Position numbers and translations under genes: made by a program. This document shows, one piece after another, positions 1 to 64,000 of a stretch of DNA of 64,000 nucleotides (its first letter is position 1; every line of letters begins with the position of its first letter). The DNA lies in the IMG/VR virus record IMGVR_UViG_3300024346_000009. The stretch is one strand, 5' to 3'. The notes under the pieces are model-generated. The model was not told where the DNA came from. It worked only from the letters and a program-made list of their open reading frames with translations, and made no database searches. The DNA is from a virus.

Positions 1-251
1 ATGAGACCGGTCTTGATAAAGATAAATTAATTGTTGTATTTGATAATCAACCTCGCAATAAAGAAGTATGCAAGTTGATTGAAAAAAATATAGAACTAGG
101 TTATAATATAGTTCTGTGGCCGCAGACGATCGTAGAAAAAGATATTAATGAGATGGTAATAGCTGGTCATAATGTTAAGAAAATTATTAAAGATAATACT
201 TTCAACGGACTTACAGCAAAGATGAAGTTTATTGGGTGGAAGCGATGTTAA
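1..251 (+). CDS. DNA primase (T4 gp61-like), C-terminal fragment, 5'-truncated by the window
   Basis: Frame 3 read by hand: ...LIVVFDNQPRNKEVCK...VLWPQTIVEKDINEMV...GWKRC*. The VFDNxPRN and KDINxM motifs are typical of T4-like primases. Confidence 0.85.
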   Translation, partial: ETGLDKDKLIVVFDNQPRNKEVCKLIEKNIELGYNIVLWPQTIVEKDINEMVIAGHNVKKIIKDNTFNGLTAKMKFIGWKRC

Positions 252-280
252 GAAGTTTTATTAATAATAAATAACCTACA

Positions 281-709
281 ATGTGGATATTAAATTTTCT
301 TCCTGCTAGCTTCTTTCATATAATCGGTATAGTCGGCATACTGGCGGTTCTCTCCGGTATACTCCTTAAAAGAATTCCTTTCGTTAATACTTATTCTTTT
401 CCAATTCAAATAGTTGGATTTGTAGTAGTGTGTCTAAGTCTCTTCTTCGAGGGCGCATTGTATAATAATGCTGAATGGATTTCTAGAGTAAAAGAGATGG
501 AAGATAAGGTGGCGGCAGCTGAAGTAGAGAGCAAAAAAGAGACTATTAAGATAGTACAGAAGGTTGTTGTCAAGCAGCAAATAGTTAAAGAGCGCGGTGA
601 AGATATTATTAAGTACGTTGACCGGGAAATAACTAAATACGATAACACCTGTGTTATTCCTAACGAGTTTGTTAAAGCCCTTAACGATGCTGCCAGGGAT
701 ATAAGATGA
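281..709 (+). CDS. Inner-membrane spanin (Rz-like)
   Basis: N-terminal TM segments, then a coiled coil and a C-terminal Cys (TCVIP). Overlaps a lipoprotein ORF by ATGA. Confidence 0.65.
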   Translation: MWILNFLPASFFHIIGIVGILAVLSGILLKRIPFVNTYSFPIQIVGFVVVCLSLFFEGALYNNAEWISRVKEMEDKVAAAEVESKKETIKIVQKVVVKQQIVKERGEDIIKYVDREITKYDNTCVIPNEFVKALNDAARDIR

Positions 710-963
710 GATATCTCTTACTTCTTTTACTACTCACCGGCTGTTCAACCACAGTACCGGTTACTGCTAAGTTTCCAGAAGCACCAAATGAAATATTACA
801 GAAGTGCCCTGCACTTAAACAGCTAGGGGAAGATGTTAAACTTAGTGAAGTAGCAAAAAACATTACATACAATTACACAACATATTATGAATGCGTGATC
901 AAGCACGATGCCTGGATTGAATGGTATCAGTCACAAAAAAAGATTTTTGAATCTATTAAATAA
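706..963 (+). CDS. Outer-membrane spanin lipoprotein (Rz1-like)
   Basis: Lipobox LLTGC after a hydrophobic signal; Pro-rich with two further Cys; adjacent to the Rz-like gene. Confidence 0.7.
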   Translation: MRYLLLLLLLTGCSTTVPVTAKFPEAPNEILQKCPALKQLGEDVKLSEVAKNITYNYTTYYECVIKHDAWIEWYQSQKKIFESIK

Positions 964-989
964 AAAAAATAAGTAGGAAAAATAAAAGT

Positions 990-2795
990 ATGAATACAGT
1001 ACATGGTATTGTGGTAGACTATTCTCGCGACGGCTTGTTTGATACACTGGGTGTATTACGTCTTAGAGAATCGTATATGCGTGATGATGAGGTATCACCA
1101 CAAGAGAGATTTGCTTTTGTATCAAAAGCTTTTGGAACGGATGAAGAACATGCGCAACGATTATATAATTATTCTTCTAAGCATTGGCTCAGCTATTCTA
1201 CTCCTATCCTATCCTTTGGTAGGTCGGCGAGGGGTTTACCTATTAGCTGCTTCCTACCTTACCTTGATGACTCTAGCGCTGGTCTCGTTAACACATTATC
1301 CGAAGTAAATTGGCTCAGCATGCTGGGCGGAGGAATTGGAATTGGAATTGGAATTCGTGCATCAGATGACAAGAGCGTTGGGGTTATGCCTCATCTTAGA
1401 ACTTATGATGCTTCAAGTCTCGCTTACCGACAGGGTAGGACTCGCCGTGGTAGTTATGCTGCATACCTTGATATTAGTCACCCTGATATTCTCTTATTTC
1501 TAGAGATGAGAAAACCAACTGGTGATCCCAATATGAGGACCCAAAACTTGCATCATGGTATTAATATTACCGATGAGTTTATGCAGTTGGTCGAACGCAG
1601 TATGATTGACAAAGACGCAGACGATTCTTGGAACTTAGTTGACCCACATAACAGTGAAGTAAGAGAGGTGGTGTCTGCGCGGGAACTCTGGCAACGTATT
1701 CTTGATATGCGTATGCAGACCGGTGAACCTTATCTACACTTTATCGATACGAGTAATAAACATATGCCAGAGTTTCAAAAGAAACTTGGTTTAAAAATTC
1801 GTCAATCTAATCTGTGTTCAGAAATTATTCTTCCTACAGATAAAGAGAGAACTGCGGTCTGTTGTTTATCGTCTCTAAACTTGGAGTACTATGATGAGTG
1901 GAAAAATGATACTTTATTCCTTAATGATGTTGCTGAAATGCTTGACAATGTACTTCAGTATTTTATTGATAATGCTCCTACCACCGTTGAGCGTGCAAGG
2001 TTCTCTGCCACACGTGAGCGCTCTATTGGCGTCGGTGCTCTGGGCTTCCATGCTTATCTCCAACAATGCGGAATCCCTTTTGAATCACCTATGGCCGTCG
2101 GAAGAAATAGACAAATTTTTAAACACATCAGGGAGCAACTAGATGAAGCTAATCAACAGCTTGGAAAACTTCGCGGAGAAGCACCTGATGCAGTGGGGAG
2201 TGGGCAGCGCTTTAGCCACCTTATGGCTATTGCTCCTAATGCTTCTAGTTCAATTATCATGGGTAATACTTCTCCTAGTATCGAGCCATACCGTGCTAAT
2301 GCCTATCGCCAAGACACTCTTTCGGGGTCTCATCTGACGAAGAACAAGTGGTTAGATAGAGTTATTCAAAAACACCTGTCTGGTGATGGTGATATAGTAT
2401 CACAAGATGACTACAATGAAATTTGGTCAAGCATTATTGCAAACGATGGTTCAGTACAACACCTTACATGGATGGATCAATGGCAGAAAGATGTATTTAA
2501 AACGTCAATGGAAATAGACCAGAGATGGCTTGTACAGCATGCCGCCGATCGCCAAGAATATATTGATCAAGCACAATCACTTAACCTGTTCTTCCGGCCA
2601 GACGTTAATATTAAGTATCTACACGCCGTCCATTTCCTTGCTTGGAAAACAGGACTTAAGACCTTGTACTATTGTCGTAGTGAAAAGATTGGTAAGGCAG
2701 ATAAAGTATCTAAACGTATTGAACGAGAAGTAATTAAAGAATTGGATATGAAGGCAATTATTGATGGTGATGTTTGTTTAGCCTGCGAAGGCTAG
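990..2795 (+). CDS. nrdA: Ribonucleotide reductase class I, large subunit
   Basis: PISCFL, SNLCSEI (catalytic Cys/Glu), AIAPNASSS, LKTLYY and C-terminal CLAC. Short, with no recognisable ATP cone. Confidence 0.97.
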   Translation: MNTVHGIVVDYSRDGLFDTLGVLRLRESYMRDDEVSPQERFAFVSKAFGTDEEHAQRLYNYSSKHWLSYSTPILSFGRSARGLPISCFLPYLDDSSAGLVNTLSEVNWLSMLGGGIGIGIGIRASDDKSVGVMPHLRTYDASSLAYRQGRTRRGSYAAYLDISHPDILLFLEMRKPTGDPNMRTQNLHHGINITDEFMQLVERSMIDKDADDSWNLVDPHNSEVREVVSARELWQRILDMRMQTGEPYLHFIDTSNKHMPEFQKKLGLKIRQSNLCSEIILPTDKERTAVCCLSSLNLEYYDEWKNDTLFLNDVAEMLDNVLQYFIDNAPTTVERARFSATRERSIGVGALGFHAYLQQCGIPFESPMAVGRNRQIFKHIREQLDEANQQLGKLRGEAPDAVGSGQRFSHLMAIAPNASSSIIMGNTSPSIEPYRANAYRQDTLSGSHLTKNKWLDRVIQKHLSGDGDIVSQDDYNEIWSSIIANDGSVQHLTWMDQWQKDVFKTSMEIDQRWLVQHAADRQEYIDQAQSLNLFFRPDVNIKYLHAVHFLAWKTGLKTLYYCRSEKIGKADKVSKRIEREVIKELDMKAIIDGDVCLACEG

Positions 2796-3437
2796 ATGAA
2801 AACAATAGCTTTATTTGTATGTGATCCAAAGTGCTCCGTACAAAGTAGCAATGGTATTATTAACGCTTTAGGTGATTATTATAAATTTAAGCTATTTTCA
2901 AAAAACGAAGTTGAATATAATTTTTTTGATAATGTTGACATAATAGCTGTACCAGGGGGATTTGGTCACTCGGATTCCTTTGATACGTTATTAAAACATA
3001 ATGGTGAATCGATTGTTAAATATGTTAGGAGCGGGACACCCTATCTCGGTATTTGTATGGGTGCTTATTGGGCTGGTAAACATTACTTTAATATTCTAGA
3101 TGATGTTGATGCCGTACAGTACTTAAAGCAATCTAATACCGATACACGCAGACCACATGCAAAGAACATTAAAATAGAGTGGTTAGGTAAACCTATGAAT
3201 ATGTTTTGGTACGATGGGTGTGCTTTTACAGGACCGGGGTACTACGATACTATTGCAAAGTACTCTAATGATGACCCAATGGCAATTATACAAAATAATA
3301 TAGGGCTGATAGGATGCCACCCTGAAAGTCAACAATTTTGGTATGATAGCTACAGCTGGTTAAAGGGTAAATATCATAACGGTGAACATCATAAATTATT
3401 ACTAGAGTTTGTAAACGAATTAATTAACAGAAAATAA
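2796..3437 (+). CDS. BPL_N / class I glutamine-amidotransferase-like protein
   Basis: AVPGG, YLGICMGAY (nucleophile elbow) and GCHPE (His-Glu) motifs. Confidence 0.75.
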   Translation: MKTIALFVCDPKCSVQSSNGIINALGDYYKFKLFSKNEVEYNFFDNVDIIAVPGGFGHSDSFDTLLKHNGESIVKYVRSGTPYLGICMGAYWAGKHYFNILDDVDAVQYLKQSNTDTRRPHAKNIKIEWLGKPMNMFWYDGCAFTGPGYYDTIAKYSNDDPMAIIQNNIGLIGCHPESQQFWYDSYSWLKGKYHNGEHHKLLLEFVNELINRK

Positions 3438-3438
3438 A

Positions 3439-4431
3439 ATGTCAAAGAAAAATCAAAGTATACTTACAGATGAACGTAATTCCTTTAAACCGTTTAATTA
3501 TCCATGGGCGTATGATGCATGGTTAAAGCATGAGCAAAGTCATTGGCTTCACACCGAAGTACCAATGGTAGAGGATGTTAAGGATTGGAAGAAGAAGCTT
3601 ACTCAAGAAGAAAAGACATTCTTGACTAACATCTTTCGATTCTTTACTCAAGGTGATATAGATGTTGCAGGTGGATATGTAAATAACTATCTACCTTATT
3701 TCCCACAACCAGAGGTTCGGATGATGCTGCTTGGCTTTGCTGCACGTGAGGCACTACACATAGCCGCCTACTCGCATCTTATAGAGACCATTGGTCTGCC
3801 AGAAACTATGTATAATGAGTTTATGGAATATGCAGAGATGAAAGAGAAGCATGATTATGTATTAGAAATCTCACAACAAAACTCATCTAAAGAAAATACC
3901 GCTAAACACATTGCAGTATTTTCCGCCTTCACCGAAGGAATGCAGCTGTTTAGTTCCTTTATTATGTTACTGAACTTTCCACGTCACGGTAAAATGAAGG
4001 GCATGGGTCAGATTATAACTTGGTCTATTGTTGATGAAACACAACACTGTGAATCTATGATTAAGTTATTTAGAACTTATATTCAAGAGAACCCTGAGAT
4101 ATGGAACGATGAACTTAAAGGTCAGATATATACAATTGCTGAACGAATGGTTGAACTTGAAGATAAGTTTATTGATCTGGCATTCAGCCTAGGACCTATG
4201 GCTGATTTGGAGGCCGCTGATGTAAAGCGTTATATCAGGTACATTACTGACCGTCGCCTCATTAGCCTTGGTCTTAAGGGTATTATGAAGGTTAAGAAAA
4301 ACCCATTACCCTGGGTTGAAGAAATGATTAATGCACCTACGCATACTAACTTTTTTGAAAATAGAGCGACCGATTATGCTAAAGCCGCTCACACCGGTAC
4401 CTGGGATGAGGTCTGGGGTAAGGCTGCTTGA
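3439..4431 (+). CDS. nrdB: Ribonucleotide reductase class I, small subunit
   Basis: FFTQGD, EALHIAAY (Fe ligands and radical Tyr), EGMQLFSSF, DETQH, NFFE. Confidence 0.97.
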   Translation: MSKKNQSILTDERNSFKPFNYPWAYDAWLKHEQSHWLHTEVPMVEDVKDWKKKLTQEEKTFLTNIFRFFTQGDIDVAGGYVNNYLPYFPQPEVRMMLLGFAAREALHIAAYSHLIETIGLPETMYNEFMEYAEMKEKHDYVLEISQQNSSKENTAKHIAVFSAFTEGMQLFSSFIMLLNFPRHGKMKGMGQIITWSIVDETQHCESMIKLFRTYIQENPEIWNDELKGQIYTIAERMVELEDKFIDLAFSLGPMADLEAADVKRYIRYITDRRLISLGLKGIMKVKKNPLPWVEEMINAPTHTNFFENRATDYAKAAHTGTWDEVWGKAA

Positions 4432-4862
4432 AAGAAAAATATATTAAAGCTCACATGAAGGTAGCTCAGGTTTATGCTGAGCTGTCAACAGCTGTACGTC
4501 TACAGGTGGGTTGTGTAATTGTTAAAGATAATACTATTATTGGTATTGGTTATAACGGTATGCCTTCAGGTTGGGACAACACCTGTGAAATAATTAAGCA
4601 CACCGATTTTACTGGTACAGTAGTAACTATGTCCAAGCCTGAGGTATTGCATGCTGAAACAAATGCAATTGCTAAAGTATCACGATCATCTAATTCAACT
4701 GACAGTGCTGATCTTTTTGTCACACATGCCCCCTGCCTTGAATGTGCTAAATTAATTTATCAGTCAGGAATAAAATCTGTTTATTATAGGGATATATATC
4801 GTGATACACGCGGGCTGGACTTTCTTCAAGCCTGTAACATAGAGGTAAATAAAATTGTATAA
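4428..4862 (+). CDS. dCMP deaminase
   Basis: GYNG, HAETNAI and PCLEC zinc-deaminase motifs; TTG start overlapping the nrdB stop. Confidence 0.93.
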   Translation: MKEKYIKAHMKVAQVYAELSTAVRLQVGCVIVKDNTIIGIGYNGMPSGWDNTCEIIKHTDFTGTVVTMSKPEVLHAETNAIAKVSRSSNSTDSADLFVTHAPCLECAKLIYQSGIKSVYYRDIYRDTRGLDFLQACNIEVNKIV

Positions 4863-5004
4863 AGCATATACTTGTGACAGCTGTGAGGCTGCATTTAAAA
4901 TAAAACACTCATTAGATGAATCTTTTTTTGAAGTAAACTTCTGCCCATTCTGCAGTGCACAAATCGATGACGATGATGAACAGGAACCGGACGAATTCGA
5001 ATGA
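4855..5004 (+). CDS. Small zinc-ribbon protein (49 aa; not in the ORF track)
   Basis: GAGGT SD then TTG: MYKAYTCDSCEAAFKIKHSLDESFFEVNFCPFCSAQIDDDDEQEPDEFE. Two CxxC pairs; fills the gap exactly, with an ATGA overlap to the next gene. Confidence 0.75.
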   Translation: MYKAYTCDSCEAAFKIKHSLDESFFEVNFCPFCSAQIDDDDEQEPDEFE

Positions 5005-5399
5005 CCGACTGGACATACCACGGTGAGGTATTCCCTGAACCCGGAACTCACTATGGTTTTGTATACTTAATCACAAACTTAAAAACCGGTAGGCAGTATA
5101 TCGGCAAGAAGTTTTTTTGGTCGTTAAGACGAAAGCAAGTCAATAAGGTTAGAAAAAGAATTAAAATCGAATCAGATTGGAAGACGTACTGGTCATCCTC
5201 CGATGAGCTGCAGGCAGATGTTAATGAGCTGGGCCAAGAAAATTTTATGCGGGAAATAATATACTTGTGTCCGAGTAAGGGTACAACAAATTATTTGGAA
5301 GCAAAAGAGCAGTTCTCTAGAGGGGTACTCGAGAATAAGGATAAGTGGTATAATGGAATCATACAATGTAAGATCCATCGAAACCACGTAAAGTTATGA
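5001..5399 (+). CDS. GIY-YIG-family nuclease (standalone catalytic domain)
   Basis: GFVYLITN...YIGKK motif, conserved Glu (YLEA) and YN. Confidence 0.75.
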   Translation: MTDWTYHGEVFPEPGTHYGFVYLITNLKTGRQYIGKKFFWSLRRKQVNKVRKRIKIESDWKTYWSSSDELQADVNELGQENFMREIIYLCPSKGTTNYLEAKEQFSRGVLENKDKWYNGIIQCKIHRNHVKL

Positions 5400-6436
5400 T
5401 ATTAATTTTCTTAACACTACTTTCTGCTTTGGCAGTGTCTGCGGTTGCAGCTTATTTCTCCATTGCTGGGTTAGTGGCTATATTTGCCTCTGCACCTGTA
5501 CCAATTGCAACAATGGGTATAACGCTTGAAGTTGCGAAACTAGTAACTGCATCCTGGATATATCGAAACTGGGAGGTAGCACCTAGGTTATTAAAATACT
5601 ATTTTGTAATTGCCACAGTAATTCTTTCTTTAATTACCTCCATGGGTATATTTGGATACTTGAGTAAAGTACATTTAGATCAAAGTGTACCTAATGGTGA
5701 GACAGCGGCAAAGATTTCTTTATTTGATGAAAAAATAAAAATTGAAAGAGAGAATATTGATGTTAATCGCAAGGCACTTAAACAGCTTGATGAGGCAGTG
5801 GATCAAGTCATGGCACGCTCAACTTCAGAAACGGGTGCAGATCGAGCAGTGTCAATTCGACGTGCCCAACAGAAAGAACGTAGTAAGCTTCTTGCAGATA
5901 ACGAAAAGTCGCAAAAACTCATTGCAGGGTATAATGAAGAAAGAGCACCTATTGCCACGGAGCTTAGGAAAGTCGAAGCCGAGGTTGGCCCGATTAGGTA
6001 CATAGCTGCTTTCTTTTACGGGAGTACCGATCAGGATATCCTAGAGAAAGCTGTAACGTGGGTTATTATAGCTTTGATTATCGTATTTGATCCTCTCGCT
6101 ATCCTGTTACTTATTGCTGCTAACTTTTCCATCCGTGAACGTAACGGTACCAGACTAATACATGCTAAAGTGGTGGAACCTGAATTAAAGCCTAAACCAC
6201 CAGATGTACAACCCATTGCACCAACTCATAGTCCTACAGATGATATCCCGCCTGAAATAACCCCTGCTGAGAGTTCATTCTCTTATCCTGAAACCGTTAC
6301 GGATCCCGAGGGTGAGAAAGAGGGGTGGAGTAAAGAGTTATACCGTAAATTTTTGAATACTGATAAAATAAACATTGATCGATCGCGAATCCACTCAATT
6401 CCTAAAGAGATACTTGATAAGGTCTTTAAGAAGTAA
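5396..6436 (+). CDS. Membrane protein with coiled coil (hypothetical)
   Basis: Three N-terminal TM helices, a long coiled coil, a further TM (IIVFDPLAILLL) and a Pro/Glu-rich tail. Confidence 0.7.
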   Translation: MILIFLTLLSALAVSAVAAYFSIAGLVAIFASAPVPIATMGITLEVAKLVTASWIYRNWEVAPRLLKYYFVIATVILSLITSMGIFGYLSKVHLDQSVPNGETAAKISLFDEKIKIERENIDVNRKALKQLDEAVDQVMARSTSETGADRAVSIRRAQQKERSKLLADNEKSQKLIAGYNEERAPIATELRKVEAEVGPIRYIAAFFYGSTDQDILEKAVTWVIIALIIVFDPLAILLLIAANFSIRERNGTRLIHAKVVEPELKPKPPDVQPIAPTHSPTDDIPPEITPAESSFSYPETVTDPEGEKEGWSKELYRKFLNTDKINIDRSRIHSIPKEILDKVFKK

Positions 6437-6437
6437 C

Positions 6438-6466
6438 TTGACCGTAACTCAATTCTATGTTATAAT
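6438..6466 (+). promoter_or_regulatory. Sigma70-type early promoter
   Basis: TTGACC-17 nt-TATAAT with extended -10 TG, upstream of a GGAG SD and ORF 6488. Confidence 0.8.
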
Positions 6467-6487
6467 AACATATGTTAAGGAGATTAC

Positions 6488-6811
6488 ATGACTGATGATT
6501 TTGATGTTAAATTTAGTTACTTTGATAAGATTAAAGACGATGCAAGCTTTAGATCTATTTGGTCTATCTATGAAGTAAGTAATATGTACGATCTCTCTGG
6601 CTTTGAAGCTGAGACTCTTGTTTATAAAGACCATTGGGGTCATGAACGATCAGTATCGATTCCTCTACCCGGTGGTAACCTTAAGTGGTGGGACTTGTGG
6701 TCTGCCGCAGATAAAGCTATAATTGAATCAGAAGATAAGCATCATGTCTTTATTGAAGACTTTCAAAAGTCCACTGATGGTAAGACGTTATTTTTGAGAA
6801 CTGGAAGTTAA
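6488..6811 (+). CDS. Hypothetical protein
   Basis: 107-aa ORF with an AAGGAG SD, behind the promoter. Confidence 0.75.
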   Translation: MTDDFDVKFSYFDKIKDDASFRSIWSIYEVSNMYDLSGFEAETLVYKDHWGHERSVSIPLPGGNLKWWDLWSAADKAIIESEDKHHVFIEDFQKSTDGKTLFLRTGS

Positions 6812-6813
6812 TT

Positions 6814-7140
6814 ATGAGTCAAGTTGAAGCCCGTGCTTACGAGCCTACCTACTATTCTAATGCAAATGAAGAAGATCAAAAAGTATTTCGTGAATGGTTA
6901 GGTGGTGTGTTGCGTATGCATTATGTTAATATCCATTTTCGTAAGAAAGATGGTTCTATTCGTATCATGAATTGTACCTTGCAAGAAGGTAAGACGTTAG
7001 ATTATGAAAAGAAGACCGATCGAGTTAAGGCCGTGAGTGAAGATACATGCCCGGTTTATGATATTGATAAAAAAGAATGGCGATCATTCCGTTATGATGC
7101 TGTTACTGAGATTAGATTTAACTTAGGGGAAGGTCGATGA
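6814..7140 (+). CDS. SH3/Sm-like beta-barrel protein (WYL_2/DUF2693-like)
   Basis: FRKKDGSIRIMNCT...VYDIDKKEWRSFR pattern common in T4-like phages. Confidence 0.7.
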   Translation: MSQVEARAYEPTYYSNANEEDQKVFREWLGGVLRMHYVNIHFRKKDGSIRIMNCTLQEGKTLDYEKKTDRVKAVSEDTCPVYDIDKKEWRSFRYDAVTEIRFNLGEGR

Positions 7141-8195
7141 GTAGAGTTATTATGAGTGAGCCTCACGGCATTACACCTGATTTAAGTAATTATAAATCTG
7201 CGCTATCACGTGCTTTCAATTTCTATAATCAAGACAACGGAAAAAAAGAAGCTCGTCTGTTTTTACGGGCTTATATAAAGAGTGTCGGGCAAGATTTAAA
7301 AGCGGTAGATAGCGTACCTGATAACAAAATTAGCACAACCTACGGCTGGGTAGCACGGATACTTTTAAACGGTAATGTACTTCAAGAACAGCACGTTCAA
7401 GGACTAAAGAATTATATCAGCACCTTAACGATTGATAAAGTAGTTAAAGTTGAAGTCGAAAAAGTTACTCGGTTAACTATCCAAGATTACATGCAAGAAA
7501 AGATTGCTGAAACCCTTGGAGAGTTAGAAGGAGCTATTGATGATTTCATTACTTCAGGTACTGAGTTTGATATGCTTTCGTATCTTAAAGCTTCCTCTAC
7601 CCCGAAGCCTTACTGTAGTCATATTGATACATGGACCCGTAAGAAAGCCGCAGAGTTTATCGAGGCATATCAGTCTGATGATAAGGAACTAAAAGAGGCG
7701 TATGGGTATCTAGGAAAGAGGAAACTTGCCCAGTTAATTAAAATGCTTAATAGTTTTGTTACCGATGTAGAGCGGTATACAGAGTTTAAAAAAGCTAACC
7801 GTAAACCTAGAGCTACAAAGGTAAAGCCTGCAGGTGTTCAGGTTGCAAAGATTAAATACAAGATAGAAGATACTGATCTTGGTCTTAAATCAGTAAGACC
7901 TTCCGATATAGTTGGTGCTTCCCAGGTATGGGTATACAATTGTAAGTATAAAAGGTTAGCGGTTTATAGAACTGATTCCTCTTTAGGAATCCAGGTCAAG
8001 GGCACTACATTACAGAACTATGATCCGGAGACGAGTGAACAAAAGTCTATACGTAGACCTGAGGCTTTTCTTAAGATTGTATTAAATGCAAGTAAGGTAC
8101 AACTGCGTAAGATATTGACCGAGCTAACTACGACGGGGTACGATCTTACAGGTCGTATAAATGAAGAATGTATTATATTGAGAGTACTTAAATAA
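7137..8195 (+). CDS. Conserved hypothetical phage protein
   Basis: 352-aa ORF coupled to both neighbours; C-terminal TGRINEECIILRV. Confidence 0.7.
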   Translation: MSRVIMSEPHGITPDLSNYKSALSRAFNFYNQDNGKKEARLFLRAYIKSVGQDLKAVDSVPDNKISTTYGWVARILLNGNVLQEQHVQGLKNYISTLTIDKVVKVEVEKVTRLTIQDYMQEKIAETLGELEGAIDDFITSGTEFDMLSYLKASSTPKPYCSHIDTWTRKKAAEFIEAYQSDDKELKEAYGYLGKRKLAQLIKMLNSFVTDVERYTEFKKANRKPRATKVKPAGVQVAKIKYKIEDTDLGLKSVRPSDIVGASQVWVYNCKYKRLAVYRTDSSLGIQVKGTTLQNYDPETSEQKSIRRPEAFLKIVLNASKVQLRKILTELTTTGYDLTGRINEECIILRVLK

Positions 8196-9079
8196 TGGTT
8201 GTAATAGATTATAGTCAAACGATTATATCTAATTTAATGGCGGAGATAGGTACAAGAAGTGATGTTGAAATTGATGTAAATCTTCTTCGACACATGGTTA
8301 TTAATACTATCCGAAGTCATAAGGTTAGATTCGGTGGGGAGTTTGGCGAGGTGGTAATTGCCTGTGACAGCAGAAAGTACTGGCGTAAGCAACAATTTCC
8401 TTATTACAAAGCCAATCGTAAAAAAGCGAGAGAGAGTTCTGGTCTTAATTGGCCGCAAATATTTGACTCGATTAATCTTATTAAAGAGGAGCTGAAGGCT
8501 GTCTTTCCGTACCGGGTTATTGAAGTTGAGGGTACAGAGGCAGACGATGTTATTGCTGCATTAGTGTACTGGTCTTTAGATAATGATCTTAAGGAAGGTA
8601 CGTTGTTTAGTGAACCAGCCCCGTTTTTAATTATCTCCGGTGATCACGACTTTAATCAGCTCCAAGTGCATAAACACGTCAAGCAATATTCGCCTATTAA
8701 AAAGAAATTTGTTAAGTCTGAACTCCCACCCGAGCAATGTGTTATAGAGCACATTATCAGAGGGGATAAAGGTGACGGGGTACCGAATGTACTATCTGCT
8801 GATGATAGTATTGTATCTGGCGAGAGACAGAAGCCTATCTCTACAAAGAAGCTAGAGGAATGGATGGCTGATCCTACCACCATGCCAACGGATGATGAGT
8901 TTGTTCGAAATTATCACCGTAACAAAATGCTGGTTGATCTGTCCATGATTCCTAAATCCATACAAGAACAGATTATAAATACCTTTATAAATTACCCTAT
9001 AAAAGACCGTAGTCAATTACTAGATTATTTTATAAAAAATAGAATGAAACAAATGACTGAACATACACAGGAGTTCTAA
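8195..9079 (+). CDS. rnh: RNase H / 5'-3' exonuclease (T4 rnh)
   Basis: YWRK..FPYYKANR, EADDVIA, SGDHDFNQL and GDKGDGVPN (FEN/5' nuclease motifs). Confidence 0.93.
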   Translation: MVVIDYSQTIISNLMAEIGTRSDVEIDVNLLRHMVINTIRSHKVRFGGEFGEVVIACDSRKYWRKQQFPYYKANRKKARESSGLNWPQIFDSINLIKEELKAVFPYRVIEVEGTEADDVIAALVYWSLDNDLKEGTLFSEPAPFLIISGDHDFNQLQVHKHVKQYSPIKKKFVKSELPPEQCVIEHIIRGDKGDGVPNVLSADDSIVSGERQKPISTKKLEEWMADPTTMPTDDEFVRNYHRNKMLVDLSMIPKSIQEQIINTFINYPIKDRSQLLDYFIKNRMKQMTEHTQEF

Positions 9080-9546
9080 TGAATTTACTTATATCTGAAA
9101 TTTTAAATAATTTTGAAGCTGCTAAGACAAAGCAGGAGAAGCTAGCCATTCTCAAGCAAAATGATACCCCGGTACTCCGTACTATTATGAGGTTAAATTT
9201 TGATCCTAAACTAAAGATGGATCTACCCGAAGGGGAACCACCTTATAAAAAGGATCTAGATAAGCCTATTGGGTACCATGAGACTAATCTTATTCAAGAA
9301 TACCGAAGATTTTACATCTGGCTTACCCCTCAAACAAACTTACCTAAGTTTAAGAAAGAAACGCTATTTGTCAGTATGCTTGAAGGCCTTCACTGGTCGG
9401 AGGCAGAGGTGTTAGTTTTAGCAAAAGACGGTAAACTAAGTACTAAGTTTAAGAGTCTTAAGGAAGACATGGTTAGGGAAGTATACTTAAATTGTTTATC
9501 TGAAAAAGAGAAAGTTACTAAGGTAACGACAGACCCTTTGGTATAA
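9079..9546 (+). CDS. Conserved T4-like hypothetical protein (DUF6433-like); probable -1 frameshift extension to 9674
   Basis: LPEGEPPYK...ETLFVSMLEGLH pattern; ends C CCT TTG GTA TAA. Late promoter TATAAATA at 8974-8981. Confidence 0.75.
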   Translation: MNLLISEILNNFEAAKTKQEKLAILKQNDTPVLRTIMRLNFDPKLKMDLPEGEPPYKKDLDKPIGYHETNLIQEYRRFYIWLTPQTNLPKFKKETLFVSMLEGLHWSEAEVLVLAKDGKLSTKFKSLKEDMVREVYLNCLSEKEKVTKVTTDPLV

Positions 9547-9670
9547 AGTCTCTCTGGCATAGGTTCTTTCGACGAGCAGATCCCGTAACCCCCTGGTCTG
9601 TAAGTACTGATATTCCGTCACCAGAGAGATCGTTCGACGTAAGGCTGACAACGTTACGTAACCGTAAACC

Positions 9671-9699
9671 TTGATTTACGACTGAAAGTATACTATAAT
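9671..9699 (+). promoter_or_regulatory. Sigma70-type promoter
   Basis: TTGATT-17 nt-TATAAT. The ATG at 9705 lies about at the expected +1, so the mRNA may be leaderless. Confidence 0.75.
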
Positions 9700-9704
9700 A
9701 TATT

Positions 9705-10058
9705 ATGATCTATTCTAATACTAAGTCAAAAGTTAAACCTAAGACTATGCCTAAAGCCGAGCGCGAGGCGTATGCTAAGTGGTGTGCTCAATACGATATT
9801 AAACCTGAGGGTAAGGTTAAGAAAAAAGTAGTAGTTTATAATACTGAATTACCTGGTACTGTCTATAAGCCGTTTATTCGTGAGACGGTTCGGTATCCTA
9901 GTTTAGATACCGGTCATAAGGGTGCTGTTAATACTGGTAAGACTACTATGTGGTATACGGGCGATAAGATGCTTGGTGTAGCTACGATGCATAAGTCTAA
10001 CTTAGTTCCTATTTTTAGTGATGATAACGCGGTCGAAGTATCGCAAATGAGGAGATAA
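9705..10058 (+). CDS. Conserved hypothetical phage protein
   Basis: Basic 117-aa ORF with a YTG..MLGVATMHKSNLVP motif. Confidence 0.7.
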   Translation: MIYSNTKSKVKPKTMPKAEREAYAKWCAQYDIKPEGKVKKKVVVYNTELPGTVYKPFIRETVRYPSLDTGHKGAVNTGKTTMWYTGDKMLGVATMHKSNLVPIFSDDNAVEVSQMRR

Positions 10059-10059
10059 A

Positions 10060-10440
10060 ATGAGTACATTAATATATAATGCAATCCGTACCCCTGATGG
10101 TACTGTACTAGAGTCTAGACATAGACATGATTATGTTGTATATGAAGATAAAAATGGTAGAGAGTATATGGTGGATGGCGGCCATGATTATGTTAGACGC
10201 AACGTGCACGACGATGCTCCTTATGAAGAGATAAGTGTCTATACAACTGATGGTCACGATAAAGTACGTGAAGTACTTAAATGGGGTACATATGGTATCA
10301 ACGGTGATCAGCCCTTAACCTACATTGCACTTAAAGACATGAATACCGGGCATATTCAGGCCTGCCTAGATACCCAATCTCGTATGCATCCGACATACAG
10401 ACAAGCTTTTGAAGAAGAATTGAAACTAAGGAGTATATAA
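10060..10440 (+). CDS. Hypothetical protein
   Basis: ESRHRHDY...MVDGGHDYVRR motif; GGAG SD. Confidence 0.7.
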   Translation: MSTLIYNAIRTPDGTVLESRHRHDYVVYEDKNGREYMVDGGHDYVRRNVHDDAPYEEISVYTTDGHDKVREVLKWGTYGINGDQPLTYIALKDMNTGHIQACLDTQSRMHPTYRQAFEEELKLRSI

Positions 10441-10715
10441 TGAGTTTGCCTTCCGATCCCACCGCCCGTAAAGCTATTAAGAAATGTATGGATGAGTTAT
10501 CTGCATCCATGGCACGGATTGATGGTGAACGAGATTTTATCAAGGAAGCTATTGGTAACATATGTGAAGAATATGAAATGAGTAAAAAGACTCTTCGTAA
10601 ACTAGCTAAAGTATATCATAAGCAAAACTTCTCAAAAGAGGTTGCCGAACATGAGGAGTTCGAGACCATGTATGAACAGTTGACCGGGGAAACTAGTCTG
10701 GGTAATATTACATAA
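10440..10715 (+). CDS. dsbA: dsDNA-binding protein (T4 DsbA-like)
   Basis: 91-aa helical protein, KKTLRKLAKVYHKQNF...EFETMYE; lies downstream of rnh as in T4. Confidence 0.8.
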   Translation: MSLPSDPTARKAIKKCMDELSASMARIDGERDFIKEAIGNICEEYEMSKKTLRKLAKVYHKQNFSKEVAEHEEFETMYEQLTGETSLGNIT

Positions 10716-10716
10716 A

Positions 10717-10905
10717 ATGCATACAGTTTATAATCTAGAGATGCAGGTACGAGATAAAATGAACCGTCTTAAAAAGACCTCTCACGTTGGCGTATATAAT
10801 TCTATTGAAGATCTAGAAGTAGCAAAAGGTAAGATGCTGGAGATTAATCCAGATAATACATTTGACGTTCATTCTATTGATCATCTTTTTGAACCTACAG
10901 AGTAA
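10717..10905 (+). CDS. Hypothetical protein
   Basis: 62-aa ORF packed between genes. Confidence 0.6.
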   Translation: MHTVYNLEMQVRDKMNRLKKTSHVGVYNSIEDLEVAKGKMLEINPDNTFDVHSIDHLFEPTE

Positions 10906-10913
10906 TATAAATA
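10906..10913 (+). promoter_or_regulatory. T4-type late promoter
   Basis: TATAAATA directly upstream of the ATG at 10919. Confidence 0.7.
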
Positions 10914-10918
10914 AACAT

Positions 10919-11164
10919 ATGCCGACATATATTTTTCGTAATAAGAATACAGATGAAGTCTATGACAAAATGATGTCATGGGACAATCGTGAAGTATATC
11001 TCCAAGAGAATCCTAACCTAGAGGTCCTCATGGGAGCTCCGGCTATGGGGGACTCTGTCCGTTTAGGTATTAAAAAGCCAGACGATGGGTTTAAGGAAGT
11101 ACTGTCAAAGATTCATGCTGCTAATTACAGAAGTAACTTATCGGATAAACTATCTAGAAAATGA
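10919..11164 (+). CDS. FmdB-like small protein
   Basis: MPTYIFRNKNT...GIKKPDDGFKEVLSKI; start moved to the ATG at 10919. Confidence 0.65.
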   Translation: MPTYIFRNKNTDEVYDKMMSWDNREVYLQENPNLEVLMGAPAMGDSVRLGIKKPDDGFKEVLSKIHAANYRSNLSDKLSRK

Positions 11165-11190
11165 TTCAAGTGATTACTTCATTCAACCAT

Positions 11191-11220
11191 AAGGGCTATA
11201 CTTATCTATAGCTCTTTTTC
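11191..11220 (+). terminator. Intrinsic terminator-like hairpin upstream of phoH
   Basis: AAGGGCTATA-CTTATC-TATAGCTCTT followed by TTT. Confidence 0.55.
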
Positions 11221-11234
11221 ATTTAAGGTTTTAT

Positions 11235-12002
11235 ATGTCCACAAAAAGAGCAGCGAAACTGGCAGTCGTACATGAAGAAGGCTACCCACAAAAACAAACA
11301 GCACCACGCCCCGTTACAAATACTTTAAGATTAAAAACTGAACACCTTAAATTCTTCGATCCACTTACCGAAAATCAAAAAATATTTTACGACGCGTATG
11401 CCCGCGGTGATTACTTTGTAGCACTACATGGTGTTGCTGGAACAGGAAAAACATTTATTGCTTGTTATAAGGCATTAGAGGAAGTATTAGATAAGAACAA
11501 CCCCTTCAATAAAATTATTATCGTTAGGTCAGCTGTCCAGTCGCGAGAGATGGGTCATTTACCTGGTGATGTAGATGAGAAGCTAGAAATATATCAACAG
11601 CCGTATCGCCAAATATGCCATACCTTATTTGATCGTAAAGATGCTTACGATAGATTGGTTGAACAAGGTCATGTAGAGTTTATTTCAACATCGTTTATTC
11701 GCGGTATGTCATTTGATGATGCTATTATCATTGTTGACGAAATGCAAAATATGAACTTTGAAGAAATAGATACCGTCATGACACGGGTTGGTTACAGATC
11801 AAAGATCATCTGGTGTGGTGATTACAGACAAACTGATCTTCGCAAGTCAGGTGACAAAACAGGTATTTTAAAATTCTTTGATATTGCTTTACACATGGGT
11901 GCATTTACACGGGTTGAGTTTACGGCTGATGACATTGTAAGAAGCTCTTTAGTAAAAGATTATATTATTGCTAAGCTTAGATACGAAGATCTTACCCCTT
12001 AA
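11235..12002 (+). CDS. phoH: PhoH-family ATPase
   Basis: Walker A GVAGTGKT, GHLPG, RGMSF, DEMQN, GDYRQTD, DIVRS. Confidence 0.95.
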   Translation: MSTKRAAKLAVVHEEGYPQKQTAPRPVTNTLRLKTEHLKFFDPLTENQKIFYDAYARGDYFVALHGVAGTGKTFIACYKALEEVLDKNNPFNKIIIVRSAVQSREMGHLPGDVDEKLEIYQQPYRQICHTLFDRKDAYDRLVEQGHVEFISTSFIRGMSFDDAIIIVDEMQNMNFEEIDTVMTRVGYRSKIIWCGDYRQTDLRKSGDKTGILKFFDIALHMGAFTRVEFTADDIVRSSLVKDYIIAKLRYEDLTP

Positions 12003-12022
12003 ACTATTTTGAAAGAACTATT

Positions 12023-13069
12023 ATGAGATTAGAACCATACACAATTTTCGTCTCTCTATGCTCATACAGAGACCCCCTCCTGTACAGTACAGTCATGTCA
12101 TTGATACAGGGGCGGTGTGGGAGGAATAGAATAGTTATTGGAATATTTGAGCAGATTGTTGCTGAAGACTCACTGCCGGTAAAGTATCCTGATATTAAAG
12201 AAGCTATTGACGCGTACGAAAATAACACACTTAGGTCAGTGAATGGCGGGCCAAGGCCAGCGGAAATTATATATAAACGAATTGATCCCCAATACTCTAA
12301 TGGGGCTGGGTGGGCTAGAGCTATTAACCAATATCAACTATCTCCTGATGAATATGATTTACTTTATCAAATTGACTCCCATATGCTTTTTGATAAAGAT
12401 TGGGATAGGACCCTTATAAGCGATTATGAGGATGCAATTATTAAGTACAATACTAAAAAAGTAATTATAACTGCGCCGTGTAAGTGGTACGATGTTCTTG
12501 AGGATAACAGTATTTCTAAAGGCCCAGAATTATATTATGAAGGTACTAAGGATATAAGTTACAGAGCGACAGGTCACATGTTGTATTATATGACAAATGC
12601 ATTTGTCAATGGGTATATTATATCTGCTCATGGACAAATTGATCCTATAGGACCAGGGATACGGGATGCATTCCACATATGCGCAGGTAATACTGTCTTT
12701 CCGTCACAGTGGGTACGAGATGTAGGTAACAATATTGAAATTCACTTTGAAGGGGAAGAACAGTGGCTTAGTCTGGCTTCTTTTGCAGCAGGGTATCAAC
12801 TATGTCATCCAAAAGAAATTGTAACATACCATTATATGAAATCGGGTAATTATATTACAAAAGTATGGTTTGAACAGGTTGTAAGTAATTTCAGAAGGTC
12901 ACATGATGTATTAAGGTCAATCGCTGAATTATCAAAGTTGATAACAACGTTACCTGAAGATGTTTTAAAGAGATTTTATGAATATTCAGGAATTGATTAT
13001 ATAAATAAAACTGTAGATCAGCGGGCTCTACATCCCCATCCCCCTTTTACCCTACCGCCAAAAGAATAA
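12023..13069 (+). CDS. Glycosyltransferase, GT60/Gnt1-like (polypeptide/hydroxyproline GlcNAc transferase family)
   Basis: IFVSLCSYRDP, GAGWAR, QIDSHMLFDKDWD (DxH) and FEGEE motifs. Confidence 0.75.
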   Translation: MRLEPYTIFVSLCSYRDPLLYSTVMSLIQGRCGRNRIVIGIFEQIVAEDSLPVKYPDIKEAIDAYENNTLRSVNGGPRPAEIIYKRIDPQYSNGAGWARAINQYQLSPDEYDLLYQIDSHMLFDKDWDRTLISDYEDAIIKYNTKKVIITAPCKWYDVLEDNSISKGPELYYEGTKDISYRATGHMLYYMTNAFVNGYIISAHGQIDPIGPGIRDAFHICAGNTVFPSQWVRDVGNNIEIHFEGEEQWLSLASFAAGYQLCHPKEIVTYHYMKSGNYITKVWFEQVVSNFRRSHDVLRSIAELSKLITTLPEDVLKRFYEYSGIDYINKTVDQRALHPHPPFTLPPKE

Positions 13070-13073
13070 CCAA

Positions 13074-13691
13074 ATGAATATTACATTAGAACAGTTACAA
13101 AGCCTTATACCAAACGCTGTTGGAGGACCGGAGGCATGGTATGAGCCACTATGTGAAGCATTACCGCAATACGAGATAAACACCGTTGAAAGAGTTGCAG
13201 CGTTTATAGCTCAGTGCTCACATGAATCTGGTGGTTTTTCTGTTTTAGAAGAAAACCTAAACTATAGAGCAGCCACACTCTCTAAGTTATGGCCACAAAG
13301 ATTTCCACCAGGTGTAGCCGAGCAGTATGCGGGTAAGCCTGAAATGATTGCTAATAAGACTTACGGTGGTAGAATGGGTAATGGGTCGGAAGAAACTGGT
13401 GAAGGGTACAAGTACAGGGGCCGTGGTATTCTTCAATTAACAGGTAAGGATAACTATAAAACCTGTTCTCAAGCACTCTTTCAAGACGGGTCTCTTTTAG
13501 AAGACCCTGATCTTCTTTTAGACCCGTATTATGCAATTCATTCTGCTTGCTGGTTTTGGAATAAAAATAAATTAAACCAATTTGCAGATTCTGGTGATCT
13601 AACAACAATGACTAAAAAAATTAACGGCGGAACAATTGGGCTTGAGGATCGTATTAAGCACTATGATCATGCTGTAGAGATCTTAACATAA
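13074..13691 (+). CDS. GH19 chitinase-like endolysin
   Basis: FIAQCSHESGGF..LEENLNY, YRGRGILQLTGKDNY, SACWFW, KINGG. Late promoter TATAAATA at 13000-13007. Confidence 0.92.
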   Translation: MNITLEQLQSLIPNAVGGPEAWYEPLCEALPQYEINTVERVAAFIAQCSHESGGFSVLEENLNYRAATLSKLWPQRFPPGVAEQYAGKPEMIANKTYGGRMGNGSEETGEGYKYRGRGILQLTGKDNYKTCSQALFQDGSLLEDPDLLLDPYYAIHSACWFWNKNKLNQFADSGDLTTMTKKINGGTIGLEDRIKHYDHAVEILT

Positions 13692-13700
13692 GGAATATTA

Positions 13701-14429
13701 ATGAGTTATAACTTTACCTTAGCCCAGCTATCGCTTCTAATAAGAGAGCCTGGGGAGTCCGAGAACTGGTACGAGCCTCTTTGTGCGGCAATGGATCAGT
13801 ACGAAATTAACAGTGCAATAAGAATATCTTCTTTTCTTACTCATTGTGCCTACATGACAAAACGATTTACAGAAATGGAAGAAGACTTAAGCTACAGCGC
13901 TGAAGATTTAGTAAAGACATGGCCTAATATATTTACAGTAGAAAATGCTGTATCATACGCCGGTAATCCCGAAAAGATTGCTAATAAAGCGTACAGCAAT
14001 ATACTGGGTAATGGTTCAGAAGAATCAGGTGATGGTTATAAGTTCAGAGGACGCGGCCTGTTAATGATTCGCGGTAGAGGTGATTACACTACATGTTCAC
14101 AGACTCTCTTTCGGGATTCAAGATTGGTAGATACACCAGATTTAGTAAAAGAAAAACCTACCTGTATTGATTCAGCTGGTTGGTTCTGGTCTACAAATAA
14201 TTATAACGTAAGGTACGATGCTGATACGAAGTATGTGCAATTTGGTATGCCAGGTAATACTACTTTTGTTGCTAATACTATACTAGATAATACAGTAAAT
14301 ATTCCGAATATTAATATTATTAATACCGGCGGTAAGTCAGAGGCAGCATTGACCAGTAGAGAATCACAATCCGCAATCAGTAACTATTCATCGCTCTTAC
14401 CCTTCATACTGGAAATAACTAAAGTATAA
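13701..14429 (+). CDS. GH19 paralogue, catalytic motif degenerate
   Basis: Colinear with the upstream gene (FRGRGLL, SAGWFW) but HES is replaced by YMT; divergent C-terminus. Confidence 0.8.
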   Translation: MSYNFTLAQLSLLIREPGESENWYEPLCAAMDQYEINSAIRISSFLTHCAYMTKRFTEMEEDLSYSAEDLVKTWPNIFTVENAVSYAGNPEKIANKAYSNILGNGSEESGDGYKFRGRGLLMIRGRGDYTTCSQTLFRDSRLVDTPDLVKEKPTCIDSAGWFWSTNNYNVRYDADTKYVQFGMPGNTTFVANTILDNTVNIPNINIINTGGKSEAALTSRESQSAISNYSSLLPFILEITKV

Positions 14430-14433
14430 TATT

Positions 14434-15102
14434 ATGTTTAATCATGTAAAGCTTGACAAAGTTGTACCTAGGTTGCAACAAATTAATGAGAATGGGGTAA
14501 GACACTATATGACCCCAGAAGGAAATAAATATCCTTCCATTACCACTGTCCTATCTGAGTATAGCCGTAAGGGTATATATGAATGGCGACAAAGGGTAGG
14601 AGACGAGGCTGCAAACAGAATATCGGGTAAAGCCTCTACCAGAGGTACCAAACTACATAAGGCATGCGAAGATTATATCAATAACTTAGAGCCTGAGTTT
14701 CGTACCCCCTTTGAGCGAGATTTATTTAAACGATTTACCCCTACCTTACATCGTATCAACAATGTGTATGCACAAGAGATACGTATGTACTCCGACCACC
14801 TACGTATTGCAGGTACGGTAGATTGTATAGGTGAGTTTGATGGGAAGATGTCGGTAATCGATTTTAAAACATCTGCCAAAGAAAAAGATAAAGAATACAT
14901 TGAAAACTACTTCATGCAGTGTTCAGCGTACGCCATTATGTTTGAGGAGCAGTATGGAATTCCTGTCTCACAAACCGTCGTTGCAATTGCTGTAGAGGAT
15001 GGGGAGTCACAAGTCTTTATAGAGAAGAGAGATACTCATGTAAAGCGGTTGATTCACTTTCGGGATTTATATGAACGTAAGAGTAGCCTAATAACTCATT
15101 AG
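14434..15102 (+). CDS. PD-(D/E)xK exonuclease
   Basis: YPSITTVL, RGTKLH, AGTVDC, IDFKTS, YFMQCSAYA. Confidence 0.88.
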   Translation: MFNHVKLDKVVPRLQQINENGVRHYMTPEGNKYPSITTVLSEYSRKGIYEWRQRVGDEAANRISGKASTRGTKLHKACEDYINNLEPEFRTPFERDLFKRFTPTLHRINNVYAQEIRMYSDHLRIAGTVDCIGEFDGKMSVIDFKTSAKEKDKEYIENYFMQCSAYAIMFEEQYGIPVSQTVVAIAVEDGESQVFIEKRDTHVKRLIHFRDLYERKSSLITH

Positions 15103-15185
15103 CATATATAATGAATACGTAGTAAGTAGATTATTGTTTTAAAGGGCAGAGAGAAGAATAGTTAAGATCACCATAAGGAGATCAA

Positions 15186-15293
15186 ATGTCTGAATCATCA
15201 GAAGAATATGTATACCAAATAGTATGTGGTATACTGATAGTGTTCTCTATACTATGTATAGGTATTGCATCGGTCTTCTTTTGGCGAGCGTGA
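15186..15293 (+). CDS. 35-aa single-TM membrane peptide (not in the ORF track)
   Basis: AAGGAG SD, then MSESSEEYVYQIVCGILIVFSILCIGIASVFFWRA*. Confidence 0.6.
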   Translation: MSESSEEYVYQIVCGILIVFSILCIGIASVFFWRA

Positions 15294-15299
15294 CATAGA

Positions 15300-15606
15300 T
15301 TATTGCTGTATGAAGTAAAGAGAAAGACGTCTTGGACGCGGGCGCAAATCCCGCCAGGTCCACCAAAGTATACTATAAATGGGGTCGTAGCGGTTGTAAG
15401 AACTTTAGTACATACCTTAGATAATAGTATACTTTATTGGGCCTGAAATAGATTCGACAGGGCAGCAAGTAACAGAATGGACAGCACATCAGCAACGATG
15501 TAAAAAGAAGAAAACAAAGTAAACGCAAACGACTCAAAGTTCGCATTAGCAGCCTAAACACTGCTTAGGGTTTCGGTAGGTTTCCTCGTAACAGAATAAC
15601 CTACCA
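15300..15606 (+). ncRNA. ssrA: Circularly permuted (two-piece) tmRNA
   Basis: The 3' tRNA-like half comes first: T-stem GCGGG/CCCGC (15338-15354), CAGGTCC-A-CCA ending at 15365. Then an intervening segment (15366-15438), then the 5' half GGGCCTG-AAATAGATTCGAC from 15439. The 7-bp acceptor stem has the Ala identity pair G3.U70. Tag frame 15525-15557 = ANDSKFALAA*. 3' hairpin GGTAGGTT/AACCTACC. Outer ends are approximate. Confidence 0.93.
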
Positions 15607-15640
15607 TTTTCTAACACTCATACACACAAAGGAGATTATT

Positions 15641-15913
15641 ATGAGTAACATGACCCCTTTCGAGATTCGTCTCGAACTTCTCAAAATGGCCAAAGATATG
15701 CTTGGTGACGACTACTACGGTAAGCGCGAAGTAATATCTAACGACTGGGCCACAAAGGTAGAGACGGCTAAACACGCCGGACAAACGCCTCCAGAGCATC
15801 CGGGCTACCCAGCCTACCCCTCAGAAATAGATATCATTGCAAAGGCTCATGTCTTGAATGGTTTTGTTTCCAACATCCCTCAAGATAACATTAAGACTAT
15901 TAGTAAGAAGTAA
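15641..15913 (+). CDS. Conserved hypothetical phage protein
   Basis: AAGGAG SD; TPFEIRLELLKMA...IIAKAHVLNGFVS. Confidence 0.75.
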   Translation: MSNMTPFEIRLELLKMAKDMLGDDYYGKREVISNDWATKVETAKHAGQTPPEHPGYPAYPSEIDIIAKAHVLNGFVSNIPQDNIKTISKK

Positions 15914-15966
15914 TCTGAAGGTAGGGGCTCTTGTTAACTCAGGAGCCTCCTTAATAAGGAAAACCA

Positions 15967-16509
15967 ATGGTAAAGACTTTTAATCTATTTTTAAAAATAG
16001 GTCTTGTGGTATTAATGGTATTTTTAGTTACCAAATTTACCACCAATAGAATCGACTATTATAATACTAAGCAATATAATGGTACCCCAATCACAATGGA
16101 GGACAGAGAAAAGCAGTTGACCTGCTTAGCAAAGAATATCTATCACGAGGCGGCTACAGAGCCGTTTGAGGGTAAGGTTGCAGTAGCTCAGGTTACATTA
16201 AACAGGGCAGCCTCTGGCAAGTTCCCACCCAATATATGCGATGTAGTTTATCAAAAGAATGTTTTTTATGGTAAAGTCATCTGCCAGTTTTCATGGTATT
16301 GTGAAAGTGGTCCTAAAGTTAAATCTAATGCTCACTACAAGGAGTCAATGGAAGTGGCTAAGAAAGTACTTTTAGAAAACTTTAGATTACCCTCAATGCA
16401 TAAAGCAATGTACTATCATGCTGATTATGTAAACCCTAATTGGAATCTTCCAAAGATCAGTCAAATCGGTCGTCATATATTTTACGGTGAGAAAAATGGA
16501 AAAATTTAA
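15967..16509 (+). CDS. SleB-like cell wall hydrolase (Hydrolase_2)
   Basis: N-terminal TM; CLAKNIYHEA, AVAQVTLNR, CQFSW, YYHADYVNP, IGRHIFY. Confidence 0.9.
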   Translation: MVKTFNLFLKIGLVVLMVFLVTKFTTNRIDYYNTKQYNGTPITMEDREKQLTCLAKNIYHEAATEPFEGKVAVAQVTLNRAASGKFPPNICDVVYQKNVFYGKVICQFSWYCESGPKVKSNAHYKESMEVAKKVLLENFRLPSMHKAMYYHADYVNPNWNLPKISQIGRHIFYGEKNGKI

Positions 16510-16804
16510 CCAATTAAAAGATACAGTATTCTCCTACTTTGAAGGCTTTACAAAGGCGACGGCTGATACGTTTGCATGGATCAGCATAGTGGTTTTAATT
16601 GCTTCAACCATTCCAGGCTTTATTGCTGTAATGGCCGGTGCTACAGATAAGATGCCACCATTAGATATTACGTTACTGGTGTGGGCAAGTCTGTTGCTTT
16701 ATTTTGTAAGATCAGCTATACTCAAAGATATGCTGATGGTGGTCACGATAGGGTTCGGGTTCGCGGTTCAAGCAATATTACTAGGATTGATTTACTTTAC
16801 ATGA
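16496..16804 (+). CDS. Small multi-TM membrane protein
   Basis: Three hydrophobic helices; coupled to both neighbours. Confidence 0.65.
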   Translation: MEKFNQLKDTVFSYFEGFTKATADTFAWISIVVLIASTIPGFIAVMAGATDKMPPLDITLLVWASLLLYFVRSAILKDMLMVVTIGFGFAVQAILLGLIYFT

Positions 16805-17064
16805 ATGATGACGCTGAAAAGTTGACGGACGTATTGGTTATTACCAAGCGGTTTAGATCACCAAATGAGTTTAGTATCTATATTGATGAGATGGTTGCCA
16901 GTAACGGGATCAAGTACATGGATGCCGTTATAGGTTACTGTAATGAGAAGGATATTGAGATAGATAGTATCGGTCCTTTAATTAATCAGAAACTTAGAGA
17001 AAAGATTCAGATGGAGGCCGAGCAAGAGAATATGATCAAACCTAGAGGCCATCTACCTATATGA
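16801..17064 (+). CDS. Late transcription coactivator (T4 gp33-like)
   Basis: FSIYIDEMV...YMDAVIGYC...LINQKLREKIQMEA; synteny 33-59-32. Start moved to the ATG at 16801. Confidence 0.85.
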   Translation: MNDDAEKLTDVLVITKRFRSPNEFSIYIDEMVASNGIKYMDAVIGYCNEKDIEIDSIGPLINQKLREKIQMEAEQENMIKPRGHLPI

Positions 17065-17672
17065 TTGCTATGGAACCGTTTTCCGTCTATAAGTATTACC
17101 TCGCCCTACGACTTCACTTCACCACCGAAGGGTACGATGTGATTGCGCAGCAAGGGAGAGTGAGAGCGTCAAAGCAAGCGTTCTTAAAGCGTAAGGATTT
17201 ATTATCAATACGTAAAGTGGCGGAGACGTACTCAGATAAAGATATAGTTGACTTCCTTGTTGCCAATTTTATATCGGGTGATAGGTGGGGTGGTATATTT
17301 GATGTGGAATCAAGAGAGAGGTATATTAGTTGGAAGAAGCGTATAGAATCTATAGCGTATAATTTTGAAAAAGAGTTAAACAAAGCTGTCCTCTACGCAG
17401 AAAAAAATGGGATTACATTCTTTGATTTATTCGTGACTGGGGATAACCAGCATCCATATATAATCAAGATGTTTCTAAGAAATGAGATATCTATTGAAAC
17501 TCTTGTTATCCTAAATAAATTAAATAGCTTCATTGAGAAGTTTGACGTGGATTTGAAAGATGATTTAGTATGGCCAGATGTTTCAAGAGTAATTAGAAAA
17601 TATTCACCATTCCTTAATATAAAAAAAGATAAGTACTATGCCATATACCACAGATCAATTGGATCAAACTAA
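17061..17672 (+). CDS. Helicase loader (T4 gp59-like)
   Basis: YKYYLALRLHFT..YD, FLVANF, ISIETLVIL, KYSPFL; synteny. Confidence 0.88.
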   Translation: MIAMEPFSVYKYYLALRLHFTTEGYDVIAQQGRVRASKQAFLKRKDLLSIRKVAETYSDKDIVDFLVANFISGDRWGGIFDVESRERYISWKKRIESIAYNFEKELNKAVLYAEKNGITFFDLFVTGDNQHPYIIKMFLRNEISIETLVILNKLNSFIEKFDVDLKDDLVWPDVSRVIRKYSPFLNIKKDKYYAIYHRSIGSN

Positions 17673-17853
17673 TTTACGTATTATTGAGATTGAAAAGAAT
17701 TTATGTATTATGCAAGAAAATATAACTGCCGTTTCTGATCATATTAGGGAAACCCAAAGATATTTAATTAAATTGGCTCACCACCAATCAGAAATTGCCA
17801 AGAGGCTTTCCTCATGGCCTTTTATAGCCGTAACGAAACAGAGTGAGGAATAA
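17638..17853 (+). CDS. Hypothetical coiled-coil protein
   Basis: 71-aa ORF with heptad pattern. Confidence 0.55.
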   Translation: MPYTTDQLDQTNLRIIEIEKNLCIMQENITAVSDHIRETQRYLIKLAHHQSEIAKRLSSWPFIAVTKQSEE

Positions 17854-17874
17854 ATGCTAGGGACTTTATTGTAA

Positions 17875-18078
17875 ATGAAATACGATAACCGGGATAGGGA
17901 TAGAGAGTGGGATAAGAAACCACGTAAGGTACTTAAAGGGACCGATAAAGTTGCCAAGTATCGAAGAAGCATATATAATATGTTAACAGATGAAGATTCC
18001 GATCTTGATCTGGAAACTGAGGAAGGTGATGTTGGTCATAATTATCATGGAAATAGTAGTTATAAAAAACAACGCTAA
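17875..18078 (+). CDS. Hypothetical charged protein
   Basis: 67-aa basic/acidic ORF upstream of gp32. Confidence 0.55.
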   Translation: MKYDNRDRDREWDKKPRKVLKGTDKVAKYRRSIYNMLTDEDSDLDLETEEGDVGHNYHGNSSYKKQR

Positions 18079-18113
18079 TACATCGCATACAACGTTAATA
18101 CAAGGAGAGTAAT

Positions 18114-19004
18114 ATGGCAATGGATTTTAATACAATGAAAACCGCTCGTGGTGGTTTCGATAGCCTGATGAAGGAAGTCGAGAAGATTGCAACACCACAA
18201 AATCAAGACAACGCAAAAGATGATCGCTTCTGGCAACCAGAGGTAGATAAGGCCGGTAACGGCTATGCAGTCATCCGCTTTCTTCCGCCTCCTAAGGGTG
18301 AAGATCTTCCATGGGTTCGTGTTTGGAATCATGGATTTCAAGGTCCTACAGGAAAGTGGTACATCGAGAACTCACTCACAACATTAAGTAAACCTGATCC
18401 TGTATCAGAACTTAATACCGAGTTGTGGAATACAGGTCTTGAGTCTAACAAGGATATTGTACGCAAACAAAAGCGTCGATTGACTTATGTTTCAAACATC
18501 TACGTCGTTAAAGACCCTGCACATCCTGAGAACGAAGGTAAAGTATTTCTTTACAAGTTCGGTAAGAAGATCTTTGATAAGATTAAAGATGTGATGCAGC
18601 CTCAGTACGAAGATGAAACCCCTATCAACCCCTTCGACTTCTGGAAGGGCGCTAACTTCAAGTTGAAGATTCGTAATCTTGAAGGATATCGTAACTACGA
18701 TAAGTCTGAGTTTGATAGTCTTTCTGTTCTATCTGAAGATGATGACGCACTTCAAACTACCTGGGGTAAGCAACATTCTTTAGTTGAGTTTCTTGACCCT
18801 AAGAACTTTAAGTCGTATGATGAACTTAAATCTAAACTTCAAATGGTCTTGACTGCAACAGGTTCAGCACCTAGAGCAGAAGAGTTATCATTGGAAAGTA
18901 TGCCCCGACCTGTACCAGCAAAAGCAGCTTCGAAGAAGGAAGTTGATTTTGACGATGCAGAGGGTTCCCTATCGTACTTCGCCAAGCTGGCGAATGATGA
19001 TTAA
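18114..19004 (+). CDS. ssDNA-binding protein (T4 gp32-like)
   Basis: DDRFW..DKAGNGYAVIRFLP, WYIENSLTT, YKFGKKIFDKI, NYDKSEF, acidic tail. Confidence 0.96.
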   Translation: MAMDFNTMKTARGGFDSLMKEVEKIATPQNQDNAKDDRFWQPEVDKAGNGYAVIRFLPPPKGEDLPWVRVWNHGFQGPTGKWYIENSLTTLSKPDPVSELNTELWNTGLESNKDIVRKQKRRLTYVSNIYVVKDPAHPENEGKVFLYKFGKKIFDKIKDVMQPQYEDETPINPFDFWKGANFKLKIRNLEGYRNYDKSEFDSLSVLSEDDDALQTTWGKQHSLVEFLDPKNFKSYDELKSKLQMVLTATGSAPRAEELSLESMPRPVPAKAASKKEVDFDDAEGSLSYFAKLANDD

Positions 19005-19080
19005 TTAGGTAGTCTTAGCCTCCTCCAGGGCACTCGTTACCTTAGTAACCCAGGCCCTGGTCCGGTGACGAGCTAGTTAA
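19001..19080 (+). other. Structured RNA element (pseudoknot-like) between gp32 and the small secreted protein
   Basis: CCAGGGC (19025-31) pairs with GCCCTGG (19054-60), interleaved with CTCGTTACC (19033-41) pairing with GGTGACGAG (19064-72). GC-rich island in AT-rich DNA. Confidence 0.55.
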
Positions 19081-19119
19081 ATTTTGTGTTTAACTTTTAT
19101 TTAAATTTTGGAGTTTTTT

Positions 19120-19332
19120 ATGAAGACAATTATCGCAATTATTACTACCCTGTTCGCCTTGAGTTCTTTTGCTGCTGAGCCAGCTAAGAAAGAAGAAGCA
19201 AAGCCTGCTGCTAAAGCTGCCGCCGCTCCTGCTGCGCCAGCCGCTAAAGCTGCTCCTGCCGCGGCTCCTGCTGCACCAGCAGCACCAGCTGCCGCTAAGA
19301 AAGACGAAAAGAAGCCTGAAGCAAAAAAGTAA
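19120..19332 (+). CDS. Small secreted Ala/Pro/Lys-rich protein; probable -1 frameshift extension to 19436
   Basis: GGAG SD; signal peptide MKTIIAIITTLFALSSFA; ends GCA AAA AAG TAA. Confidence 0.8.
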   Translation: MKTIIAIITTLFALSSFAAEPAKKEEAKPAAKAAAAPAAPAAKAAPAAAPAAPAAPAAAKKDEKKPEAKK

Positions 19333-19434
19333 AGCGGCCTTGCAAAGCTGGGCAAACTGCGGCTGACGGCTGTAGAGTTGTCAAGAAGGCCGTGAAGAAA
19401 CCAGCTAAGAAGTCTACGAAAGTAGATAAGAAGT

Positions 19435-19465
19435 AAAAAAAGGGACTTTCGGGTCCCTTTTTCTT
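19435..19465. terminator. Bidirectional intrinsic terminator between convergent operons
   Basis: A-tract, AGGGAC-TTTCGG-GTCCCT, T-tract. Confidence 0.88.
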
Positions 19466-21987
19466 TAGTATACCGCTATCTTATTTGAGTACCTATCGAG
19501 CGCAGATCCTGTATATTCCGGTCGTGGTGTAGGCTTAGATGGCATAAACTTTGTAGTATTATTACTACTAACGTTATTAGATACAACGGTATTATTAGCA
19601 CCACCCTTAGATGCATCTCTTTCCATATCGGCGTTTTCGGTAGAAGTTTTAGCAACATCTTTTCCGGTTAGAATAGGGGAACCTTTACCAACATTACCCT
19701 CAACATCTAGGGTTGATGGGGCAAGCGCTTGAGCTCTTGCTTCTTTTATCTCTGTTAATTTCTTTCTAGCACCTTCAACATCACCTTTTTTATTAAGTTC
19801 TTGAAGTTGATTATATTCCTGTTTAGTTACTTCAGTGTCATATTCTGCACTATCACCACCCGTACCGCTCATCTCACTAGATACTTTATAGGTATCTTTA
19901 CCAAATAGACCACCAGAAATTCTCTGGCCAAGCATGCTTCCGTAATTAGCTTCGGTCTTGTTGATTTGTTTACCTTCAACTTTACCTTCTACCACTTTCT
20001 CATCAGATGATGTACCTAAAAAGCTGCCTGATTCTTTACCCTTTGCAGTAAACAAACCACCAAGGAATGTACTACCGAGTACAGACTTTTGTGCTGTGAC
20101 CCCTTCTTTATTACTAGCTGTTGAGGTAGTTGCCTCTAACCCAGGTCCTCGAGATATTGATTTATCGCTAGTAGCCACTTCACCTGTACTACTTACCATT
20201 TGATCAGCCATGGCAACACCCTTTGCCTGATCGTTTAAACCTATACCGCTGTTATAAACACCCTTAACCTTATCACCAATACCACCGAAGAAGTCTCCAG
20301 CTGCATTAATAGCTTTGCCGCCGTATTCCCCAACAACCTTACCTGCTTTAGATCCAGCAAATGCTCCTAGGGCTCCGCCTGCTATACCACCGATAGCTGT
20401 ACCAACACCTGGTACTATTGAACCAATTGTAGCACCGAGGGAGGCACCAGCAATAGCTCCGGCTGCCATACCAGTACCTTCACCTATTGCGCCACTCTTT
20501 TCAACAGTAGCTGTATTACCTATTTCTTTTCTTGCAGCTGCAGCTTCTTCTGGCTTCATTTCACCAGAGTCAAACTTAGCCTGAACCTCTTCCATTTTAG
20601 CTTGCTTACTATCTTCGGCTGCTGTATATCCTTCGTATGCAGTATATGCACCTAGGCCAACTGCTGCTGCTGCACCCAGTACCTTACCTGTATTACTAGT
20701 TGCAAACTTAGCCAGCTTACCGCCCATACTTGCTACCTTACCAGCACCTCCCTTTTTGCCCACCAAATCCATTGCACCTGAAGCTAAGTCACCTACAAGA
20801 GAACCTTTCTCATCCTCTTCTTCTTTCTTCGCCGATGGAGCACCCTTTTGATCGGTAATTTCAGCTGGTGTTTTAGGTGCTAAAGCATCTCGTATTTCTT
20901 TAAGCGTTGTTAGTTGCTCTTTTGTAGTCTCAAGCATCTGCTTAGATAACTCAAGATCACTCTTAGCAGCATCAGCAAGGGCTTCACCTGATGATGTAAC
21001 ATTATCACCTTCTGGGTTAGCAGCCTCTGGTGATTTCTCTGCGGGACTTGATACCTTACCTTCCCGTTCTTTTTTCTTATCCTCTGGTGGCTCCTCGTAC
21101 CCAATTAAATGATCTCTTATCCTGCCAGGGGTCGCTTTTACCTCGTCCTTAAACGTTGCAAAGAAGCCTCTATTATCCGTCTGTTCTTCATCATTTTTTT
21201 CTTTAGGTTCTACCCCACCTGTAATCCCTGCTACACTACTTCTTTCTCTACGTGCTCTTTTAATAGATGTATTTCTACCTTCAGAAGGTCCCTGATCATC
21301 ACCTAAATTACCACCCAAAGCTTCAGCTGTTGCTCCACCAGGTCTAGTTGATGTAACGCTGGTTATTAAATTTAATTTATTATCTTTTCTAGCCCGTTCA
21401 CCCTGCCCAGATAAGGTATCTCTGGCAGTTTCAAAATCTAAAAAGCCACCATCTTTAGATGTCTTGCCTGAGACCTTGCTCTCAATATCTCTACCACTGG
21501 TATTTCTATATTGAGCCGCCTCCTTGTCGTACTCAACACTACCTTCAGTTAATTTTCTTACTAATGAAATCTCTTTTAATTGTTCATCTTGTAACTTATT
21601 AGTGTTTATCCCTATAGCACCCATGGTAGCAACCAGGTGACCACTATCAATAAACTTACCTACATCTGACCCAACATTTTGTACTGCAGCTTTTACGCCT
21701 GTAATAACTTCCTTAAGCCCCTCTAATACCGTAGTTATCCTAGATAATGTATCATTTGCAGTGTCTAGTTGATCTTGAACCTCTATTACATCATCGCTGA
21801 CATCATGTAACCCATCTCTTAAAGAATCTCTTACAGATGAAGTTTCATCTTTTAAGTCACTTAGACTTTCATTGGTTTTATCAATACCTTTGGTAGTTTC
21901 TTTTTGTGCTAAAATCCCACCACCAGTTTGCTCCTTGAGTTTATCAAGGAACGCTTTAAAGCTAGGATCTGCTGATGGAGATTGCAT
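19465..21987 (-). CDS. Tape-measure-like / baseplate hub protein (gp29 position)
   Basis: 840 aa; N-terminal coiled coil and a Gly/Ala-zipper TM region (GAIAGASLGATIGSIVPGVGTAIGG); downstream of gp26/gp51. Confidence 0.6.
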   Translation of the reverse strand: MQSPSADPSFKAFLDKLKEQTGGGILAQKETTKGIDKTNESLSDLKDETSSVRDSLRDGLHDVSDDVIEVQDQLDTANDTLSRITTVLEGLKEVITGVKAAVQNVGSDVGKFIDSGHLVATMGAIGINTNKLQDEQLKEISLVRKLTEGSVEYDKEAAQYRNTSGRDIESKVSGKTSKDGGFLDFETARDTLSGQGERARKDNKLNLITSVTSTRPGGATAEALGGNLGDDQGPSEGRNTSIKRARRERSSVAGITGGVEPKEKNDEEQTDNRGFFATFKDEVKATPGRIRDHLIGYEEPPEDKKKEREGKVSSPAEKSPEAANPEGDNVTSSGEALADAAKSDLELSKQMLETTKEQLTTLKEIRDALAPKTPAEITDQKGAPSAKKEEEDEKGSLVGDLASGAMDLVGKKGGAGKVASMGGKLAKFATSNTGKVLGAAAAVGLGAYTAYEGYTAAEDSKQAKMEEVQAKFDSGEMKPEEAAAARKEIGNTATVEKSGAIGEGTGMAAGAIAGASLGATIGSIVPGVGTAIGGIAGGALGAFAGSKAGKVVGEYGGKAINAAGDFFGGIGDKVKGVYNSGIGLNDQAKGVAMADQMVSSTGEVATSDKSISRGPGLEATTSTASNKEGVTAQKSVLGSTFLGGLFTAKGKESGSFLGTSSDEKVVEGKVEGKQINKTEANYGSMLGQRISGGLFGKDTYKVSSEMSGTGGDSAEYDTEVTKQEYNQLQELNKKGDVEGARKKLTEIKEARAQALAPSTLDVEGNVGKGSPILTGKDVAKTSTENADMERDASKGGANNTVVSNNVSSNNTTKFMPSKPTPRPEYTGSALDRYSNKIAVY

Positions 21988-22406
21988 TATTGATCCAGGT
22001 TAGGTTTAATTATTGGTCTTCTAATCACAGGCATAGGAGTATCATTGCCAGTATCTGGCGATGAATTAAACGTGGTAGATACTGTCTGGCTTACAGGCAT
22101 CATTGGTAGAGATATGCCGCCGTTGTTTGCTCCGGCTAATTTTTCCTGTGTTCTACCAAATGCAGCAAGCCCCAACACTGCACCCATTGCAATGTGGTAC
22201 AGGCCTGCACCCTGTAAAGTTAGTGGTTGCCATTGTGTAATCTGGCCAACTTTTGCAACAGTTTGTAATAGACTCCATAGTATTGGAAAAATAACAAAGT
22301 CAAAAGTACATGTGGCCATATATAGCCAACCCATCATCGGACGCCACTTACTGTTCATCCAATCTTCTTTTTTTAATTCGCTTGCGCTTTTAACTTCGTC
22401 TGCCAT
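21987..22406 (-). CDS. Holin-like membrane protein (GTA 3TM holin family-like)
   Basis: KWRPMMGWLYM..C.FDF, WQPLTLQGAGLYHIAMGAVLGLAAFGRTQEK. Confidence 0.65.
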   Translation of the reverse strand: MADEVKSASELKKEDWMNSKWRPMMGWLYMATCTFDFVIFPILWSLLQTVAKVGQITQWQPLTLQGAGLYHIAMGAVLGLAAFGRTQEKLAGANNGGISLPMMPVSQTVSTTFNSSPDTGNDTPMPVIRRPIIKPNLDQ

Positions 22407-22606
22407 TATAGATTCCTTGCATTTTGTTTAAGCATTTTAAGCTTTTCATTTTCCTTTTTAATATAGTCAATTAGTAATGAAACGTAAATCTCCCTCTCCC
22501 ATGGCATCATATTTTCTAACTCTGTAAGGCTGTACTTATGATGCTGCATCAGCGAGAAATTTAAAGTAAAGTAGTTAGCTAATGAATCATGTGAGAGGGC
22601 TATACG
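22406..22606 (-). CDS. gp51-like baseplate hub assembly segment (not in the ORF track); -1 frame of gp26
   Basis: RIALSHDSLANYFTLNFSLMQHHKYSLTELENMMPWEREIYVSLLIDYIKKENEKLKMLKQNARNL*. The internal ATG at 22549 has no SD. The stop overlaps the holin ATG. Confidence 0.85.
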   Translation of the reverse strand, partial: RIALSHDSLANYFTLNFSLMQHHKYSLTELENMMPWEREIYVSLLIDYIKKENEKLKMLKQNARNL

Positions 22607-23295
22607 AAAAAATTCTGTAATCCCTCAAGCCGCGATACATTGTGCTTATTACATTTCGGGCAATCACATTCAATTATCTGTACGATTTTTGGTGATGTAA
22701 CAAAAAACTTTTCCAATTTATCAAACTGTTCTTTAGTTAAAGAGTAAATAAATTCTTCTAATTCTGCCCTAGTTTGATCAGCCGCCTCCCAATACTCGTC
22801 TTTATTGTAAATAGCTTTTACACAATTAATAATTAAATCGATTACCGATTGGTTATCTTTTGATGCAAATACTCCCACAACTTCGTCAATATTGGGGTAC
22901 TTCATTTCAATACCAATATCATCTGTAATATTAATCTTATTACTGTGATCAGGTTTAACTTCAATCTTGAGATCCTCAATACTAAAACTGGTATCAATTT
23001 TAGTACCGCATTCACAATTAATAACTACATCTACCGATTCACCTATAGACTTTGCCCGTAGGTTCATAAAGATATATTCAATATCGAAGTGAGGTAAATC
23101 TTTTACCTTGAGTTCCTTAAAGGTACACACATCGACAAGCTCCCGTATAATTCGTGAAACTTCTTCATTTTCTGCCTCCGACATTGTTAACAGCACCTTA
23201 TGCTCTTTAACAAGAAAGGGTCTAAATTTAATTTTATTACCTGTAGAAGGTAAATTCAATTCATACGTTGGTGTTTCTAATTTTGGTAAAGCCAT
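22600..23295 (-). CDS. Baseplate hub assembly chaperone (gp26-like)
   Basis: MALPKLETPTYEL, FRPFLVKEHK, FDIEYIFMNLRAKSIGE, Cys pairs, ends LQNFFV. Confidence 0.88.
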   Translation of the reverse strand: MALPKLETPTYELNLPSTGNKIKFRPFLVKEHKVLLTMSEAENEEVSRIIRELVDVCTFKELKVKDLPHFDIEYIFMNLRAKSIGESVDVVINCECGTKIDTSFSIEDLKIEVKPDHSNKINITDDIGIEMKYPNIDEVVGVFASKDNQSVIDLIINCVKAIYNKDEYWEAADQTRAELEEFIYSLTKEQFDKLEKFFVTSPKIVQIIECDCPKCNKHNVSRLEGLQNFFV

Positions 23296-23310
23296 AATAT
23301 TCTCCTGTTA

Positions 23311-23967
23311 TTATCTATCAATTCGTCTAGGATCAGCCTTCGCAAACTCTGATCTTGTATTATTAGCCTGAGTAGATGAAAGTTCATCTGGGCTTACAAT
23401 TGTAGGTGTTCTATATGCTGTACTCGATCTCTGTGTATTTCTCCAATACCTGTACGCAAATAATATATTCAATCTATGTGTTTGATTTGTAGCAGCATTA
23501 TTAAGTTCCATTAAATTCATATTTCTTGGAAATGCATCGATTAACTCTACCTCATACGTTACATTTTCTTGTTCGTCTAACTGTCTTATAAAGATACTTG
23601 TAATGTAGTCCCGCTGATACCCAACGGTAAAGTCGTCAGGGTCGATAATAGTATGCATCCAGTTCTCAAAAAATCTTCTAATATCCATGTCCCTATCTAC
23701 GTGAAAGGCAAACGATATCCCCTCGCCCCCGTATTCTGAAGTAACAGGTCTTTGATATGTAGGACCAAAGATCTTAAAAGCTTTAGAGGATATGTTCAGC
23801 ATTGGAAGACTGGCTTGCTCACAATACAAACTTACCATTTCCCCCATACCCGTTGCCTGCATACCAGCGGGAGGAATAATTAAAACTTCAAACCTGTTAG
23901 TTCTTGCTAAACTATCAATGGCGATGGTGGTTCGAAAATCATCTAAGTTAAAATTAGCTTTTGACAT
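23311..23967 (-). CDS. Tail tube-like / tube initiator (gp54/gp19 family)
   Basis: ARTNRFEV, CEQASLP, RRFFENW, ELIDAFP. Confidence 0.75.
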   Translation of the reverse strand: MSKANFNLDDFRTTIAIDSLARTNRFEVLIIPPAGMQATGMGEMVSLYCEQASLPMLNISSKAFKIFGPTYQRPVTSEYGGEGISFAFHVDRDMDIRRFFENWMHTIIDPDDFTVGYQRDYITSIFIRQLDEQENVTYEVELIDAFPRNMNLMELNNAATNQTHRLNILFAYRYWRNTQRSSTAYRTPTIVSPDELSSTQANNTRSEFAKADPRRIDR

Positions 23968-24536
23968 TAATACTTAGCCCTTGAATCTTTCCAGACTTCT
24001 GTTTTATTAGCACCAATAAATCGCTCAACTGGTAATTGGGATGCGGTAATCCAATCAGGGTATTTAACCTGAAGGAACTTTGATTTTAGTTGTTCATATA
24101 GGTAATGTTTAACACAAGCCTTAACAGGGTCGTACTTGGATGAACTATTCAATATTCTCCAATTTAACAACAATCTTGTTTCTTCATCCATTTTCTTATC
24201 AATTGCAAGCTCATGCAAATACCCCAGCAACTTAAATCTTGCCATATAGGGAATGTAATGTAAGTTTAAACCGTAGAAGCCATCAGGAACCTTCCTAAAC
24301 GGAAGCACCAGGGGAAACATATCCCAATAGGGTAATGTTTCTTTTAACTTTGCATCGTACATAAACATGTACATGTACCCAGGCATTATTCTCGTAGTAA
24401 GATCTGGTGTATTTGTAAGAAGCTTGTTCGGCTTAATCGAAGCAATAGAATTTATCTGGGATTTATACCAGGTAAGTGATCGCGGAACATCGCCCGCTTT
24501 CATTCGAATATCTAAAAAAGGATTTGTATTAGCCAT
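23967..24536 (-). CDS. DNA end protector (T4 gp2-like)
   Basis: YMFMYDAKLKETLPYWDMFPLV, GLNLHY, CVKHYL. Confidence 0.9.
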   Translation of the reverse strand: MANTNPFLDIRMKAGDVPRSLTWYKSQINSIASIKPNKLLTNTPDLTTRIMPGYMYMFMYDAKLKETLPYWDMFPLVLPFRKVPDGFYGLNLHYIPYMARFKLLGYLHELAIDKKMDEETRLLLNWRILNSSSKYDPVKACVKHYLYEQLKSKFLQVKYPDWITASQLPVERFIGANKTEVWKDSRAKY

Positions 24537-24551
24537 AATTATATTTATCTA

Positions 24552-24995
24552 CTAAATCCCAAGATCTTTCTCAGTTAAAACAAGAAATTTCATATCACGA
24601 TCCATACAGTATTCATTAGCCGCCTTCCATTTGGCTTGATTAGTGCCGTATTGGAATACCTCATCTATAAATCTTTGGGTTTGTCGTTTAGGTATGTCGG
24701 GTGGCTTTGTGAATTTCTCGGGTTTTATCTCCACTAAATACTTACTAATAGTATTATGTCTATCTTTTACTCTAATATAGAAGTCCACAAAGTACCGATG
24801 TATCTTGTTATCAACGGGTGACTTATAAGGGATTATCATTGTCTCAGAGCCCCATTCTAGCACCGAGGTATTGGTATCACACCATTTCATAAACCTAAGC
24901 TCCCAGCTGGACCTATAGATAACATCACTGATGTTACCTTTATACTTTGCAGGGTTAAGGACCCTGTACCGACCTTTGTAAGTTGCTTTGTACAT
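24552..24995 (-). CDS. Head completion nuclease (T4 gp4-like)
   Basis: YKGRY..NPAKYKG, YRSSWE, WGSE, HRYFVDF, VEIKP, NQAKWKAA, LTEKDL. Start at MYKATY. Confidence 0.92.
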   Translation of the reverse strand: MYKATYKGRYRVLNPAKYKGNISDVIYRSSWELRFMKWCDTNTSVLEWGSETMIIPYKSPVDNKIHRYFVDFYIRVKDRHNTISKYLVEIKPEKFTKPPDIPKRQTQRFIDEVFQYGTNQAKWKAANEYCMDRDMKFLVLTEKDLGI

Positions 24996-25047
24996 ATCTT
25001 GATAAATATAATATAATTCACTGTAATCCACTATTTATGGAAAATTC

Positions 25048-26178
25048 ATGCCTACCTATACCGATTATGTAGATCAAGTACAACAGCAGTTTGCCAATCC
25101 TGCTGAAGAGCTTACGACCGAGGGTAATAAGTATAATATACGGGCTCACACATACCCATCAGATTTAGGGTCACAAGATCTTAAGCATTTTGTATTGTTC
25201 AATATTAATGTGCGAGGTAAGTCAACCTATGATACTGGCGCAAAGAGATTGTTTGAAGTTAAGAGAGCTGAGAGTTCAGGAGGGTTAACAACCGATCAAC
25301 TCGGTACTGCAGCAGTAGCAGGCACCGCAGCCGCAGCCGCAGTGGCAGCAGGTGCCGCGGTTAGCTCCTTGGTAAGTAATGCTACACGAAGTGTGGGTAA
25401 GACAGGGGCAAAATCTATAGCTCCAACTAGAGCGCAGGCAGCAGGAAAAACAGCTGCTAAGGTTGCAATCGTAGGAGGCACGGCGTTAGTAGCAGGGGGT
25501 GTTGCAGCCGTAGCTGTATCTAATTTGGATATGTTAAAGAAGGATACCTCGCATAGAATTTCAGATGCAATTGCGTTATATGTTGATGGTCCACCTACTG
25601 TTAAATACAGTATGAACTATGCAAATAAAGATCTTGGAACTCTCATGGGGTTACTAAGTGGTAGTGTACTAGATTCTAAAGGTGGTGCTGGAGAGGCAGC
25701 CTCAGCCATGGGCGCTTCCATGGCAAAACTACCTGGTGCATTTGGTGGTGGTGATCTATCCTCTGCTATAAGTAAATCTTCTGGTACAGCGCTGAATCCG
25801 TTTAGGGAAATTGTTTTTGAGTCTGTTGATTTTAGAACCTTTAATTTCAAATACAAATTCTTTCCAAAGAGTAAGGCAGAGTCTGATTCTGTACATAATA
25901 TTTTAGAATTGTTTAAGGAGCACATGCATCCTGAATTATCAGCTGGAAAACTCTTTTTTATTTACCCTTCAGAATTTCAAATTACATATTATTTTGAATC
26001 GAAGGTAAATCCATACTTCCACAAATTCAGACCCTGTGCTCTTGAAAACCTTGATATTAGTTATGGAGGAGAACAATTTTCTACCTTTAAAGACGGTACA
26101 CCAACTGAAATAAATCTTACTTTAACTTTCCGTGAGCTTGAAATTCTTACTAGAAAAAGTATCAGGGAGGGATATTAA
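25048..26178 (+). CDS. Baseplate tail-tube cap (gp48-like)
   Basis: NPFREIVFESVDFRTFNFKYKFFPKS, YPSEFQI, LTLTFRELEILT. Confidence 0.85.
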   Translation: MPTYTDYVDQVQQQFANPAEELTTEGNKYNIRAHTYPSDLGSQDLKHFVLFNINVRGKSTYDTGAKRLFEVKRAESSGGLTTDQLGTAAVAGTAAAAAVAAGAAVSSLVSNATRSVGKTGAKSIAPTRAQAAGKTAAKVAIVGGTALVAGGVAAVAVSNLDMLKKDTSHRISDAIALYVDGPPTVKYSMNYANKDLGTLMGLLSGSVLDSKGGAGEAASAMGASMAKLPGAFGGGDLSSAISKSSGTALNPFREIVFESVDFRTFNFKYKFFPKSKAESDSVHNILELFKEHMHPELSAGKLFFIYPSEFQITYYFESKVNPYFHKFRPCALENLDISYGGEQFSTFKDGTPTEINLTLTFRELEILTRKSIREGY

Positions 26179-26180
26179 TA

Positions 26181-26876
26181 ATGTATTTTGCAGCATTTCC
26201 CTATACTTACTACTCACTCGATGACAGAGCATCAGCACAAGTTGTTACTAATATAACAGCACGAATTAAAATTAATGATTATGTTAAGAATAATCTCGGG
26301 CTCTTCGATACCTATGATGTTAAAGATGGTGAGACACCTGAACTGGTAGCTGATAAATTTTATGGTAATCCTGCCCTACATTGGCTTATATTACATTATA
26401 ACAATGTTATAGATCCACGATTTGACTGGGTTATGTCAACTGATAATCTTGCAAACTACACTGAAGGAAAATATGCTAACGTAAACGCCATACATCACTA
26501 CGAAGATGCAGATGAAGTGTACACAAACGGCAATGTATACTTAACGTCAAACGTTGCGTTTACTAGTTTTACAGCAGGTGCTGCAATTATTAATAATACC
26601 AATACCGGAATAGGTTATATTACATCTAAGATATCAAGCTCTAATGTAGTTATAACTGTAACTAGTGGTGGGTTTATTACCGGTGATCAAATTAAACTTA
26701 ACTCTAATGCAAGTATCAGAGCGAACATAACAGCGACAAGTACAATTTCTGGTACTGCCGTTACTAATTATACATATGAAGATACTGTTAACGAATCAAA
26801 GCGTAGAATAAAGATGTTAAAGTCTCAGTATGTGGACGCTGTAGTAAAAGATTTTAAAAAGAATTTAGAGTTATAA
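26181..26876 (+). CDS. Baseplate wedge subunit (gp53-like)
   Basis: MYFAAFP, LysM-like DGETPELVADKFYG..LHWLIL, IHHYE, NESKRRIKML. Confidence 0.88.
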   Translation: MYFAAFPYTYYSLDDRASAQVVTNITARIKINDYVKNNLGLFDTYDVKDGETPELVADKFYGNPALHWLILHYNNVIDPRFDWVMSTDNLANYTEGKYANVNAIHHYEDADEVYTNGNVYLTSNVAFTSFTAGAAIINNTNTGIGYITSKISSSNVVITVTSGGFITGDQIKLNSNASIRANITATSTISGTAVTNYTYEDTVNESKRRIKMLKSQYVDAVVKDFKKNLEL

Positions 26877-26877
26877 T

Positions 26878-28254
26878 ATGGCAACAAGCGAAGGTCTGCA
26901 AAAAGCTGGTCAGGTAAATATTGAACAGCTTAAGCTAATTAACTGTACGGACATTATTACCGATCTTACAGAATTTATAGTTGAGTTAAATATATTTGAA
27001 GATATTTTCTCAAACTACTTATATGGTAATATTATACTTACGGATAGTAGAAATTTAATTGAGAAGCTTAACATCCATGGTGAAGAGTTTTTAAATGTTA
27101 AACTTAGAACACCATCATTTAGTGATAAAGATGTAATTGAGAAGACCTTTAGAATATATAAACTAACGGACCGGGAGATTGTTAGAGATACTAATACTCA
27201 GACGTATACCTTACATTTTGTCTCAATTGAAGTTTTTTATGATGTACTCCTACCATTATTTGTACCATTTGAGGGAGATATGATCGATGTTGTTGCGGAT
27301 ATATTTTCTAATTATGTAGCTTCTTCTCGCAATTTTAATACCTCGGAAAACGAAACAAGCGTTACAGAAAATGAAAAAGTAACTGAACTTATTATTATGG
27401 ATGAAGCTTCTAACAAGGTTAAGTTTATATCACCGGGGTGGACAGCATTTAAATGTATAAATTGGTTAGCTACTAAATCTCTACCTAAAACTACTACTGC
27501 TGCCAACTTTATATTTTTTGAATCAAATAAAAACTTTTATTTTGGTACACTAGAGAATTTATTTAAAGATGCAAGCTTAAATAATAATTATATTGGTCGT
27601 TATCATATTGCAGCATCTAATATTAGATCTGATGAAGGCACAACGGATGTTAATAGAGAATTGTTTCTCGCTCAAGATGTTGTAATGTCAGAAACTGCAG
27701 ACTACATTAAAAATTATACTAACGGTTACTTAGGTAGTCGATTGATATACCTCGATATGTATAACAAGGAATACCAGCAAATTGATTACGATCATGTAAG
27801 TAATTATAAAAATCAATTTCACATATCTGGCCCTGGCGCAACTGCTATACCTACATTCAGTCAAGAAACGTTTGTAAATTTTGCTTCCAGTATTAGCTTT
27901 TATCCAAAAAATCCAAAACTCTTTAATGACTTCCCAGACAACATAAGTGAGAAGATGGGACAGATTCACGGTAACAGATTATCAAGTATGTTAGAGTTAA
28001 CAAATATTAAAATGGTTATGACAGTACCAGGTAGAACAGATGTTGAGATTGGTAGAATATTATACTTTGACTACCCTGCGCTTGGACCTAAAGACGCAAC
28101 AGACAAGGTTCTTGGTGCACAGGATAAACAATATTCAGGTTATTATTTTATAACTGCTATTCACCATAAAATAAATAAAAATGAACACAAAATGACTATG
28201 GAAGTTGTTAAGGATTCTTTATATGTTGATGTCGATAGTAATAGTAAGGGTTAA
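26878..28254 (+). CDS. Baseplate hub protein (gp27-like)
   Basis: IFEDIFS..LYG.I.LTD, FIFFE, SGYYFITAIHHK; position immediately before gp5. Confidence 0.65.
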   Translation: MATSEGLQKAGQVNIEQLKLINCTDIITDLTEFIVELNIFEDIFSNYLYGNIILTDSRNLIEKLNIHGEEFLNVKLRTPSFSDKDVIEKTFRIYKLTDREIVRDTNTQTYTLHFVSIEVFYDVLLPLFVPFEGDMIDVVADIFSNYVASSRNFNTSENETSVTENEKVTELIIMDEASNKVKFISPGWTAFKCINWLATKSLPKTTTAANFIFFESNKNFYFGTLENLFKDASLNNNYIGRYHIAASNIRSDEGTTDVNRELFLAQDVVMSETADYIKNYTNGYLGSRLIYLDMYNKEYQQIDYDHVSNYKNQFHISGPGATAIPTFSQETFVNFASSISFYPKNPKLFNDFPDNISEKMGQIHGNRLSSMLELTNIKMVMTVPGRTDVEIGRILYFDYPALGPKDATDKVLGAQDKQYSGYYFITAIHHKINKNEHKMTMEVVKDSLYVDVDSNSKG

Positions 28255-28256
28255 TT

Positions 28257-29342
28257 ATGCAAAGAATATTTAATAAGGATGGGTTTAACTGGTGGATTGG
28301 GGTTGTTGAGGACCGGATGGATCCGGAAAGACTTGGTAGGTGTAGGGTACGTATATTTGGTTATCATACTGATAGTCAGGAATTACTTCCAACTAAAAGC
28401 CTACCCTGGGCAATTCCAATACAGCCTATTACATCAGCAGCTATTTCAGGTATTGGCTCTTCCCCTGTTGGTCCTGTAAACGGTACATGGGTTATTGGTT
28501 TCTTCCTTGATGGGGAAGACATGCAGCAACCAGCTATGTTTGGTACTATTGCTACAAAAGCGGCTAAAGGTGCATTTAAGCAGACAGCTGAGCCACCAGA
28601 GGTTACCAATCCTTCTGATGGTATCTTAAAAGATGGGTCCGGTAACCCCGTGGTAGATGGTCAAGGTGAACCCGTTAGAGCAGGCACTCCCAAGGTAGAG
28701 GGGTGGGTTCTGGGACAGACATCTGAAAGGTATGAATCTGGGGGAAAGGGACCTGGTGTAATAAATGCTTACGTGGGCGCAGCTGGTGGGGATCTTGGTG
28801 GAGCATCTTATGGTACGTATCAATTTGCATCTTATCTACCGGAAGTAATGGCAAGTGGAAAAGCAAGACCTTCTGCTAAAGCTTCACCTGTAATGCAATA
28901 TCTCGGCAGTTCAAAGTTTAAAGATAAGTTTGCCGGGCTTGTACCTGCAACAGCAGGGTTTGACACTAAATGGAGAGAAATTGCATCAACGAATACAGCC
29001 GAGTTTAATGAAGACCAGCATGAGTATATTAAACGTAAGTACTATGATGTGGCGGTTGCTAATCTACAACGGTCAAGATTAGATCTAACTAAGTACGGCC
29101 CGGCTGTTCAAGATTTAATTTGGTCGACAGCTGTTCAATTTGGACCTGCCAATACAACAGCATTTCGCGAAACCCTTCTAGGTAAGAGTCAACTTACTGA
29201 TAAAGATATTGTTACATTGGTGAGCGAATGGAAGATAAAGAATGTAGATGTTTTGTTTAAATCAAGTTCACAATCTATTAGAGATGGTGTTAAGAGTAGA
29301 TACCAATCAGAAAAAGCAGCCTTACTAGGATTAATTAAATAA
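28257..29342 (+). CDS. gp5 N-terminal half: OB fold plus VgrG3-like lysozyme domain
   Basis: WWIGVVEDRMDP..LGRCRVRIFGYH, LPWA, GTWVIGFFLDG; C-terminal RYESGG...GGASYGTYQF...WSTAVQFGP. Confidence 0.8.
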   Translation: MQRIFNKDGFNWWIGVVEDRMDPERLGRCRVRIFGYHTDSQELLPTKSLPWAIPIQPITSAAISGIGSSPVGPVNGTWVIGFFLDGEDMQQPAMFGTIATKAAKGAFKQTAEPPEVTNPSDGILKDGSGNPVVDGQGEPVRAGTPKVEGWVLGQTSERYESGGKGPGVINAYVGAAGGDLGGASYGTYQFASYLPEVMASGKARPSAKASPVMQYLGSSKFKDKFAGLVPATAGFDTKWREIASTNTAEFNEDQHEYIKRKYYDVAVANLQRSRLDLTKYGPAVQDLIWSTAVQFGPANTTAFRETLLGKSQLTDKDIVTLVSEWKIKNVDVLFKSSSQSIRDGVKSRYQSEKAALLGLIK

Positions 29343-31675
29343 TGGATCCATTAATTACAACGCAAATTAAAGGTGTACTTGAAAATAGTATCTTTAATAA
29401 AATAAATGCGCTTAACCTTAACATTCCTAATGCCACCCTCCGTGCTATTGTTTCACGAGTAGCAGAGGAAACATCATCCTCGGTTGTTAAGGGGGTTGGT
29501 ACTACAGCAAACTTTCAACTTACTGATATTCCTAAGAATCTTATAGGAGGGATAAATCCGGTTGATATAGTTACTGGCAATCAAGGTCCTGCAGGTCTTA
29601 CAAATAATCTAGATGGAATATTACAAACCCAGCTATCTGGTCAAATGACAGATAAAGTTGTAACGGCTATACAAAATCAACTTAGATTAAATCTACCTAA
29701 AGACAAATTTAATATTATTAACTTTGATAATTTAAGTTCAAACCTGGTACAGAGCTTAACCCCTACAATTGGTAAATCAATTACAGCAGCGCTCGGTGGG
29801 TTTGCAAATGCTGTGTTTAGCCGTGGTACAACACCACCATCAACGATATCAAATATTGATTCCTATTTTGCTGCAGGAACTTCCGACCAAGCAATGACAA
29901 ATGTAGACGAAGCTTTTACAAGTGTAACTGCCGATTTAGCATTAGAAGAATCGAAAAGGTTCAGTATTGATACAGTGGAGAACAATGAGAAGCTTGCTGT
30001 ACTCGAGAAGGGGTTTCAAGACCCTGGTGCCACATACCCTACAAAAGAATATTCCGGTATGTCGGAGACAAATAAATTAGCACAGGGTGATGTAAGAGGT
30101 ACGATCGTACAAAAGAAAAATCAAGCCAGGATGATTGGTGCAAAGCTTCCATTTGGTGAAGCATGGGATCAACCTGAATCTGCTTTCAGAGGCGCATATC
30201 CATACAATAAAGTAACCGAAACAGAATCCGGCCATGTGATTGAGGTAGATGATACCCCGGGGTCTGAACGACTTCATATCTATCATAGGTCAGGTACGTT
30301 TATAGAAATTGATGCTAATGGATCGGTAGTAAAAAGAGCGGTCGGATCGTCGTACGAGATTATAGACAAGAACGGTAAGATTGCAATTAGTGGTAAGGCA
30401 GATATTTCTGTTAATGGTGAGTGCAATATCTTTGTTGGTAATGATGCAAATATCGAAGTTGAGGGTGATGTGAATCTTACCTGTCATAATGACATTACCG
30501 CACAGGCGGGCGGCACTTTAAACCTATCAGCAACAGAAGAGGTTAACATTACAGGTGCTAATGTTAACGTTCAAGCATACGAAGTCTTGAATATGACTTC
30601 AAACACAGCATTAAATCTACATGCCACAGAAGATATTAACATGCTTGCAAATACAAGCATTTATGTACAAGCTGTCTCTGTATATCAGAATACAACTACA
30701 ACATATAACCAAGCAGATAATTTCTACAATTATGCTAATGAAAGTATTTTCACCCAGGCAGAACAAGATATTAATACCAAGGCAGCTGGTGATTTAAAGA
30801 ACCAGGCTACAGGGGTAATTAGTAATAAAGCGGGGGGTGAGTTTACGGCGGATGGTAATGAAACACATTTACAATCCGGTCATTCTGTCGATGCGGAAGA
30901 TTCACTTACCAGTGAGCCTGCTGCAATTGCGGGTATATCTAATATAGGTATTTTATCAGGTCGTAAAGATATTAGCTATATCGATATTAGCGATCCTCAG
31001 GCAATGACCCTTGCTGATAATAAATCATTGTTATTGGAAGAGCAAACTCAGACAGGTCAGGATTATACTAATCAAAAGAATCTTATTATCAGTGGTGGTT
31101 ATGCAACTGCAGCTGATATCGATAAAGGTCCAGTTGCTGTAGATAGTACCTCTGTACAGTCTACACAAGGTACGACTGTGGCGCAAGATGAAAATCTTAA
31201 GAAGGCAACCCAGCTTCCAGGTAATTATAATATCTCCCCTAACTTTACAATTGAGATGCTCTCCAATAAAGCAGCGGTGACAAGGGATGTTATTCAAGCT
31301 CAAGCAGGTCTAACATATGGAGAGATTGTGTATAACTTACAAGGGTTAGCACTCAACGTACTTGAGCCAGTTAAAAAGTTATATCCAAATATGTTTGTAA
31401 CCTCGGCATTTAGACTACCGGGTAATAACGCTACATCTCAACACCCAAAAGGGCTAGCAGCAGATATTCAGTTTAAAGGTGCTACTAAGAAAGAGTATTA
31501 CGAAATTGCTCAACAGATAGCTAAAGTACTACGTTATGATCAGTTCTTACTTGAGTATTGTAACTACACTAATAATCCATGGATTCATATATCGTTTACA
31601 CCTACTAATAGATTACAAGTACTTACTTTCTTCAACCACAAGACCCATTCCCAGGGCTTAACACAGTTAGCATAA
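29342..31675 (+). CDS. gp5 C-terminal half: spike beta-helix plus peptidase M15 domain
   Basis: YPYNKVTETESGHVIEVDDTPGSERLHIYHRSGTF, beta-helix repeats, and C-terminal TSAFR..SQHPKGLAADI..WIHIS. Confidence 0.82.
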   Translation: MDPLITTQIKGVLENSIFNKINALNLNIPNATLRAIVSRVAEETSSSVVKGVGTTANFQLTDIPKNLIGGINPVDIVTGNQGPAGLTNNLDGILQTQLSGQMTDKVVTAIQNQLRLNLPKDKFNIINFDNLSSNLVQSLTPTIGKSITAALGGFANAVFSRGTTPPSTISNIDSYFAAGTSDQAMTNVDEAFTSVTADLALEESKRFSIDTVENNEKLAVLEKGFQDPGATYPTKEYSGMSETNKLAQGDVRGTIVQKKNQARMIGAKLPFGEAWDQPESAFRGAYPYNKVTETESGHVIEVDDTPGSERLHIYHRSGTFIEIDANGSVVKRAVGSSYEIIDKNGKIAISGKADISVNGECNIFVGNDANIEVEGDVNLTCHNDITAQAGGTLNLSATEEVNITGANVNVQAYEVLNMTSNTALNLHATEDINMLANTSIYVQAVSVYQNTTTTYNQADNFYNYANESIFTQAEQDINTKAAGDLKNQATGVISNKAGGEFTADGNETHLQSGHSVDAEDSLTSEPAAIAGISNIGILSGRKDISYIDISDPQAMTLADNKSLLLEEQTQTGQDYTNQKNLIISGGYATAADIDKGPVAVDSTSVQSTQGTTVAQDENLKKATQLPGNYNISPNFTIEMLSNKAAVTRDVIQAQAGLTYGEIVYNLQGLALNVLEPVKKLYPNMFVTSAFRLPGNNATSQHPKGLAADIQFKGATKKEYYEIAQQIAKVLRYDQFLLEYCNYTNNPWIHISFTPTNRLQVLTFFNHKTHSQGLTQLA

Positions 31676-31920
31676 TGGCAAGAGTAGCAAGAATTGGTGA
31701 TAAAGACACCAGGAATGACACGAAGAATATTGGAAGTTCTACCGTTTTTGCAAATGGGATTGGTGTTGTTCGTATTGGAGATAGGGACACACGAATGGAT
31801 ACAATGGTAGAGGCAAGCTCTACTGTCTTTGCAAATGGAGTTAGGGTTTGTAGATTAGGAGATAAGGACACAAGAAACGATAGTATCCGAGAGGGAAGCT
31901 CAGACGTGTTCGTGGGCTGA
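31675..31920 (+). CDS. PAAR-like spike tip (gp5.4-like)
   Basis: Three (A/V/C)R(I/L)GD repeats with GSSTVFANG; lies between gp5 and gp25. Confidence 0.82.
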   Translation: MARVARIGDKDTRNDTKNIGSSTVFANGIGVVRIGDRDTRMDTMVEASSTVFANGVRVCRLGDKDTRNDSIREGSSDVFVG

Positions 31921-31928
31921 TATAAATA
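31921..31928 (+). promoter_or_regulatory. T4-type late promoter
   Basis: TATAAATA immediately before gp25. Confidence 0.75.
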
Positions 31929-31933
31929 TAAAC

Positions 31934-32329
31934 ATGGCAACCAGAACTACAAGACAATACTCTGACTTTAACCTTCTCTTTACAAGACATCCCGTCACTG
32001 GAGATGTGGCAAAGAAGAATGATGAAGAATCAGTTAAAGCTTCTCTTAGGAATTTGATTTCTACGAAGCACTACGAGCGTCCCTTTCACCCTGAAATAGG
32101 GTGTCAAATATACAGTATGTTGTTCGAGAACTTTACCCCTGTAACAGTACAGGTTATGAAGCAAACCATTTTTGATGTAATTAACAAATTTGAACCAAGA
32201 GCTACAGTATTAGATGTTAATATTCGGGATAGATCAGATCAAAACCAGATTGATCTTGATATTATTTTTAGATTAAATAATTCAGATAAACCTATTACTT
32301 TAACAACCTTCATTACCCGAGTAAGATAA
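31934..32329 (+). CDS. Baseplate wedge protein gp25-like
   Basis: YSDFNLLF..HP, SLRNLIST..YERPFHPEIG, FEPR. Confidence 0.93.
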   Translation: MATRTTRQYSDFNLLFTRHPVTGDVAKKNDEESVKASLRNLISTKHYERPFHPEIGCQIYSMLFENFTPVTVQVMKQTIFDVINKFEPRATVLDVNIRDRSDQNQIDLDIIFRLNNSDKPITLTTFITRVR

Positions 32330-34176
32330 TGTCAAATTTAAGAATTGCAGAGCTCGACTTTGATCAGATCAAGCTTAATTTAAAAACCTTCATGGAAGCT
32401 CAGGATGAGTTTACAGACTATGATTTTGAAGGATCCAGCCTATCGGTGTTAATGGATTTGTTAGCTTATAATACTCATTATAATGCCTATCTCGCTAACA
32501 TGTTAATGAATGAAATGTTTCTTGATTCTGCAGTTAAAAGATCTTCTGCTGTTTCTATTGCCAAGCATTTGGGCTATACACCGACATCTGTTCGAGGTGC
32601 TGTAGCAGATTTAAGTGTAGTTATTACAAGCCCTACCGGTCTCCCTCCTACATTAACAATGGATCGGTACACCCAGTTTACATCTACAATCGATGGTACA
32701 GCATTTACATTCTCTACAAATGCTGCAGCAACTGCACTTAGAGTTGGTACTACCTATACGTTTCCTTCTGTGGAGGCTATTGAAGGAAATGTCTTAGCAT
32801 ATAATTATGTTGCTACCGATATAACACCTGATACAAAGTATGAGATACCAAGCACCGGGGTTGATACTACCACCCTACAGGTAACAGTACAGACGTCTGC
32901 AACAGATACAACAACAAGTATTTACAATCTTGCCACTGATATAACAGGTATTGATGGTACCTCAAAAATATTCTTTCTCGAACAAAACAGCCAGGAAAAA
33001 TATCAAATATACTTTGGTGATGGTATTATTGGTAAAAGCCTAACCGCTGGTAATATTATTACCGTACGTTATATAGTATCCTCAGGAACATCAGCTAATG
33101 TATCTGGTACAACAAGCCAGTCTTTTACCGCATTGGGAAGTATTGGTGGTGCGGCCTCAGTAGCGGTTACTGTTAACAGTAACTCCTCTGGTGGTGCAGA
33201 CGCTGAAAGCATTTCATCAATTAAGTTTAACGCACCAAAGGTAAATGCTGCAGGAAATAGGCTTGTGACAGCAGCAGATTATGAAGCGTTAATTACCGCC
33301 CAGTACACCAACTTTGAATCAGTATCGGTATGGGGAGGAGAAGAAAACGACCCACCTATCTACGGTAAAGTTATTATATCTTTGAAACCATTCAATGGGT
33401 ATACTATTTCTGATGATACAAAAGATGCAATTATTAGAAACACGTTAACCAACAAAAAAGTATTAGCTATTCAACCTATGTTTGTTGACCCGGTGTATCT
33501 GTACATCAACCTTACGACAAACGTTACATATAATCCATCCATTACCACACTTACTGCAGATGGTGTAAAGGCATTAGTTGACGATGCCATTACTAATTAT
33601 TTTTCAACTGAACTACAAAAATTTAATAAATCATACAATCAATCAACTTTAATCGGTAGTATCCGGGATGCAAACCCTGCAATTACATCTGTTAAATTAA
33701 TTGAAAAATTGCAAAGAAGACTTACAGTTGTTTTAAATATACCAAATGTCTATAGCGCTGCCACATCTATTAAATATAGAAACTCTATTCAACCGGGCTA
33801 TGTATCATCAAGTTACTTTTATGTGGTAGTTGGAGGTGTAAGTGTACTCGTACAAATCGTTGATTCACCTGATGACTCACCTCCAGATATCAATGGAATG
33901 GGTACATTAAAACTTGTTAATGCTGTAACGGGGGCTACGGTAAACACCAACATAGGTACTGTAGATTACAGGAATGGTATATTAAGTATAACCGAAATAA
34001 CCCCTACAGGTTTCCCTGTCGATATTAAAGAAATAAACATTACGTGTGGTCTACAGACTACGGGTATAGATTTAAGTATATCTAAAAATGAAATCTTTGT
34101 TATTGACGACTCAACACTAAATGCTCTTGGTGGTCTAGCAGCAGGTGCTGTTATTAACATGACAGCAACAGTATAA
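32329..34176 (+). CDS. Baseplate wedge protein gp6-like
   Basis: ELDFDQIK, DYDFEGS, LAYNTHYNA, FGDGIIG, RLVTAADY, WGGEENDPP.YGKV. Confidence 0.93.
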   Translation: MSNLRIAELDFDQIKLNLKTFMEAQDEFTDYDFEGSSLSVLMDLLAYNTHYNAYLANMLMNEMFLDSAVKRSSAVSIAKHLGYTPTSVRGAVADLSVVITSPTGLPPTLTMDRYTQFTSTIDGTAFTFSTNAAATALRVGTTYTFPSVEAIEGNVLAYNYVATDITPDTKYEIPSTGVDTTTLQVTVQTSATDTTTSIYNLATDITGIDGTSKIFFLEQNSQEKYQIYFGDGIIGKSLTAGNIITVRYIVSSGTSANVSGTTSQSFTALGSIGGAASVAVTVNSNSSGGADAESISSIKFNAPKVNAAGNRLVTAADYEALITAQYTNFESVSVWGGEENDPPIYGKVIISLKPFNGYTISDDTKDAIIRNTLTNKKVLAIQPMFVDPVYLYINLTTNVTYNPSITTLTADGVKALVDDAITNYFSTELQKFNKSYNQSTLIGSIRDANPAITSVKLIEKLQRRLTVVLNIPNVYSAATSIKYRNSIQPGYVSSSYFYVVVGGVSVLVQIVDSPDDSPPDINGMGTLKLVNAVTGATVNTNIGTVDYRNGILSITEITPTGFPVDIKEINITCGLQTTGIDLSISKNEIFVIDDSTLNALGGLAAGAVINMTATV

Positions 34177-34179
34177 GCA

Positions 34180-36177
34180 ATGGCTACAACAAGAATTCGG
34201 GATAAGATATCGACGCTGGTTAGAAACCAGCTGCCGGAGTTTATTCGTTCCGATTACCCACTTTTTGTAACATTTATTGAAGCCTATTATCGATTTCTAG
34301 AACAAGATCAAGGTGCTCTTGAAATTGTACAGAATGCTAAGTCATACAACGATATCGATGTAACGGCTGAGTCTTTTGTTAATTATTTTCTTGCTAATTA
34401 TGCACAAAATATTCCACACTCTGTATTAACTAATAAAAGATTAGTTATAAAGCGGGTTCGTGACTTATATGAATCTAAAGGTAGTGAGATATCTTTTAAG
34501 CTACTATTTCAACTTCTTTACAACGAACCGGTATCGCTTAGTTACCCATACGATAATGTACTACGAGCTTCTGCTGGTACATGGGTGCAAAAAACTACCG
34601 TTCGTGTACTAATGTCTGAGGGTAGTGCTGAGGATATTGCAGATCGATATCTCGATTTAACTAAAAATAATTTAAACTATCGCACATCTATAATTAATGT
34701 CAAATTAATTATACCAGATTTATATGAACTAACTTTAAACCAGAATGAACTTGGTCCATTTGAAGTAGATGATGTTGTTACAGTTAATGACGGGAGTGAC
34801 ATTATTTTTGAAGGTGCTATTTCAGGTACAACATCTGGACATACTGTACTTACACCGGGACAAAACTTTAGAGTAGCTCAAATATTTAACGTTAATATTG
34901 GCGGTGCGATAGGTACCCAGCTTCAAGTACTCGCAGTTGATAGTAATGGTGGTATTACAAAGATAAGAATTATAAGTTTTGGATACAATTTTGATAGGGA
35001 TGTAAGTGTTAACTTGTATGCAAATAGTAGTATTGCAACAGTTACACAAGGTAAAAAATCAAACACTTTAGGGTTTGTAGATAGGCTTAGAATTTTAGGT
35101 GGATTTAGTGTAGGGGACCCTAATCGATATTTTGACACAGACTATAACACAGATGCAGGATTACCGTATACTGGTAAGTCCTTTGGTGATGTAAGTACAA
35201 CAACAACAGTATCAGCGGGGACAGCTGATACAGATATTGACGACACAATTGCTACTGTCTCATTAAGATTAGGAGCCATTGGTAGATTTCCTGGCGCGCA
35301 CACTACAAATAAAGGATTCTTATCAGATGATGTAATTAGACTGCCTGACGATAAACTTTATCAACCATTTGCATACCAAACAGAATCAACTTTAGAAATT
35401 TCTACTTTTTATGATGTTGTGCAGAAACTTATACACCCCGCAGGGCAAAAGCTGTATAACACTCGCGTTCTAGAAAACAGTATAGATGTGACTGCAAATG
35501 TCAGTGTGGTATCTAGTTCGAACATATTTACAGAGTTACGAGACGTATTTACAACACTTGAAACAACAAGCTGGCATCTCACAAAACCATTAAGCGATGA
35601 AGGTACAGTTACAGAGAGTAAAGTCATTACGCTGTACACAGGCTACGCTGATGGTATTTTTGTTGATGAAACTGCTAGTTTAAATACAAGTGTAAGTAAA
35701 ACAGACGATGTTAATATTGTTGATTCTATAACCAATCTACTAATAACCCTTCACATTAACCCGTTTGACCAAGCAGGTACTGAATCAGTTGCGTCAGTAG
35801 AAGACGCACCATACATAGTTTTCTTGGTCGCAATGGTTCCTGATTATGCCAGCGCAACTGATGTACCGGTTATAAATTTTACCGCAGCCTATACCGATGA
35901 GACCGTTATATTAGACACAGCAGTTAACACAATACAAAAATTACTTGAGGATTCTATAGAGGTAACTGAGTCATTAAGCGCTAATACTATAAAGCCCTTA
36001 TCAGATGAAATTATTACTGATGAAGAGCATGCTAAGGCTATTAATTCTAGTATAAATAATACCGATAGCATACTTACAGCAACTGATACAGCGTCATATA
36101 TAGTATTAGACTATGCAGACCCTGCAGAAATATACTTTGATGAATCATATGCTGGTTCAATATATCCATTAACATAA
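34180..36177 (+). CDS. Baseplate wedge protein (gp7-like)
   Basis: QLPEFIRSDYP.FV.FIEAYY, LYESKGSE.SFKLLF, LIHPAG; acidic repetitive C-terminus. Confidence 0.7.
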   Translation: MATTRIRDKISTLVRNQLPEFIRSDYPLFVTFIEAYYRFLEQDQGALEIVQNAKSYNDIDVTAESFVNYFLANYAQNIPHSVLTNKRLVIKRVRDLYESKGSEISFKLLFQLLYNEPVSLSYPYDNVLRASAGTWVQKTTVRVLMSEGSAEDIADRYLDLTKNNLNYRTSIINVKLIIPDLYELTLNQNELGPFEVDDVVTVNDGSDIIFEGAISGTTSGHTVLTPGQNFRVAQIFNVNIGGAIGTQLQVLAVDSNGGITKIRIISFGYNFDRDVSVNLYANSSIATVTQGKKSNTLGFVDRLRILGGFSVGDPNRYFDTDYNTDAGLPYTGKSFGDVSTTTTVSAGTADTDIDDTIATVSLRLGAIGRFPGAHTTNKGFLSDDVIRLPDDKLYQPFAYQTESTLEISTFYDVVQKLIHPAGQKLYNTRVLENSIDVTANVSVVSSSNIFTELRDVFTTLETTSWHLTKPLSDEGTVTESKVITLYTGYADGIFVDETASLNTSVSKTDDVNIVDSITNLLITLHINPFDQAGTESVASVEDAPYIVFLVAMVPDYASATDVPVINFTAAYTDETVILDTAVNTIQKLLEDSIEVTESLSANTIKPLSDEIITDEEHAKAINSSINNTDSILTATDTASYIVLDYADPAEIYFDESYAGSIYPLT

Positions 36178-36192
36178 ACATAAGGAAAAAAC

Positions 36193-36642
36193 ATGTTTAC
36201 AGAGTCAATCGCCTTAAGTGGCAAATTAAAAATTGTAGTACTTGATCAATTCGGTAGTACGAAGGATGAAAGAGATTTAGATAACCTGGTAGTAACAACA
36301 GGTAAAAACGTTATAGCTTCTAGAATGGCTGGTAACACCACCGCTCTTATGAGTCGAATGGGTGTTGGTACCGGTAGTACTGCTGCCCTTGTTTCTGATA
36401 CTTCACTCGGTGCTGCTATAGCATCGGGTAATGTTGTCTTAGATTCTTCAACAGCATCAAACAACACTATTACATATGTAGCTACATTTCCTGCAGGTAC
36501 AGGAACAGGTGCTATCACAGAAGCTGGTATCTTTAATGGGTACCCTGGTGTAGGTTCTATGCTTTGTAGAACAGTATTTTCTGTAGTTAACAAAGGCGCT
36601 AGTGACGTTATTGTTATTACCTGGACTGTAAGTATTTCCTAA
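36193..36642 (+). CDS. Baseplate/tail-fibre-associated structural protein
   Basis: NLVVTTG, MGVGTG, GAITEAGIFN, ITWTV. Confidence 0.65.
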   Translation: MFTESIALSGKLKIVVLDQFGSTKDERDLDNLVVTTGKNVIASRMAGNTTALMSRMGVGTGSTAALVSDTSLGAAIASGNVVLDSSTASNNTITYVATFPAGTGTGAITEAGIFNGYPGVGSMLCRTVFSVVNKGASDVIVITWTVSIS

Positions 36643-36643
36643 T

Positions 36644-38776
36644 ATGTCTTTTTTACTTAAAGATATCTTCCATACATCGCTTGCGGAAACGGTATACGAA
36701 GATATTATAGCAGGTCGCTCGATCTACCATTACTTTATAGGTAGGACGTTGGTGTGGGGGGATGAGGTGACCCCAGAATCCCCTGAGTCTGCTGATAGTT
36801 ATGAATATGATACTCGTAACAGTATCTTAAGTATAAAGAAAATTAAATCTACAGATATCTCTTTGGTTGTACCACGTCGCGACTGGGTCACCGGGTCTAT
36901 ATACGATCAGTATGACGGTGAGTACTCAGCAGACTATCCTGCCACCTCTGGCGCAACCAGTATAAAGGCAGCAACATTTTATGTATTAAATTCAGCATTT
37001 AATGTTTATAAATGTTTAGACAACAACAATGGTGCTGCGTCTACATCAGAGCCTACCGGGACTGATTTTACTTCATCAACTTATGCCGATGGTTATATTT
37101 GGAAATATCTTTATACCATACCACTCTCGCTAAAGAATAGATTTCTTACATCTACATACATGCCAGTTCAAAAATCAATTCAAAACCAGTATTATTCCGG
37201 TGGTGAGGTTGATTTAGTTGTTGTTGATTCTCCTGGCACAGGATATCTTGGTAATGCTGCTGTAACACTGACCGTCAATGGTAGGTTTAACAGCGGCACA
37301 GGTAATATAACAGCCACATTAAGACCGGTGTTAAACGAGACAGGCCAATTTATAGATGTACTAGTTGATAATGCTGGAGGTAACTACAGTAATGCCTCTA
37401 TTGTGATTAATGATACCCGAGGCACTGGTACAAGCTACTACAAGGGATTGAGCAACGTTCTAATATCTAACGTTGGTGCTTCTTACTCAGCAGCTGCAAT
37501 CGCCAACACTGCTGTGTCCATGGTGACTACAGGAAGTAGTCAGCCAGGGTCAAATGCTAGAGTAACTCTAAATTTTAGCAACGCGTTTTTATCTGGTGTT
37601 ACGATCGTTAATAGGGGTAGTGGGTATAATACTGCAGTTATTGCTAATACAACTTTAAGTATAACAACTACTGGTAATTCACAACCAACTATAAACGCCC
37701 AGGTAACACCGTTCTTTACAAGTACAGCTGTTTTAACACCAGTTATATACAATAACCAAATTAGTAAAGTACTTATTGAAGACCAGGGTATTGATTACAG
37801 CGCAAACAACCAAACGTTTATAAATTTAATTGGAGATGGCACAGGTGCTGCTCTTACACCATTTGTAAATGCCGCAGGTCAAGTTGAAGATATAATTATT
37901 GAATCTAGAGGCAGTGGTTATACATACCTTGATGTTCAAATTGTAGGTGATGGTACAGGTGCTAACGCTTATGTTGATTTATCAACCGGGGATTTAAATA
38001 CTCAGCAAAGTACTGTAGAGTTGTCTGCAGTAGACGGAGCTATTCACGCTTTGAGAGTAACGGCTGCAGGTAATAATTACACCACAGCATCTATTTCCCT
38101 AACAGGAGATGGAAGTGGATTTGTGGGTACACCAGTTATCTATAATAATACTATAAGTTCAATTACTGTAACTAACCCAGGATCGGGGTACACATTTGCA
38201 GATGTTACCCTAACAGGTTCAGCAGGAAGCGGTAATGCTAATGTTACAGCTATTCTTTCACCTGCCGGGGGCCATGGGCTTAATCCTGTTAGAGAGTTAT
38301 TTGCTGATGCTATTATGTTGTTTTCAACTATTAATGATGAAAAAAATCAAGGCATTTCTATTGTAAATGATTACAGGCAGTTTGGTGTTATTAAAGATGT
38401 AACCCAATATTCTAATTCTAAGATATTTGCAAATATTACAGGTAGTTCAAGCTTTTTAATATCAGTTAATTCGGTTGGCTCTCTAGCTAGAGATACAGTT
38501 CTGCAACTAGCTAGTGATACATCTAGAGAATTTGATGTAATTGAAACTGTTACAACTACAAATCAAATTTTACTTAATTCTAAAAACAACTATATTCCAC
38601 AAGAAGATGATGTACTAAATGATGTTATTACTAATATTGACTACACTGTTGTATCAATAGATAGACACCCCACTATAAATAAGTTCAGTGGTGAGTTGCT
38701 GTACGTGGATAATAGAACAGCGGTAAGCTACAGTGATGAACAGCTTGTAAAGTTAAGAACAGTAATAAAATTATAA
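36644..38776 (+). CDS. Baseplate wedge protein gp8-like, with inserted repeat domains
   Basis: FYVLNSAFNVYKCLDNN, DGYIWKYLYTI, GGHG, DYRQFG, SGELLYVDNR; repeated GSGYT modules. Confidence 0.82.
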   Translation: MSFLLKDIFHTSLAETVYEDIIAGRSIYHYFIGRTLVWGDEVTPESPESADSYEYDTRNSILSIKKIKSTDISLVVPRRDWVTGSIYDQYDGEYSADYPATSGATSIKAATFYVLNSAFNVYKCLDNNNGAASTSEPTGTDFTSSTYADGYIWKYLYTIPLSLKNRFLTSTYMPVQKSIQNQYYSGGEVDLVVVDSPGTGYLGNAAVTLTVNGRFNSGTGNITATLRPVLNETGQFIDVLVDNAGGNYSNASIVINDTRGTGTSYYKGLSNVLISNVGASYSAAAIANTAVSMVTTGSSQPGSNARVTLNFSNAFLSGVTIVNRGSGYNTAVIANTTLSITTTGNSQPTINAQVTPFFTSTAVLTPVIYNNQISKVLIEDQGIDYSANNQTFINLIGDGTGAALTPFVNAAGQVEDIIIESRGSGYTYLDVQIVGDGTGANAYVDLSTGDLNTQQSTVELSAVDGAIHALRVTAAGNNYTTASISLTGDGSGFVGTPVIYNNTISSITVTNPGSGYTFADVTLTGSAGSGNANVTAILSPAGGHGLNPVRELFADAIMLFSTINDEKNQGISIVNDYRQFGVIKDVTQYSNSKIFANITGSSSFLISVNSVGSLARDTVLQLASDTSREFDVIETVTTTNQILLNSKNNYIPQEDDVLNDVITNIDYTVVSIDRHPTINKFSGELLYVDNRTAVSYSDEQLVKLRTVIKL

Positions 38777-38786
38777 TAGGTAAAAG

Positions 38787-41700
38787 ATGGCAATTAATTT
38801 CAATACCAGCCCGTACTACGATGATTTCGCTGAAAGCGATAACTTCCATCGTATATTATTTAAACCGGGCGCAGCTGTTCAAGCCAGAGAGCTAACACAA
38901 CTTCAGACAATTCTCCAAAATCAAATTGCTAGATTTGGTCAGAATATATTTAAAGAGGGATCGGTAGTTATTCCCGGCCAACAAATGTTTGATAAGTTTT
39001 ACAGCTACGTAAAACTAACCGATACATACAACACCACCAATTCGGATGAAATGATAGTTGATCTGGTTGGAGCCATTGTAACAGGTCAAACAACAGGTGT
39101 AACAGCACGGGTTGTAAATTACGCGGTTGCAACCACTACAGACCCATCCACCATTTACGTTAAGTACACGGGTTCAGGTACAGATAAAGAAACTGCAGTA
39201 TTTGCTAATGGAGAAGTTTTATCGTTTACATACGGAACTAATAGTACTACAACACTTCAAGCTGCAGCCTCTTCTGCTACCGGTAAGGGTGTTTCATTCG
39301 CTGTGGCGGCAGGTGTTATTTTTATTAAGGGTGCTTTTGTATACTTTGCAGATGAAACAATAATTATTTCCAAGTATAGTGACAGTCCCAGTCAATCTGT
39401 TGGCTTTTTAATTACAGAAGATATTATAACATCGGATGAAAGTGATGCATTACTAGATCCTGCTGTTGGCTCTTATAATTATTTTGCACCTGGCTCAGAC
39501 CGTTATCATATTGGGCTATCCCTTCAAGCAAGAACGTTTCCTGAAGCCAGTACAGCTGACAGCAACTATGTAGAGCTCTCGAGAATAGAAGATGGCGTAA
39601 CAATATATCAAAAACTAGTTTCAGAGTACAACGTCCTTGGTGATACTCTTGCTCGTAGAACATTTGATGAATCGGGTAATTATGTAGTTAAACAATATAA
39701 TCTTGAAAATATTGAACATTTAAGAACAACAACTACAGGTGTACGAGATGGTCTCTATTCTGCAAATGGTGGTGGTAACTCAAGTCTAATCGCCAGCGTT
39801 ATTTCTCCTGGAAAAGCATACGTGCTTGGGTATGAGTTAGAGAATATTAAAACCAAATATGTAGCCAGCACAAAAGCTAGAGACTTTGTTGAAGTTAATA
39901 ACAGTACCGTGTCTACCCTAATTGGTAATTACATAACACTTTCAAACCCATACTCCATCCCTGATCTAGCTACACTTGATACTGTTGACCTCTATAACCG
40001 ATATACGACTACATCAGGAAGCACCTCTGGTACAAAAGTAGGTACGGCGCGAATTCGTGCTATTGAATACATTTCTGGTACAAACTATACAGCCTACCTC
40101 TTTGATATTAATATGCTTACCGGCTATTCTTTTACTAAAGATGTTAAGCATGTATATTATAACAACGCCGGGTTCGTAGATTTTACATCCAACATCTCAC
40201 CAACTCTTGCCACCATTACTGGTACTGTTTCCACTACAAATGCTAGCAATATTATTACAGGTATTGGTACAAAGTTTAATACAGATCTAAGAGCTAATGA
40301 CTATGTAACTATCAATGGTAATGTTTCTATTATTAGTTACGTTGTGAGTGATACGACAGTTTATGCTGGTGCAAATTTGGTCGGCAATATTGCTGGAATT
40401 AGCGCATCAAAACATACTGCTGTTATAACAAATACTTCATTGGAGAATGATCCAACTTATTTGTTTGAATTCCCATTCTCTACAATTAAAACAGTTGACC
40501 CAACTAACGTTGAAACATCATTCCATACAAAGCGTATATATGATAGAACGTTAAGTGTAGGTAATGTATCTATAACAGCAGGAACAGATGAAGTGTTTGC
40601 TCCTTATGCAGCAACCAGCTACACTGTTGTAAATAAGACCGATGGATCATATATTGATCTTACAGGTAAGATTACTCGGTCAGGTTCCCCAACAGGTAAG
40701 ATCGCTTCATTTGCACTCGGTGGTGGGTTAGGTTCAAACGATGTACGAATTATTGCTACAGTAGCAAAGACAAACTCTGCTGCAGATAAGAAAACAAAGA
40801 CAATTGTACTAAGTTCTACTGTAGACTTTACAAGCAACATTACTGCAACTGCAACAGTGTTATCCCTTGGTCAAGCAGATATCTACGCTGTATCTAATAT
40901 AAAAATGTCATCTAATGCATTTGGTACAGCCTATCTTGAAACCAATGCAATAGATATCACCTCACGTTATACTATTGATAATGGTCAAAGAGCTTCACAT
41001 TACGCTGTTGGTAAGGCTGTACTAAAGCCTGGACAACCTACTCCAATTGGGCCTGTAAGAATTACCTTTGATTACTTTACCCACTCTAGCGGTGATTATT
41101 TCTCCGTTAACTCGTATAGTGATATTGATTATAAAGATATACCAACATTTACCTCGGGTGCTAAGACATACCAGCTAAGAGACTGTTTAGACTTTAGGCC
41201 TAGAATGGATACAAATGGGACAACGTTTACAAGTCCATCTGAATTCTTAGATCAAAGCGTCGATGTTCTTACCGACTATAGCTACTACTTACCTAGAACA
41301 GATAAAATTGTTTTAAATTCAGCTGGTGAAATCTCCTCTATACGAGGAGTTAGCTCCCTTACCCCTCAAGAGCCTGCAACACCTCAAAACTCAATAGCAC
41401 TATTCATCCTTGCGCAGAAGCCTTACGTGTTTGATGTGAAGAATGACATTAATGTAACGGTTGTGGATAACAGGCGTTATACGATGAAGGATATAGGTAG
41501 ACTTGAAAATCGAATTAAAACACTTGAATACTATACTACACTTTCATTGTTAGAAACAGACACATCCTTATATCAGGTTAAAGATACTCTTGGCTTTGAT
41601 AGATTCAAAAATGGATTTGTTGTCGATAACTTTACCGGTCATAAGGTTGGTAATGCACTAGATACAGACTATAAGATATCAATGGATTTTACCAATGGTG

Positions 41701-44700
41701 TTTTGCGACCACAGTTTGAACAAAGGAATTTTAGACTTAAAGAAATTTCTACTACAACCGGTCAAAGAACATCAAATAATTATGCTATTACAGGAAATAT
41801 TGCTACATTAAATTACTCAAGTAATATATTTGTTGAATGTAACGTTGCTTCTAGAGTAGAAAATATTAATCCTTTCAGTGTCGTTAGCTACACAGGCTCA
41901 ATTGTCTTAGATCCCCCATCAGATGTGTGGTTTGATACAACAAGAGTACCTGAAGTACATATTGATAAAGAGGGCAATTATAGCACATTACTTTCATCTG
42001 CTCAATCTTCTGGTCAATATGGTACCGTATGGGGATCATGGTTAACAAATTTTTATGGTGGATCGTATGTTGATGAAAGACAGGGGACTACATTTGATGT
42101 AAAGCAGTCCATTGATACTGTTACAAACAATGATGTACAGATCAGCCAGACAGTAATACCAAAGATGCGAAATGTAAGCATTAATTTTACTGGTACCGGA
42201 ATGAAGCCTAATACTAAGGTACAAGTTTATTTTGAAAATTATAAAGTAACAGACTTTACAACAGGTACAACTGTAACCGGTAACGTTGCTGCTCAGGCTA
42301 ATTCCTTCCTAGCAGGATACATTACTAACAAAGGTAATATCTTTACTGATGCTGCTGGTGTTGTAAACGGGACATTTGCTTATGATGCATCCCGCTTTAA
42401 CTTCTCTACTGGTGAAAAAATCTTTAGACTTACAGACTCACCTACAAATGGAAATGATAGTGAGACGGCAGCTGAAGCAAAATTCAGTACATCTGGTCAA
42501 CTGAAGACATTACAAAATCAGATTATTTCAACAAGAAATGGGTATACAACTGCTGAAGCAGTTTTTGATCGCCGTGCATCATCTTATGTTGAACCACCTG
42601 TAGCTGGTGGTGGTGGTGGTGGTAGTGGCGGAGGTGAAGAGGATGGTGGGGGTGATGACAATACAGAAGAAGAACAAGCAGCAACACCAACCCCAGGTCT
42701 TACGTATGCCGATATTATATACGGAGGAGCACTTGGTAAGATGCCTGATGAAAAAGGTACTGCTGCCTTTGTAAAGCAGGGTAATTTCTCAACCATTTCT
42801 ACCTCGTTAGCTGCACTTAGCGGTGCTGGTAAAACAATTTTAGCAAGTTTCATACAAGCAGATGGTAGGGGTATTGATGGTAAAAATATTATCGCGACTT
42901 GGGATGCAGTCTCTGCAACTATGACCCCAGACGATAAGACTGCAACGCTTGCTGCTTACAACGCTATCAAAACTGTTTGTGAAACAACAGTCGCTAATAA
43001 GGAAAATACATCTAAAGGATTAATTGCTGACTGGACCAATGTTGGTAGTACAACCGCACAAGCTATATCTTATACTGCTGCTCAACTTACGGTAGCATTG
43101 TTAGCTGACTCTGCAATTCCTGCAAAAACAGGTACAGGGGAAGCCTGGGGCCCAGTAGGGTCAGGAGATAGTATTGCCGAGATAGTTGCAGCAGTAAATG
43201 CAAACCCCGATCGTGCTACTGCAAAAATAGCTGTAACTTCTCCTGCAGGCCAAACTACTGCAAGGGATTGTTGGGCAAAGGATCCGCTGGCTCAAACATT
43301 CATTGTGTCTGGTAATCCTACGATTATGACAGGTGTTGACTTATTCTTTTATGCAAAAGATACCAGTGCACCAATGTATGTTGAATTGCGTACAGTTGTT
43401 AACGGATCACCATCTCAAGTAGTCGTTCCATTCTCAAGAAGAGTCGTTACACCAGCTGAAATTACCACTACTGAAGACGGTACTGTTGCAACCTATCTAG
43501 CTTTTGATGGCTTAGTTTATCTTGAGCCAGGCGAGTATGCGATAGTCCTTCTAACCAGTTCTATCAATTATAGAGTTTGGATTTCACAGGTAGGTGAGAC
43601 AGATATTAATACTGGTAGAGTAATTAACGATCAACCGTTTGTGGGTGTCTTATTTAAATCACAAAACGCATCATCGTGGGAAGCTAATCAGAGTCAAGAT
43701 CTTAAATTTAGACTATACAACGCTCAATTTACAAGTAATACTCCTGCTACTATTGACTTTGAAATTGATGCGGATGAATATCAGAATGCAGTCCTTGATA
43801 TTGACCCATTAGAATTTTACCCAACCAGTAGTGTTTTAAAAGTATACCACCCTAGCAATGGTTTTGTTAATGGGTCAACAGTTAAGATTCGTAATATAAA
43901 GGGAGATGGTTCCAAAATAGCGGTTGTAAACAGCGGTAATATTCGCGGTATTAACGTTGCCACAATTGATAATGTTGCGTTTACAGTGTCAAATGTTAAA
44001 CCTAACTCCTATACTATTATTATGCCAGCGGCCTCTACTAATACTACAATCGTAAGAGATGGGGGTACAGGGGTGGTCGCTCAACAGGACTTCCTATTTG
44101 ATGCTATATACCCTGCAATATCAGCTCTTGAATTTGCAAGTACCTCTTCAGTTCTCAGTATCAAGGGTGTTGATAAGGGGTACACACCTCAAACATCATT
44201 TACTCAACTTAGCGGTGCTGGTACTACAGAGTTACTTACTACAGCCTCTATCCCCAGTGCTGTGAATGTAACTAATAATCTATCTGGTGCAAGACCACTT
44301 ACATTGAGACTGACCTTGAATAACACTTCAGGTAGTCTATCTCCAATAGTTGATATGGAACAATTATCGGCAGTGTTTATTAAAAATCAAGTTAATAATC
44401 CTTCTTATTCTTCTGAAAATCTTACAGCAGATATTGTTACCGTTGCCAACAGTGCTGCAATATTTTTTACAAACGCCTCAACCACAACCGGTTATATCAG
44501 CATAGTATCAACAGCGGATAAAGCAAATGTTTCTGGCATTGTAAAGGGAACTACAATAACAGTGTCCAATACAACTGCTAATAGCGGGGTGTTTAGAGTA
44601 TTAGATGTAGTAGATGCAGGCGCAAATATTTTAGTTGCAGGTACTATTACAACAGCATCCGCTGGTAACGTAATTAGTATTACAAACGGCCGTAGTTTTA

Positions 44701-45065
44701 TTGCTGAAGAAGCTGCTACTGGTGGCACTGCTCTTGCCAAATACATAACCAAACAGGTTGATTTGGTTAATCCATCCACCTCGATTAACTTCAGATTAGA
44801 TGTTGCAAAACCTGCTAATGCTTACGTAAAAGTTTATTACAAGACAAAGCTTACTGGTGAATCCATTAATCTTAATACCAAAGAATACACTGAATTAACA
44901 GGTCTGGATATACCAGATTCTTTAAGTGGTGAATATACCGAAATTACAGGACAAGTTGATAGCTTGATTCCATTCTCCTCAGCCGTATTTAAAATTGTAT
45001 TACTATCTGATGACTCAGCGGATATTCCAAAGTGTAAGAACCTCAGAGTGATTATGTTAGCATGA
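38787..45065 (+). CDS. Large virion structural protein (VrlC/DUF4815-like)
   Basis: NTSPYYDDF, FKPG.AVQARELTQLQ, ARRTFDESGNY, RFKNGFVVDNF, DPLAQTF. Late promoter at 38674-38681. Confidence 0.8.
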   Translation: MAINFNTSPYYDDFAESDNFHRILFKPGAAVQARELTQLQTILQNQIARFGQNIFKEGSVVIPGQQMFDKFYSYVKLTDTYNTTNSDEMIVDLVGAIVTGQTTGVTARVVNYAVATTTDPSTIYVKYTGSGTDKETAVFANGEVLSFTYGTNSTTTLQAAASSATGKGVSFAVAAGVIFIKGAFVYFADETIIISKYSDSPSQSVGFLITEDIITSDESDALLDPAVGSYNYFAPGSDRYHIGLSLQARTFPEASTADSNYVELSRIEDGVTIYQKLVSEYNVLGDTLARRTFDESGNYVVKQYNLENIEHLRTTTTGVRDGLYSANGGGNSSLIASVISPGKAYVLGYELENIKTKYVASTKARDFVEVNNSTVSTLIGNYITLSNPYSIPDLATLDTVDLYNRYTTTSGSTSGTKVGTARIRAIEYISGTNYTAYLFDINMLTGYSFTKDVKHVYYNNAGFVDFTSNISPTLATITGTVSTTNASNIITGIGTKFNTDLRANDYVTINGNVSIISYVVSDTTVYAGANLVGNIAGISASKHTAVITNTSLENDPTYLFEFPFSTIKTVDPTNVETSFHTKRIYDRTLSVGNVSITAGTDEVFAPYAATSYTVVNKTDGSYIDLTGKITRSGSPTGKIASFALGGGLGSNDVRIIATVAKTNSAADKKTKTIVLSSTVDFTSNITATATVLSLGQADIYAVSNIKMSSNAFGTAYLETNAIDITSRYTIDNGQRASHYAVGKAVLKPGQPTPIGPVRITFDYFTHSSGDYFSVNSYSDIDYKDIPTFTSGAKTYQLRDCLDFRPRMDTNGTTFTSPSEFLDQSVDVLTDYSYYLPRTDKIVLNSAGEISSIRGVSSLTPQEPATPQNSIALFILAQKPYVFDVKNDINVTVVDNRRYTMKDIGRLENRIKTLEYYTTLSLLETDTSLYQVKDTLGFDRFKNGFVVDNFTGHKVGNALDTDYKISMDFTNGVLRPQFEQRNFRLKEISTTTGQRTSNNYAITGNIATLNYSSNIFVECNVASRVENINPFSVVSYTGSIVLDPPSDVWFDTTRVPEVHIDKEGNYSTLLSSAQSSGQYGTVWGSWLTNFYGGSYVDERQGTTFDVKQSIDTVTNNDVQISQTVIPKMRNVSINFTGTGMKPNTKVQVYFENYKVTDFTTGTTVTGNVAAQANSFLAGYITNKGNIFTDAAGVVNGTFAYDASRFNFSTGEKIFRLTDSPTNGNDSETAAEAKFSTSGQLKTLQNQIISTRNGYTTAEAVFDRRASSYVEPPVAGGGGGGSGGGEEDGGGDDNTEEEQAATPTPGLTYADIIYGGALGKMPDEKGTAAFVKQGNFSTISTSLAALSGAGKTILASFIQADGRGIDGKNIIATWDAVSATMTPDDKTATLAAYNAIKTVCETTVANKENTSKGLIADWTNVGSTTAQAISYTAAQLTVALLADSAIPAKTGTGEAWGPVGSGDSIAEIVAAVNANPDRATAKIAVTSPAGQTTARDCWAKDPLAQTFIVSGNPTIMTGVDLFFYAKDTSAPMYVELRTVVNGSPSQVVVPFSRRVVTPAEITTTEDGTVATYLAFDGLVYLEPGEYAIVLLTSSINYRVWISQVGETDINTGRVINDQPFVGVLFKSQNASSWEANQSQDLKFRLYNAQFTSNTPATIDFEIDADEYQNAVLDIDPLEFYPTSSVLKVYHPSNGFVNGSTVKIRNIKGDGSKIAVVNSGNIRGINVATIDNVAFTVSNVKPNSYTIIMPAASTNTTIVRDGGTGVVAQQDFLFDAIYPAISALEFASTSSVLSIKGVDKGYTPQTSFTQLSGAGTTELLTTASIPSAVNVTNNLSGARPLTLRLTLNNTSGSLSPIVDMEQLSAVFIKNQVNNPSYSSENLTADIVTVANSAAIFFTNASTTTGYISIVSTADKANVSGIVKGTTITVSNTTANSGVFRVLDVVDAGANILVAGTITTASAGNVISITNGRSFIAEEAATGGTALAKYITKQVDLVNPSTSINFRLDVAKPANAYVKVYYKTKLTGESINLNTKEYTELTGLDIPDSLSGEYTEITGQVDSLIPFSSAVFKIVLLSDDSADIPKCKNLRVIMLA

Positions 45066-45298
45066 AGTTAAAGGTTGAAGGCCACCCTGGGTTGGTGAGA
45101 GATTCTCACAGCAAGGCTATAATTATGCAAGATTCTGATAGTTTTAAAGCATATCAGGCTGAAAAACATTTTAGAGAGAATATGTCTCAGGTTAATACCA
45201 CAACACGAGAAGAGATAAATAATTTAAGAGAAGAGATGCATGAAATAAAAGAACTTCTTGGTTTACTATTTCATAAAATCGATCAAAAAAAGGTTTAA
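45062..45298 (+). CDS. Small conserved hypothetical protein
   Basis: KVEGHPGLVRD..SKAII plus a coiled coil. Confidence 0.75.
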   Translation: MKLKVEGHPGLVRDSHSKAIIMQDSDSFKAYQAEKHFRENMSQVNTTTREEINNLREEMHEIKELLGLLFHKIDQKKV

Positions 45299-45304
45299 AA
45301 ACAA

Positions 45305-45721
45305 ATGGCAGCTACATTAACACTTAGAGTCCCAACAGGGGTACCTCTTACCAATCACGAGGTTGATAATAACTTTACTGCCCTTAATACGTTTGGTAAT
45401 ACTATTAATAGTAACGTAGGGGTGATCTCCAACCTCACAACCACAGCCAATGGTAACATTGTTGTTGCAATTAACTCTATTAAAAGTGGTAATTTAAGCC
45501 AGTTTGGAACAACCACATCTGCACAACTTATTTCGATTATTACTGATGAAACTGGTACAGGTAATATTGTATTCAGTAATAGCCCAGTTCTGGTAACTCC
45601 TAATATCGGTACACCTAGTTATTTGGTATTAACTAATGCCACAGGGCTTCCTGTCGCCTCGGTGGTGGGTGGAGCATCAACAGGTAAGGCTATTGCGATG
45701 GCAATGGTATTCGGTGGATAA
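45305..45721 (+). CDS. Short fibre/structural protein
   Basis: PLTNHEVDNNF, DETGTGNIVFS repeat, C-terminal GKAIAMAMVFGG. Confidence 0.7.
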   Translation: MAATLTLRVPTGVPLTNHEVDNNFTALNTFGNTINSNVGVISNLTTTANGNIVVAINSIKSGNLSQFGTTTSAQLISIITDETGTGNIVFSNSPVLVTPNIGTPSYLVLTNATGLPVASVVGGASTGKAIAMAMVFGG

Positions 45722-45752
45722 ATATACAACTAATGTCATCAAGGAAAATTAA

Positions 45753-46124
45753 ATGACCGCTCCCAATATCGTTAACGTAGCAAATATTACTGCCAAGCAC
45801 CAGCTTAGCTCCCTCACCACCACTGCTGCTACAAGTATCATAAGTAATGCCTCCGGCTCCAGTAAGGTATTAAAAGTTAATAACCTGGTTATTGCAAATA
45901 ATTCAGCATCTACTGCTACCGTAACAGTATCAGTTAATGATGTTGCAGCAGGTGGCGGTAATGCATTCCATCTAATATATCAAGTAGGTATTGCACCGAA
46001 CACCTCACTTGCTGTTATAGATAAATCGGTTGCAATCTATCTTGAAGAAGATAAAAGTTTAGTTGCAACCGCTGGTACTGCAAGTGTACTAAAAATTAAT
46101 GCTTCGTACGAAGAATTGAGTTAA
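45753..46124 (+). CDS. Small beta-rich virion protein
   Basis: MTAPNIVNV...IYLEED...SYEELS. Confidence 0.65.
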   Translation: MTAPNIVNVANITAKHQLSSLTTTAATSIISNASGSSKVLKVNNLVIANNSASTATVTVSVNDVAAGGGNAFHLIYQVGIAPNTSLAVIDKSVAIYLEEDKSLVATAGTASVLKINASYEELS

Positions 46125-46128
46125 TATC

Positions 46129-46509
46129 ATGGCAAGAGTCATTGGTAACAGTACCCTTCCCCACTTAAGGGAGCAAGTGCAGGCGGTAGCTGCAAGCACC
46201 GCCACTACAAGTATTAATCTCAGTACAGGTGGAAATCCGAGTATATTTAAAGTAACCCTTTCGTCAAATACAACTATTACCTTTACTAACCCACCGGTAC
46301 TTACATCATCCACCGACTCCTTCTCCTGGACAATGATGGTTGTAAATGATGCAACCGCTGGTAGGACACTTGCGTTTGGTAACACAATAAAGTGGGCAGG
46401 TGGTATTGTACCTTCTAGAACCACAACTGGCAATGCTATAGATATATGGACTTTTTTCTACGAAAATTCTGTATATTACGGTTCACTATCAATTATAAAT
46501 GCTAATTAA
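46129..46509 (+). CDS. Tail-fibre-associated beta-domain protein
   Basis: TITFTNPP, IKWAGG..P..T...IDIWTF fibre-domain pattern. Confidence 0.65.
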   Translation: MARVIGNSTLPHLREQVQAVAASTATTSINLSTGGNPSIFKVTLSSNTTITFTNPPVLTSSTDSFSWTMMVVNDATAGRTLAFGNTIKWAGGIVPSRTTTGNAIDIWTFFYENSVYYGSLSIINAN

Positions 46510-46522
46510 ATAGGTTTTTATA

Positions 46523-47800
46523 ATGAAATTATCTCGCGGGCTTGGAAAAGAAAAAACTAATGTTGGGGTAAAAACCAGCACCACGTTTAACGCGCCTGGA
46601 AATTACGTTGCCCCTTACGGTAAGACGGTTGTAAGGGTTGGTGGTCGTGGGGCGTCAGGGGCAAATCCTACGTACGCAAGTACCAATCCAGTTGTACCTG
46701 GTAATACTAATACATATTCGTATGGAGGTGGTACTCCCTTAGGTAGTAATCCAGTTGTACCTGGTAATACTAATACATATTCGTATGGAGGTGGTACTCC
46801 CTTAGGTAGTAATCCAGTTGTATATGGTAATGAAAATACTTATGGATATAGTGGTGGTACTCCCTTAGGTAGTAATCCAATTGTACCTGGTACTCAAAAT
46901 ACTTATGGATATGGGGGTGGTACTCCCTTAGGTAGTAATCCAATTGTATATGGTAATGAAAATACTTATGCAGTAGGTGGCGGCAATTACTCAACAATGA
47001 ACGTTGGTTCTTATACTCCTAGTTATGATAATTATAATCCAGTTGTACCAGGTACAGTAGTTGGTACACGGTACATATGGTTTGGGTATAATCCACGTAA
47101 CGGACCACCGGCCGCGTTCGAAGATAATTATATATCCTATGACGAGTTTCCAGGAATATCCTCCTCAGGCTATCCCCCAACAAACTCTACTGGCGCAAAC
47201 GGTACTACACATACAGAATATGATCAGTACTTTAATCCCAGCTCAGGCGGTAATTACGCAACTACTAATGCCGACGTATATACCCCCGGCAACTATGTTT
47301 ATAATCCTATAACTGGTGGTAACCCTACGGGTGTTTATAATCCAAATTCCGGTGGTAATGCTACTTTTAATCCTATAACCGGTGGGAATCCAACAGGTAA
47401 TTATAATCCAAATTCCGGTGGCAATCCTACTTATAATCCTATAACAGGTGGTAACCCTACGGGTGTTTATAATCCAAATTCCGGTGGCAATCCTACTTAT
47501 AATCCTATAACTGGTGGTAATTACGCAAATACTAATCCAAATTCCGGTGGCAATCCTACTTATAATCCTATAACCGGTGGTAATTACGCAAGTACTAATC
47601 CAGCTACCGGTGGTAATGATAATTACACCGTTGGTGCTGCTGGCGGTAGCAGCAATATACAAGGGGTAACATTTCCAGGAGGCGCCAGTGCTGCTCTTGC
47701 ACCGGTGGTTGCCCAAACTACAACCAACGTCTCGTATACTGAGGCGGGGATATCCATTACGGTACCAACTGGTGGCTATGTGACAATAGATAATATATAA
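46523..47800 (+). CDS. Asn-Pro/Gly repeat fibre/adhesin-like protein
   Basis: 425 aa; two arrays of five 21-22-aa repeats flank a unique centre. Confidence 0.8.
   Translation: MKLSRGLGKEKTNVGVKTSTTFNAPGNYVAPYGKTVVRVGGRGASGANPTYASTNPVVPGNTNTYSYGGGTPLGSNPVVPGNTNTYSYGGGTPLGSNPVVYGNENTYGYSGGTPLGSNPIVPGTQNTYGYGGGTPLGSNPIVYGNENTYAVGGGNYSTMNVGSYTPSYDNYNPVVPGTVVGTRYIWFGYNPRNGPPAAFEDNYISYDEFPGISSSGYPPTNSTGANGTTHTEYDQYFNPSSGGNYATTNADVYTPGNYVYNPITGGNPTGVYNPNSGGNATFNPITGGNPTGNYNPNSGGNPTYNPITGGNPTGVYNPNSGGNPTYNPITGGNYANTNPNSGGNPTYNPITGGNYASTNPATGGNDNYTVGAAGGSSNIQGVTFPGGASAALAPVVAQTTTNVSYTEAGISITVPTGGYVTIDNI
46685..46990 (+). repeat. Five tandem 63-bp coding repeats (NPVVPGNTNTYSYGGGTPLGS)
   Basis: Units start at 46685, 46748, 46811, 46874 and 46937; the first two are identical. 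Confidence 0.92.
47303..47625 (+). repeat. Five tandem 63-66-bp coding repeats (NPITGGNPTGVYNPNSGGNPTY)
   Basis: Units start at 47303, 47369, 47435, 47501 and 47564. Confidence 0.9.
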
Positions 47801-47907
47801 TCAACTAACGTTAGTATAGGCTAACAGTTAACCATTTTTAAAGTGAATCTTGTCATATGTATTATGATGGGTTCCTGTGATGTAATTTATAACTAAAGGT
47901 GATAATT

Positions 47908-48522
47908 ATGAGAAATATTGACCTGTATGTCCCACCGTACGAGCCATTTTGTATTTTTAACGAATGCTTTGCCCCAGAAGACTGTGATAGAATTATTGAG
48001 CACGGTGAGCTTGCAGAATTTAGTCGAGGTGCTATTGGAGGCTCACGCGAGAGCCCAGAGGGTGAAACTAATGACGAGGTTCGTATTACTGACATAGTAT
48101 GGTTACAGCCAGATGAGGATAAGAAGTGGATTTTTGAGCGGATGAATGAGGTTGCAACCAGAGTTAATTACGACAAATTTCAAGTAAAGCTGGCAAGATT
48201 TGATGGGTTTCAATATTCAAAGTATGACGTAGACGGACATTACGATTGGCATACAGATATACTTAATCAGCAAAAATGGGGTGGTCCGGCAGGCTGGCTT
48301 CAGCGTAAGTTAACCTTCAGTGTATTCCTAAATGATCCTGCGGACTATAAGGGTGGTGAGCTTTTACTTAACTTAGGTAGTCAAACAAAACCACTCTCTT
48401 TTAAACCAAAAAAAGGTGATGTAGTTGTCTTTCACTCCTATATTCCTCATAAAGTAAAACCTGTTACCGCCGGGGTTAGAAATAATCTTGTGACGTGGGG
48501 TATGGGGAGTAAGTGGGTATGA
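47908..48522 (+). CDS. 2OG-Fe(II) oxygenase (prolyl-4-hydroxylase-like)
   Basis: YDWHTD (HxD), RKLTFSVFL, YKGGEL, HKVKPVTAGVR..LVTW (distal His and 2OG-binding Arg). Confidence 0.9.
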   Translation: MRNIDLYVPPYEPFCIFNECFAPEDCDRIIEHGELAEFSRGAIGGSRESPEGETNDEVRITDIVWLQPDEDKKWIFERMNEVATRVNYDKFQVKLARFDGFQYSKYDVDGHYDWHTDILNQQKWGGPAGWLQRKLTFSVFLNDPADYKGGELLLNLGSQTKPLSFKPKKGDVVVFHSYIPHKVKPVTAGVRNNLVTWGMGSKWV

Positions 48523-49250
48523 ACTTAAGGCTTTTCTTTAAATCAGAACTTATAGAATTCTACTGTGAACCTAAATACTTCGGTGTTATTCCCGAACCAG
48601 TTCCTGCATACAAGATGATGCCCGATTGGTTTAAAAAGATTCCACCAACAATAGATACACATAGAGATACTTTTGGTGCTAAGGTAATGACAGCCAAAAA
48701 ATGTTTGCCTCTTGTAGACGCAATGTCTGTTGGTTTTATTATTCCAACTTTTGGTGATGTAAGTATAAGAACAAACAAGACAGGTGCATTAATTGATGCC
48801 CCTGTAAATTCCTCTACACGAGATCCTGTGGCACAATTCCATGATATAGCCCAGCTTGGAGGAAAGACATCTCCAACATATCCAGGCCCGGCAGTTAAAT
48901 TTATTAATAAATGGGTTATAAAGACAGCACCAGGTTACTCTACCTTATTCATTCCCCCCTTAAATCATATCGAACCAAGATTTACCTGTTTGTCTGGGCT
49001 GGTAGATACCGATAGGTATCCCAAGGAAGTTAACTTTCCTGCTATTTGGCATTTAAAAGATTATGATGATGTAGTACTAGCTGGTACCCCACTGGTAACT
49101 TGTATCCCAATTAAGAGGGCGGATGCAGAGCGTAAGGCCTCAGTCCGGGTAATGAGTGAAAAAGAAGCATCAGAGATAGAGAAAATACATAAAAGTCAAA
49201 TGAACCGTCGTAGTTACTATAGTAAAGAATTAAGGGAACCAAGATCGTGA
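48519..49250 (+). CDS. Conserved phage protein (DUF6065-like), paralogue 1
   Basis: PDWFKK, TAKKCLP..DAM..GFII, KF.NKW.IKTAPGYSTLF, SGLVDTD, GTPL. Confidence 0.65.
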   Translation: MNLRLFFKSELIEFYCEPKYFGVIPEPVPAYKMMPDWFKKIPPTIDTHRDTFGAKVMTAKKCLPLVDAMSVGFIIPTFGDVSIRTNKTGALIDAPVNSSTRDPVAQFHDIAQLGGKTSPTYPGPAVKFINKWVIKTAPGYSTLFIPPLNHIEPRFTCLSGLVDTDRYPKEVNFPAIWHLKDYDDVVLAGTPLVTCIPIKRADAERKASVRVMSEKEASEIEKIHKSQMNRRSYYSKELREPRS

Positions 49251-49999
49251 GTATATTTACTAACCTTTATAATAAGTTATTTAAAGAAGAAGTTCCAACG
49301 TTTAAATTTAAATCCCACATAGGGGATTACTCTATTGCGACCCCAGTAGTAGCAGCTGCAAAAATAAAAGCAGATTGGATGAATAGACAGCCGGCTAATA
49401 AAAAGTTTACTGCGTGTCCAGGGATGCAGGACTACTCAAGTGCTGGTTATATTATTACTGCCCATTGCGATTATGAAATAAAGGCTAATGGAAGCGGGGT
49501 TGTGGTTAAGGTTGGTCATGGTGTCGGACCCAAGGATACTGCAGAACGGTTTCAAGCTCAAAACTTTGAACATGCACTGGTGGAGGGTTGGGCAAAAATA
49601 GAAAAAGTAAAGAAAGCATCATTAAAAATACCCCAGCCATGGTTCATAGAAGCAAAGCCTGGATATTCAGCATACGTTCTACCGGCGTTAATGCATTCCG
49701 ATTTTTTAGATAAGATTTTTATATACCCTGGAGTAGTTGACTTTGATAAATATCATACAATCAACCTTGTATTTTCAGTAATTAAAGAATGTGAGTTTGT
49801 TATACCAGTTGGTACCCCAATCTTACATATATTACCTTTTAAGCGCGAGGAAATGACAGCAGTTTGTGGAAAAGCAACAGCACATGAGGCAGACAAAGCG
49901 GTTCATAATTTTGCCTCTAGGCTTAATCATTATTACACGAGATACTTACATAGCAAGAAGTCATATAAGATGACATGTCCATACGAACATAGAGAGTAA
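49247..49999 (+). CDS. Conserved phage protein (DUF6065-like), paralogue 2
   Basis: CPGMQDY...GYII, PWFIEAKPGYS, PGVVDFD, GTPILHILPFKRE. Confidence 0.65.
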   Translation: MSIFTNLYNKLFKEEVPTFKFKSHIGDYSIATPVVAAAKIKADWMNRQPANKKFTACPGMQDYSSAGYIITAHCDYEIKANGSGVVVKVGHGVGPKDTAERFQAQNFEHALVEGWAKIEKVKKASLKIPQPWFIEAKPGYSAYVLPALMHSDFLDKIFIYPGVVDFDKYHTINLVFSVIKECEFVIPVGTPILHILPFKREEMTAVCGKATAHEADKAVHNFASRLNHYYTRYLHSKKSYKMTCPYEHRE

Positions 50000-50002
50000 A
50001 AA

Positions 50003-50452
50003 ATGGCAAATACTAAATGGTATTATTTGTGCAACCTACAAGACAAGGTTGCCCTTGAGTACACCCTAATTCCTGCAGTATGGGGTAACATCACTGGACT
50101 CTCAGATGCGTCTGATGTGACACTGGCCGATCTTGCATGGAGTAATAATCCGGACCGAGGATTTCTTACTCCTGAAGCTACTTCAAGTGCAGGTATCACC
50201 GTTAGCGGTTCAGTAACAGCCTTAGCCACAGAGGTAGCAAAAGAGTTAATTCGTAAGAGAAGAAATACACTTCTAGCTAAAACCGATGCTGATGTTACCA
50301 TTGATAGATGGAACAGTTATTCAGATGAAAAGAAGACAACAATAGCTACCTACAGACAAGCATTGAGAGACATGACGTCAACACCGGATGTATTTTATCC
50401 GGTATATCCTGCAATTCCCGCAGAGCTGGCATACTTAGTTAGTGTTACTTAA
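50003..50452 (+). CDS. Tail fibre assembly chaperone-like protein
   Basis: IRKRRNTLLAKTD...YRQALRDM...P motif. Confidence 0.75.
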   Translation: MANTKWYYLCNLQDKVALEYTLIPAVWGNITGLSDASDVTLADLAWSNNPDRGFLTPEATSSAGITVSGSVTALATEVAKELIRKRRNTLLAKTDADVTIDRWNSYSDEKKTTIATYRQALRDMTSTPDVFYPVYPAIPAELAYLVSVT

Positions 50453-50475
50453 CCCGTAGACTCAATAACTTACTG

Positions 50476-50483
50476 TATAAATA
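50476..50483 (+). promoter_or_regulatory. T4-type late promoter
   Basis: Intergenic TATAAATA. Confidence 0.75.
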
Positions 50484-50530
50484 ATACATAGCTTAAGCCG
50501 AGTTATACTTCAACAACAAAGGAAACGAAG

Positions 50531-50962
50531 ATGGCAATTAAAGTAGGCGGAACAACCGTCGTAGACGATTCAAGAAACCTGGTATCCGCCACAATGGGTA
50601 CTGGTACCACAGTTGATGGCACTGATGCTGTTGGCTTTAGAAACCTTCCTGTAAACAGTCAAAGTGCAGCATACACAACGGTGCTAGCAGACTCAGGAAA
50701 AATTATCTTCCACCCCGCTTCAGATGCTAACGCAAGAACATTCACTATTCCTGCAAATGGTACGGTAGCATACCCCATTGGTACTGCTATTGCCTTTATT
50801 AACATGACATCCCAAGTAGTTACAATTGCAATTACAACCGATACAATGTACCTAAGTTCTGCTGGTACCACCGGTTCACGCAGTCTTGCACAATACGGCT
50901 CTGCTACAGCAATTAAAATGACAGCAACAACTTGGTTAATTTCAGGTAGCGGGCTGACGTAA
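50531..50962 (+). CDS. Fibre/adhesin connector protein
   Basis: MAIKVGGTTVVDDSR; YTTVLADSGK..TIPAN..AYPIGT...WLISGSGLT. Confidence 0.65.
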   Translation: MAIKVGGTTVVDDSRNLVSATMGTGTTVDGTDAVGFRNLPVNSQSAAYTTVLADSGKIIFHPASDANARTFTIPANGTVAYPIGTAIAFINMTSQVVTIAITTDTMYLSSAGTTGSRSLAQYGSATAIKMTATTWLISGSGLT

Positions 50963-50963
50963 T

Positions 50964-51881
50964 ATGAGTGGTTCCATTCTAGCAGCGGTAAGCAATCACA
51001 GAAGTTTTACTCTACCCTCTGTTGCGCCTTCTGCTGTAAATTACCTTGTAGTGGCTGGAGGAGGCGGTGGTGGCGCACATGATGGCGGAGGTGCCGGCGC
51101 TGGCGGATTTAGGTCTGGAAATTCTTTTGCTATTAGCGGCTCTTTTAATGTGACTATTGGTGCTGGCGGAACAGGATCACCCTCAGGTGGTGCAACGGCT
51201 GGAACAAATGGTTCTAACTCTGTAATGAGTACTATAACTTCTGCTGGCGGTGGATATGGCGGTTGTGGTTATTCTGGTGGAAATCACATCCCGGCTAATT
51301 CAGGTGGTTCAGGCGGAGGTGGTACATCTTTAATTGGTGGCACTTCTTATGGCGGTGCTGGAAATACACCTGCAACATCACCAAGCCAAGGAAATAATGG
51401 TGCTGATTGCACCACAGCGGCAGATTATCCCGCTTCAGGCGGAGGCGGCGCAGGCGCAGTTGGCAACCCAAATGTTGGGGGTGCAGTTGCTGGTGCTGGT
51501 GGTGCTGGAGCGGCTAACCCAATTACAGGTTCAACAACTGGCCAGTTAAGTGGCGGAATTTACTATTTAGCTGGTGGCGGTGGTGGCGATAAGCCTCCAA
51601 CTTGCACAGGTGGTGCCGGTGGACTTGGCGGTGGCGGTGCTGGTGCAACTACTTTTTCTGAACCAGGCGTAGCTGGAACTACTAATACAGGTGGTGGCGG
51701 GGGAGGCTCTCAAAACTTAGCAGTCGCTGGCGCTGGCGGCTCTGGTGTTGTGATTATTTCCTATTCATCAACATTTTCTGACTTTACATCTATTGGTGCA
51801 GGATTAACTTATGCAAAAACTACTGCGAGTGGAAATACAATCTATACATTTACTGCCGGTACCGGTAGTATTTCTTTGTAA
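50964..51881 (+). CDS. Glycine-rich adhesin-like protein A
   Basis: YLVVAGGGGGG, many GGxGG segments, GGSGVVIISY. Confidence 0.75.
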   Translation: MSGSILAAVSNHRSFTLPSVAPSAVNYLVVAGGGGGGAHDGGGAGAGGFRSGNSFAISGSFNVTIGAGGTGSPSGGATAGTNGSNSVMSTITSAGGGYGGCGYSGGNHIPANSGGSGGGGTSLIGGTSYGGAGNTPATSPSQGNNGADCTTAADYPASGGGGAGAVGNPNVGGAVAGAGGAGAANPITGSTTGQLSGGIYYLAGGGGGDKPPTCTGGAGGLGGGGAGATTFSEPGVAGTTNTGGGGGGSQNLAVAGAGGSGVVIISYSSTFSDFTSIGAGLTYAKTTASGNTIYTFTAGTGSISL

Positions 51882-51890
51882 GGGATTAAT

Positions 51891-52718
51891 ATGAGTGGAT
51901 CAATTTTAGCAGCGGTAAGCAATCACAGAAGCTTTGCTTTGCCTTTTAATGTTGACTACCTTGTAGTCGCCGGAGGCGGTGGTGGTTCAGGAGGCGGGGG
52001 CGGGGCAGGTGGTATGTTAACCGGTACTACAGTACTAGCCGGTTCTTACACTGTCACGGTAGGTGCTGGTGGAAATCTAGGCGGGCAAACCAGCGCAAGT
52101 GCTAGCCCTGGAACAAACTCTTTAATAACCGGGTTTACTGCAATAGGTGGGGGATATGGTGGGGGTGCATACGCTGTAACTAACGGTGGTAACGGTGGTT
52201 CAGGTGGTGGTGGGTCTATTGGATCACAATCAGCTGCAGCGGTTGCAACTGGTGGGACGGCTACGGCTGGCCAAGGTAATGCTGGTGGTGTAGCAACTAA
52301 TACTGGTGTTTACCAAGGTTGGATTGCAGCAGGCGGTGGTGGTGCTGGTGCAGTAGGGGCCAGTGCAACAAATCGTGATACAGGGAACGACGCTCCTTAT
52401 GGAGCCTTAGGTGGTGCAGGGGCTGCATCGAGTATTACAGGTTCTGCTGTGACATATGCAGCTGGTGGTCAAGCTTATTATTCAAGTACAGTTAGCGCAG
52501 ATGGCACCGCAAACAGAGGAAATGGTGGTGGGGGTGCTAGGGGTCAAAACGCTGGAAGTAACGGATGGAATGGTGGATCTGGTATTGTTGTTCTTTCTTA
52601 TCCGTCATCATTTGCCGACCTTACATCAATTGGTGCTGGTTTAACTTACACCAAAACCACATCGGGCGGTAATACAATTTACACATTTACTGCTGGCACT
52701 GGCACAGTAGCTGTTTAA
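51891..52718 (+). CDS. Glycine-rich adhesin-like protein B (paralogue of A)
   Basis: Identical N-terminus MSGSILAAVSNHRSF and a near-identical C-terminus. Confidence 0.75.
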   Translation: MSGSILAAVSNHRSFALPFNVDYLVVAGGGGGSGGGGGAGGMLTGTTVLAGSYTVTVGAGGNLGGQTSASASPGTNSLITGFTAIGGGYGGGAYAVTNGGNGGSGGGGSIGSQSAAAVATGGTATAGQGNAGGVATNTGVYQGWIAAGGGGAGAVGASATNRDTGNDAPYGALGGAGAASSITGSAVTYAAGGQAYYSSTVSADGTANRGNGGGGARGQNAGSNGWNGGSGIVVLSYPSSFADLTSIGAGLTYTKTTSGGNTIYTFTAGTGTVAV

Positions 52719-52735
52719 TTAATTAAAGGAATATC

Positions 52736-53110
52736 ATGGCACATTACGCATTTTTAGATTCAAATAACATTGTTACTGAAGTTATAGTAGGTAAGGATGA
52801 GGGTGAGGGCGGTATTGATTGGGAGCAGTACTACGGTGATTTCCGCGGTCAAACTTGCAAACGTACAAGTTATAATACCTATGGGGGTGTTCATTTAAAT
52901 GGTGGTACACCATACCGTAAAAACTATGCAGGTATTGGTTTTACCTATGACTCAGAACGTGATGCATTTATTCCTCCTAAACCATTTGCAAGTTGGTCGT
53001 TAAGTAACACAACTGGTTTATGGGAATCACCAGTTCCACACCCCTTAGATGATGACTTCTATGTGTGGGATGAAGCTACGCTCCAATGGAATCAAGTTGT
53101 TACAGCTTAA
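52736..53110 (+). CDS. Conserved adhesin-associated small protein
   Basis: MAHYAFLD...RTSYNT..RKNYAGIG.TYD..RDAFIPPKPFASW. Confidence 0.7.
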   Translation: MAHYAFLDSNNIVTEVIVGKDEGEGGIDWEQYYGDFRGQTCKRTSYNTYGGVHLNGGTPYRKNYAGIGFTYDSERDAFIPPKPFASWSLSNTTGLWESPVPHPLDDDFYVWDEATLQWNQVVTA

Positions 53111-53137
53111 TCATAATTAATATAATTTCTATATAAT

Positions 53138-53512
53138 ATGAAGACTTTTGAATTAGGTTATTTTGGAAACATTTGGGTCAAGCAAAACGTTTTTGACCAT
53201 GCTGGTGAAGTTCATGAGGGGCATTTTCATAAATTTGACCACGTGACCCTGCTAGTATCTGGTAAGGTTAGTGTTCAAATTAAAGATAATCCTATTAAAG
53301 AATTTACAGCTCCAACGTTTATTGTGATTCGTAAAGAACACCAACACCAGTTTACTGCACTTGAAGAAAACACCATATATTACTGTGTTTATGCGCTGCG
53401 GGATATAGATGGTAATGTAATGGAGATATTTGGTGATGAACATGATCCTGAGTTTGCAAGTACCAGACGTAAGGATTACTGGGTCCACGGGCTCAGAGCA
53501 CCTCAGGGTTAA
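53138..53512 (+). CDS. Cupin-fold protein
   Basis: GHFHKFDHVTLL..G....APTFI.I....H.F; His-rich cupin motifs. Confidence 0.72.
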   Translation: MKTFELGYFGNIWVKQNVFDHAGEVHEGHFHKFDHVTLLVSGKVSVQIKDNPIKEFTAPTFIVIRKEHQHQFTALEENTIYYCVYALRDIDGNVMEIFGDEHDPEFASTRRKDYWVHGLRAPQG

Positions 53513-53552
53513 TTTAAAGAATAAAAATTTTAATTCTTTTTTAATAAATTAC

Positions 53553-53574
53553 AAAGGACCTACAGGGTCCTTTT
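53553..53574 (+). terminator. Intrinsic terminator
   Basis: AAAGGACC-TACAG-GGTCCTTTT. Confidence 0.75.
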
Positions 53575-53576
53575 CC

Positions 53577-53584
53577 TATAAATA
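53577..53584 (+). promoter_or_regulatory. T4-type late promoter
   Basis: TATAAATA immediately after the terminator. Confidence 0.75.
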
Positions 53585-53606
53585 ATACCGTAAATAAGGG
53601 TGTTAC

Positions 53607-53942
53607 ATGGCCGGTATATCAAATCTAACAATAGATCAAGGTGCAACGTATTCAGTTAATATAACTGTAAACGATGATACCGGGACGGCGAGAAACTTAG
53701 CCGGATATACTGCTCGTTCCCAAATGAGAAGATCGTATTACACATCAGCCAACACTGCTTTGACTGTGACCATTACAAGCCCCTCTACCGGTGAAATATC
53801 TCTTACCCTAACTGCCGCTCAAACTGCAAACGTTAGGGCAGGTCGTTATGTTTATGATTTAGAACTTGTTAATGCAAATGCTGCAACAGTGGAGAGGGTA
53901 GTGGAGGGTATTATAACCGTATATCCTGAAGTAACAAAATAA
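53607..53942 (+). CDS. Ig-like/BppU-like virion protein
   Basis: NLTIDQGATY, GRYVYDLEL, RVVEG.ITVYPEVT. Confidence 0.7.
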   Translation: MAGISNLTIDQGATYSVNITVNDDTGTARNLAGYTARSQMRRSYYTSANTALTVTITSPSTGEISLTLTAAQTANVRAGRYVYDLELVNANAATVERVVEGIITVYPEVTK

Positions 53943-54241
53943 TGGCTGTTTCAGTACAATCATCTACCAGTACATCGGTTACAATTCAACCCACAGCGGG
54001 TAGTGTACCAATTACAGTTACATCACCTAATAATTCATCTATTGCAATTAATCAGGGTGGGGCATCTCCTGCAGGTGTAATAGTTAGAAAATCAACAGGT
54101 GGTACTTTGAATTCACTTGGTGACGTAGTCACCGCTGCCATTGAAGATGGTTATATTATAGTATATGACTCTGAGACTAATAAATGGGTATCGCAATCTG
54201 TAGCATCAGCTATAACGTCAGTAGACGGCGGATACTACTAG
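53942..54241 (+). CDS. Small fibre-associated protein
   Basis: LNSLGDV...DGYIIVYD..TNKW...DGGYY. Confidence 0.65.
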   Translation: MAVSVQSSTSTSVTIQPTAGSVPITVTSPNNSSIAINQGGASPAGVIVRKSTGGTLNSLGDVVTAAIEDGYIIVYDSETNKWVSQSVASAITSVDGGYY

Positions 54242-54258
54242 AATAATAAAGGAATAAA

Positions 54259-57200
54259 ATGGCCGGTACAATTATCCAGATAAAGCGGACAGCTAATATA
54301 ACTGCTCCGACGATTACGGACTTAGAGGAGGCGGAACTTGCGTATGCACAAGACGTATCAAATTCAGGTGCAAACGCTATACTGTACATTGAGTCCCTTG
54401 ATAGTGGCTCAAACCCTGTAATTCATAAGGTCGGTGGTAAATACTACACCGATATTGTAGACCGTGCTAACAATGTAAGTGTTGTAAATACCCTGGTAAA
54501 GAGAGATGCATCAGGTAATTTCTTTGCAGGTAATATTTCTGCAGCTCTCTTTGGGCAAGCTAACTCCGCTGTAATTGCAAATACAGCTAATGCCTTAACT
54601 ACTGCAAGAGATATCGGGCTTGCTGGCGATTTAACTGGTAATGTGTCTTTCGATGGATCCGGTAATGTAACGTTAACAGCAACGATTGCAGCCAACTCAG
54701 TAGCGCTAGGTGCTGATACTACTGGTAGTTATGTTGGTAATGTATTAGCTGGTACAGGACTAGTAATTATTGGAGACACCTTTACTGTAACTAACAGTGG
54801 GTCAAGCGCATACACGATTAACAGTTCAAGTAATCCTGCTCTTACCCTCTATCGTGGATTTACATATACATTTAATGTCTCGGCTTCAGGTCATCCGTTC
54901 TGGATTCAAAGTGTATCAGGAGCATACAGTTCAGGTAACTTATACAGCACAGGCGTAACGAACAACGGTACTCAAAATGGTACTATTACTTTTGTAGTAC
55001 CTGCTAATGCACCTGCTACATTATACTATGTCTGTCAGTACCACAGTGGTATGGCAGGTACAATTAACGTTCTTACATCCAGTGAGAATGCAAATATAAC
55101 CCTTGCTCTTGGAGCCTCAGGTGTTACAGCTGCTACATACGGTAGCTCAACTCAAGTCCCCGTAGTTACAGTTGATCAATACGGTAGAGTTACCTCTGTA
55201 TCAAATGTTAATATTGGAGCTGCAGCGAATGTCTCTTCATTCACAGCTACAGGTAATTCTTTTACAATCGGTACTTATGATGGTGGTTCTTTTACCGCCA
55301 ATTTACAGTTAGACTCTATTAGACTAGGAACTGATACAACAGGCGCATATGTAGGTAATCTGATAGCAGGTACAGGCATTACGATAACTGGTTTAGGTAA
55401 TGAAGGTACAACACCTACTATTAATAATAATGGCGTACTAACAGTTGGTGGTGTGTCAGGTACTGTATCTAATGCTCAATTAGTCACTAGTGTTTTAGCA
55501 AGCGGGATTAATACAAACAACGTTGCTGAAGGCGCAAACTTATACTATACGGATGCACGGGTTTATTCTGCTGTTACAGGCAACTTGGCACTAAAAGCAA
55601 ATACTGCTGATTTAACAACCGCCAATGTAGTTGAGTTAACTAACCAATACTTTACAAATGCTAGAGCTGTTACTGCGGTTACAGATAGTTTAGCAGTAAA
55701 AGCAAATATTGCTGATCTAACGACTGCCAATGTTGCTGAAGGTACAAATCTCTACTTTACCAATGCCCGTACATATTCTAATGTAATAACTACCCTTACA
55801 ACTTCAAATGTAGCAATTGGAACAGCCGGTGGTAATACTACTGTTACAGGTGAATTAACTGTAGCAGGTAACATAACAGTTAATAATCTTTCTGTACTTG
55901 GTACTCAGACGATAATTAATTCAAATACTATCAGCATCAACAATGCTTTTGTATTTGAAGGTACAACCGATAATAACTTTGAGACAACGCTTACTGTAGC
56001 AGATCCAACAGCGGATAGAACTATCACTTTACCAGATGCATCCGGTACCCTCGCACTTACCAGTAGCAGTTTAAGTGATTTTGGTTCAACAAATTCATTA
56101 CAACTATCTCAAGTCATTACAGATGAAACTGGTACAGGTAACCTTGTATTTTCAACATCTCCTGTACTTGTTACACCAAATCTAGGTGTACCGTCTGCTA
56201 TCACTCTAACGAATGCAACAGGTTTACCACTTGCAGGTATAAGCAACCTAGGTGCAAATCAAGCCACCTTACTTGCATCTAACGCAATAACAGGTATTAC
56301 AGCAGGTGTTTATGGTAATACCACAAGTATTCCTTCTATTACTGTTGACCAATACGGTCGGGTTACATCAATAACCAGTAATACTGTATCTGCGGCCTCC
56401 GTATCTGCTTTTACTCGTAGTGGTAATACGTTTACAATAACAGCAAGCGGGGTAGATTACTCCGCTAATATTGCTGGTTCAGATATCCCTGTTGGTACTG
56501 CCACCCTGGGTAACCTAATTAGTAATGCAGTAACACTTACGGTTGGTTCGACAATGGCCAACAGTATTGCACAATTAAATCAAGTACTAGGTAAACTGGT
56601 ACCTGCTTCACCTCCTGCATTCCCAAGTAGTGCAACTTTAACAATGAGTTCTTCTACTACTTCAAGTAGAATGGCTGGTGGGTTTACCCAGTTCTATAAT
56701 TCATCAGCTAATACCTCGGTTGCACCTGGTACAACAATTGCTGCTAGAAGAGCAGCCGCCTACGTAACATCTACTGTGGGTGATTCAGGTCCTGGTGATA
56801 GTGGTACATTAACATTGTATTTGAATGATGTATCTGCAGGTTCAAGAGCATTTACTTCCGGTAGTGATAATGGAACGTATGGTGCTAATTTAGTTATTGC
56901 CGACAACGTAGACTACGCAACCAAGACAGGAGCTGCAGCAGGGTTCTGGGAAAGTTTTGATGCTAATGGATCTGGTGTTGCTAAAACTGGTTGGAATAGT
57001 GTTTACATTACCCACTCCGGTGCAGGTACTACGAGTACCTTAACCTGGTACTACGATGATAGCAACCCCGCTGCTCCAACGTTTACTAATAAAACGTTTA
57101 CAGAAACCTCTAATGTTCAGATTTATTCCAGTACTGTTCCACATTACACAAGCGCAACTCAATTCACCTTAGCCGCAAATGTAAACAACTTAAGTGGAAA

Positions 57201-58098
57201 TACATATCCAACCTCTGACACGTTTATTACAAGTTCAGCAGGGGGTGCCTTCCAAGCACCCACAACACTCACATATTCTGCTGCAGGTGTTACTACACCT
57301 CTGACGCAGAACTTGTATGTTGGTTCAGGTGATGTTGCAATTTCTACAACTGCTCTTATTACGACAGGTTTTGGTTCATCGGCAGGTGGTCCATCTCTTG
57401 CAAGTACCAATGGGTATAATGCAAGTGGAAGTCAGTCATTCATAGTATCTGGTACACCAACGATATTGTATAAGACGGGTACAGCTGGTACAATGGAAGA
57501 GACAACTCTTACCTTTGGATCAGCGGTAGGTGTAGGATCAGGGTTAGCAGCACGCATTATTAATCCTGGTTCAACAGATAACCCATCGTTCTCAGCAAGT
57601 GCAGCTGTATTTAACAGCCAGTCAAGTACACTACAAGTATACGATGCCACTATTGTTGCGGGCACCTTAAAGCACGATGTTACAAATTACGCAACCGGGT
57701 ATATTCCAGTTGGTCCTAACCTCAGTTCAGGTAGATCAGGGGATCAATACTTTACGTTTAAATTTGTAAGAACATCACTATCCAAATTTGATATTCAATT
57801 TACTGGTACAATTGCTGGGTTATGGGTTGCAGTACCAGGTAGTTCGATAGACTCAGCTGCATCAGCCACAAATGGATGGGTGAGTATGGCAACAGCATTC
57901 GTAGCAGGTGTTCCATCTGTTGGCTGTGCAACTGGTGGTACTGTAACGTTAAATTCTGCAGTTACAAATCATAGAAAGACTTGTACATTCGGAACTGTTT
58001 CAAGTTCTGATACTGCAACTAATGAAGTTTATATAAGAATAAAACTTACGAGCGGTCAGTCAGTATCGGCTCTAACCCTACAAACATCGAGTAATTAA
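54259..58098 (+). CDS. Long tail fibre protein with an inserted cupredoxin-like domain
   Basis: IIQIKR N-terminus; VDQYGRVT, NLYFTNAR and DETGTG fibre repeats; GHPF...CQYHSGM. Confidence 0.8.
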   Translation: MAGTIIQIKRTANITAPTITDLEEAELAYAQDVSNSGANAILYIESLDSGSNPVIHKVGGKYYTDIVDRANNVSVVNTLVKRDASGNFFAGNISAALFGQANSAVIANTANALTTARDIGLAGDLTGNVSFDGSGNVTLTATIAANSVALGADTTGSYVGNVLAGTGLVIIGDTFTVTNSGSSAYTINSSSNPALTLYRGFTYTFNVSASGHPFWIQSVSGAYSSGNLYSTGVTNNGTQNGTITFVVPANAPATLYYVCQYHSGMAGTINVLTSSENANITLALGASGVTAATYGSSTQVPVVTVDQYGRVTSVSNVNIGAAANVSSFTATGNSFTIGTYDGGSFTANLQLDSIRLGTDTTGAYVGNLIAGTGITITGLGNEGTTPTINNNGVLTVGGVSGTVSNAQLVTSVLASGINTNNVAEGANLYYTDARVYSAVTGNLALKANTADLTTANVVELTNQYFTNARAVTAVTDSLAVKANIADLTTANVAEGTNLYFTNARTYSNVITTLTTSNVAIGTAGGNTTVTGELTVAGNITVNNLSVLGTQTIINSNTISINNAFVFEGTTDNNFETTLTVADPTADRTITLPDASGTLALTSSSLSDFGSTNSLQLSQVITDETGTGNLVFSTSPVLVTPNLGVPSAITLTNATGLPLAGISNLGANQATLLASNAITGITAGVYGNTTSIPSITVDQYGRVTSITSNTVSAASVSAFTRSGNTFTITASGVDYSANIAGSDIPVGTATLGNLISNAVTLTVGSTMANSIAQLNQVLGKLVPASPPAFPSSATLTMSSSTTSSRMAGGFTQFYNSSANTSVAPGTTIAARRAAAYVTSTVGDSGPGDSGTLTLYLNDVSAGSRAFTSGSDNGTYGANLVIADNVDYATKTGAAAGFWESFDANGSGVAKTGWNSVYITHSGAGTTSTLTWYYDDSNPAAPTFTNKTFTETSNVQIYSSTVPHYTSATQFTLAANVNNLSGNTYPTSDTFITSSAGGAFQAPTTLTYSAAGVTTPLTQNLYVGSGDVAISTTALITTGFGSSAGGPSLASTNGYNASGSQSFIVSGTPTILYKTGTAGTMEETTLTFGSAVGVGSGLAARIINPGSTDNPSFSASAAVFNSQSSTLQVYDATIVAGTLKHDVTNYATGYIPVGPNLSSGRSGDQYFTFKFVRTSLSKFDIQFTGTIAGLWVAVPGSSIDSAASATNGWVSMATAFVAGVPSVGCATGGTVTLNSAVTNHRKTCTFGTVSSSDTATNEVYIRIKLTSGQSVSALTLQTSSN

Positions 58099-59661
58099 AT
58101 GGCAGTTTCAGATACACAAAAAGTTGACTTACTTTATAAAAAGTTATTTGGTGTAGCTAAGACCGAGCTTGCTACTAATAAGAGTGCCAGCGGGGAACCT
58201 AATGCTAGCCCCCTGATCCTTAGGGGGGACACAGTTTGGGCTCAGTCAGACAATATCCCAGGTACTGCAGCAGCAGTAACGGATATTGTACAAGCATATC
58301 TAACTACATCAAGAATTGAATGTACGGCAGACACATCTTCAACTCCTATTGGTGGTGTATACCCAACCTGGAAGACCAATTTAACTGATTGGATTCCTCC
58401 TGAATTTGGCTCTACCTATTTTATATCGGTATACGCTGATACCACTGGTACAGCTAACCCCACAACTACTACACCCCTATCCGATTCGGGTATAGGAGGA
58501 GTTGGTGAGTGGTATTTTGATTATTCAGCAGGTATCTTAAACTTTATTGGTGGTACAATACCGGCTACCCTAACGGGTGCAAAAAAGTTGTTTATAACTG
58601 GGTATCGATATATTGGCTTAAAGGGATTATCAACTACACTTTTTGGACACTCATCAACAGCCAACGTAGCTCTACTTGCCAACGTTGCTAACGTTGCACT
58701 TATTGCTAACGTTGCAACTATTGCCAACGTTGCCGTATTAGCTAACGTAGCCCTTATTGCTAACGTTGCAACTATTGCAAACGTAGCCGTACTAGCCAAT
58801 GTGGCCACTATTGCCAATGTAGCGGTAACCGCAAATGCACTAACCGTAGCTAGAACCATCACGTTAGGTGGGGATGTATCTGGTAGTGTAGAGTTTGATG
58901 GGTCAAGTAATGTAACATTAACGGCAACGATAGCGGCAGACTCTGTTGCACTTGGCACTGATACTACTGGGGACTATGTTAGTACTATTACCTCAGGGAC
59001 AGGAATTGGAGTTGCATCAGGTACGGGTGAGGGTTCAGCTCCCACCATTACCAACACAGGTGTAGTTTCTCTAACGGGTTCAGCAAATCAAGTATCTGTA
59101 AATACCAGTAATGGAAGTGTTACAGTAGGTCTACCAAACGATGTAATTGTAAACAATAATCTTACTGTTGAAGGTAATCTTTTTGTTAGAGGCACAGCGG
59201 TTACCTTAAGCACAGCAGCTGTAACCATTAATGATTCGCTGGTAAGATTTGGTAATGCTAATCCTGCCAACTCACTTGATATAGGTTTTTATGGTGAGTT
59301 TGTTTCAGGCGCAACTACAAAATATACAGGTCTGTACAGAGATCATGACGATGGTAAATACAGACTCTTTAGAGATTCTACTGTCAACCCTACAGGCAAC
59401 ACAGTCAGTACAGCTGATTCAGGATATACAATTGCATCACTTGTAGCTAATTTAACAGGTGGTACTGTATCGGGTCTAACAGCTAACATTAATGTCGGTG
59501 ATGGTGGTACGGGCCGTGGGACATTTACCTCAAATGGTATTCTTTATGGTAATGCAACCGGTGCATTAAATGTAACAGCTGCAGGAACGTTCGGACAAGT
59601 TCTCTCCGTTGATACAAACGGCCTGCCGGTTTTTGGGCGTCTGGATTGCGGTACGTTCTAA
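58099..59661 (+). CDS. Tail fibre protein with ANVA hexapeptide repeats
   Basis: WYFDY.AG.LNF domain; (ANVAxx)n; ARTITLGGDVSGS; DGGTG. Confidence 0.75.
   Translation: MAVSDTQKVDLLYKKLFGVAKTELATNKSASGEPNASPLILRGDTVWAQSDNIPGTAAAVTDIVQAYLTTSRIECTADTSSTPIGGVYPTWKTNLTDWIPPEFGSTYFISVYADTTGTANPTTTTPLSDSGIGGVGEWYFDYSAGILNFIGGTIPATLTGAKKLFITGYRYIGLKGLSTTLFGHSSTANVALLANVANVALIANVATIANVAVLANVALIANVATIANVAVLANVATIANVAVTANALTVARTITLGGDVSGSVEFDGSSNVTLTATIAADSVALGTDTTGDYVSTITSGTGIGVASGTGEGSAPTITNTGVVSLTGSANQVSVNTSNGSVTVGLPNDVIVNNNLTVEGNLFVRGTAVTLSTAAVTINDSLVRFGNANPANSLDIGFYGEFVSGATTKYTGLYRDHDDGKYRLFRDSTVNPTGNTVSTADSGYTIASLVANLTGGTVSGLTANINVGDGGTGRGTFTSNGILYGNATGALNVTAAGTFGQVLSVDTNGLPVFGRLDCGTF
58660..58845 (+). 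repeat. Approx. 18-bp coding repeat (ANVALL/ANVATI)
   Basis: About ten ANVAxx units with varied synonymous codons. Confidence 0.85.
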
Positions 59662-59668
59662 AAACGTG

Positions 59669-59676
59669 TATAAATA
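59669..59676 (+). promoter_or_regulatory. T4-type late promoter
   Basis: Intergenic TATAAATA. Confidence 0.7.
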
Positions 59677-59706
59677 TGTGATAGTACTATTCTTTATGAG
59701 GTAATT

Positions 59707-60051
59707 ATGGACGAAGAGCAGAAGCAATTTTTTAATGTCATTATTGAAAAAACTAATCAGAGATTAAACTCCCTACAGGCACAGGTCATTGTACTTGAGT
59801 CTCAATTGCAAATGGCTGTTGATGAGAGGGATGCGTATAAGAAGTATGTAGAGGGTGTACCTCAACAAAAAGCAGTATCTTTAGAAGCCCAGAATACAAT
59901 ATTAGATCTAGAGAAAAAATATAATGCAGTATTACAAGATAACGCAATACTACAGCAAAGGGCACGGTCAGCAGGTACTCAAGAACAAAATGAAACCTTA
60001 GCACATGAGGTTAGGAGACTTCAGGGTATAGTTGACAAGATGTCAAAATAA
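59707..60051 (+). CDS. Coiled-coil protein (possible fibre chaperone)
   Basis: GAGGT SD; heptad-rich, 114 aa. Confidence 0.65.
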   Translation: MDEEQKQFFNVIIEKTNQRLNSLQAQVIVLESQLQMAVDERDAYKKYVEGVPQQKAVSLEAQNTILDLEKKYNAVLQDNAILQQRARSAGTQEQNETLAHEVRRLQGIVDKMSK

Positions 60052-60058
60052 ATAAAAG

Positions 60059-60424
60059 ATGTCAACTGAAATACAATTAAAACGGTCCTCCACGCCTGGT
60101 CAAATCCCGGCTACGGCTAATGTTTTGGTTGGAGAACCACTGGTTAATCTTGCAGATAAGATATTATATACTAAGGATAGTAGCAATAATATTATTGTTG
60201 TTGGCTCTGGTACAACCAGTAATATTTCAGAAGGCACAAACTTATATTTTACACAAGGACGCGCCCGAGCAGCTTTTCAAGCGGGTACAAACATCACAAT
60301 TGCTGATGGTGTTATATCTTCTACCGCAACTGGAAATAATAATAATTTTGAATTTGATTACGGCTTTATTTACGATGCTACACTTTCATATGTTATTTCC
60401 CCAATCGATTACGGGTCAGTTTAA
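60059..60424 (+). CDS. Short fibre protein
   Basis: IQLKRSSTPG.IP...GE..VNLAD..LYTK; NLYFT repeat; DYG C-terminus. Confidence 0.7.
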   Translation: MSTEIQLKRSSTPGQIPATANVLVGEPLVNLADKILYTKDSSNNIIVVGSGTTSNISEGTNLYFTQGRARAAFQAGTNITIADGVISSTATGNNNNFEFDYGFIYDATLSYVISPIDYGSV

Positions 60425-61002
60425 TGGCAATCCAAACCCAGTTTAGAAGAGGTAATACATACTCACATAGTTTATTTACCGGTGCATCCGGTGAAATAAC
60501 TGTAGACTTGGATAAAAAGGTTGCTGTCATTCATGACGGTGCACAGGTCGGTGGCTTTCCGCTGGCCTTAGCCTCCTACACAGGCTCAGCATTTGCTCAA
60601 GCTAATACAGCATTAACAATCGCTGGGTTAGCATTTACAGCTGCAAACGTTGCGGGTGCCTATACTGTGACAGGCGTACAGGGTAATGTCACAAATGCTC
60701 AAATATCAGCAGGGGTAACATCATCAGGGTTACTTACAACTGCTAATGTAGCTGAGATAACGAATCTCTACTTTACAAATACAAGATCCAGATCTGCTAT
60801 TTCTATGGCAATCGGTAATGTATATGGTAAGGGGGAGTATGATAATACTACAGGGGTAATTTCAATACTAGCCGCAAATGTAACTGTAGCAAATATAGCA
60901 CCTTTAAATCCATATATCGGAGATAAGTGGATTGAAGCAGGAAATGCTGTTGCATATCTTTACTTTAATGACGGTAGTAGTTTTCAGTGGGTCGAGATCT
61001 AG
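60424..61002 (+). CDS. Fibre protein with Mtd_N-like N-terminal domain
   Basis: QFRRG.T...FTGA.GEITVDLDK...IHDG...GG.PLA; C-terminal GDKW...YFNDG..QWVE. Confidence 0.72.
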   Translation: MAIQTQFRRGNTYSHSLFTGASGEITVDLDKKVAVIHDGAQVGGFPLALASYTGSAFAQANTALTIAGLAFTAANVAGAYTVTGVQGNVTNAQISAGVTSSGLLTTANVAEITNLYFTNTRSRSAISMAIGNVYGKGEYDNTTGVISILAANVTVANIAPLNPYIGDKWIEAGNAVAYLYFNDGSSFQWVEI

Positions 61003-61017
61003 CTAGACACATTATCT

Positions 61018-61025
61018 TATAAATA
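61018..61025 (+). promoter_or_regulatory. T4-type late promoter
   Basis: Intergenic TATAAATA. Confidence 0.75.
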
Positions 61026-61065
61026 ATAGCAAGCAGCACCTAAAATAATTAATTAAGGAATAATA

Positions 61066-63132
61066 ATGCCATCGATCAATTTTCCATCCAGTCCCGCACT
61101 AAACGATGTATATGCGTTTGGCGGTAAGACTTGGGTATATAATGGAGCTGCTTGGGCTCTACAGGTAGTACCTCTTACAACTGCCAATGTAACTGAACTA
61201 ACTAACCTATACTTTACCGACGCAAGAGCAAGAACAGCTATTTCGGTAACGGGTTCTGGTTCTTATGATAATACAACTGGTGTCATTACTGTTACAGGTG
61301 GTGTTACCTCTGTCGGTGGTGCTTCTGGTACCATATCCAATGTACAGCTTGCATCCGCTGTATCCTCTACCGGTATTTTAACAACTTCAAACGTTGTTGA
61401 AGGTACCAATCTCTATCATACCACTACTCGGGCACGTGGTGCTCTTTTAGGTATTAATGGTATTACATACGGTACATCTACTGGTAATATCGAGCTGTCT
61501 GCATCAGGTGTCTCTGCTACTACATACGGTGGTACTACTCAGATTCCAGTTCTGACTGTTGATACTTTTGGTAGAATTACTTCTGCATCTAACATCACAT
61601 TAACAAGCGGTGTTTCCTCAGTCAACGGTAGAACTGCTGCGGTTGTAGGGCTTGCAGAGACCGCAAACGCTCTGTCCCAGTTTGCTGCTACAACATCTGC
61701 AGAGCTAGCTGGTGTTATTTCTGATGAAACCGGTTCCGGTGCATTAGTATTTGGTACAAGCCCTGCAATTACTACCGCCTTAACTACTCCTAGCACAACT
61801 TTTGCTCTTGTCAATACTACAGCTACAACGGTTGATTTTGCTGGTGCAGGTACAACAGTTAATATTGGTGCGGTAACAGGTAATACCAATATTAGAAATA
61901 GCTTGGTTGTTGCTGGTAACCTTGTTGTTCAAGGTACAACCACTACAGTTTCATCAACAACATTGGATGTCTCTGATAAGAACCTTACATTGGCAAAGGG
62001 TGCTGCTGATAGTGCAACCGCTGATGGTGCAGGTCTTACGATCGATGGAGCTGGTGCAACACTAAACTACGTACACGCTACAACCGCATTTACATCCAGC
62101 CAAGACCTTGATCTTGCTTCTGGTAAAGCACTAAAAATTAATAATACCAGTGTACTTAATGGTACAACTCTTGGGTCAGGTGTTGTTAATTCCAGTCTAA
62201 CATCTGTGGGCACAATTGGTACAGGTACATGGCAAGGTACATCAATTGGAACTGCATATACAGATGCTAAAGTTACAGCGGTCGGTGGCGCAGTCGGTGC
62301 TGTTTCTAATGTAGAACTAGCGGCCGGTATTACATCTTCAGGGGTATTAACAACTGCCAACGTCGCAGAGGTTACAAACCTGTATTATACACAAGCAAGA
62401 TTTGATACCGCCCTAGGTAACAAGACAACAGCAAACGTTGCCGAAGGTTCAAATCTTTACTTTACAAATGCAAGATCACAAGCCGCACTTACCGTTACTG
62501 CAGGTAAAGCCTCATACGTAGGTGGTACACTAACGGTTACAGCTGCAAATGTTAATGTATCCACCACTGCTCCATCCTCGCCAAACATTGGTGATGTATG
62601 GATTGATGATGATGCTAAATCATTCCTATATTTCAACGACGGTTCAAGTAATCAATGGGTTGAGCAAGCAACTGGTACATTTGTGGGATCAGGTGGCGGT
62701 GGTGTTACAGTATCTGATGATGTGGCTACTAATTCTACCTATTATCCTACATTAGCAACCATTACCTCTGGTACGCTATCAGCAGCCAAAGTATCAACAA
62801 CCAAGCTAACGTTTAATCCATCGTCCGGGTTGTTAACCTCTACTGATTATAACTCATCATCAGATAAGAGATTAAAAAAGGGTATAAAGACTGTTGATTC
62901 TGCCTTAACAAAGGTTGAAGCACTGCGCGGTGTATCCTTTACATGGAAAGACAGTAACACAAAAGCAATTGGTATGATTGCCCAGGAAGTACAAGATGTA
63001 TTGCCTGATGTGGTAACTACAGATGATGATGGTTACCTGGGTATTAAGTATACCAACGTGATTGGTGTTTTGGTTGAAGCTATTAAAGAGTTGAAAGCAG
63101 ATTTCGAAGCCTATAAAAAAACACATCCTTAA
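61066..63132 (+). CDS. Tail fibre protein with C-terminal intramolecular chaperone (peptidase S74)
   Basis: INFPSSP...W.YNG.AW N-terminus; C-terminal SSDKRLKK, LRGVSFTW, GMIAQEV, LVEAIKEL. Confidence 0.88.
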   Translation: MPSINFPSSPALNDVYAFGGKTWVYNGAAWALQVVPLTTANVTELTNLYFTDARARTAISVTGSGSYDNTTGVITVTGGVTSVGGASGTISNVQLASAVSSTGILTTSNVVEGTNLYHTTTRARGALLGINGITYGTSTGNIELSASGVSATTYGGTTQIPVLTVDTFGRITSASNITLTSGVSSVNGRTAAVVGLAETANALSQFAATTSAELAGVISDETGSGALVFGTSPAITTALTTPSTTFALVNTTATTVDFAGAGTTVNIGAVTGNTNIRNSLVVAGNLVVQGTTTTVSSTTLDVSDKNLTLAKGAADSATADGAGLTIDGAGATLNYVHATTAFTSSQDLDLASGKALKINNTSVLNGTTLGSGVVNSSLTSVGTIGTGTWQGTSIGTAYTDAKVTAVGGAVGAVSNVELAAGITSSGVLTTANVAEVTNLYYTQARFDTALGNKTTANVAEGSNLYFTNARSQAALTVTAGKASYVGGTLTVTAANVNVSTTAPSSPNIGDVWIDDDAKSFLYFNDGSSNQWVEQATGTFVGSGGGGVTVSDDVATNSTYYPTLATITSGTLSAAKVSTTKLTFNPSSGLLTSTDYNSSSDKRLKKGIKTVDSALTKVEALRGVSFTWKDSNTKAIGMIAQEVQDVLPDVVTTDDDGYLGIKYTNVIGVLVEAIKELKADFEAYKKTHP

Positions 63133-63137
63133 TACGT

Positions 63138-63182
63138 TATAAATATATCAGGGAGTGAGTAAGAACCTCCCTGATTTTTTTT
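63138..63182 (+). promoter_or_regulatory. Late promoter overlapped by a terminator hairpin
   Basis: TATAAATA at 63138-45; ATCAGGGAG/CTCCCTGAT 9-bp stem (63147-63175) plus a T-tract. Confidence 0.75.
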
Positions 63183-63190
63183 GAAAGAAT

Positions 63191-64000
63191 ATGGCTTTAA
63201 ATTTTCCTTCCACCCCAAGTGCAAACGCCGTATATACGTACAATGGTAGATCCTGGACGTATAACGGCAATGCCTGGGCGCTGACGACAGCTGTCCTTGA
63301 TACATCGGTAATTCCTGAGAGTGGAAACTTATATTTTACAAACGCTAGAGTTGTATCAGCTCTAACCGCCGGCCAAAACATCACCCTAGATGGTAATGGT
63401 AGAATTAATGCCTCTGTATCTGGTGGAGGGGGTGGGGGCAATGTTGACTCTGTTGCAGGTGCAACAGGTGCTGTATCTAACGTTCAAATTGCAGCTGCCG
63501 TATCTTCTTCAGGTATCTTAACAACTGCTAATATTGTTGAATTAACTAATTTATATTATACCCAAGCAAGATTTGATACTGCCTTAGGTAACAAGACAAC
63601 GAGTAATGTTACCGAAGGAGCAAATTTATATTTTACAGATGCAAGAGTTTATTCTAATGTAACGTCACTTGGTTATATCACCTCAAGTGCATTATCTGGA
63701 TACGCAACCAATACCCAGCTTGCCTCCTTTGCAACTACAACCAATGTATTATTAAAGTCTAATATTACGGATTTAACAACAGCAAATGTTGTTGAACTGA
63801 CCAATTTATACTTTACTAATGCACGTGTTTATTCCGCCGTTACCGGCAACTTAGCATTAAAGTCAAATGTAGCAGACCTGACGACCGCTAACGTATCTGA
63901 ATTAACTAATCTGTATTACACTAATGCAAGAGTTTATTCTGCTGTTACTGGCAACCTGGCTCTTAAATCCAATGTTGTGGATCTAACGACATCTAATGTA
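63191..64000 (+). CDS. Tail fibre protein, 3'-truncated by the window (paralogue of 61066)
   Basis: Read by hand: MALNFPSTPSANAVYTYNGRSWTYNGNAW..., with repeated LTTANVVELTNLYFTNARVYSAVTGNLALK; open to the window end. Confidence 0.85.
   Translation, partial: MALNFPSTPSANAVYTYNGRSWTYNGNAWALTTAVLDTSVIPESGNLYFTNARVVSALTAGQNITLDGNGRINASVSGGGGGGNVDSVAGATGAVSNVQIAAAVSSSGILTTANIVELTNLYYTQARFDTALGNKTTSNVTEGANLYFTDARVYSNVTSLGYITSSALSGYATNTQLASFATTTNVLLKSNITDLTTANVVELTNLYFTNARVYSAVTGNLALKSNVADLTTANVSELTNLYYTNARVYSAVTGNLALKSNVVDLTTSNV

Follow-up and report, generated by a model that had tools for sequence, protein, structure and literature searches.

Does the small gene that follows rnh in a T4-like phage end at its stop codon, or do some ribosomes read beyond it? 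The question is raised by a locus in the window, the whole stretch of 64,000 nucleotides of IMG/VR record IMGVR_UViG_3300024346_000009 that was analysed here. This stretch comes from a T4-like myovirus with only a distant kinship to cultured cyanophages and to Caulobacter phage Cr30. Its rnh gene (8195-9079), coding for a protein with 5'-3' exonuclease and T4 RNase H C-terminal domains, is joined by an ATGA overlap to a gene of 155 codons (9079-9546, + strand), which lies directly after it and among small genes of unknown function. Genes are packed end to end around this position, and the 158-nt gap up to the next start at 9705 is conspicuous. The gene ends GAC CCT TTG GTA TAA, with a slippery heptamer C CCT TTG (9534-9540, + strand). 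A first-pass annotation had pointed to this heptamer as in-frame and of the X XXY YYZ type, which the sequence and its phase confirm, and had read it as a hidden -1 cassette giving two isoforms. Comparisons of the heptamer, the -1 frame and the downstream stem among relatives favour that reading: a programmed -1 ribosomal frameshift at the 3' end of this gene, a member of the DUF6433 family, very probably yields isoforms of 155 and 198 aa. The same annotation knew of no recoding in the family, and literature searches for recoding in DUF6433 proteins found no description, an absence that is not proof of novelty.

Taken alone, the pattern in the window would not be significant. Three of its 71 ORFs of at least 100 aa carry such a heptamer in their last five codons, and where genes are so closely packed, long open -1 frames often follow a stop. 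It is the comparison with relatives, not the window sequence by itself, that lifts the signal above chance. The first relatives were three IMG/VR contigs with proteins 66-68% identical, the same heptamer two codons ahead of the stop, and an open -1 frame that translates into a peptide alignable with that of the window. A profile-guided scan brought 80 more loci and a metagenome scan only one extra; about 60 related viral contigs, divided into clades A and B, carry the cassette. Clade A comprises the window-like loci (19 distinct sequences). In every one of them C CCT TT[AG] stands exactly 10 nt before the stop, so that the 0-frame stop is one codon past the heptamer (19/19). Proline is always encoded by CCT and leucine always by TTR; the residue before proline varies, yet its codon ends in C without exception. 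Because CCT, TTR and the preceding C are invariant across the 19 loci, the constraint acts on nucleotides. At the protein level, 111 of the 120 closest homologues in the database finish with P-L-x-stop, although their Lys/Glu-rich ends vary in other respects; none of the 120 is about 198 aa long. At one clade-A locus (L016) a -1 frame stop directly precedes CCC and the -1 frame opens exactly there; the frame change must therefore fall within 10 nt.

The extension in the -1 frame of the window consists of 44 codons (GGT to CCT, 9540-9671) and a TGA, and occupies 9540-9674 on the + strand, as the first-pass annotation had described; the predicted trans-frame product has 154 + 44 = 198 aa. Upstream, the -1 frame is closed up to 9522, from where it is open to the TGA at 9672-9674. 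This closure and the 0-frame stop at 9544 together place the change of frame at the heptamer. The TGA shares bases with the -35 hexamer TTGATT (9671-9676) of a sigma-70-like promoter (9671-9699, + strand; TTGATT-17-TATAAT, 10 of 12 consensus matches) that would serve the next gene (ATG at 9705), and a TTGAC-type -35 box overlaps the TGA in most clade-A loci. Two earlier remarks hold here: the -1 frame does stop at the -35 box of the next promoter, and the unusual gap in a packed genome is accounted for by an extension that occupies the stretch before this promoter.

That the -1 frame evolves as a protein does shows in its pattern of change. Pooled Nei-Gojobori comparisons were limited to codons past the 0-frame stop and covered 19 clade-A and 27 clade-B sequences, all of which keep the frame open. 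In clade A, where the open extension measures 38-47 codons in 19/19 loci, pN/pS is 0.48 in the -1 frame, against 1.07 and 1.00 in the other two, which hold 3.4-4.7 stops per sequence. The -1 frame of clade B gives 0.55; over both clades, the other two frames range from 0.85 to 1.24, with 1.8-5 stops per sequence. Third codon positions of the -1 frame change most. In the closest relative (L094, protein 95% identical), the tail differs chiefly by conservative replacements in its middle. Collectively, this indicates that the -1 frame evolves as a protein under purifying selection, and the conservation of the -1 ORF that the annotation had proposed as a check is borne out. These figures also weigh against the idea that nothing is recoded and that the frame is open by accident in a structured RNA element (3' UTR or intergenic) or in the remnant of a decayed gene. 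Such an idea draws on a local G+C of up to 0.52, compared with about 0.38 in the genome, and on the existence of conserved stems (a long-range stem and a terminal hairpin, described below). The rise in G+C is, however, missing in relatives such as L001, and neither an Rfam search with permissive thresholds nor ARAGORN gave a hit in 9000-10200 or in the window. With substitutions gathered at third positions and with other frames full of stops, the absence of recoding is highly improbable.

The tail itself starts with a basic aromatic stretch (IKSLW...), which may form an amphipathic helix, and contains further on a conserved W...P-x-P-E-R-F/Y motif. It matched no Pfam or PHROG family. A search for in-frame fusions of domain and tail found none, which is weak evidence, and tblastn of tail peptides against 50,697 phage records gave no true match; the tail is thus not seen in any cultured phage among those records. 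Heptamer and tail co-occur, and one relative (L038) is without either. The tail would be a partner-binding module.

Could the 44 codons be a separate small gene, translated from a non-canonical start or by termination-reinitiation and unfused to the DUF6433 protein? Such an arrangement is suggested by three relatives: the homologous peptide of L053 starts GTG-ATG at the upstream stop, phiN3 has a small separate ORF after the gene, in another frame, and L015 has an ATG at the fourth -1 codon counted from the heptamer. The -1 frame of the window, however, holds no ATG, GTG or TTG, and none is conserved across clade A. The peptide is conserved from the heptamer onward, already ahead of the 0-frame stop, and in clade B from 7 codons before that stop. 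An unfused gene would also leave unexplained the strict phase and the nucleotide conservation of two different slippery heptamers. A separate gene is thus unlikely, and a fused product of ribosomal frameshifting is preferred.

The second heptamer is that of clade B, which comprises about 40 distinct loci with 45-56% identity. The slip site in these loci reads A AAA AAG or A AAA AAA, in phase throughout and usually 28 nt before the stop; together with the 19/19 loci of clade A, this extends the conservation of an in-phase heptamer, another check named by the annotation, to both clades. A 6-nt spacer follows, then a hairpin of 7-11 bp; its TTTGAA/TTCAAA core is invariant, and its extensions differ between subclades, with a G-C to U-A exchange among the differences. 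In clade B the -1 tail has 44-47 codons and YRAFDK at its end. Tails of both clades share an aromatic and basic-rich N-terminal stretch followed by W...P-x-(D/E)-P...(Y/F)-(D/N)-x-(R/K), and from these shared features are probably homologous. GGGAG or AGGAG precedes the heptamer by 10-11 nt in several clade-B loci, a spacing between Shine-Dalgarno-like word and heptamer that is that of dnaX. In four of them (L047:1650-1690, L036, L054 and L061), GGGAG/AGGAG, 10 nt and A AAA AAG come with an AACC.AAAGC spacer, and the whole stretch is one that we take to resemble closely the frameshift region of E. coli dnaX. This likeness is either convergence or coding coincidence.

Some loci combine features of both clades. 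An A-run occurs with a clade-A-type tail in L023, and three loci (L026:1656-1826, L030:1656-1826 and L034:1632-1784) carry A AAA AAG 28 nt and C CCT TTA 10 nt before the stop, both heptamers sharing one phase and leading into the same -1 tail. These three look like intermediates in the replacement of one slip site by the other. In L092, A AAA AAG is kept beside a degenerate CCCTTC. A FastTree phylogeny of the domain nests clade A, with C CCT TTR, inside the A-run forms, and places the frameshifting group as sister to a cyanophage/Melnitz group without the cassette. The cassette was indeed absent when sought in P-RSM4, Melnitz, S-CRM01 and phiN3, as well as in cyanophage-type relatives. This history bears on whether the frame could change in the RNA, by transcriptional slippage, and not on the ribosome. 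Some polymerases stutter at a low level on A runs of 6-7 nt, the length found at clade-B sites. At the window site, C3T3, the homopolymer run is too short; the A-runs are always in X XXY YYZ phase with a hairpin 6 nt on, which matters to ribosomes and not to polymerases; and some lineages swapped the A-run for C CCT TTR and retained the tail. Transcriptional slippage is accordingly given very little credence. Overall, ribosomal frameshifting explains more of the evidence than does a separate ORF, transcriptional slippage or a non-coding RNA.

Two lineages outside the frameshifting pattern deserve mention. In L053 (1680-1830) the tail homologue opens with a GTG-ATG that overlaps the stop before it, and the heptamer is missing; in this lineage the tail can probably be made as a separate protein of ~47 aa. 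In Sinorhizobium phage phiN3, the small ORF after the DUF6433 gene (gp198; L008:1691-1879) lies in the +1 frame and contains RYAFD, which recalls the YRAFDK end of clade-B tails.

What might stimulate slippage in the window is a stem that starts after a 7-nt spacer (9541-9547, + strand), in which the 0-frame TAA (9544-9546) is contained. Its 5' arm, GTCTCTCTGG (9548-9557, + strand), pairs with the 3' arm, CCAGAGAGAT (9621-9630, + strand), as the annotation had claimed. The stem has 10 bp with one G-U, begins 7 nt after the heptamer and is found in the minimum free energy (MFE) fold. The element that it encloses (9546-9632) folds better than shuffled sequences (z -2.85, 2/200). Across clade A the long-range stem has 10-15 bp, with 87% of cells paired compared with 31-58% for slid partners; in L014 it reaches 15 bp in the MFE fold, with an element z of -4.97, and in L001 and L009 the helix can apparently be kept in a register shifted by one base (alignment by eye). 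The covariation that had been suggested as a check is present, with CG to UA exchanges, and is modest: four pairs changed on both sides, in arms that also encode the conserved KSLW and PER motifs, so that conservation of the stem is confounded with coding. RNAalifold on the clade-A alignment predicted only a small local hairpin and not the long-range stem, which was tested explicitly because RNAalifold alone did not call it. From its place and pairing, this stem would stimulate shifting; the 63 nt that it encloses are unusual for a stimulator.

The annotation had also drawn, inside this element, a hairpin whose CGTAAC loop complements GTTACG downstream and could form a pseudoknot. Both complementarities exist in the window and neither is conserved: 40% of cells are paired across relatives, the same as in shuffled and slid controls, and both lie in the most variable stretch and are changed even in L094, despite its 95% identical protein. 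The inner hairpin and pseudoknot were therefore rejected. GTTACG belongs instead to a small terminal hairpin, TTACG-TAAC-CGTAA (9654-9667, + strand; arms 9654-9658 and 9663-9667), just before the -1 stop, which is 77% paired across 19 relatives compared with 30-52% in slid controls. Upstream of the heptamer, a Shine-Dalgarno-like AAGG (9520-9523, + strand) lies 10 nt away. In clade A, 15 of the 19 loci have AAGG(A)/GAGG with its first base exactly 14 nt ahead of the heptamer, in a region that codes for Lys/Glu; in L094 the word is GAGG. The AAGG of the window is a possible upstream stimulator.

These elements suggest the following course of events. The majority of ribosomes would read Pro-Leu-Val and then stop, giving the 155-aa protein. 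Others would stall while CCU is occupied by tRNA-Pro and UUG by tRNA-Leu; the obstacle would be the stem starting 7 nt further on, perhaps aided by pairing between 16S rRNA and the AAGG that lies 10 nt upstream. Both tRNAs would move back by one base, onto CCC and UUU, and reading would restart at GGU, adding 44 residues and producing the 198-aa isoform with the junction ...TDP-L-GIK. Slippage would in this way set a fixed proportion between the bare and the tailed form of a DNA-binding protein of ligase type, which may act beside RNase H when nicks or the lagging strand are processed. We infer slippage itself, its efficiency and the roles of both isoforms from comparative sequence analysis. 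As to efficiency, C_CC.U_UU.A and C_CC.U_UU.G belong to a list of 18 heptamers, under-represented in E. coli genes, at which shifting exceeds 0.1% without any stimulator (Sharma et al. 2014, PMC4066793). As tetramers, U_UUG and U_UUA are weak A-site shifters in that host, 1.8-3.6 fold over background. Efficiency at the window site may therefore be low or modest, and host-dependent.

Among known systems, the closest in layout is E. coli dnaX, which makes tau and gamma by a -1 shift at A AAA AAG, with an upstream Shine-Dalgarno word and a downstream stem-loop (PMC4344849). The window repeats this three-part layout, with a Shine-Dalgarno-like word ~10 nt ahead of an X XXY YYZ heptamer and a stem 6-7 nt after it, and the predicted outcome is likewise a pair of isoforms, at a fixed ratio, of a protein linked to replication; even the dnaX heptamer A AAA AAG and its spacer recur in clade-B relatives. 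The differences are that the dnaX shift truncates the protein, whereas that of the window would add 44 residues, and that the window has C CCU UUG and a long-range stem (63 nt enclosed) in place of a compact hairpin. The protein families are also unrelated. Shifts of -1 near the end of a gene that add a C-terminal extension are those of T7 gene 10A/10B and lambda G/GT (reviewed in PMC5009743). Like them, the window has its slip in the last codons and is predicted to make a minor longer isoform beside a major short one. Unlike these capsid and tail-chaperone genes, the window gene belongs to a replication module beside rnh. An assignment to tail assembly chaperones of the G/GT type was considered and rejected: the gene follows rnh, its product has a ligase-DBD-like predicted fold, and the setting is not that of tail tube and tape-measure genes.

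The identity of the 0-frame protein (155 aa, 9079-9546, + strand) is given by matches to DUF6433 (Pfam PF20025; 109.2 bits for a cut-off of 38.9, residues 8-121) and to phrog_461. Its AlphaFold (AF2) model, computed from an alignment of 40 sequences, is all-helical with a pLDDT of 72.6, and its top 50 PDB matches are all N-terminal DNA-binding domains (DBDs) of ATP-dependent DNA ligases. The best is the T4 DNA ligase DBD (5wfy, 6dt1; Foldseek E 4e-3, TMq 0.63), on which the whole predicted protein superposes (VIA Z 12.8, rmsd 3.1, 130 of 132 residues aligned, 16-17% identity), a match to be read with a pLDDT of just 72.6 and with a Z near 13 that is borderline for helical folds. Z scores of 12.0 and 10.0 were obtained with the ligases of Prochlorococcus and of a Rhizobium phage. 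A profile of the 40 sequences found no sequence-level match among PDB chains at E up to 10. On the strength of the model, the predicted 0-frame protein resembles the T4-type ligase DNA-binding domain in fold. Unlike T4 ligase, it is stand-alone, without a nucleotidyl-transferase or OB domain, and its DNA binding is putative. Ligase content differs between genomes: no PF01068 or PF01653 ligase core was detected in the complete clade-A genome (L022 record, 163 kb, terminal repeats), and two larger clade-B genomes (L025 and L027 records) encode an ATP-dependent ligase ~2 kb from the DUF6433 gene; the clade-B ligase ORF has 444 aa in the one checked (L090).

It is tempting, if speculative, to propose that the tail is a recruitment module that turns a stand-alone ligase-type DBD into an adaptor bringing a sealing or processing partner to nicks. 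Candidate partners would be the host ligase, the sliding clamp, RNase H or the single-strand-binding protein. The short-to-long ratio of such an adaptor would be set by slippage and retuned by swapping A AAA AAG for C CCU UUR. If true, this would matter most in T4-like phages without a ligase of their own, for example the complete clade-A genome.

Two further genes of the window end in candidate slip sites. A gp26-like baseplate/tail gene (22600-23295, - strand) ends AAT TTT TTC GTA TAG, with a heptamer at 22606-22612. T TTT TTC stands exactly 10 nt before the stop in 77 of 78 relatives (41-82% identity), and their -1 extensions of 59-65 codons are strongly conserved as protein; to judge by this, the same phage seems to have a second -1 frameshift, and a very well conserved one. 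The published view is that frameshifting is avoided in the tail chaperones of T4-like phages (Vladimirov et al. 2022, cited in PMC10274946), and the apparent frameshift of the gp26-like gene bears on that view. A gene for a small Ala/Pro/Lys-rich protein after the gp32-like gene (19108-19332, + strand) ends GCA AAA AAG TAA, with a heptamer at 19323-19329. Its -1 frame is open for 35 codons, up to a hairpin resembling an intrinsic terminator; heptamer and extension are both kept in only one of six relatives, and this is a weak candidate for frameshifting.

For this large group of mostly uncultured T4-like phages, the predicted frameshift has several meanings. Recognised frameshifts of tailed phages concentrate in tail-chaperone and capsid genes, and a replication module would be a rare context for one. 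The gap after the DUF6433 gene is mis-read as 'empty', and gene callers overlook a conserved tail of ~45 residues. What the window contributes is the C CCU UUR variant and, with it, the transitional forms: the family displays turnover of its slip site, with two heptamers and intermediates carrying both, which amounts to a natural experiment. DUF6433 itself gains testable hypotheses, namely a ligase-like DNA-binding fold and two isoforms.

Follow-up and report, generated by a model that had tools for sequence, protein, structure and literature searches.

Phages are known to obtain longer isoforms by -1 frameshifting, a device of which one case per genome, that of the tail chaperone, is usually counted. 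Gene 10A/10B of T7 and T3 resembles the sites described here in that ribosomes shift by -1 when they are a few codons short of the stop and give a C-terminally extended minor isoform, and differs from them in being a capsid gene with the heptamer G GUU UUC. Condron and colleagues reportedly found in 1991 that stimulation at T7/T3 gene 10 depends on far-downstream sequence, a feature comparable to the long-range stems considered below. The dnaX gene of E. coli, source of tau and gamma, shares the heptamer A AAA AAG and a nearby downstream stem-loop with one of our sites (site 2) and with a subclade of another (site 1), but its shift leads to almost immediate termination and a shorter protein, whereas here the shift would bypass a stop and lengthen the protein. 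For the tail assembly chaperone genes of long-tailed phages the -1 frameshift is conserved (Xu, Hendrix and Duda 2004, as summarised in the recoding review PMC5009743). The available part of that review (2016) makes no mention of baseplate or cyanophage, and our literature search on a gp26/gp51 or baseplate-hub frameshift found no relevant publication.

The whole stretch of viral DNA analysed here, 64,000 nucleotides long and referred to as the window, contains three unrelated genes of a T4-like phage that very probably each give a short protein and a longer one through a -1 slip just before the stop codon. This reading, drawn from sequence comparison, agrees with a first-pass annotation that had proposed C-terminally extended isoforms by -1 recoding at all three sites. 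A single phage would then hold three well-conserved cases, and two of these would have no part in virion assembly. All three are currently mis-annotated as a short ORF followed by “intergenic” DNA or by a separate mini-gene, and the longer proteins would therefore be missing from hundreds of phage records.

Architecture and conservation of the three sites

The heptamers reported by the first-pass annotation, C CCT TTG at 9534, A AAA AAG at 19323 and T TTT TTC at 22612-22606 on the minus strand, have the correct coordinates and phase. Read in the frame of the upstream ORF, all three are in X XXY YYZ phase and lie 0-1 codon from its stop, and none of the sites has a start codon usable for the -1 frame. 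The shared architecture that had been claimed for them, a stop-proximal heptamer, a short spacer, a long-range stem and an extension ending at the next element, is likewise present at each site and is kept in relatives. The features of site 1 are as follows.

9079-9546, plus strand: zero-frame gene, a DUF6433 protein of 155 aa (Pfam PF20025, E 1.5e-31), directly after RNase H
9534-9540, plus strand: slippery heptamer C CCT TTG, with the zero-frame stop TAA (9544-9546) one codon on
9541-9674, plus strand: -1-frame extension of ~44 codons (PFGIKSLW...PERSFDVRL...RKP), open to TGA 9672-9674
9545-9633, plus strand: long-range stem, 5' arm 9545-9557 and 3' arm 9621-9633, 13 bp in the consensus, with a variable loop of ~63 nt
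9671-9699, plus strand: promoter-like site TTGATT-17-TATAAT (by sequence pattern), for the gene at 9705-10058

The ORF at 9079-9546 ends gaC CCT TTG GTA TAA. The -1-frame extension contains no ATG, GTG or TTG and has no conserved alternative start in relatives, and its TGA falls within the -35 hexamer TTGATT of the promoter-like site, a TTGAC...TATAAT layout likewise occurring in relatives. The pattern C CCT TTR, one codon, then stop is kept in about 10 DNA relatives, among them an independent assembly of 95% identity. In relatives the codon before the heptamer is always NNC, whichever of six amino acids (D, I, A, V, S or L) it specifies. Of the 120 nearest proteins, 111 end in P-L-x-stop. One subclade has A AAA AAG three codons upstream, leading to the same extension. 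Every relative with the heptamer has the extension frame open and its peptide conserved. Values of pN/pS are 0.42-0.79 in the -1 frame versus 0.8-1.6 in the other frames, and the -1 frame is lowest in 7/7 comparisons. An SD-like AAGGAG or GAGG lies 7-10 nt upstream of the heptamer in most relatives, and the best 120 proteins include no in-frame fused homologue.

The DUF6433 protein has no sequence match in the PDB. Its AF2 model (pLDDT 83) has 6dt1 and 5wfy (the latter at TM 0.70) as top Foldseek matches, with TM 0.60-0.70, E 2e-3 to 8e-3 and 17-19% identity, none reaching E 1e-3. These matches point tentatively to a fold like that of the DNA-binding domain at the N-terminus of T4 DNA ligase. 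The extension would represent a regulated tail on a protein of this kind, encoded beside RNase H.

Site 2 is arranged in a similar manner around a smaller gene.

19120-19332, plus strand: zero-frame gene, a 70-aa Ala/Pro/Lys-rich protein with a signal-peptide-like N-terminal segment
19323-19329, plus strand: slippery heptamer A AAA AAG, the stop TAA (19330-19332) following immediately
19330-19436, plus strand: -1-frame extension, 35 codons for a basic tail that contains two Cys (KKVKRPCKAGQTAADGCRVVKK...), open to TAA 19434-19436
19334-19393, plus strand: extended stem-loop, outer helix 19334-19341/19386-19393, inner helices 19351-19355/19378-19382 and 19357-19363/19369-19375
19437-19462, plus strand: intrinsic terminator hairpin, directly after the extension stop

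Neither Pfam nor other family profiles gave a match for the 70-aa protein, and its putative signal peptide, read from the sequence, would be cleaved as MKTIIAIITTLFALSSFA/AEP. This would be a case of recoding in a small secreted protein. The ORF at 19120-19332 ends gcA AAA AAG TAA, and GCA AAA AAG TAA is identical in 9/9 viral contigs (6 distinct sequences, besides the window) retrieved with the extension peptide as the sole query; all 9 have a signal-peptide protein upstream of the extension. The terminator hairpin stands at the matching place in the relatives. The -1 frame, which contains no ATG, GTG or TTG and no conserved alternative start, has pN/pS of 0.03-0.19 versus more than 1.2 in the other frames, and an in-frame 3-nt indel occurs among the extensions. 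No upstream SD is evident at this site. The neighbouring gp32, at 18114-19004, is intact (megablast match to cyanophage gp32).

Site 3 lies on the opposite strand, at the end of a baseplate gene.

22600-23295, minus strand: zero-frame gene, a gp26-like baseplate hub assembly protein of 231 aa (PF12322, E 4e-60; phrog_150)
22606-22612, minus strand: slippery heptamer T TTT TTC, with the zero-frame stop TAG (22602-22600) one codon on
22406-22605, minus strand: -1-frame extension of 66 codons, the short “gp51” of database annotations (phrog_634), ending at TAA 22408-22406
22492-22599, minus strand: long-range stem, 5' arm 22599-22588 and 3' arm 22503-22492, 11/12 bp in the window, enclosing ~84 nt

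On the minus strand gp26 (23295-22600) ends aaT TTT TTC GTA TAG. Closed by a stop only a few codons ahead of the slip site, the -1 frame is open from 22624 to the TAA at 22408-22406, which overlaps the next ATG. The heptamer T TTT TTY is present in 70/70 distinct gp26 relatives, which range from 41 to 82% gp26 identity (68 TTTTTTC, 2 TTTTTTT), and the gp26 stop lies one codon past it in 66 of these 70. In Melnitz the slip site is a run of eight T. The extension has tblastn matches in 566 phage records, beginning from residue 1.

Downstream stems and chance expectation

The first-pass annotation had placed the start of a stem 4-7 nt after each heptamer, and this holds at all three sites. At site 1 the stem is the only consensus helix found by RNAalifold in 8 sequences, with 90% of cells paired versus 33-64% in slid registers and 3 compensatory pairs; the window segment alone folds no better than shuffles (z = -0.99). 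An inner hairpin and pseudoknot also proposed there are not counted as supported: in the 95%-identical relative many positions of 9575-9590 are changed, and the changes compensate each other only in part. The site 2 consensus (7 sequences) has 20 pairs, with 95.6% paired versus 22-49% in slid registers; a single pair is compensatory, and for the fold of the window segment z = -3.6. At site 3 the stem was evaluated across 38 sequences by an explicit test of the proposed pairing, not by de novo folding: 85% of cells are paired versus 41-64% in slid registers, 6 pairs are changed on both sides, and covariation lies above all 500 shuffles. RNAalifold unaided on the wide set of 38 gp26 junctions gave no convincing consensus and did not recover this stem. 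The check for covariation suggested at the outset thus finds compensatory changes at sites 1 and 3 and a single such pair at site 2. The stem arms lie in coding sequence, so part of their conservation is due to the peptide.

The frequency of stop-proximal heptamers, proposed earlier as a check, exceeds expectation modestly. The 76 ORFs of the window contain 4 in-frame heptamers whose end lies 0-1 codon from the stop, compared with 0.93 expected on average from codon shuffles (P=0.012 for at least 4, P=0.064 for at least 3). The fourth, A AAA AAG at 45286, has a -1 tail of just 11 codons. An open -1 frame was rejected as a criterion: 32 of the 76 genes have one of at least 30 codons, owing to ATGA gene overlaps, which makes it weak evidence. 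The decisive support for the three candidate sites is comparative rather than statistical.

Proposed mechanism, alternatives and the phage tmRNA

We hold it to be likely that each of the three unrelated genes carries a programmed -1 ribosomal frameshift cassette at its 3' end, the cassettes being independent in origin. Most ribosomes would terminate at the zero-frame stop and release the short protein. A minority would move one base back on the heptamer, the P- and A-site tRNAs re-pairing, with the slip probably aided by the pause at the adjacent stop codon and by the RNA stem 4-7 nt downstream; these ribosomes would append a C-terminal extension of 35-66 residues. From site 1 would come the DUF6433 protein, putatively ligase-DNA-binding-domain-like, both bare and carrying a basic tail of ~44 aa; from site 2 the small secreted Ala/Pro/Lys-rich protein, either alone or extended by a 35-aa basic tail with two Cys; and from site 3 gp26 together with a gp26-gp51 fusion, the counterpart of the separately encoded T4 gp51. 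The latter pair would be a short and a long hub-assembly chaperone, comparable to lambda G/GT. That the shift is ribosomal, how efficient it is and what the extensions do are matters we infer. To our knowledge C CCU UUG is not a validated heptamer in bacteria.

Slippage of RNA polymerase on the A6 and T6 runs, with some transcripts carrying one extra base that encodes the fusion, would give the same protein outcome at sites 2 and 3, and conservation data cannot discriminate between the two mechanisms. The homopolymer runs at these sites, and the eight T of Melnitz, are what such slippage would use. Six-base runs are, however, short for productive transcriptional slippage, and polymerase requires neither the exact X XXY YYZ phase of the runs nor the conserved stems 4-7 nt downstream; site 1, CCCTTTG, has the same layout and no homopolymer. 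We regard this explanation as unlikely, and as quite unlikely the one in which the downstream frames are separate small genes, translated from a non-canonical start or by termination-reinitiation with no fusion. In databases the site 3 extension does appear as a gene of its own, a “baseplate hub assembly catalyst”, and in the distant phages KVP40, S-CRM01, phiM19 and P-SSM2 the small gp51 ORF has its own ATG overlapping or abutting the gp26 stop, making a free small gp51 by translational coupling possible in these phages. Against this, the -1 frames at sites 1 and 2 lack, as described above, any ATG, GTG, TTG or conserved alternative start; the first ATG of the site 3 extension, at 22549, has no SD and comes after 19 conserved codons in the phage's clade; those synonymous positions on which the slipperiness of the heptamers depends are conserved; and T4 gp51 is a natural in-frame fusion of both parts. 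Single-base homopolymer assembly errors, or recently frameshifted pseudogenes, are extremely improbable. Some sequencing chemistries are prone to error at homopolymer runs, such as those of two of the three sites, but site 1 is no such run, the same frame relationship recurs in dozens of independent assemblies and in cultured-phage genomes, and both frames are under purifying selection. The assembly errors that the first-pass annotation had named as a possible refutation fail to account for any of the three sites, as independent assemblies carry the same sequences.

The slip site of gp26 is found in cyanophages, pelagiphages, and KVP40-like and phiM12-like phages, while sites 1 and 2 are confined to a narrow clade, freshwater or marine. 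Given these very different phylogenetic ranges, the three cassettes appear to have been invented independently, each as an instance of a common phage device, and not as one programme. The first-pass annotation proposed that they may reflect a general strategy of the phage. This is only partly supported: the ranges differ widely, and the close relatives L030, L211 and Melnitz lack site 1. It also raised, as a speculation, a link to a tmRNA encoded by the phage.

15252-15620, plus strand: phage-encoded permuted tmRNA (Rfam RF04321, 111.5 bits; RF01850, 92.9 bits)

This tmRNA, located among the three sites, was not detected by ARAGORN; it is a trait of the clade that Pelagibacter phage Mosig, Methylophilales phage Melnitz and four IMG/VR relatives share. 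According to Atkins et al. 2016 (PMC5009743), tmRNA can be brought into action by a stem-loop immediately 3' of a stop, and its effects on frameshifting have been little tested. The cassettes might form one coordinated recoding programme tied to the tmRNA, in which, for example, this rescue RNA would act on ribosomes paused at a stop with a stem behind it and in this way set the isoform ratios. The position of the tmRNA and the frequency of tmRNA-bearing relatives in the clade speak for such a programme. P-SSM2, KVP40 and phiM19, however, keep the gp26 slip site without a tmRNA above the Rfam cut-off, Melnitz has the tmRNA and lacks the site 1 extension, four tmRNA-bearing relatives lack the site 2 pattern, and neither sequence complementarity nor any other direct connection was found. 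The suggested link is unsupported, and we consider a tmRNA-tied programme highly improbable. It is very unlikely, too, that the clade maintains a small recoding regulon in which three isoform ratios respond jointly to the translation state of the host, possibly modulated by the tmRNA through its action on such paused ribosomes; the regulon would take in a DNA-binding protein linked to replication, a secreted protein of the envelope and the hub chaperone.

Comparison with lambda G/GT and T4 gp26/gp51

Site 3 would share its logic with lambda, where a small assembly-chaperone gene just upstream of the tape-measure region yields gpG and, through a -1 slip close to its 3' end, gpGT as a minor C-terminally extended form. 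Here gp26 and its extension are followed by a 139-aa holin-like ORF and then by an 840-aa ORF with weak tape-measure matches, so that, unlike in lambda, the holin-like ORF intervenes before the tape-measure-like gene. The family also differs, PF12322 (gp26/gp51) being the sole Pfam match, rather than a recognised tail assembly chaperone family. The heptamer T TTT TTC is accompanied by a conserved long-range stem, whereas G GGA AAG of lambda needs no known structure. T4 gp51 is absent from the virion, as is lambda G/GT (PMC3004832).

The hub assembly chaperones gp26 (208 aa) and gp51 (249 aa) of T4 both belong to PF12322, like gp26 of the window, which scores 203.7 bits against 177.5 bits (E 3.9e-52) for T4 gp51, the gathering cut-off being 24.5. 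The C-terminus of T4 gp26, ...GLKEFFELL, resembles that of the zero-frame product here, ...GLQNFFV, but the same Phe-Phe is encoded in T4 by TTC TTT, with no slippery run. The site 3 extension aligns with T4 gp51 residues 195-244, the extra C-terminal tail of gp51. In T4 the two proteins come from separate, divergently transcribed genes, whereas here one gene would yield both forms. If so, the long-puzzling gp26/gp51 pair of T4 would be explained as a single chaperone in a short and a long form, and the logic of lambda G/GT would carry over to the T4-like phages.

Probable slip sites at three gene ends in a T4-like myophage

The window is part of a T4-like myophage and carries replication genes and a baseplate block:

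8195-9079: RNase H, a replication gene
17061-17672: gp59-like helicase loader, a replication gene
18114-19004: gp32, a replication gene
Both sides of 22-38 kb: baseplate block

Among cultured phages, the closest by protein are cyanophages, Pelagibacter phage Mosig and Methylophilales phage Melnitz, with gp26 identity of ~40%; IMG/VR relatives reach 82%. The gp5-like hub/lysozyme protein appears to be split between adjacent ORFs (+), an N-terminal OB-like part in 28257-29342 and a beta-helix with an endolysin-like domain in 29342-31675. Tandem paralogous ORFs (13074-13691 and 13701-14429, +) match endolysin/chitinase-like families (phrog_181), and upstream of them a PhoH-like gene (11235-12002) is followed by a glycosyltransferase-like gene (12023-13069).

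The first-pass annotation placed -1 frameshift heptamers at 9534 (C CCT TTG, +), 19323 (A AAA AAG, +) and 22612-22606 (T TTT TTC, -); the genes that end there are a DUF6433 gene (site 1), a 70-aa ORF (site 2) and gp26 (site 3). All three heptamers are present at these positions, in phase with the upstream ORF as X XXY YYZ and 0-1 codon from its stop, and the open -1 frames are 35-66 codons long and, as described, end at the next element. The extension stop of site 1 is a TGA within the -35 hexamer of a promoter-like TTGATT-17-TATAAT, that of site 2 directly precedes an intrinsic terminator, and that of site 3 overlaps the start of the next gene as TAATG. On sequence grounds, the best reading of all three sites is a minor longer isoform made by a -1 slip: P- and A-site tRNAs would slip in tandem on the heptamer, aided by the adjacent stop codon and the downstream stem, and the shifted ribosomes would complete the extended protein.

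The frequency of such heptamers exceeds chance, though modestly: the 76 ORFs of the window hold four stop-proximal in-frame heptamers against 0.93 expected from 5000 codon shuffles (P=0.012), while a count of at least three gives P=0.064. The fourth (caA AAA AAG GTT TAA, 45286-45298, +) ends a 78-aa virion structural protein (phrog_473), and its -1 tail is only 11 codons long, overlapping the next start. An open -1 frame alone is weak evidence in the window, because ATGA overlaps give one in 32 of the 76 genes. With enrichment modest and open frames common, the case therefore rests on relatives.

The gp26/gp51 junction

The zero-frame ORF at site 3 encodes 231 aa (PF12322 / phrog_150). Its 72-residue -1 peptide is matched from the first residue in 566 phage records, each overlapping the gp26 end in the same -1 relation. 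Among 70 distinct junctions, spanning gp26 identities of 41-82%, the heptamer is TTTTTTC in 68 and TTTTTTT in the remaining two, with the zero-frame stop one codon later in 66; its presence throughout means that two synonymous positions are T in each of them. T4 gp26 has no such arrangement, and its Phe-Phe is written TTC TTT. A few codons 5' of the slip site the -1 frame is closed, and in the window's clade its first ATG lies 19 conserved codons beyond, without a Shine-Dalgarno sequence.

T4 gp51 likewise belongs to PF12322 (E 3.9e-52). The 50 residues that it has in addition at its C-terminus align to the window's extension, and T4 gp26 ends where the zero-frame product ends; one gene with a -1 slip would therefore equate to gp26 and gp51 of T4, which PMC3004832 lists as hub assembly chaperones. 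Over 38 sequences, the stem proposed earlier (22599-22588 with 22503-22492) has 85% of cells paired against 41-64% in slid registers and both-side changes at six pairs; RNAalifold alone did not recover it from the 38 gp26 junctions. In KVP40, S-CRM01, phiM19 and P-SSM2 the gp26 stop overlaps an ATG or lies next to one, and a free small protein could possibly be made there by coupling as well. Between the extension and an 840-aa tape-measure-like gene lies a 139-aa ORF (21987-22406, -) with a weak match to a three-TM holin family (PF11351, phrog_3427), in the position of gp28 in T4.

The DUF6433 and putative secreted-protein sites

The zero-frame protein of site 1 (155 aa), directly after RNase H, is labelled "hypothetical" in 479 phage records. 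The closest folds to its AF2 model (pLDDT 83) are the N-terminal DNA-binding domain of T4 DNA ligase (5wfy, TM 0.70; 6dt1); the E-values are weak, so the resemblance is a lead. A free-standing domain of this kind next to RNase H suggests, from the model, a role in Okazaki-fragment processing. About ten DNA relatives (58-95% identity) end NNC CCT TTR NNN stop, the codon before the heptamer always ending in C though encoding D, I, A, V, S or L, and a P-L-x-stop terminus is found in 111 of the 120 nearest database proteins. In all heptamer-bearing relatives the extension frame is open and lacks a start codon; its indels are in frame, a W-x-V-S...P-E-[RK]-x-[FY]-[ND]-V-[RK] motif is conserved, and in 7/7 comparisons its pN/pS (0.42-0.79) is below that of either other frame. 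A single consensus helix was found, the long-range stem (90% paired); it has three compensatory pairs, among which W-to-C and P-to-A codon changes preserve a G-C pair. Most relatives have an SD-like AAGGAG/GAGG 7-10 nt 5' of the heptamer.

A subclade ending ...KGKKKAPSA has lost CCCTTTR, and A AAA AAG three codons upstream opens the same extension; one extension served by different slip sites is typical of genuine recoding. In the IMG/VR relatives L028 and L029, C CCT TTA is accompanied by an in-phase A AAA AAG, ~7 codons ahead of the DUF6433 stop; both open the same -1 extension, so a slip could occur at either of two tandem heptamers. No extension was found in two further relatives (L030, L211), Melnitz or cyanophage-type DUF6433 genes.

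The protein of the site 2 ORF (19120-19332) begins with a signal-peptide-like segment, is otherwise rich in Ala, Pro and Lys, and gave no family match. A degenerate pattern covering only twelve residues of its extension retrieved nine viral contigs (six distinct sequences), all with GCA AAA AAG TAA, a zero-frame signal-peptide protein upstream and a terminator 3' of the extension; the arrangement is kept even in two whose zero-frame protein has strongly diverged. The extension (KKV[KI][RK]PCKAGQTAADGCRVV...) shows a pN/pS of 0.03-0.19, compared with >1.2 for the other frames, and only one of five homologues without it carries the heptamer. A 20-bp interrupted stem-loop begins 4 nt past the heptamer (95.6% paired, compensatory pairs n=1 only), and the window segment has a fold z of -3.6.

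Alternatives, tmRNA and known recoding

Transcriptional slippage could act at the A6 and T6 runs of sites 2 and 3, yet it leaves the heptamer phase, the stems and site 1 unexplained, and we consider it unlikely. That the sites are assembly errors or pseudogenes is far less probable still: independent assemblies contradict it, and so does the signal of selection. Programmed -1 slippage remains our preferred reading, and of the proposal that it is a general strategy of the phage, the three conserved cassettes stand; their ranges are very different and they can be lost singly, which argues for independent inventions.

A connection to the phage's own ribosome-rescue RNA had also been suggested:

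15252-15620, +: permuted two-piece tmRNA (Rfam RF04321, 111.5 bits; RF01850, 92.9 bits)

ARAGORN missed this gene; the same family occurs in Mosig, Melnitz and four IMG/VR relatives. The connection found no support: P-SSM2, KVP40 and phiM19 keep the gp26 slip site with no tmRNA above cut-off, and the site 2 pattern was not found in four tmRNA-bearing relatives. A 2016 recoding review (PMC5009743) points out that tmRNA action can be set off by a stem-loop just 3' of a stop and that few tests exist of how tmRNA affects frameshifting, and on these points the idea is testable.

A literature search found no published description of any of the three slips, and the database records inspected hold gp26 and "gp51" as separate entries or give the extension no annotation. 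Mechanisms of this kind are already known from lambda G/GT, T7 10A/10B and dnaX, and the three sites would be new cases.

Follow-up and report, generated by a model that had tools for sequence, protein, structure and literature searches.

A putative ribosomal -1 frameshift links a predicted signal peptide to a conserved cysteine loop in a small gene beside gene 32 of a T4-like phage

The window analysed here is a stretch of viral DNA of 64,000 nucleotides, and the region of interest belongs to the replication module of a T4-like myovirus. The gp59 helicase loader lies at 17061-17672 (PHROG 269, E 1e-56) and gp32 at 18114-19004 (PHROG 224, E 4e-114), the latter sharing about 56% identity with cyanophage gp32. 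A GC-rich spacer of 115 nt separates gp32 from the ATG (19120) of a small gene. Positions 19005-19075 of this spacer are conserved at the nucleotide level in relatives, also in L002-L006 downstream of gp32, and the 90-95% identity of the flanks continues across them unbroken. Their three-frame translations are alike and they have hairpin potential with no T run; this segment could be a gp32 3' element or the leader of the small gene. Beyond the small gene lies a convergent Gly/Ala/Lys-rich ORF of 840 aa (19465-21987, minus strand), which uses the same bidirectional terminator and whose sole matches are weak ones to PHROGs over residues 489-557, namely to a family of unknown function (E 5e-9) and to a tape-measure family (E 4e-5). 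ARAGORN found no tRNA or tmRNA genes in the window (1-64000). The features of the small gene are as follows.

19110-19113, plus strand: Shine-Dalgarno-like GGAG, 6 nt ahead of the ATG at 19120 (sequence reading)
19120-19332, plus strand: 0-frame ORF of 70 aa and TAA, with signal peptide and Ala/Lys/Pro-rich low-complexity stretch (homologous parts in L005, L006, L088, L102, L142 and others)
19120-19173, plus strand: predicted Sec signal peptide MKTIIAIITTLFALSSFA, likely cleaved between SFA and AEP (inspection; small residues at -3 and -1)
19323-19329, plus strand: slippery heptamer A AAA AAG in X XXY YYZ phase (identical GCA AAA AAG TAA in 27 of 27 distinct split homologues)
19330-19332, plus strand: 0-frame stop TAA abutting the heptamer ('shifty stop' context), overlapping the -1-frame codons GTA AAG (Val-Lys)
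19329-19436, plus strand: -1-frame extension of 35 codons and TAA, with conserved Cys loop and basic tail (codon-position test, dN/dS of 0.04, alignment with in-frame relatives)
19334-19393, plus strand: predicted stimulatory RNA structure, with closing helix 19334-19341/19386-19393 around 19351-19355/19378-19382 and 19357-19364/19368-19375
19338-19382, plus strand: Cys-loop core PCKAGQTAADGCRVV, with Cys codons at 19341-19343 and 19371-19373
19437-19462, scoring on both strands: bidirectional intrinsic-terminator-like hairpin right after the -1 stop, shared with the convergent 840-aa ORF

The 0-frame product, 70 aa in total, consists of MKTIIAIITTLFALSSFA followed by AEPAKKEEAKPAAK...KKPEAKK. 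The signal peptide was laid out by eye as MK-TIIAIITTLFAL-SSFA ahead of AEP; inspection found the same layout in 54 of 54 aligned relatives, and a similar n-h-c segment opens every family member. No Cys, and hence no lipobox, lies within or beside it, which speaks against a phage lipoprotein or an o-spanin. The frame ends in GCA (19321) AAA AAG TAA with a run of six A's at 19323-19328. From 19329 the -1 frame begins VKRPCKAGQTAADGCRVVKK..., reads in full VKRPCKAGQTAADGCRVVKKAVKKPAKKSTKVDKK and stops at 19434-19436. Upstream, it is closed by a TGA at 19317-19319, three codons before the Val codon GTA (19329), so that entry is possible only at the A run. The heptamer motif by itself is statistically unremarkable, and its significance rests on comparative data: the window holds 26 AAAAAAG sites, five of them in phase with an ORF whose open stretch ahead of the site is 50 codons or longer, and AAAAAAGTAA occurs twice against 0.58 expected. 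Only the site at 19323-19329 combines an adjacent stop with an open -1 frame of 35 codons. The second AAAAAAGTAA, at 12455-12464 (plus strand), does not stand in A AAA AAG phase with any ORF that has at least 50 open codons ahead of it. The initial annotation had described this gene as a secreted AKP-rich protein with a shift site, and all the elements that it named are present, namely GCA AAA AAG TAA, the open -1 frame, the terminator and, in the minimum free energy (MFE) fold, a stem of 19334-19341 with 19386-19393.

With gp32 as the anchor, 80 related IMG/VR loci were fetched; further loci came from scanning viral contigs for the junction pattern and viral and metagenome contigs for the Cys-loop peptide, and removal of duplicates left 70 distinct family sequences. 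Full-length gp32 lay within the fetched flank in 39 of these 70 loci. The small gene was nearly always beside gp32 where the flank was covered, and directly downstream of it in every gp32-anchored locus possessing the small gene. One in-frame small gene, that of L012 (3632-3820, minus strand), adjoins gp32 but is inverted relative to it.

The split arrangement was present in 27 of the 70 sequences and the other 43 encode the protein in one frame, which answers the question whether homologues keep the shift or are all in-frame fusions. In every split sequence (27/27) the junction is GCA AAA AAG TAA, with seven A's in none and other junctions in none, which speaks for A6 in the question raised earlier of A6 versus A7. 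The 0 frame of the split members ends in ...AKK and a stop, and the -1 frame goes on with V(K/I/T)(R/K)PCK.... The in-frame relatives (n=43) carry a signal peptide and the Cys loop PCKxGQTxxDGCxVVKK in a single frame; their loop follows the pattern (K/R)PCKxGQT(x)xxDxCxxVxK, with a Lys/Glu/Ala/Pro-rich region before it, after it or both. L008 (MKYLIALV...AEPKVKKPCKEGQTEEKDGCHEVKKAEKKK) and L002 (MKNIFAIV...AADGPGPKKPCKEGQTEADGCHVVKKAEKKPVEKK...) are examples. The segment ...PKVKKPCKEGQ... of L008 is homologous to the trans-frame junction ...AKKVKRPCKAGQ... of the window, and the homology holds codon for codon (AAG GTA AAG AAG CCT TGT, KVKKPC, in L008; AAA AAA GTA AAG CGG CCT TGC, KKVKRPC, in the window). 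Where split members have the TAA overlap, the in-frame relatives have the homologous GTA AAR for Val-Lys. The TAA is thus an overlap of conserved Val-Lys codons, which is why the 0-frame stop abuts the heptamer. The 43 in-frame relatives further show the signal peptide and the Cys-pair segment to be parts of a single protein.

The split members fall into four subgroups: the window/L005/L006/L102 type, the L088/L094 type, the L007/L103/L182 type with an extra Cys pair in the 0-frame part, and the L010/L096 type, whose loop reads CKPDQNPEKDDCHEV. In L007 (3147-3346), L103 and L182 this second pair reads KCDPVKDKTCK, and both isoforms of this type would accordingly carry a disulfide loop. Judged by contig names, the split sequences represent roughly twelve or more metagenome datasets, and the gp32 of split loci is 74-82% identical to that of the window. 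An identical junction across subgroups and datasets diverged to this extent excludes a repeated homopolymer error. No ATG, GTG or TTG lies in the -1 frame ahead of the Cys loop in any split subgroup, and independent initiation of the tail was rejected on this ground; a free-standing tail would also have no signal peptide, whereas the in-frame proteins invariably carry one ahead of the loop.

An alignment of 11 split and in-frame sequences showed P, C, K, Q, D, C and V to be invariant, and P, C, K, Q, T and C remained so over 54 sequences. By these alignments the Cys loop is the only conserved module of the family, the AKP-rich part being variable and dispensable. The tail would on this account be the business end of the protein, and the trans-frame product must be made. 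The shift does add a basic tail with a Cys pair, as was first proposed, but the treatment of that tail as an accessory to the AKP-rich part has to be reversed.

Selection on the -1 frame was assessed in 17 unique split tails, in which 6, 5 and 19 variable columns fall on codon positions 1, 2 and 3 of that frame. Pairwise synonymous to non-synonymous codon differences number 734:396 in the -1 frame, against 52:1029 and 170:965 in the two other frames of the same tails. In the split subgroup of the window, 11 of the first 21 tail codons vary and 2 of them change the amino acid; over these codons dN/dS is 0.04 (pairwise means of 0.014 for dN and 0.35 for dS; 15 unique sequences), a figure limited to that subgroup, whose members presumably inherited the split. 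These patterns show strong purifying selection on the tail and support its translation. Together with the homologues, they also uphold the central reading of the initial annotation, that of a real and retained -1 shift.

The RNA downstream of the heptamer is predicted to fold in the window (MFE -26.6 kcal/mol, z -2.2, for 78 nt from the heptamer) as well as in L006 (-29.6 kcal/mol, z -4.2), L088 (-24.2 kcal/mol, z -4.05), L010 (-19.1 kcal/mol, z -4.1) and L007 (-20.5 kcal/mol, z -1.1). A closing helix of 7-9 bp, starting 3-6 nt past the heptamer, was predicted in all four split subgroups. Its strands are CGGCCUU/AAGGCCG in the window type, AGCCUUGU/ACAAGGCU in the L010 type and AGCC-UGUAA/UUACA-GGCU in the L007 type, the register being equal in the first two and displaced by a bulge in the third. 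Across the predicted structure 82.7% of the cells are paired, against 23-47% when it is slid. One pair is compensatory, being G-C in 15 sequences and A-U in 4 (CGG..GCC versus AAG..GCT). Covariation support is thin: pairs changing on both sides number 2 of 24, the pair-count measures do not exceed the shuffle control, and much of the pairing follows from the conserved codons.

Fold comparison found the closing helix to be absent from the in-frame relatives. At similar GC content, the mean longest stem is 7.7 bp in split and 5.4 bp in in-frame members, and the mean MFE is -25.2 and -16.7 kcal/mol, respectively. Synonymous-codon shuffles gave z values of -2.1 to -5.4 (typically about -3.2) for split members and about -2.1 for in-frame ones, which means that part of this signal is compositional; the two sets differ with a Mann-Whitney p of 6e-4, a value that ignores kinship among the sequences. 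The spacer from heptamer to helix, 4 nt in the window and 3-6 nt in relatives, is short against the usual 5-9 nt. A stimulatory role of the predicted downstream structure is plausible. The site had been called dnaX-type, and this holds for the heptamer and the predicted downstream structure but not for the upstream stimulator, as an SD-like element ahead of the heptamer is not conserved among the relatives and the L007 type has no purine-rich element there. A search of Rfam with cmscan at E up to 10 returned no frameshift element, and nothing reached the gathering score.

As for the product, it is probably a Sec-secreted, disulfide-closed and highly basic mini-peptide on a disordered tether, in which the C-x9-C loop flanked by lysines appears to be the conserved functional module. 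An AlphaFold2 model of the in-frame protein of L008, built from an alignment of 54 sequences, has a mean pLDDT of 56.5, with a helix at residues 2-19 (the signal peptide); the linker is disordered and the loop shows at most a weak two-strand hairpin. Neither the 0-frame ORF nor the tail nor any of three in-frame homologues had a Pfam or PHROGs hit at E ≤0.01 or at the curated cut-off. Among GenBank phages tblastn found no match to the tail and none in a cultured phage, and blastn of the region returned low-complexity hits only. A scan of the GTDB species-representative genomes for the Cys loop detected no relatives, so that no host homologue is evident. In a large protein database at least 259 clusters were matched, all of them 'hypothetical' or bearing low-complexity misnomers such as TonB and FkpA. 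A profile HMM of the Cys loop, run against 1.84 billion representative proteins, recovered only 17 clusters, all of 35-92 aa, which shows that the loop was never part of a larger annotated protein. A limited literature search on this gene family found nothing.

On the gp32 tree, split and in-frame forms are interspersed. Parsimony requires 5 changes between them, of which at least 3 are forced by well-supported branches, and a single origin of the split on this tree was therefore rejected. Cassette exchange is the most likely source of these changes. The split L147 and the in-frame L126 share 95% identity over gp32, the spacer and the start of the signal peptide, after which homology breaks and resumes at only 73% over the Cys loop. 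Between the split L006 and the in-frame L004, identity is likewise 90% as far as the signal peptide, and 90% once more from the terminator on. The mature part therefore behaves as an exchangeable cassette with two allele types, one in-frame (signal peptide, loop, KEAP tail) and one split (signal peptide, AP-rich linker, frameshift, loop, basic tail). The split L010 and the in-frame L008 are sisters on the gp32 tree and have one common architecture, which implies either that the split arose more than once or that in-frame forms are revertants in which the A run was lost on the way. As no A7 revertant occurs in the 27 split sequences, the split seems to be maintained.

Taken together, we favour, at a probability of roughly 0.75, a ribosomal -1 frameshift that yields a secreted Cys-loop peptide, made as a precursor of 105 aa, along with a loop-less product of 70 aa. 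Translation would run in frame 0 through the signal peptide and the AKP-rich linker, and a fraction of the ribosomes would slip back one base at A AAA AAG (19323-19329). The slip might proceed by tandem slippage of two tRNA-Lys, or by the P-site tRNA-Lys moving from AAG to AAA with TAA waiting in the A site, and the structured RNA from 4 nt downstream probably aids it. Slipped ribosomes would continue with Val-Lys-Arg-Pro-Cys... to the stop at 19434-19436, giving the 105-aa precursor and, after cleavage of the signal peptide, about 87 aa. Those that do not slip would stop at TAA and leave a 70-aa precursor, about 52 aa when mature, which lacks the Cys loop. On comparative grounds the logic of a ribosomal -1 shift is well supported.

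The arrangement might instead be a tolerated leaky indel, in which the loss of one base from an ancestral A7 was survivable since A AAA AAG followed by a stop tends to shift by itself. Only the trans-frame protein would then matter, with no function for the 70-aa product or for the isoform ratio, a case akin to the compensatory frameshifting described in PMC5009743. We consider this unlikely. It has in its favour that the in-frame relatives manage with a single-chain protein, that the conserved GTA AAR codons account for both the 0-frame stop and the heptamer's G, and that the 0-frame product holds only low-complexity sequence that varies by indels. Against it, four diverged subgroups have kept the split, none of the 27 distinct sequences has returned to A7, and the split is accompanied by a stronger predicted downstream RNA structure that the in-frame relatives lack. 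Moreover, it forms a distinct allele with a long AP-rich linker, which replaces the in-frame allele between flanks of 90-95% identity. This suggests that the arrangement is maintained rather than merely tolerated.

Somewhat less probable still is transcriptional slippage, whereby an extra A inserted by RNA polymerase at the A6 run gives some mRNAs with A7, which encode the same 105-aa fusion in a single frame. Bacterial RNA polymerase slips productively at homopolymers of about 8-9 or more A or T residues. The shift does sit at a homopolymer and insertion of an A would give exactly the 105-aa product, but neither the window nor any of the 27 split homologues departs from A6, which is short of such a long homopolymer, and transcriptional slippage is disfavoured for this reason. 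The X XXY YYZ phase, the adjacent stop and a predicted structure 3-6 nt downstream also fit a ribosomal signal. Some bacterial and IS genes do use transcriptional slippage (PMC5009743). Finally, the reading of the A6 run as a homopolymer sequencing error, or of the gene as a decaying pseudogene with an untranslated tail, is very improbable and largely refuted: homopolymers are error-prone and one genome cannot separate A6 from A7, but many independent assemblies repeat the junction, 27 distinct sequences in all, and none of these shows A7, dN/dS is 0.04 over the first 21 tail codons in the split subgroup of the window, and the terminator is placed after the -1 stop, not the 0-frame stop. In the relatives inspected, too, a hairpin and T run directly follow the stop of the Cys-loop frame and not that of the 0 frame.

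Given its recombination-prone locus, the periplasm or envelope is the probable place of action of this predicted secreted peptide. The roles put forward for it, superinfection exclusion and envelope remodelling, are guesses, like lysis control. A more elaborate possibility, which we regard as doubtful, is that the shift is a tuned device in a hypervariable, envelope-directed cassette. It would deliver a fixed ratio of Cys-loop peptide to loop-less AKP-rich peptide (e.g. an active form and its competitor or shield), with the ratio set by the state of host tRNA-Lys and release factors. Split and in-frame alleles would then be swapped by recombination under phage-host or phage-phage conflict, as in superinfection exclusion or lysis timing.

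To our knowledge, few recoding events are known in tailed phages beyond the tail-chaperone frameshift and T4 gene 60 bypassing, and we know of none in a secreted accessory phage peptide. The A AAA AAG class of -1 recoding is itself known, and what is new here is its occurrence in an uncharacterised, cassette-like phage gene family. The family comes with natural controls, in that the same protein exists as split and in-frame alleles amid flanks of 90-95% identity and the RNA structure tracks the split. With these controls, the fixation of a frameshift indel and its gain of stimulators can be studied in a compact system. Standard gene callers truncate the family, as the conserved domain is missed in every split member. 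Besides, a fast-swapping, predicted secreted peptide beside gene 32 is a candidate factor at the phage-host interface.

Among known systems, dnaX and the IS3 family use A AAA AAG, a -1 site proven in bacteria (PMC4066793; PMC5009743), whose efficiency has been attributed to the weak pairing of tRNA-Lys with AAG (Tsuchihashi and Brown 1992, as cited in PMC4066793). A stop codon placed immediately 3' of a slippery run promotes the shift, according to the account of Weiss et al. 1987 given in PMC5009743. The phage gene displays the marks of bacterial -1 sites, namely the phase of the heptamer, a coding -1 frame that has no start of its own, and a conserved site together with unsplit homologues. 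With E. coli dnaX (tau/gamma) it shares the identical heptamer in the same phase, a predicted downstream structure and, in the phage as a prediction, two products with a common N-terminus. However, the shifted frame of dnaX stops almost at once and shortens the protein, whereas in the phage gene it is the 0 frame that stops at once and the shift that adds a conserved domain. The upstream SD-like stimulator of dnaX is also not conserved in the phage gene, there is no match to the dnaX family of Rfam, and the two gene families are unrelated.

The orfA-orfB pairs of the IS3 family (IS911, IS150 and IS3, with A AAA AAG or A AAA AAA and a stem-loop or pseudoknot) resemble the phage gene in that a -1 shift at an A-rich heptamer joins an upstream ORF to a downstream one lacking its own start and so makes the functional protein, with a structure downstream that is predicted in the phage gene. 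Reduced synonymous variation has been described around IS3-type frameshift sites (PMC4066793). Unlike these, the phage gene is not a mobile element, its product of about 100 aa begins with a signal peptide, and its 0-frame stop abuts the heptamer. The tail assembly chaperones of phages (lambda G/GT, P2 E/E') offer another conserved phage -1 shift with a short and a C-terminally extended product, but these are cytoplasmic chaperones whose genes are flanked by those for the tail tube and the tape measure, whereas the small gene lies beside gp32 and encodes a predicted secreted peptide. The 'shifty stop' and compensatory frameshifting cases (Weiss et al. 1987 and the G run of herpesvirus TK, both as related in PMC5009743) come close in having a slippery run right before a stop and in the rescue of a homopolymer indel; the phage arrangement differs from them in being fixed and conserved in many natural lineages, along with a specific predicted RNA structure.
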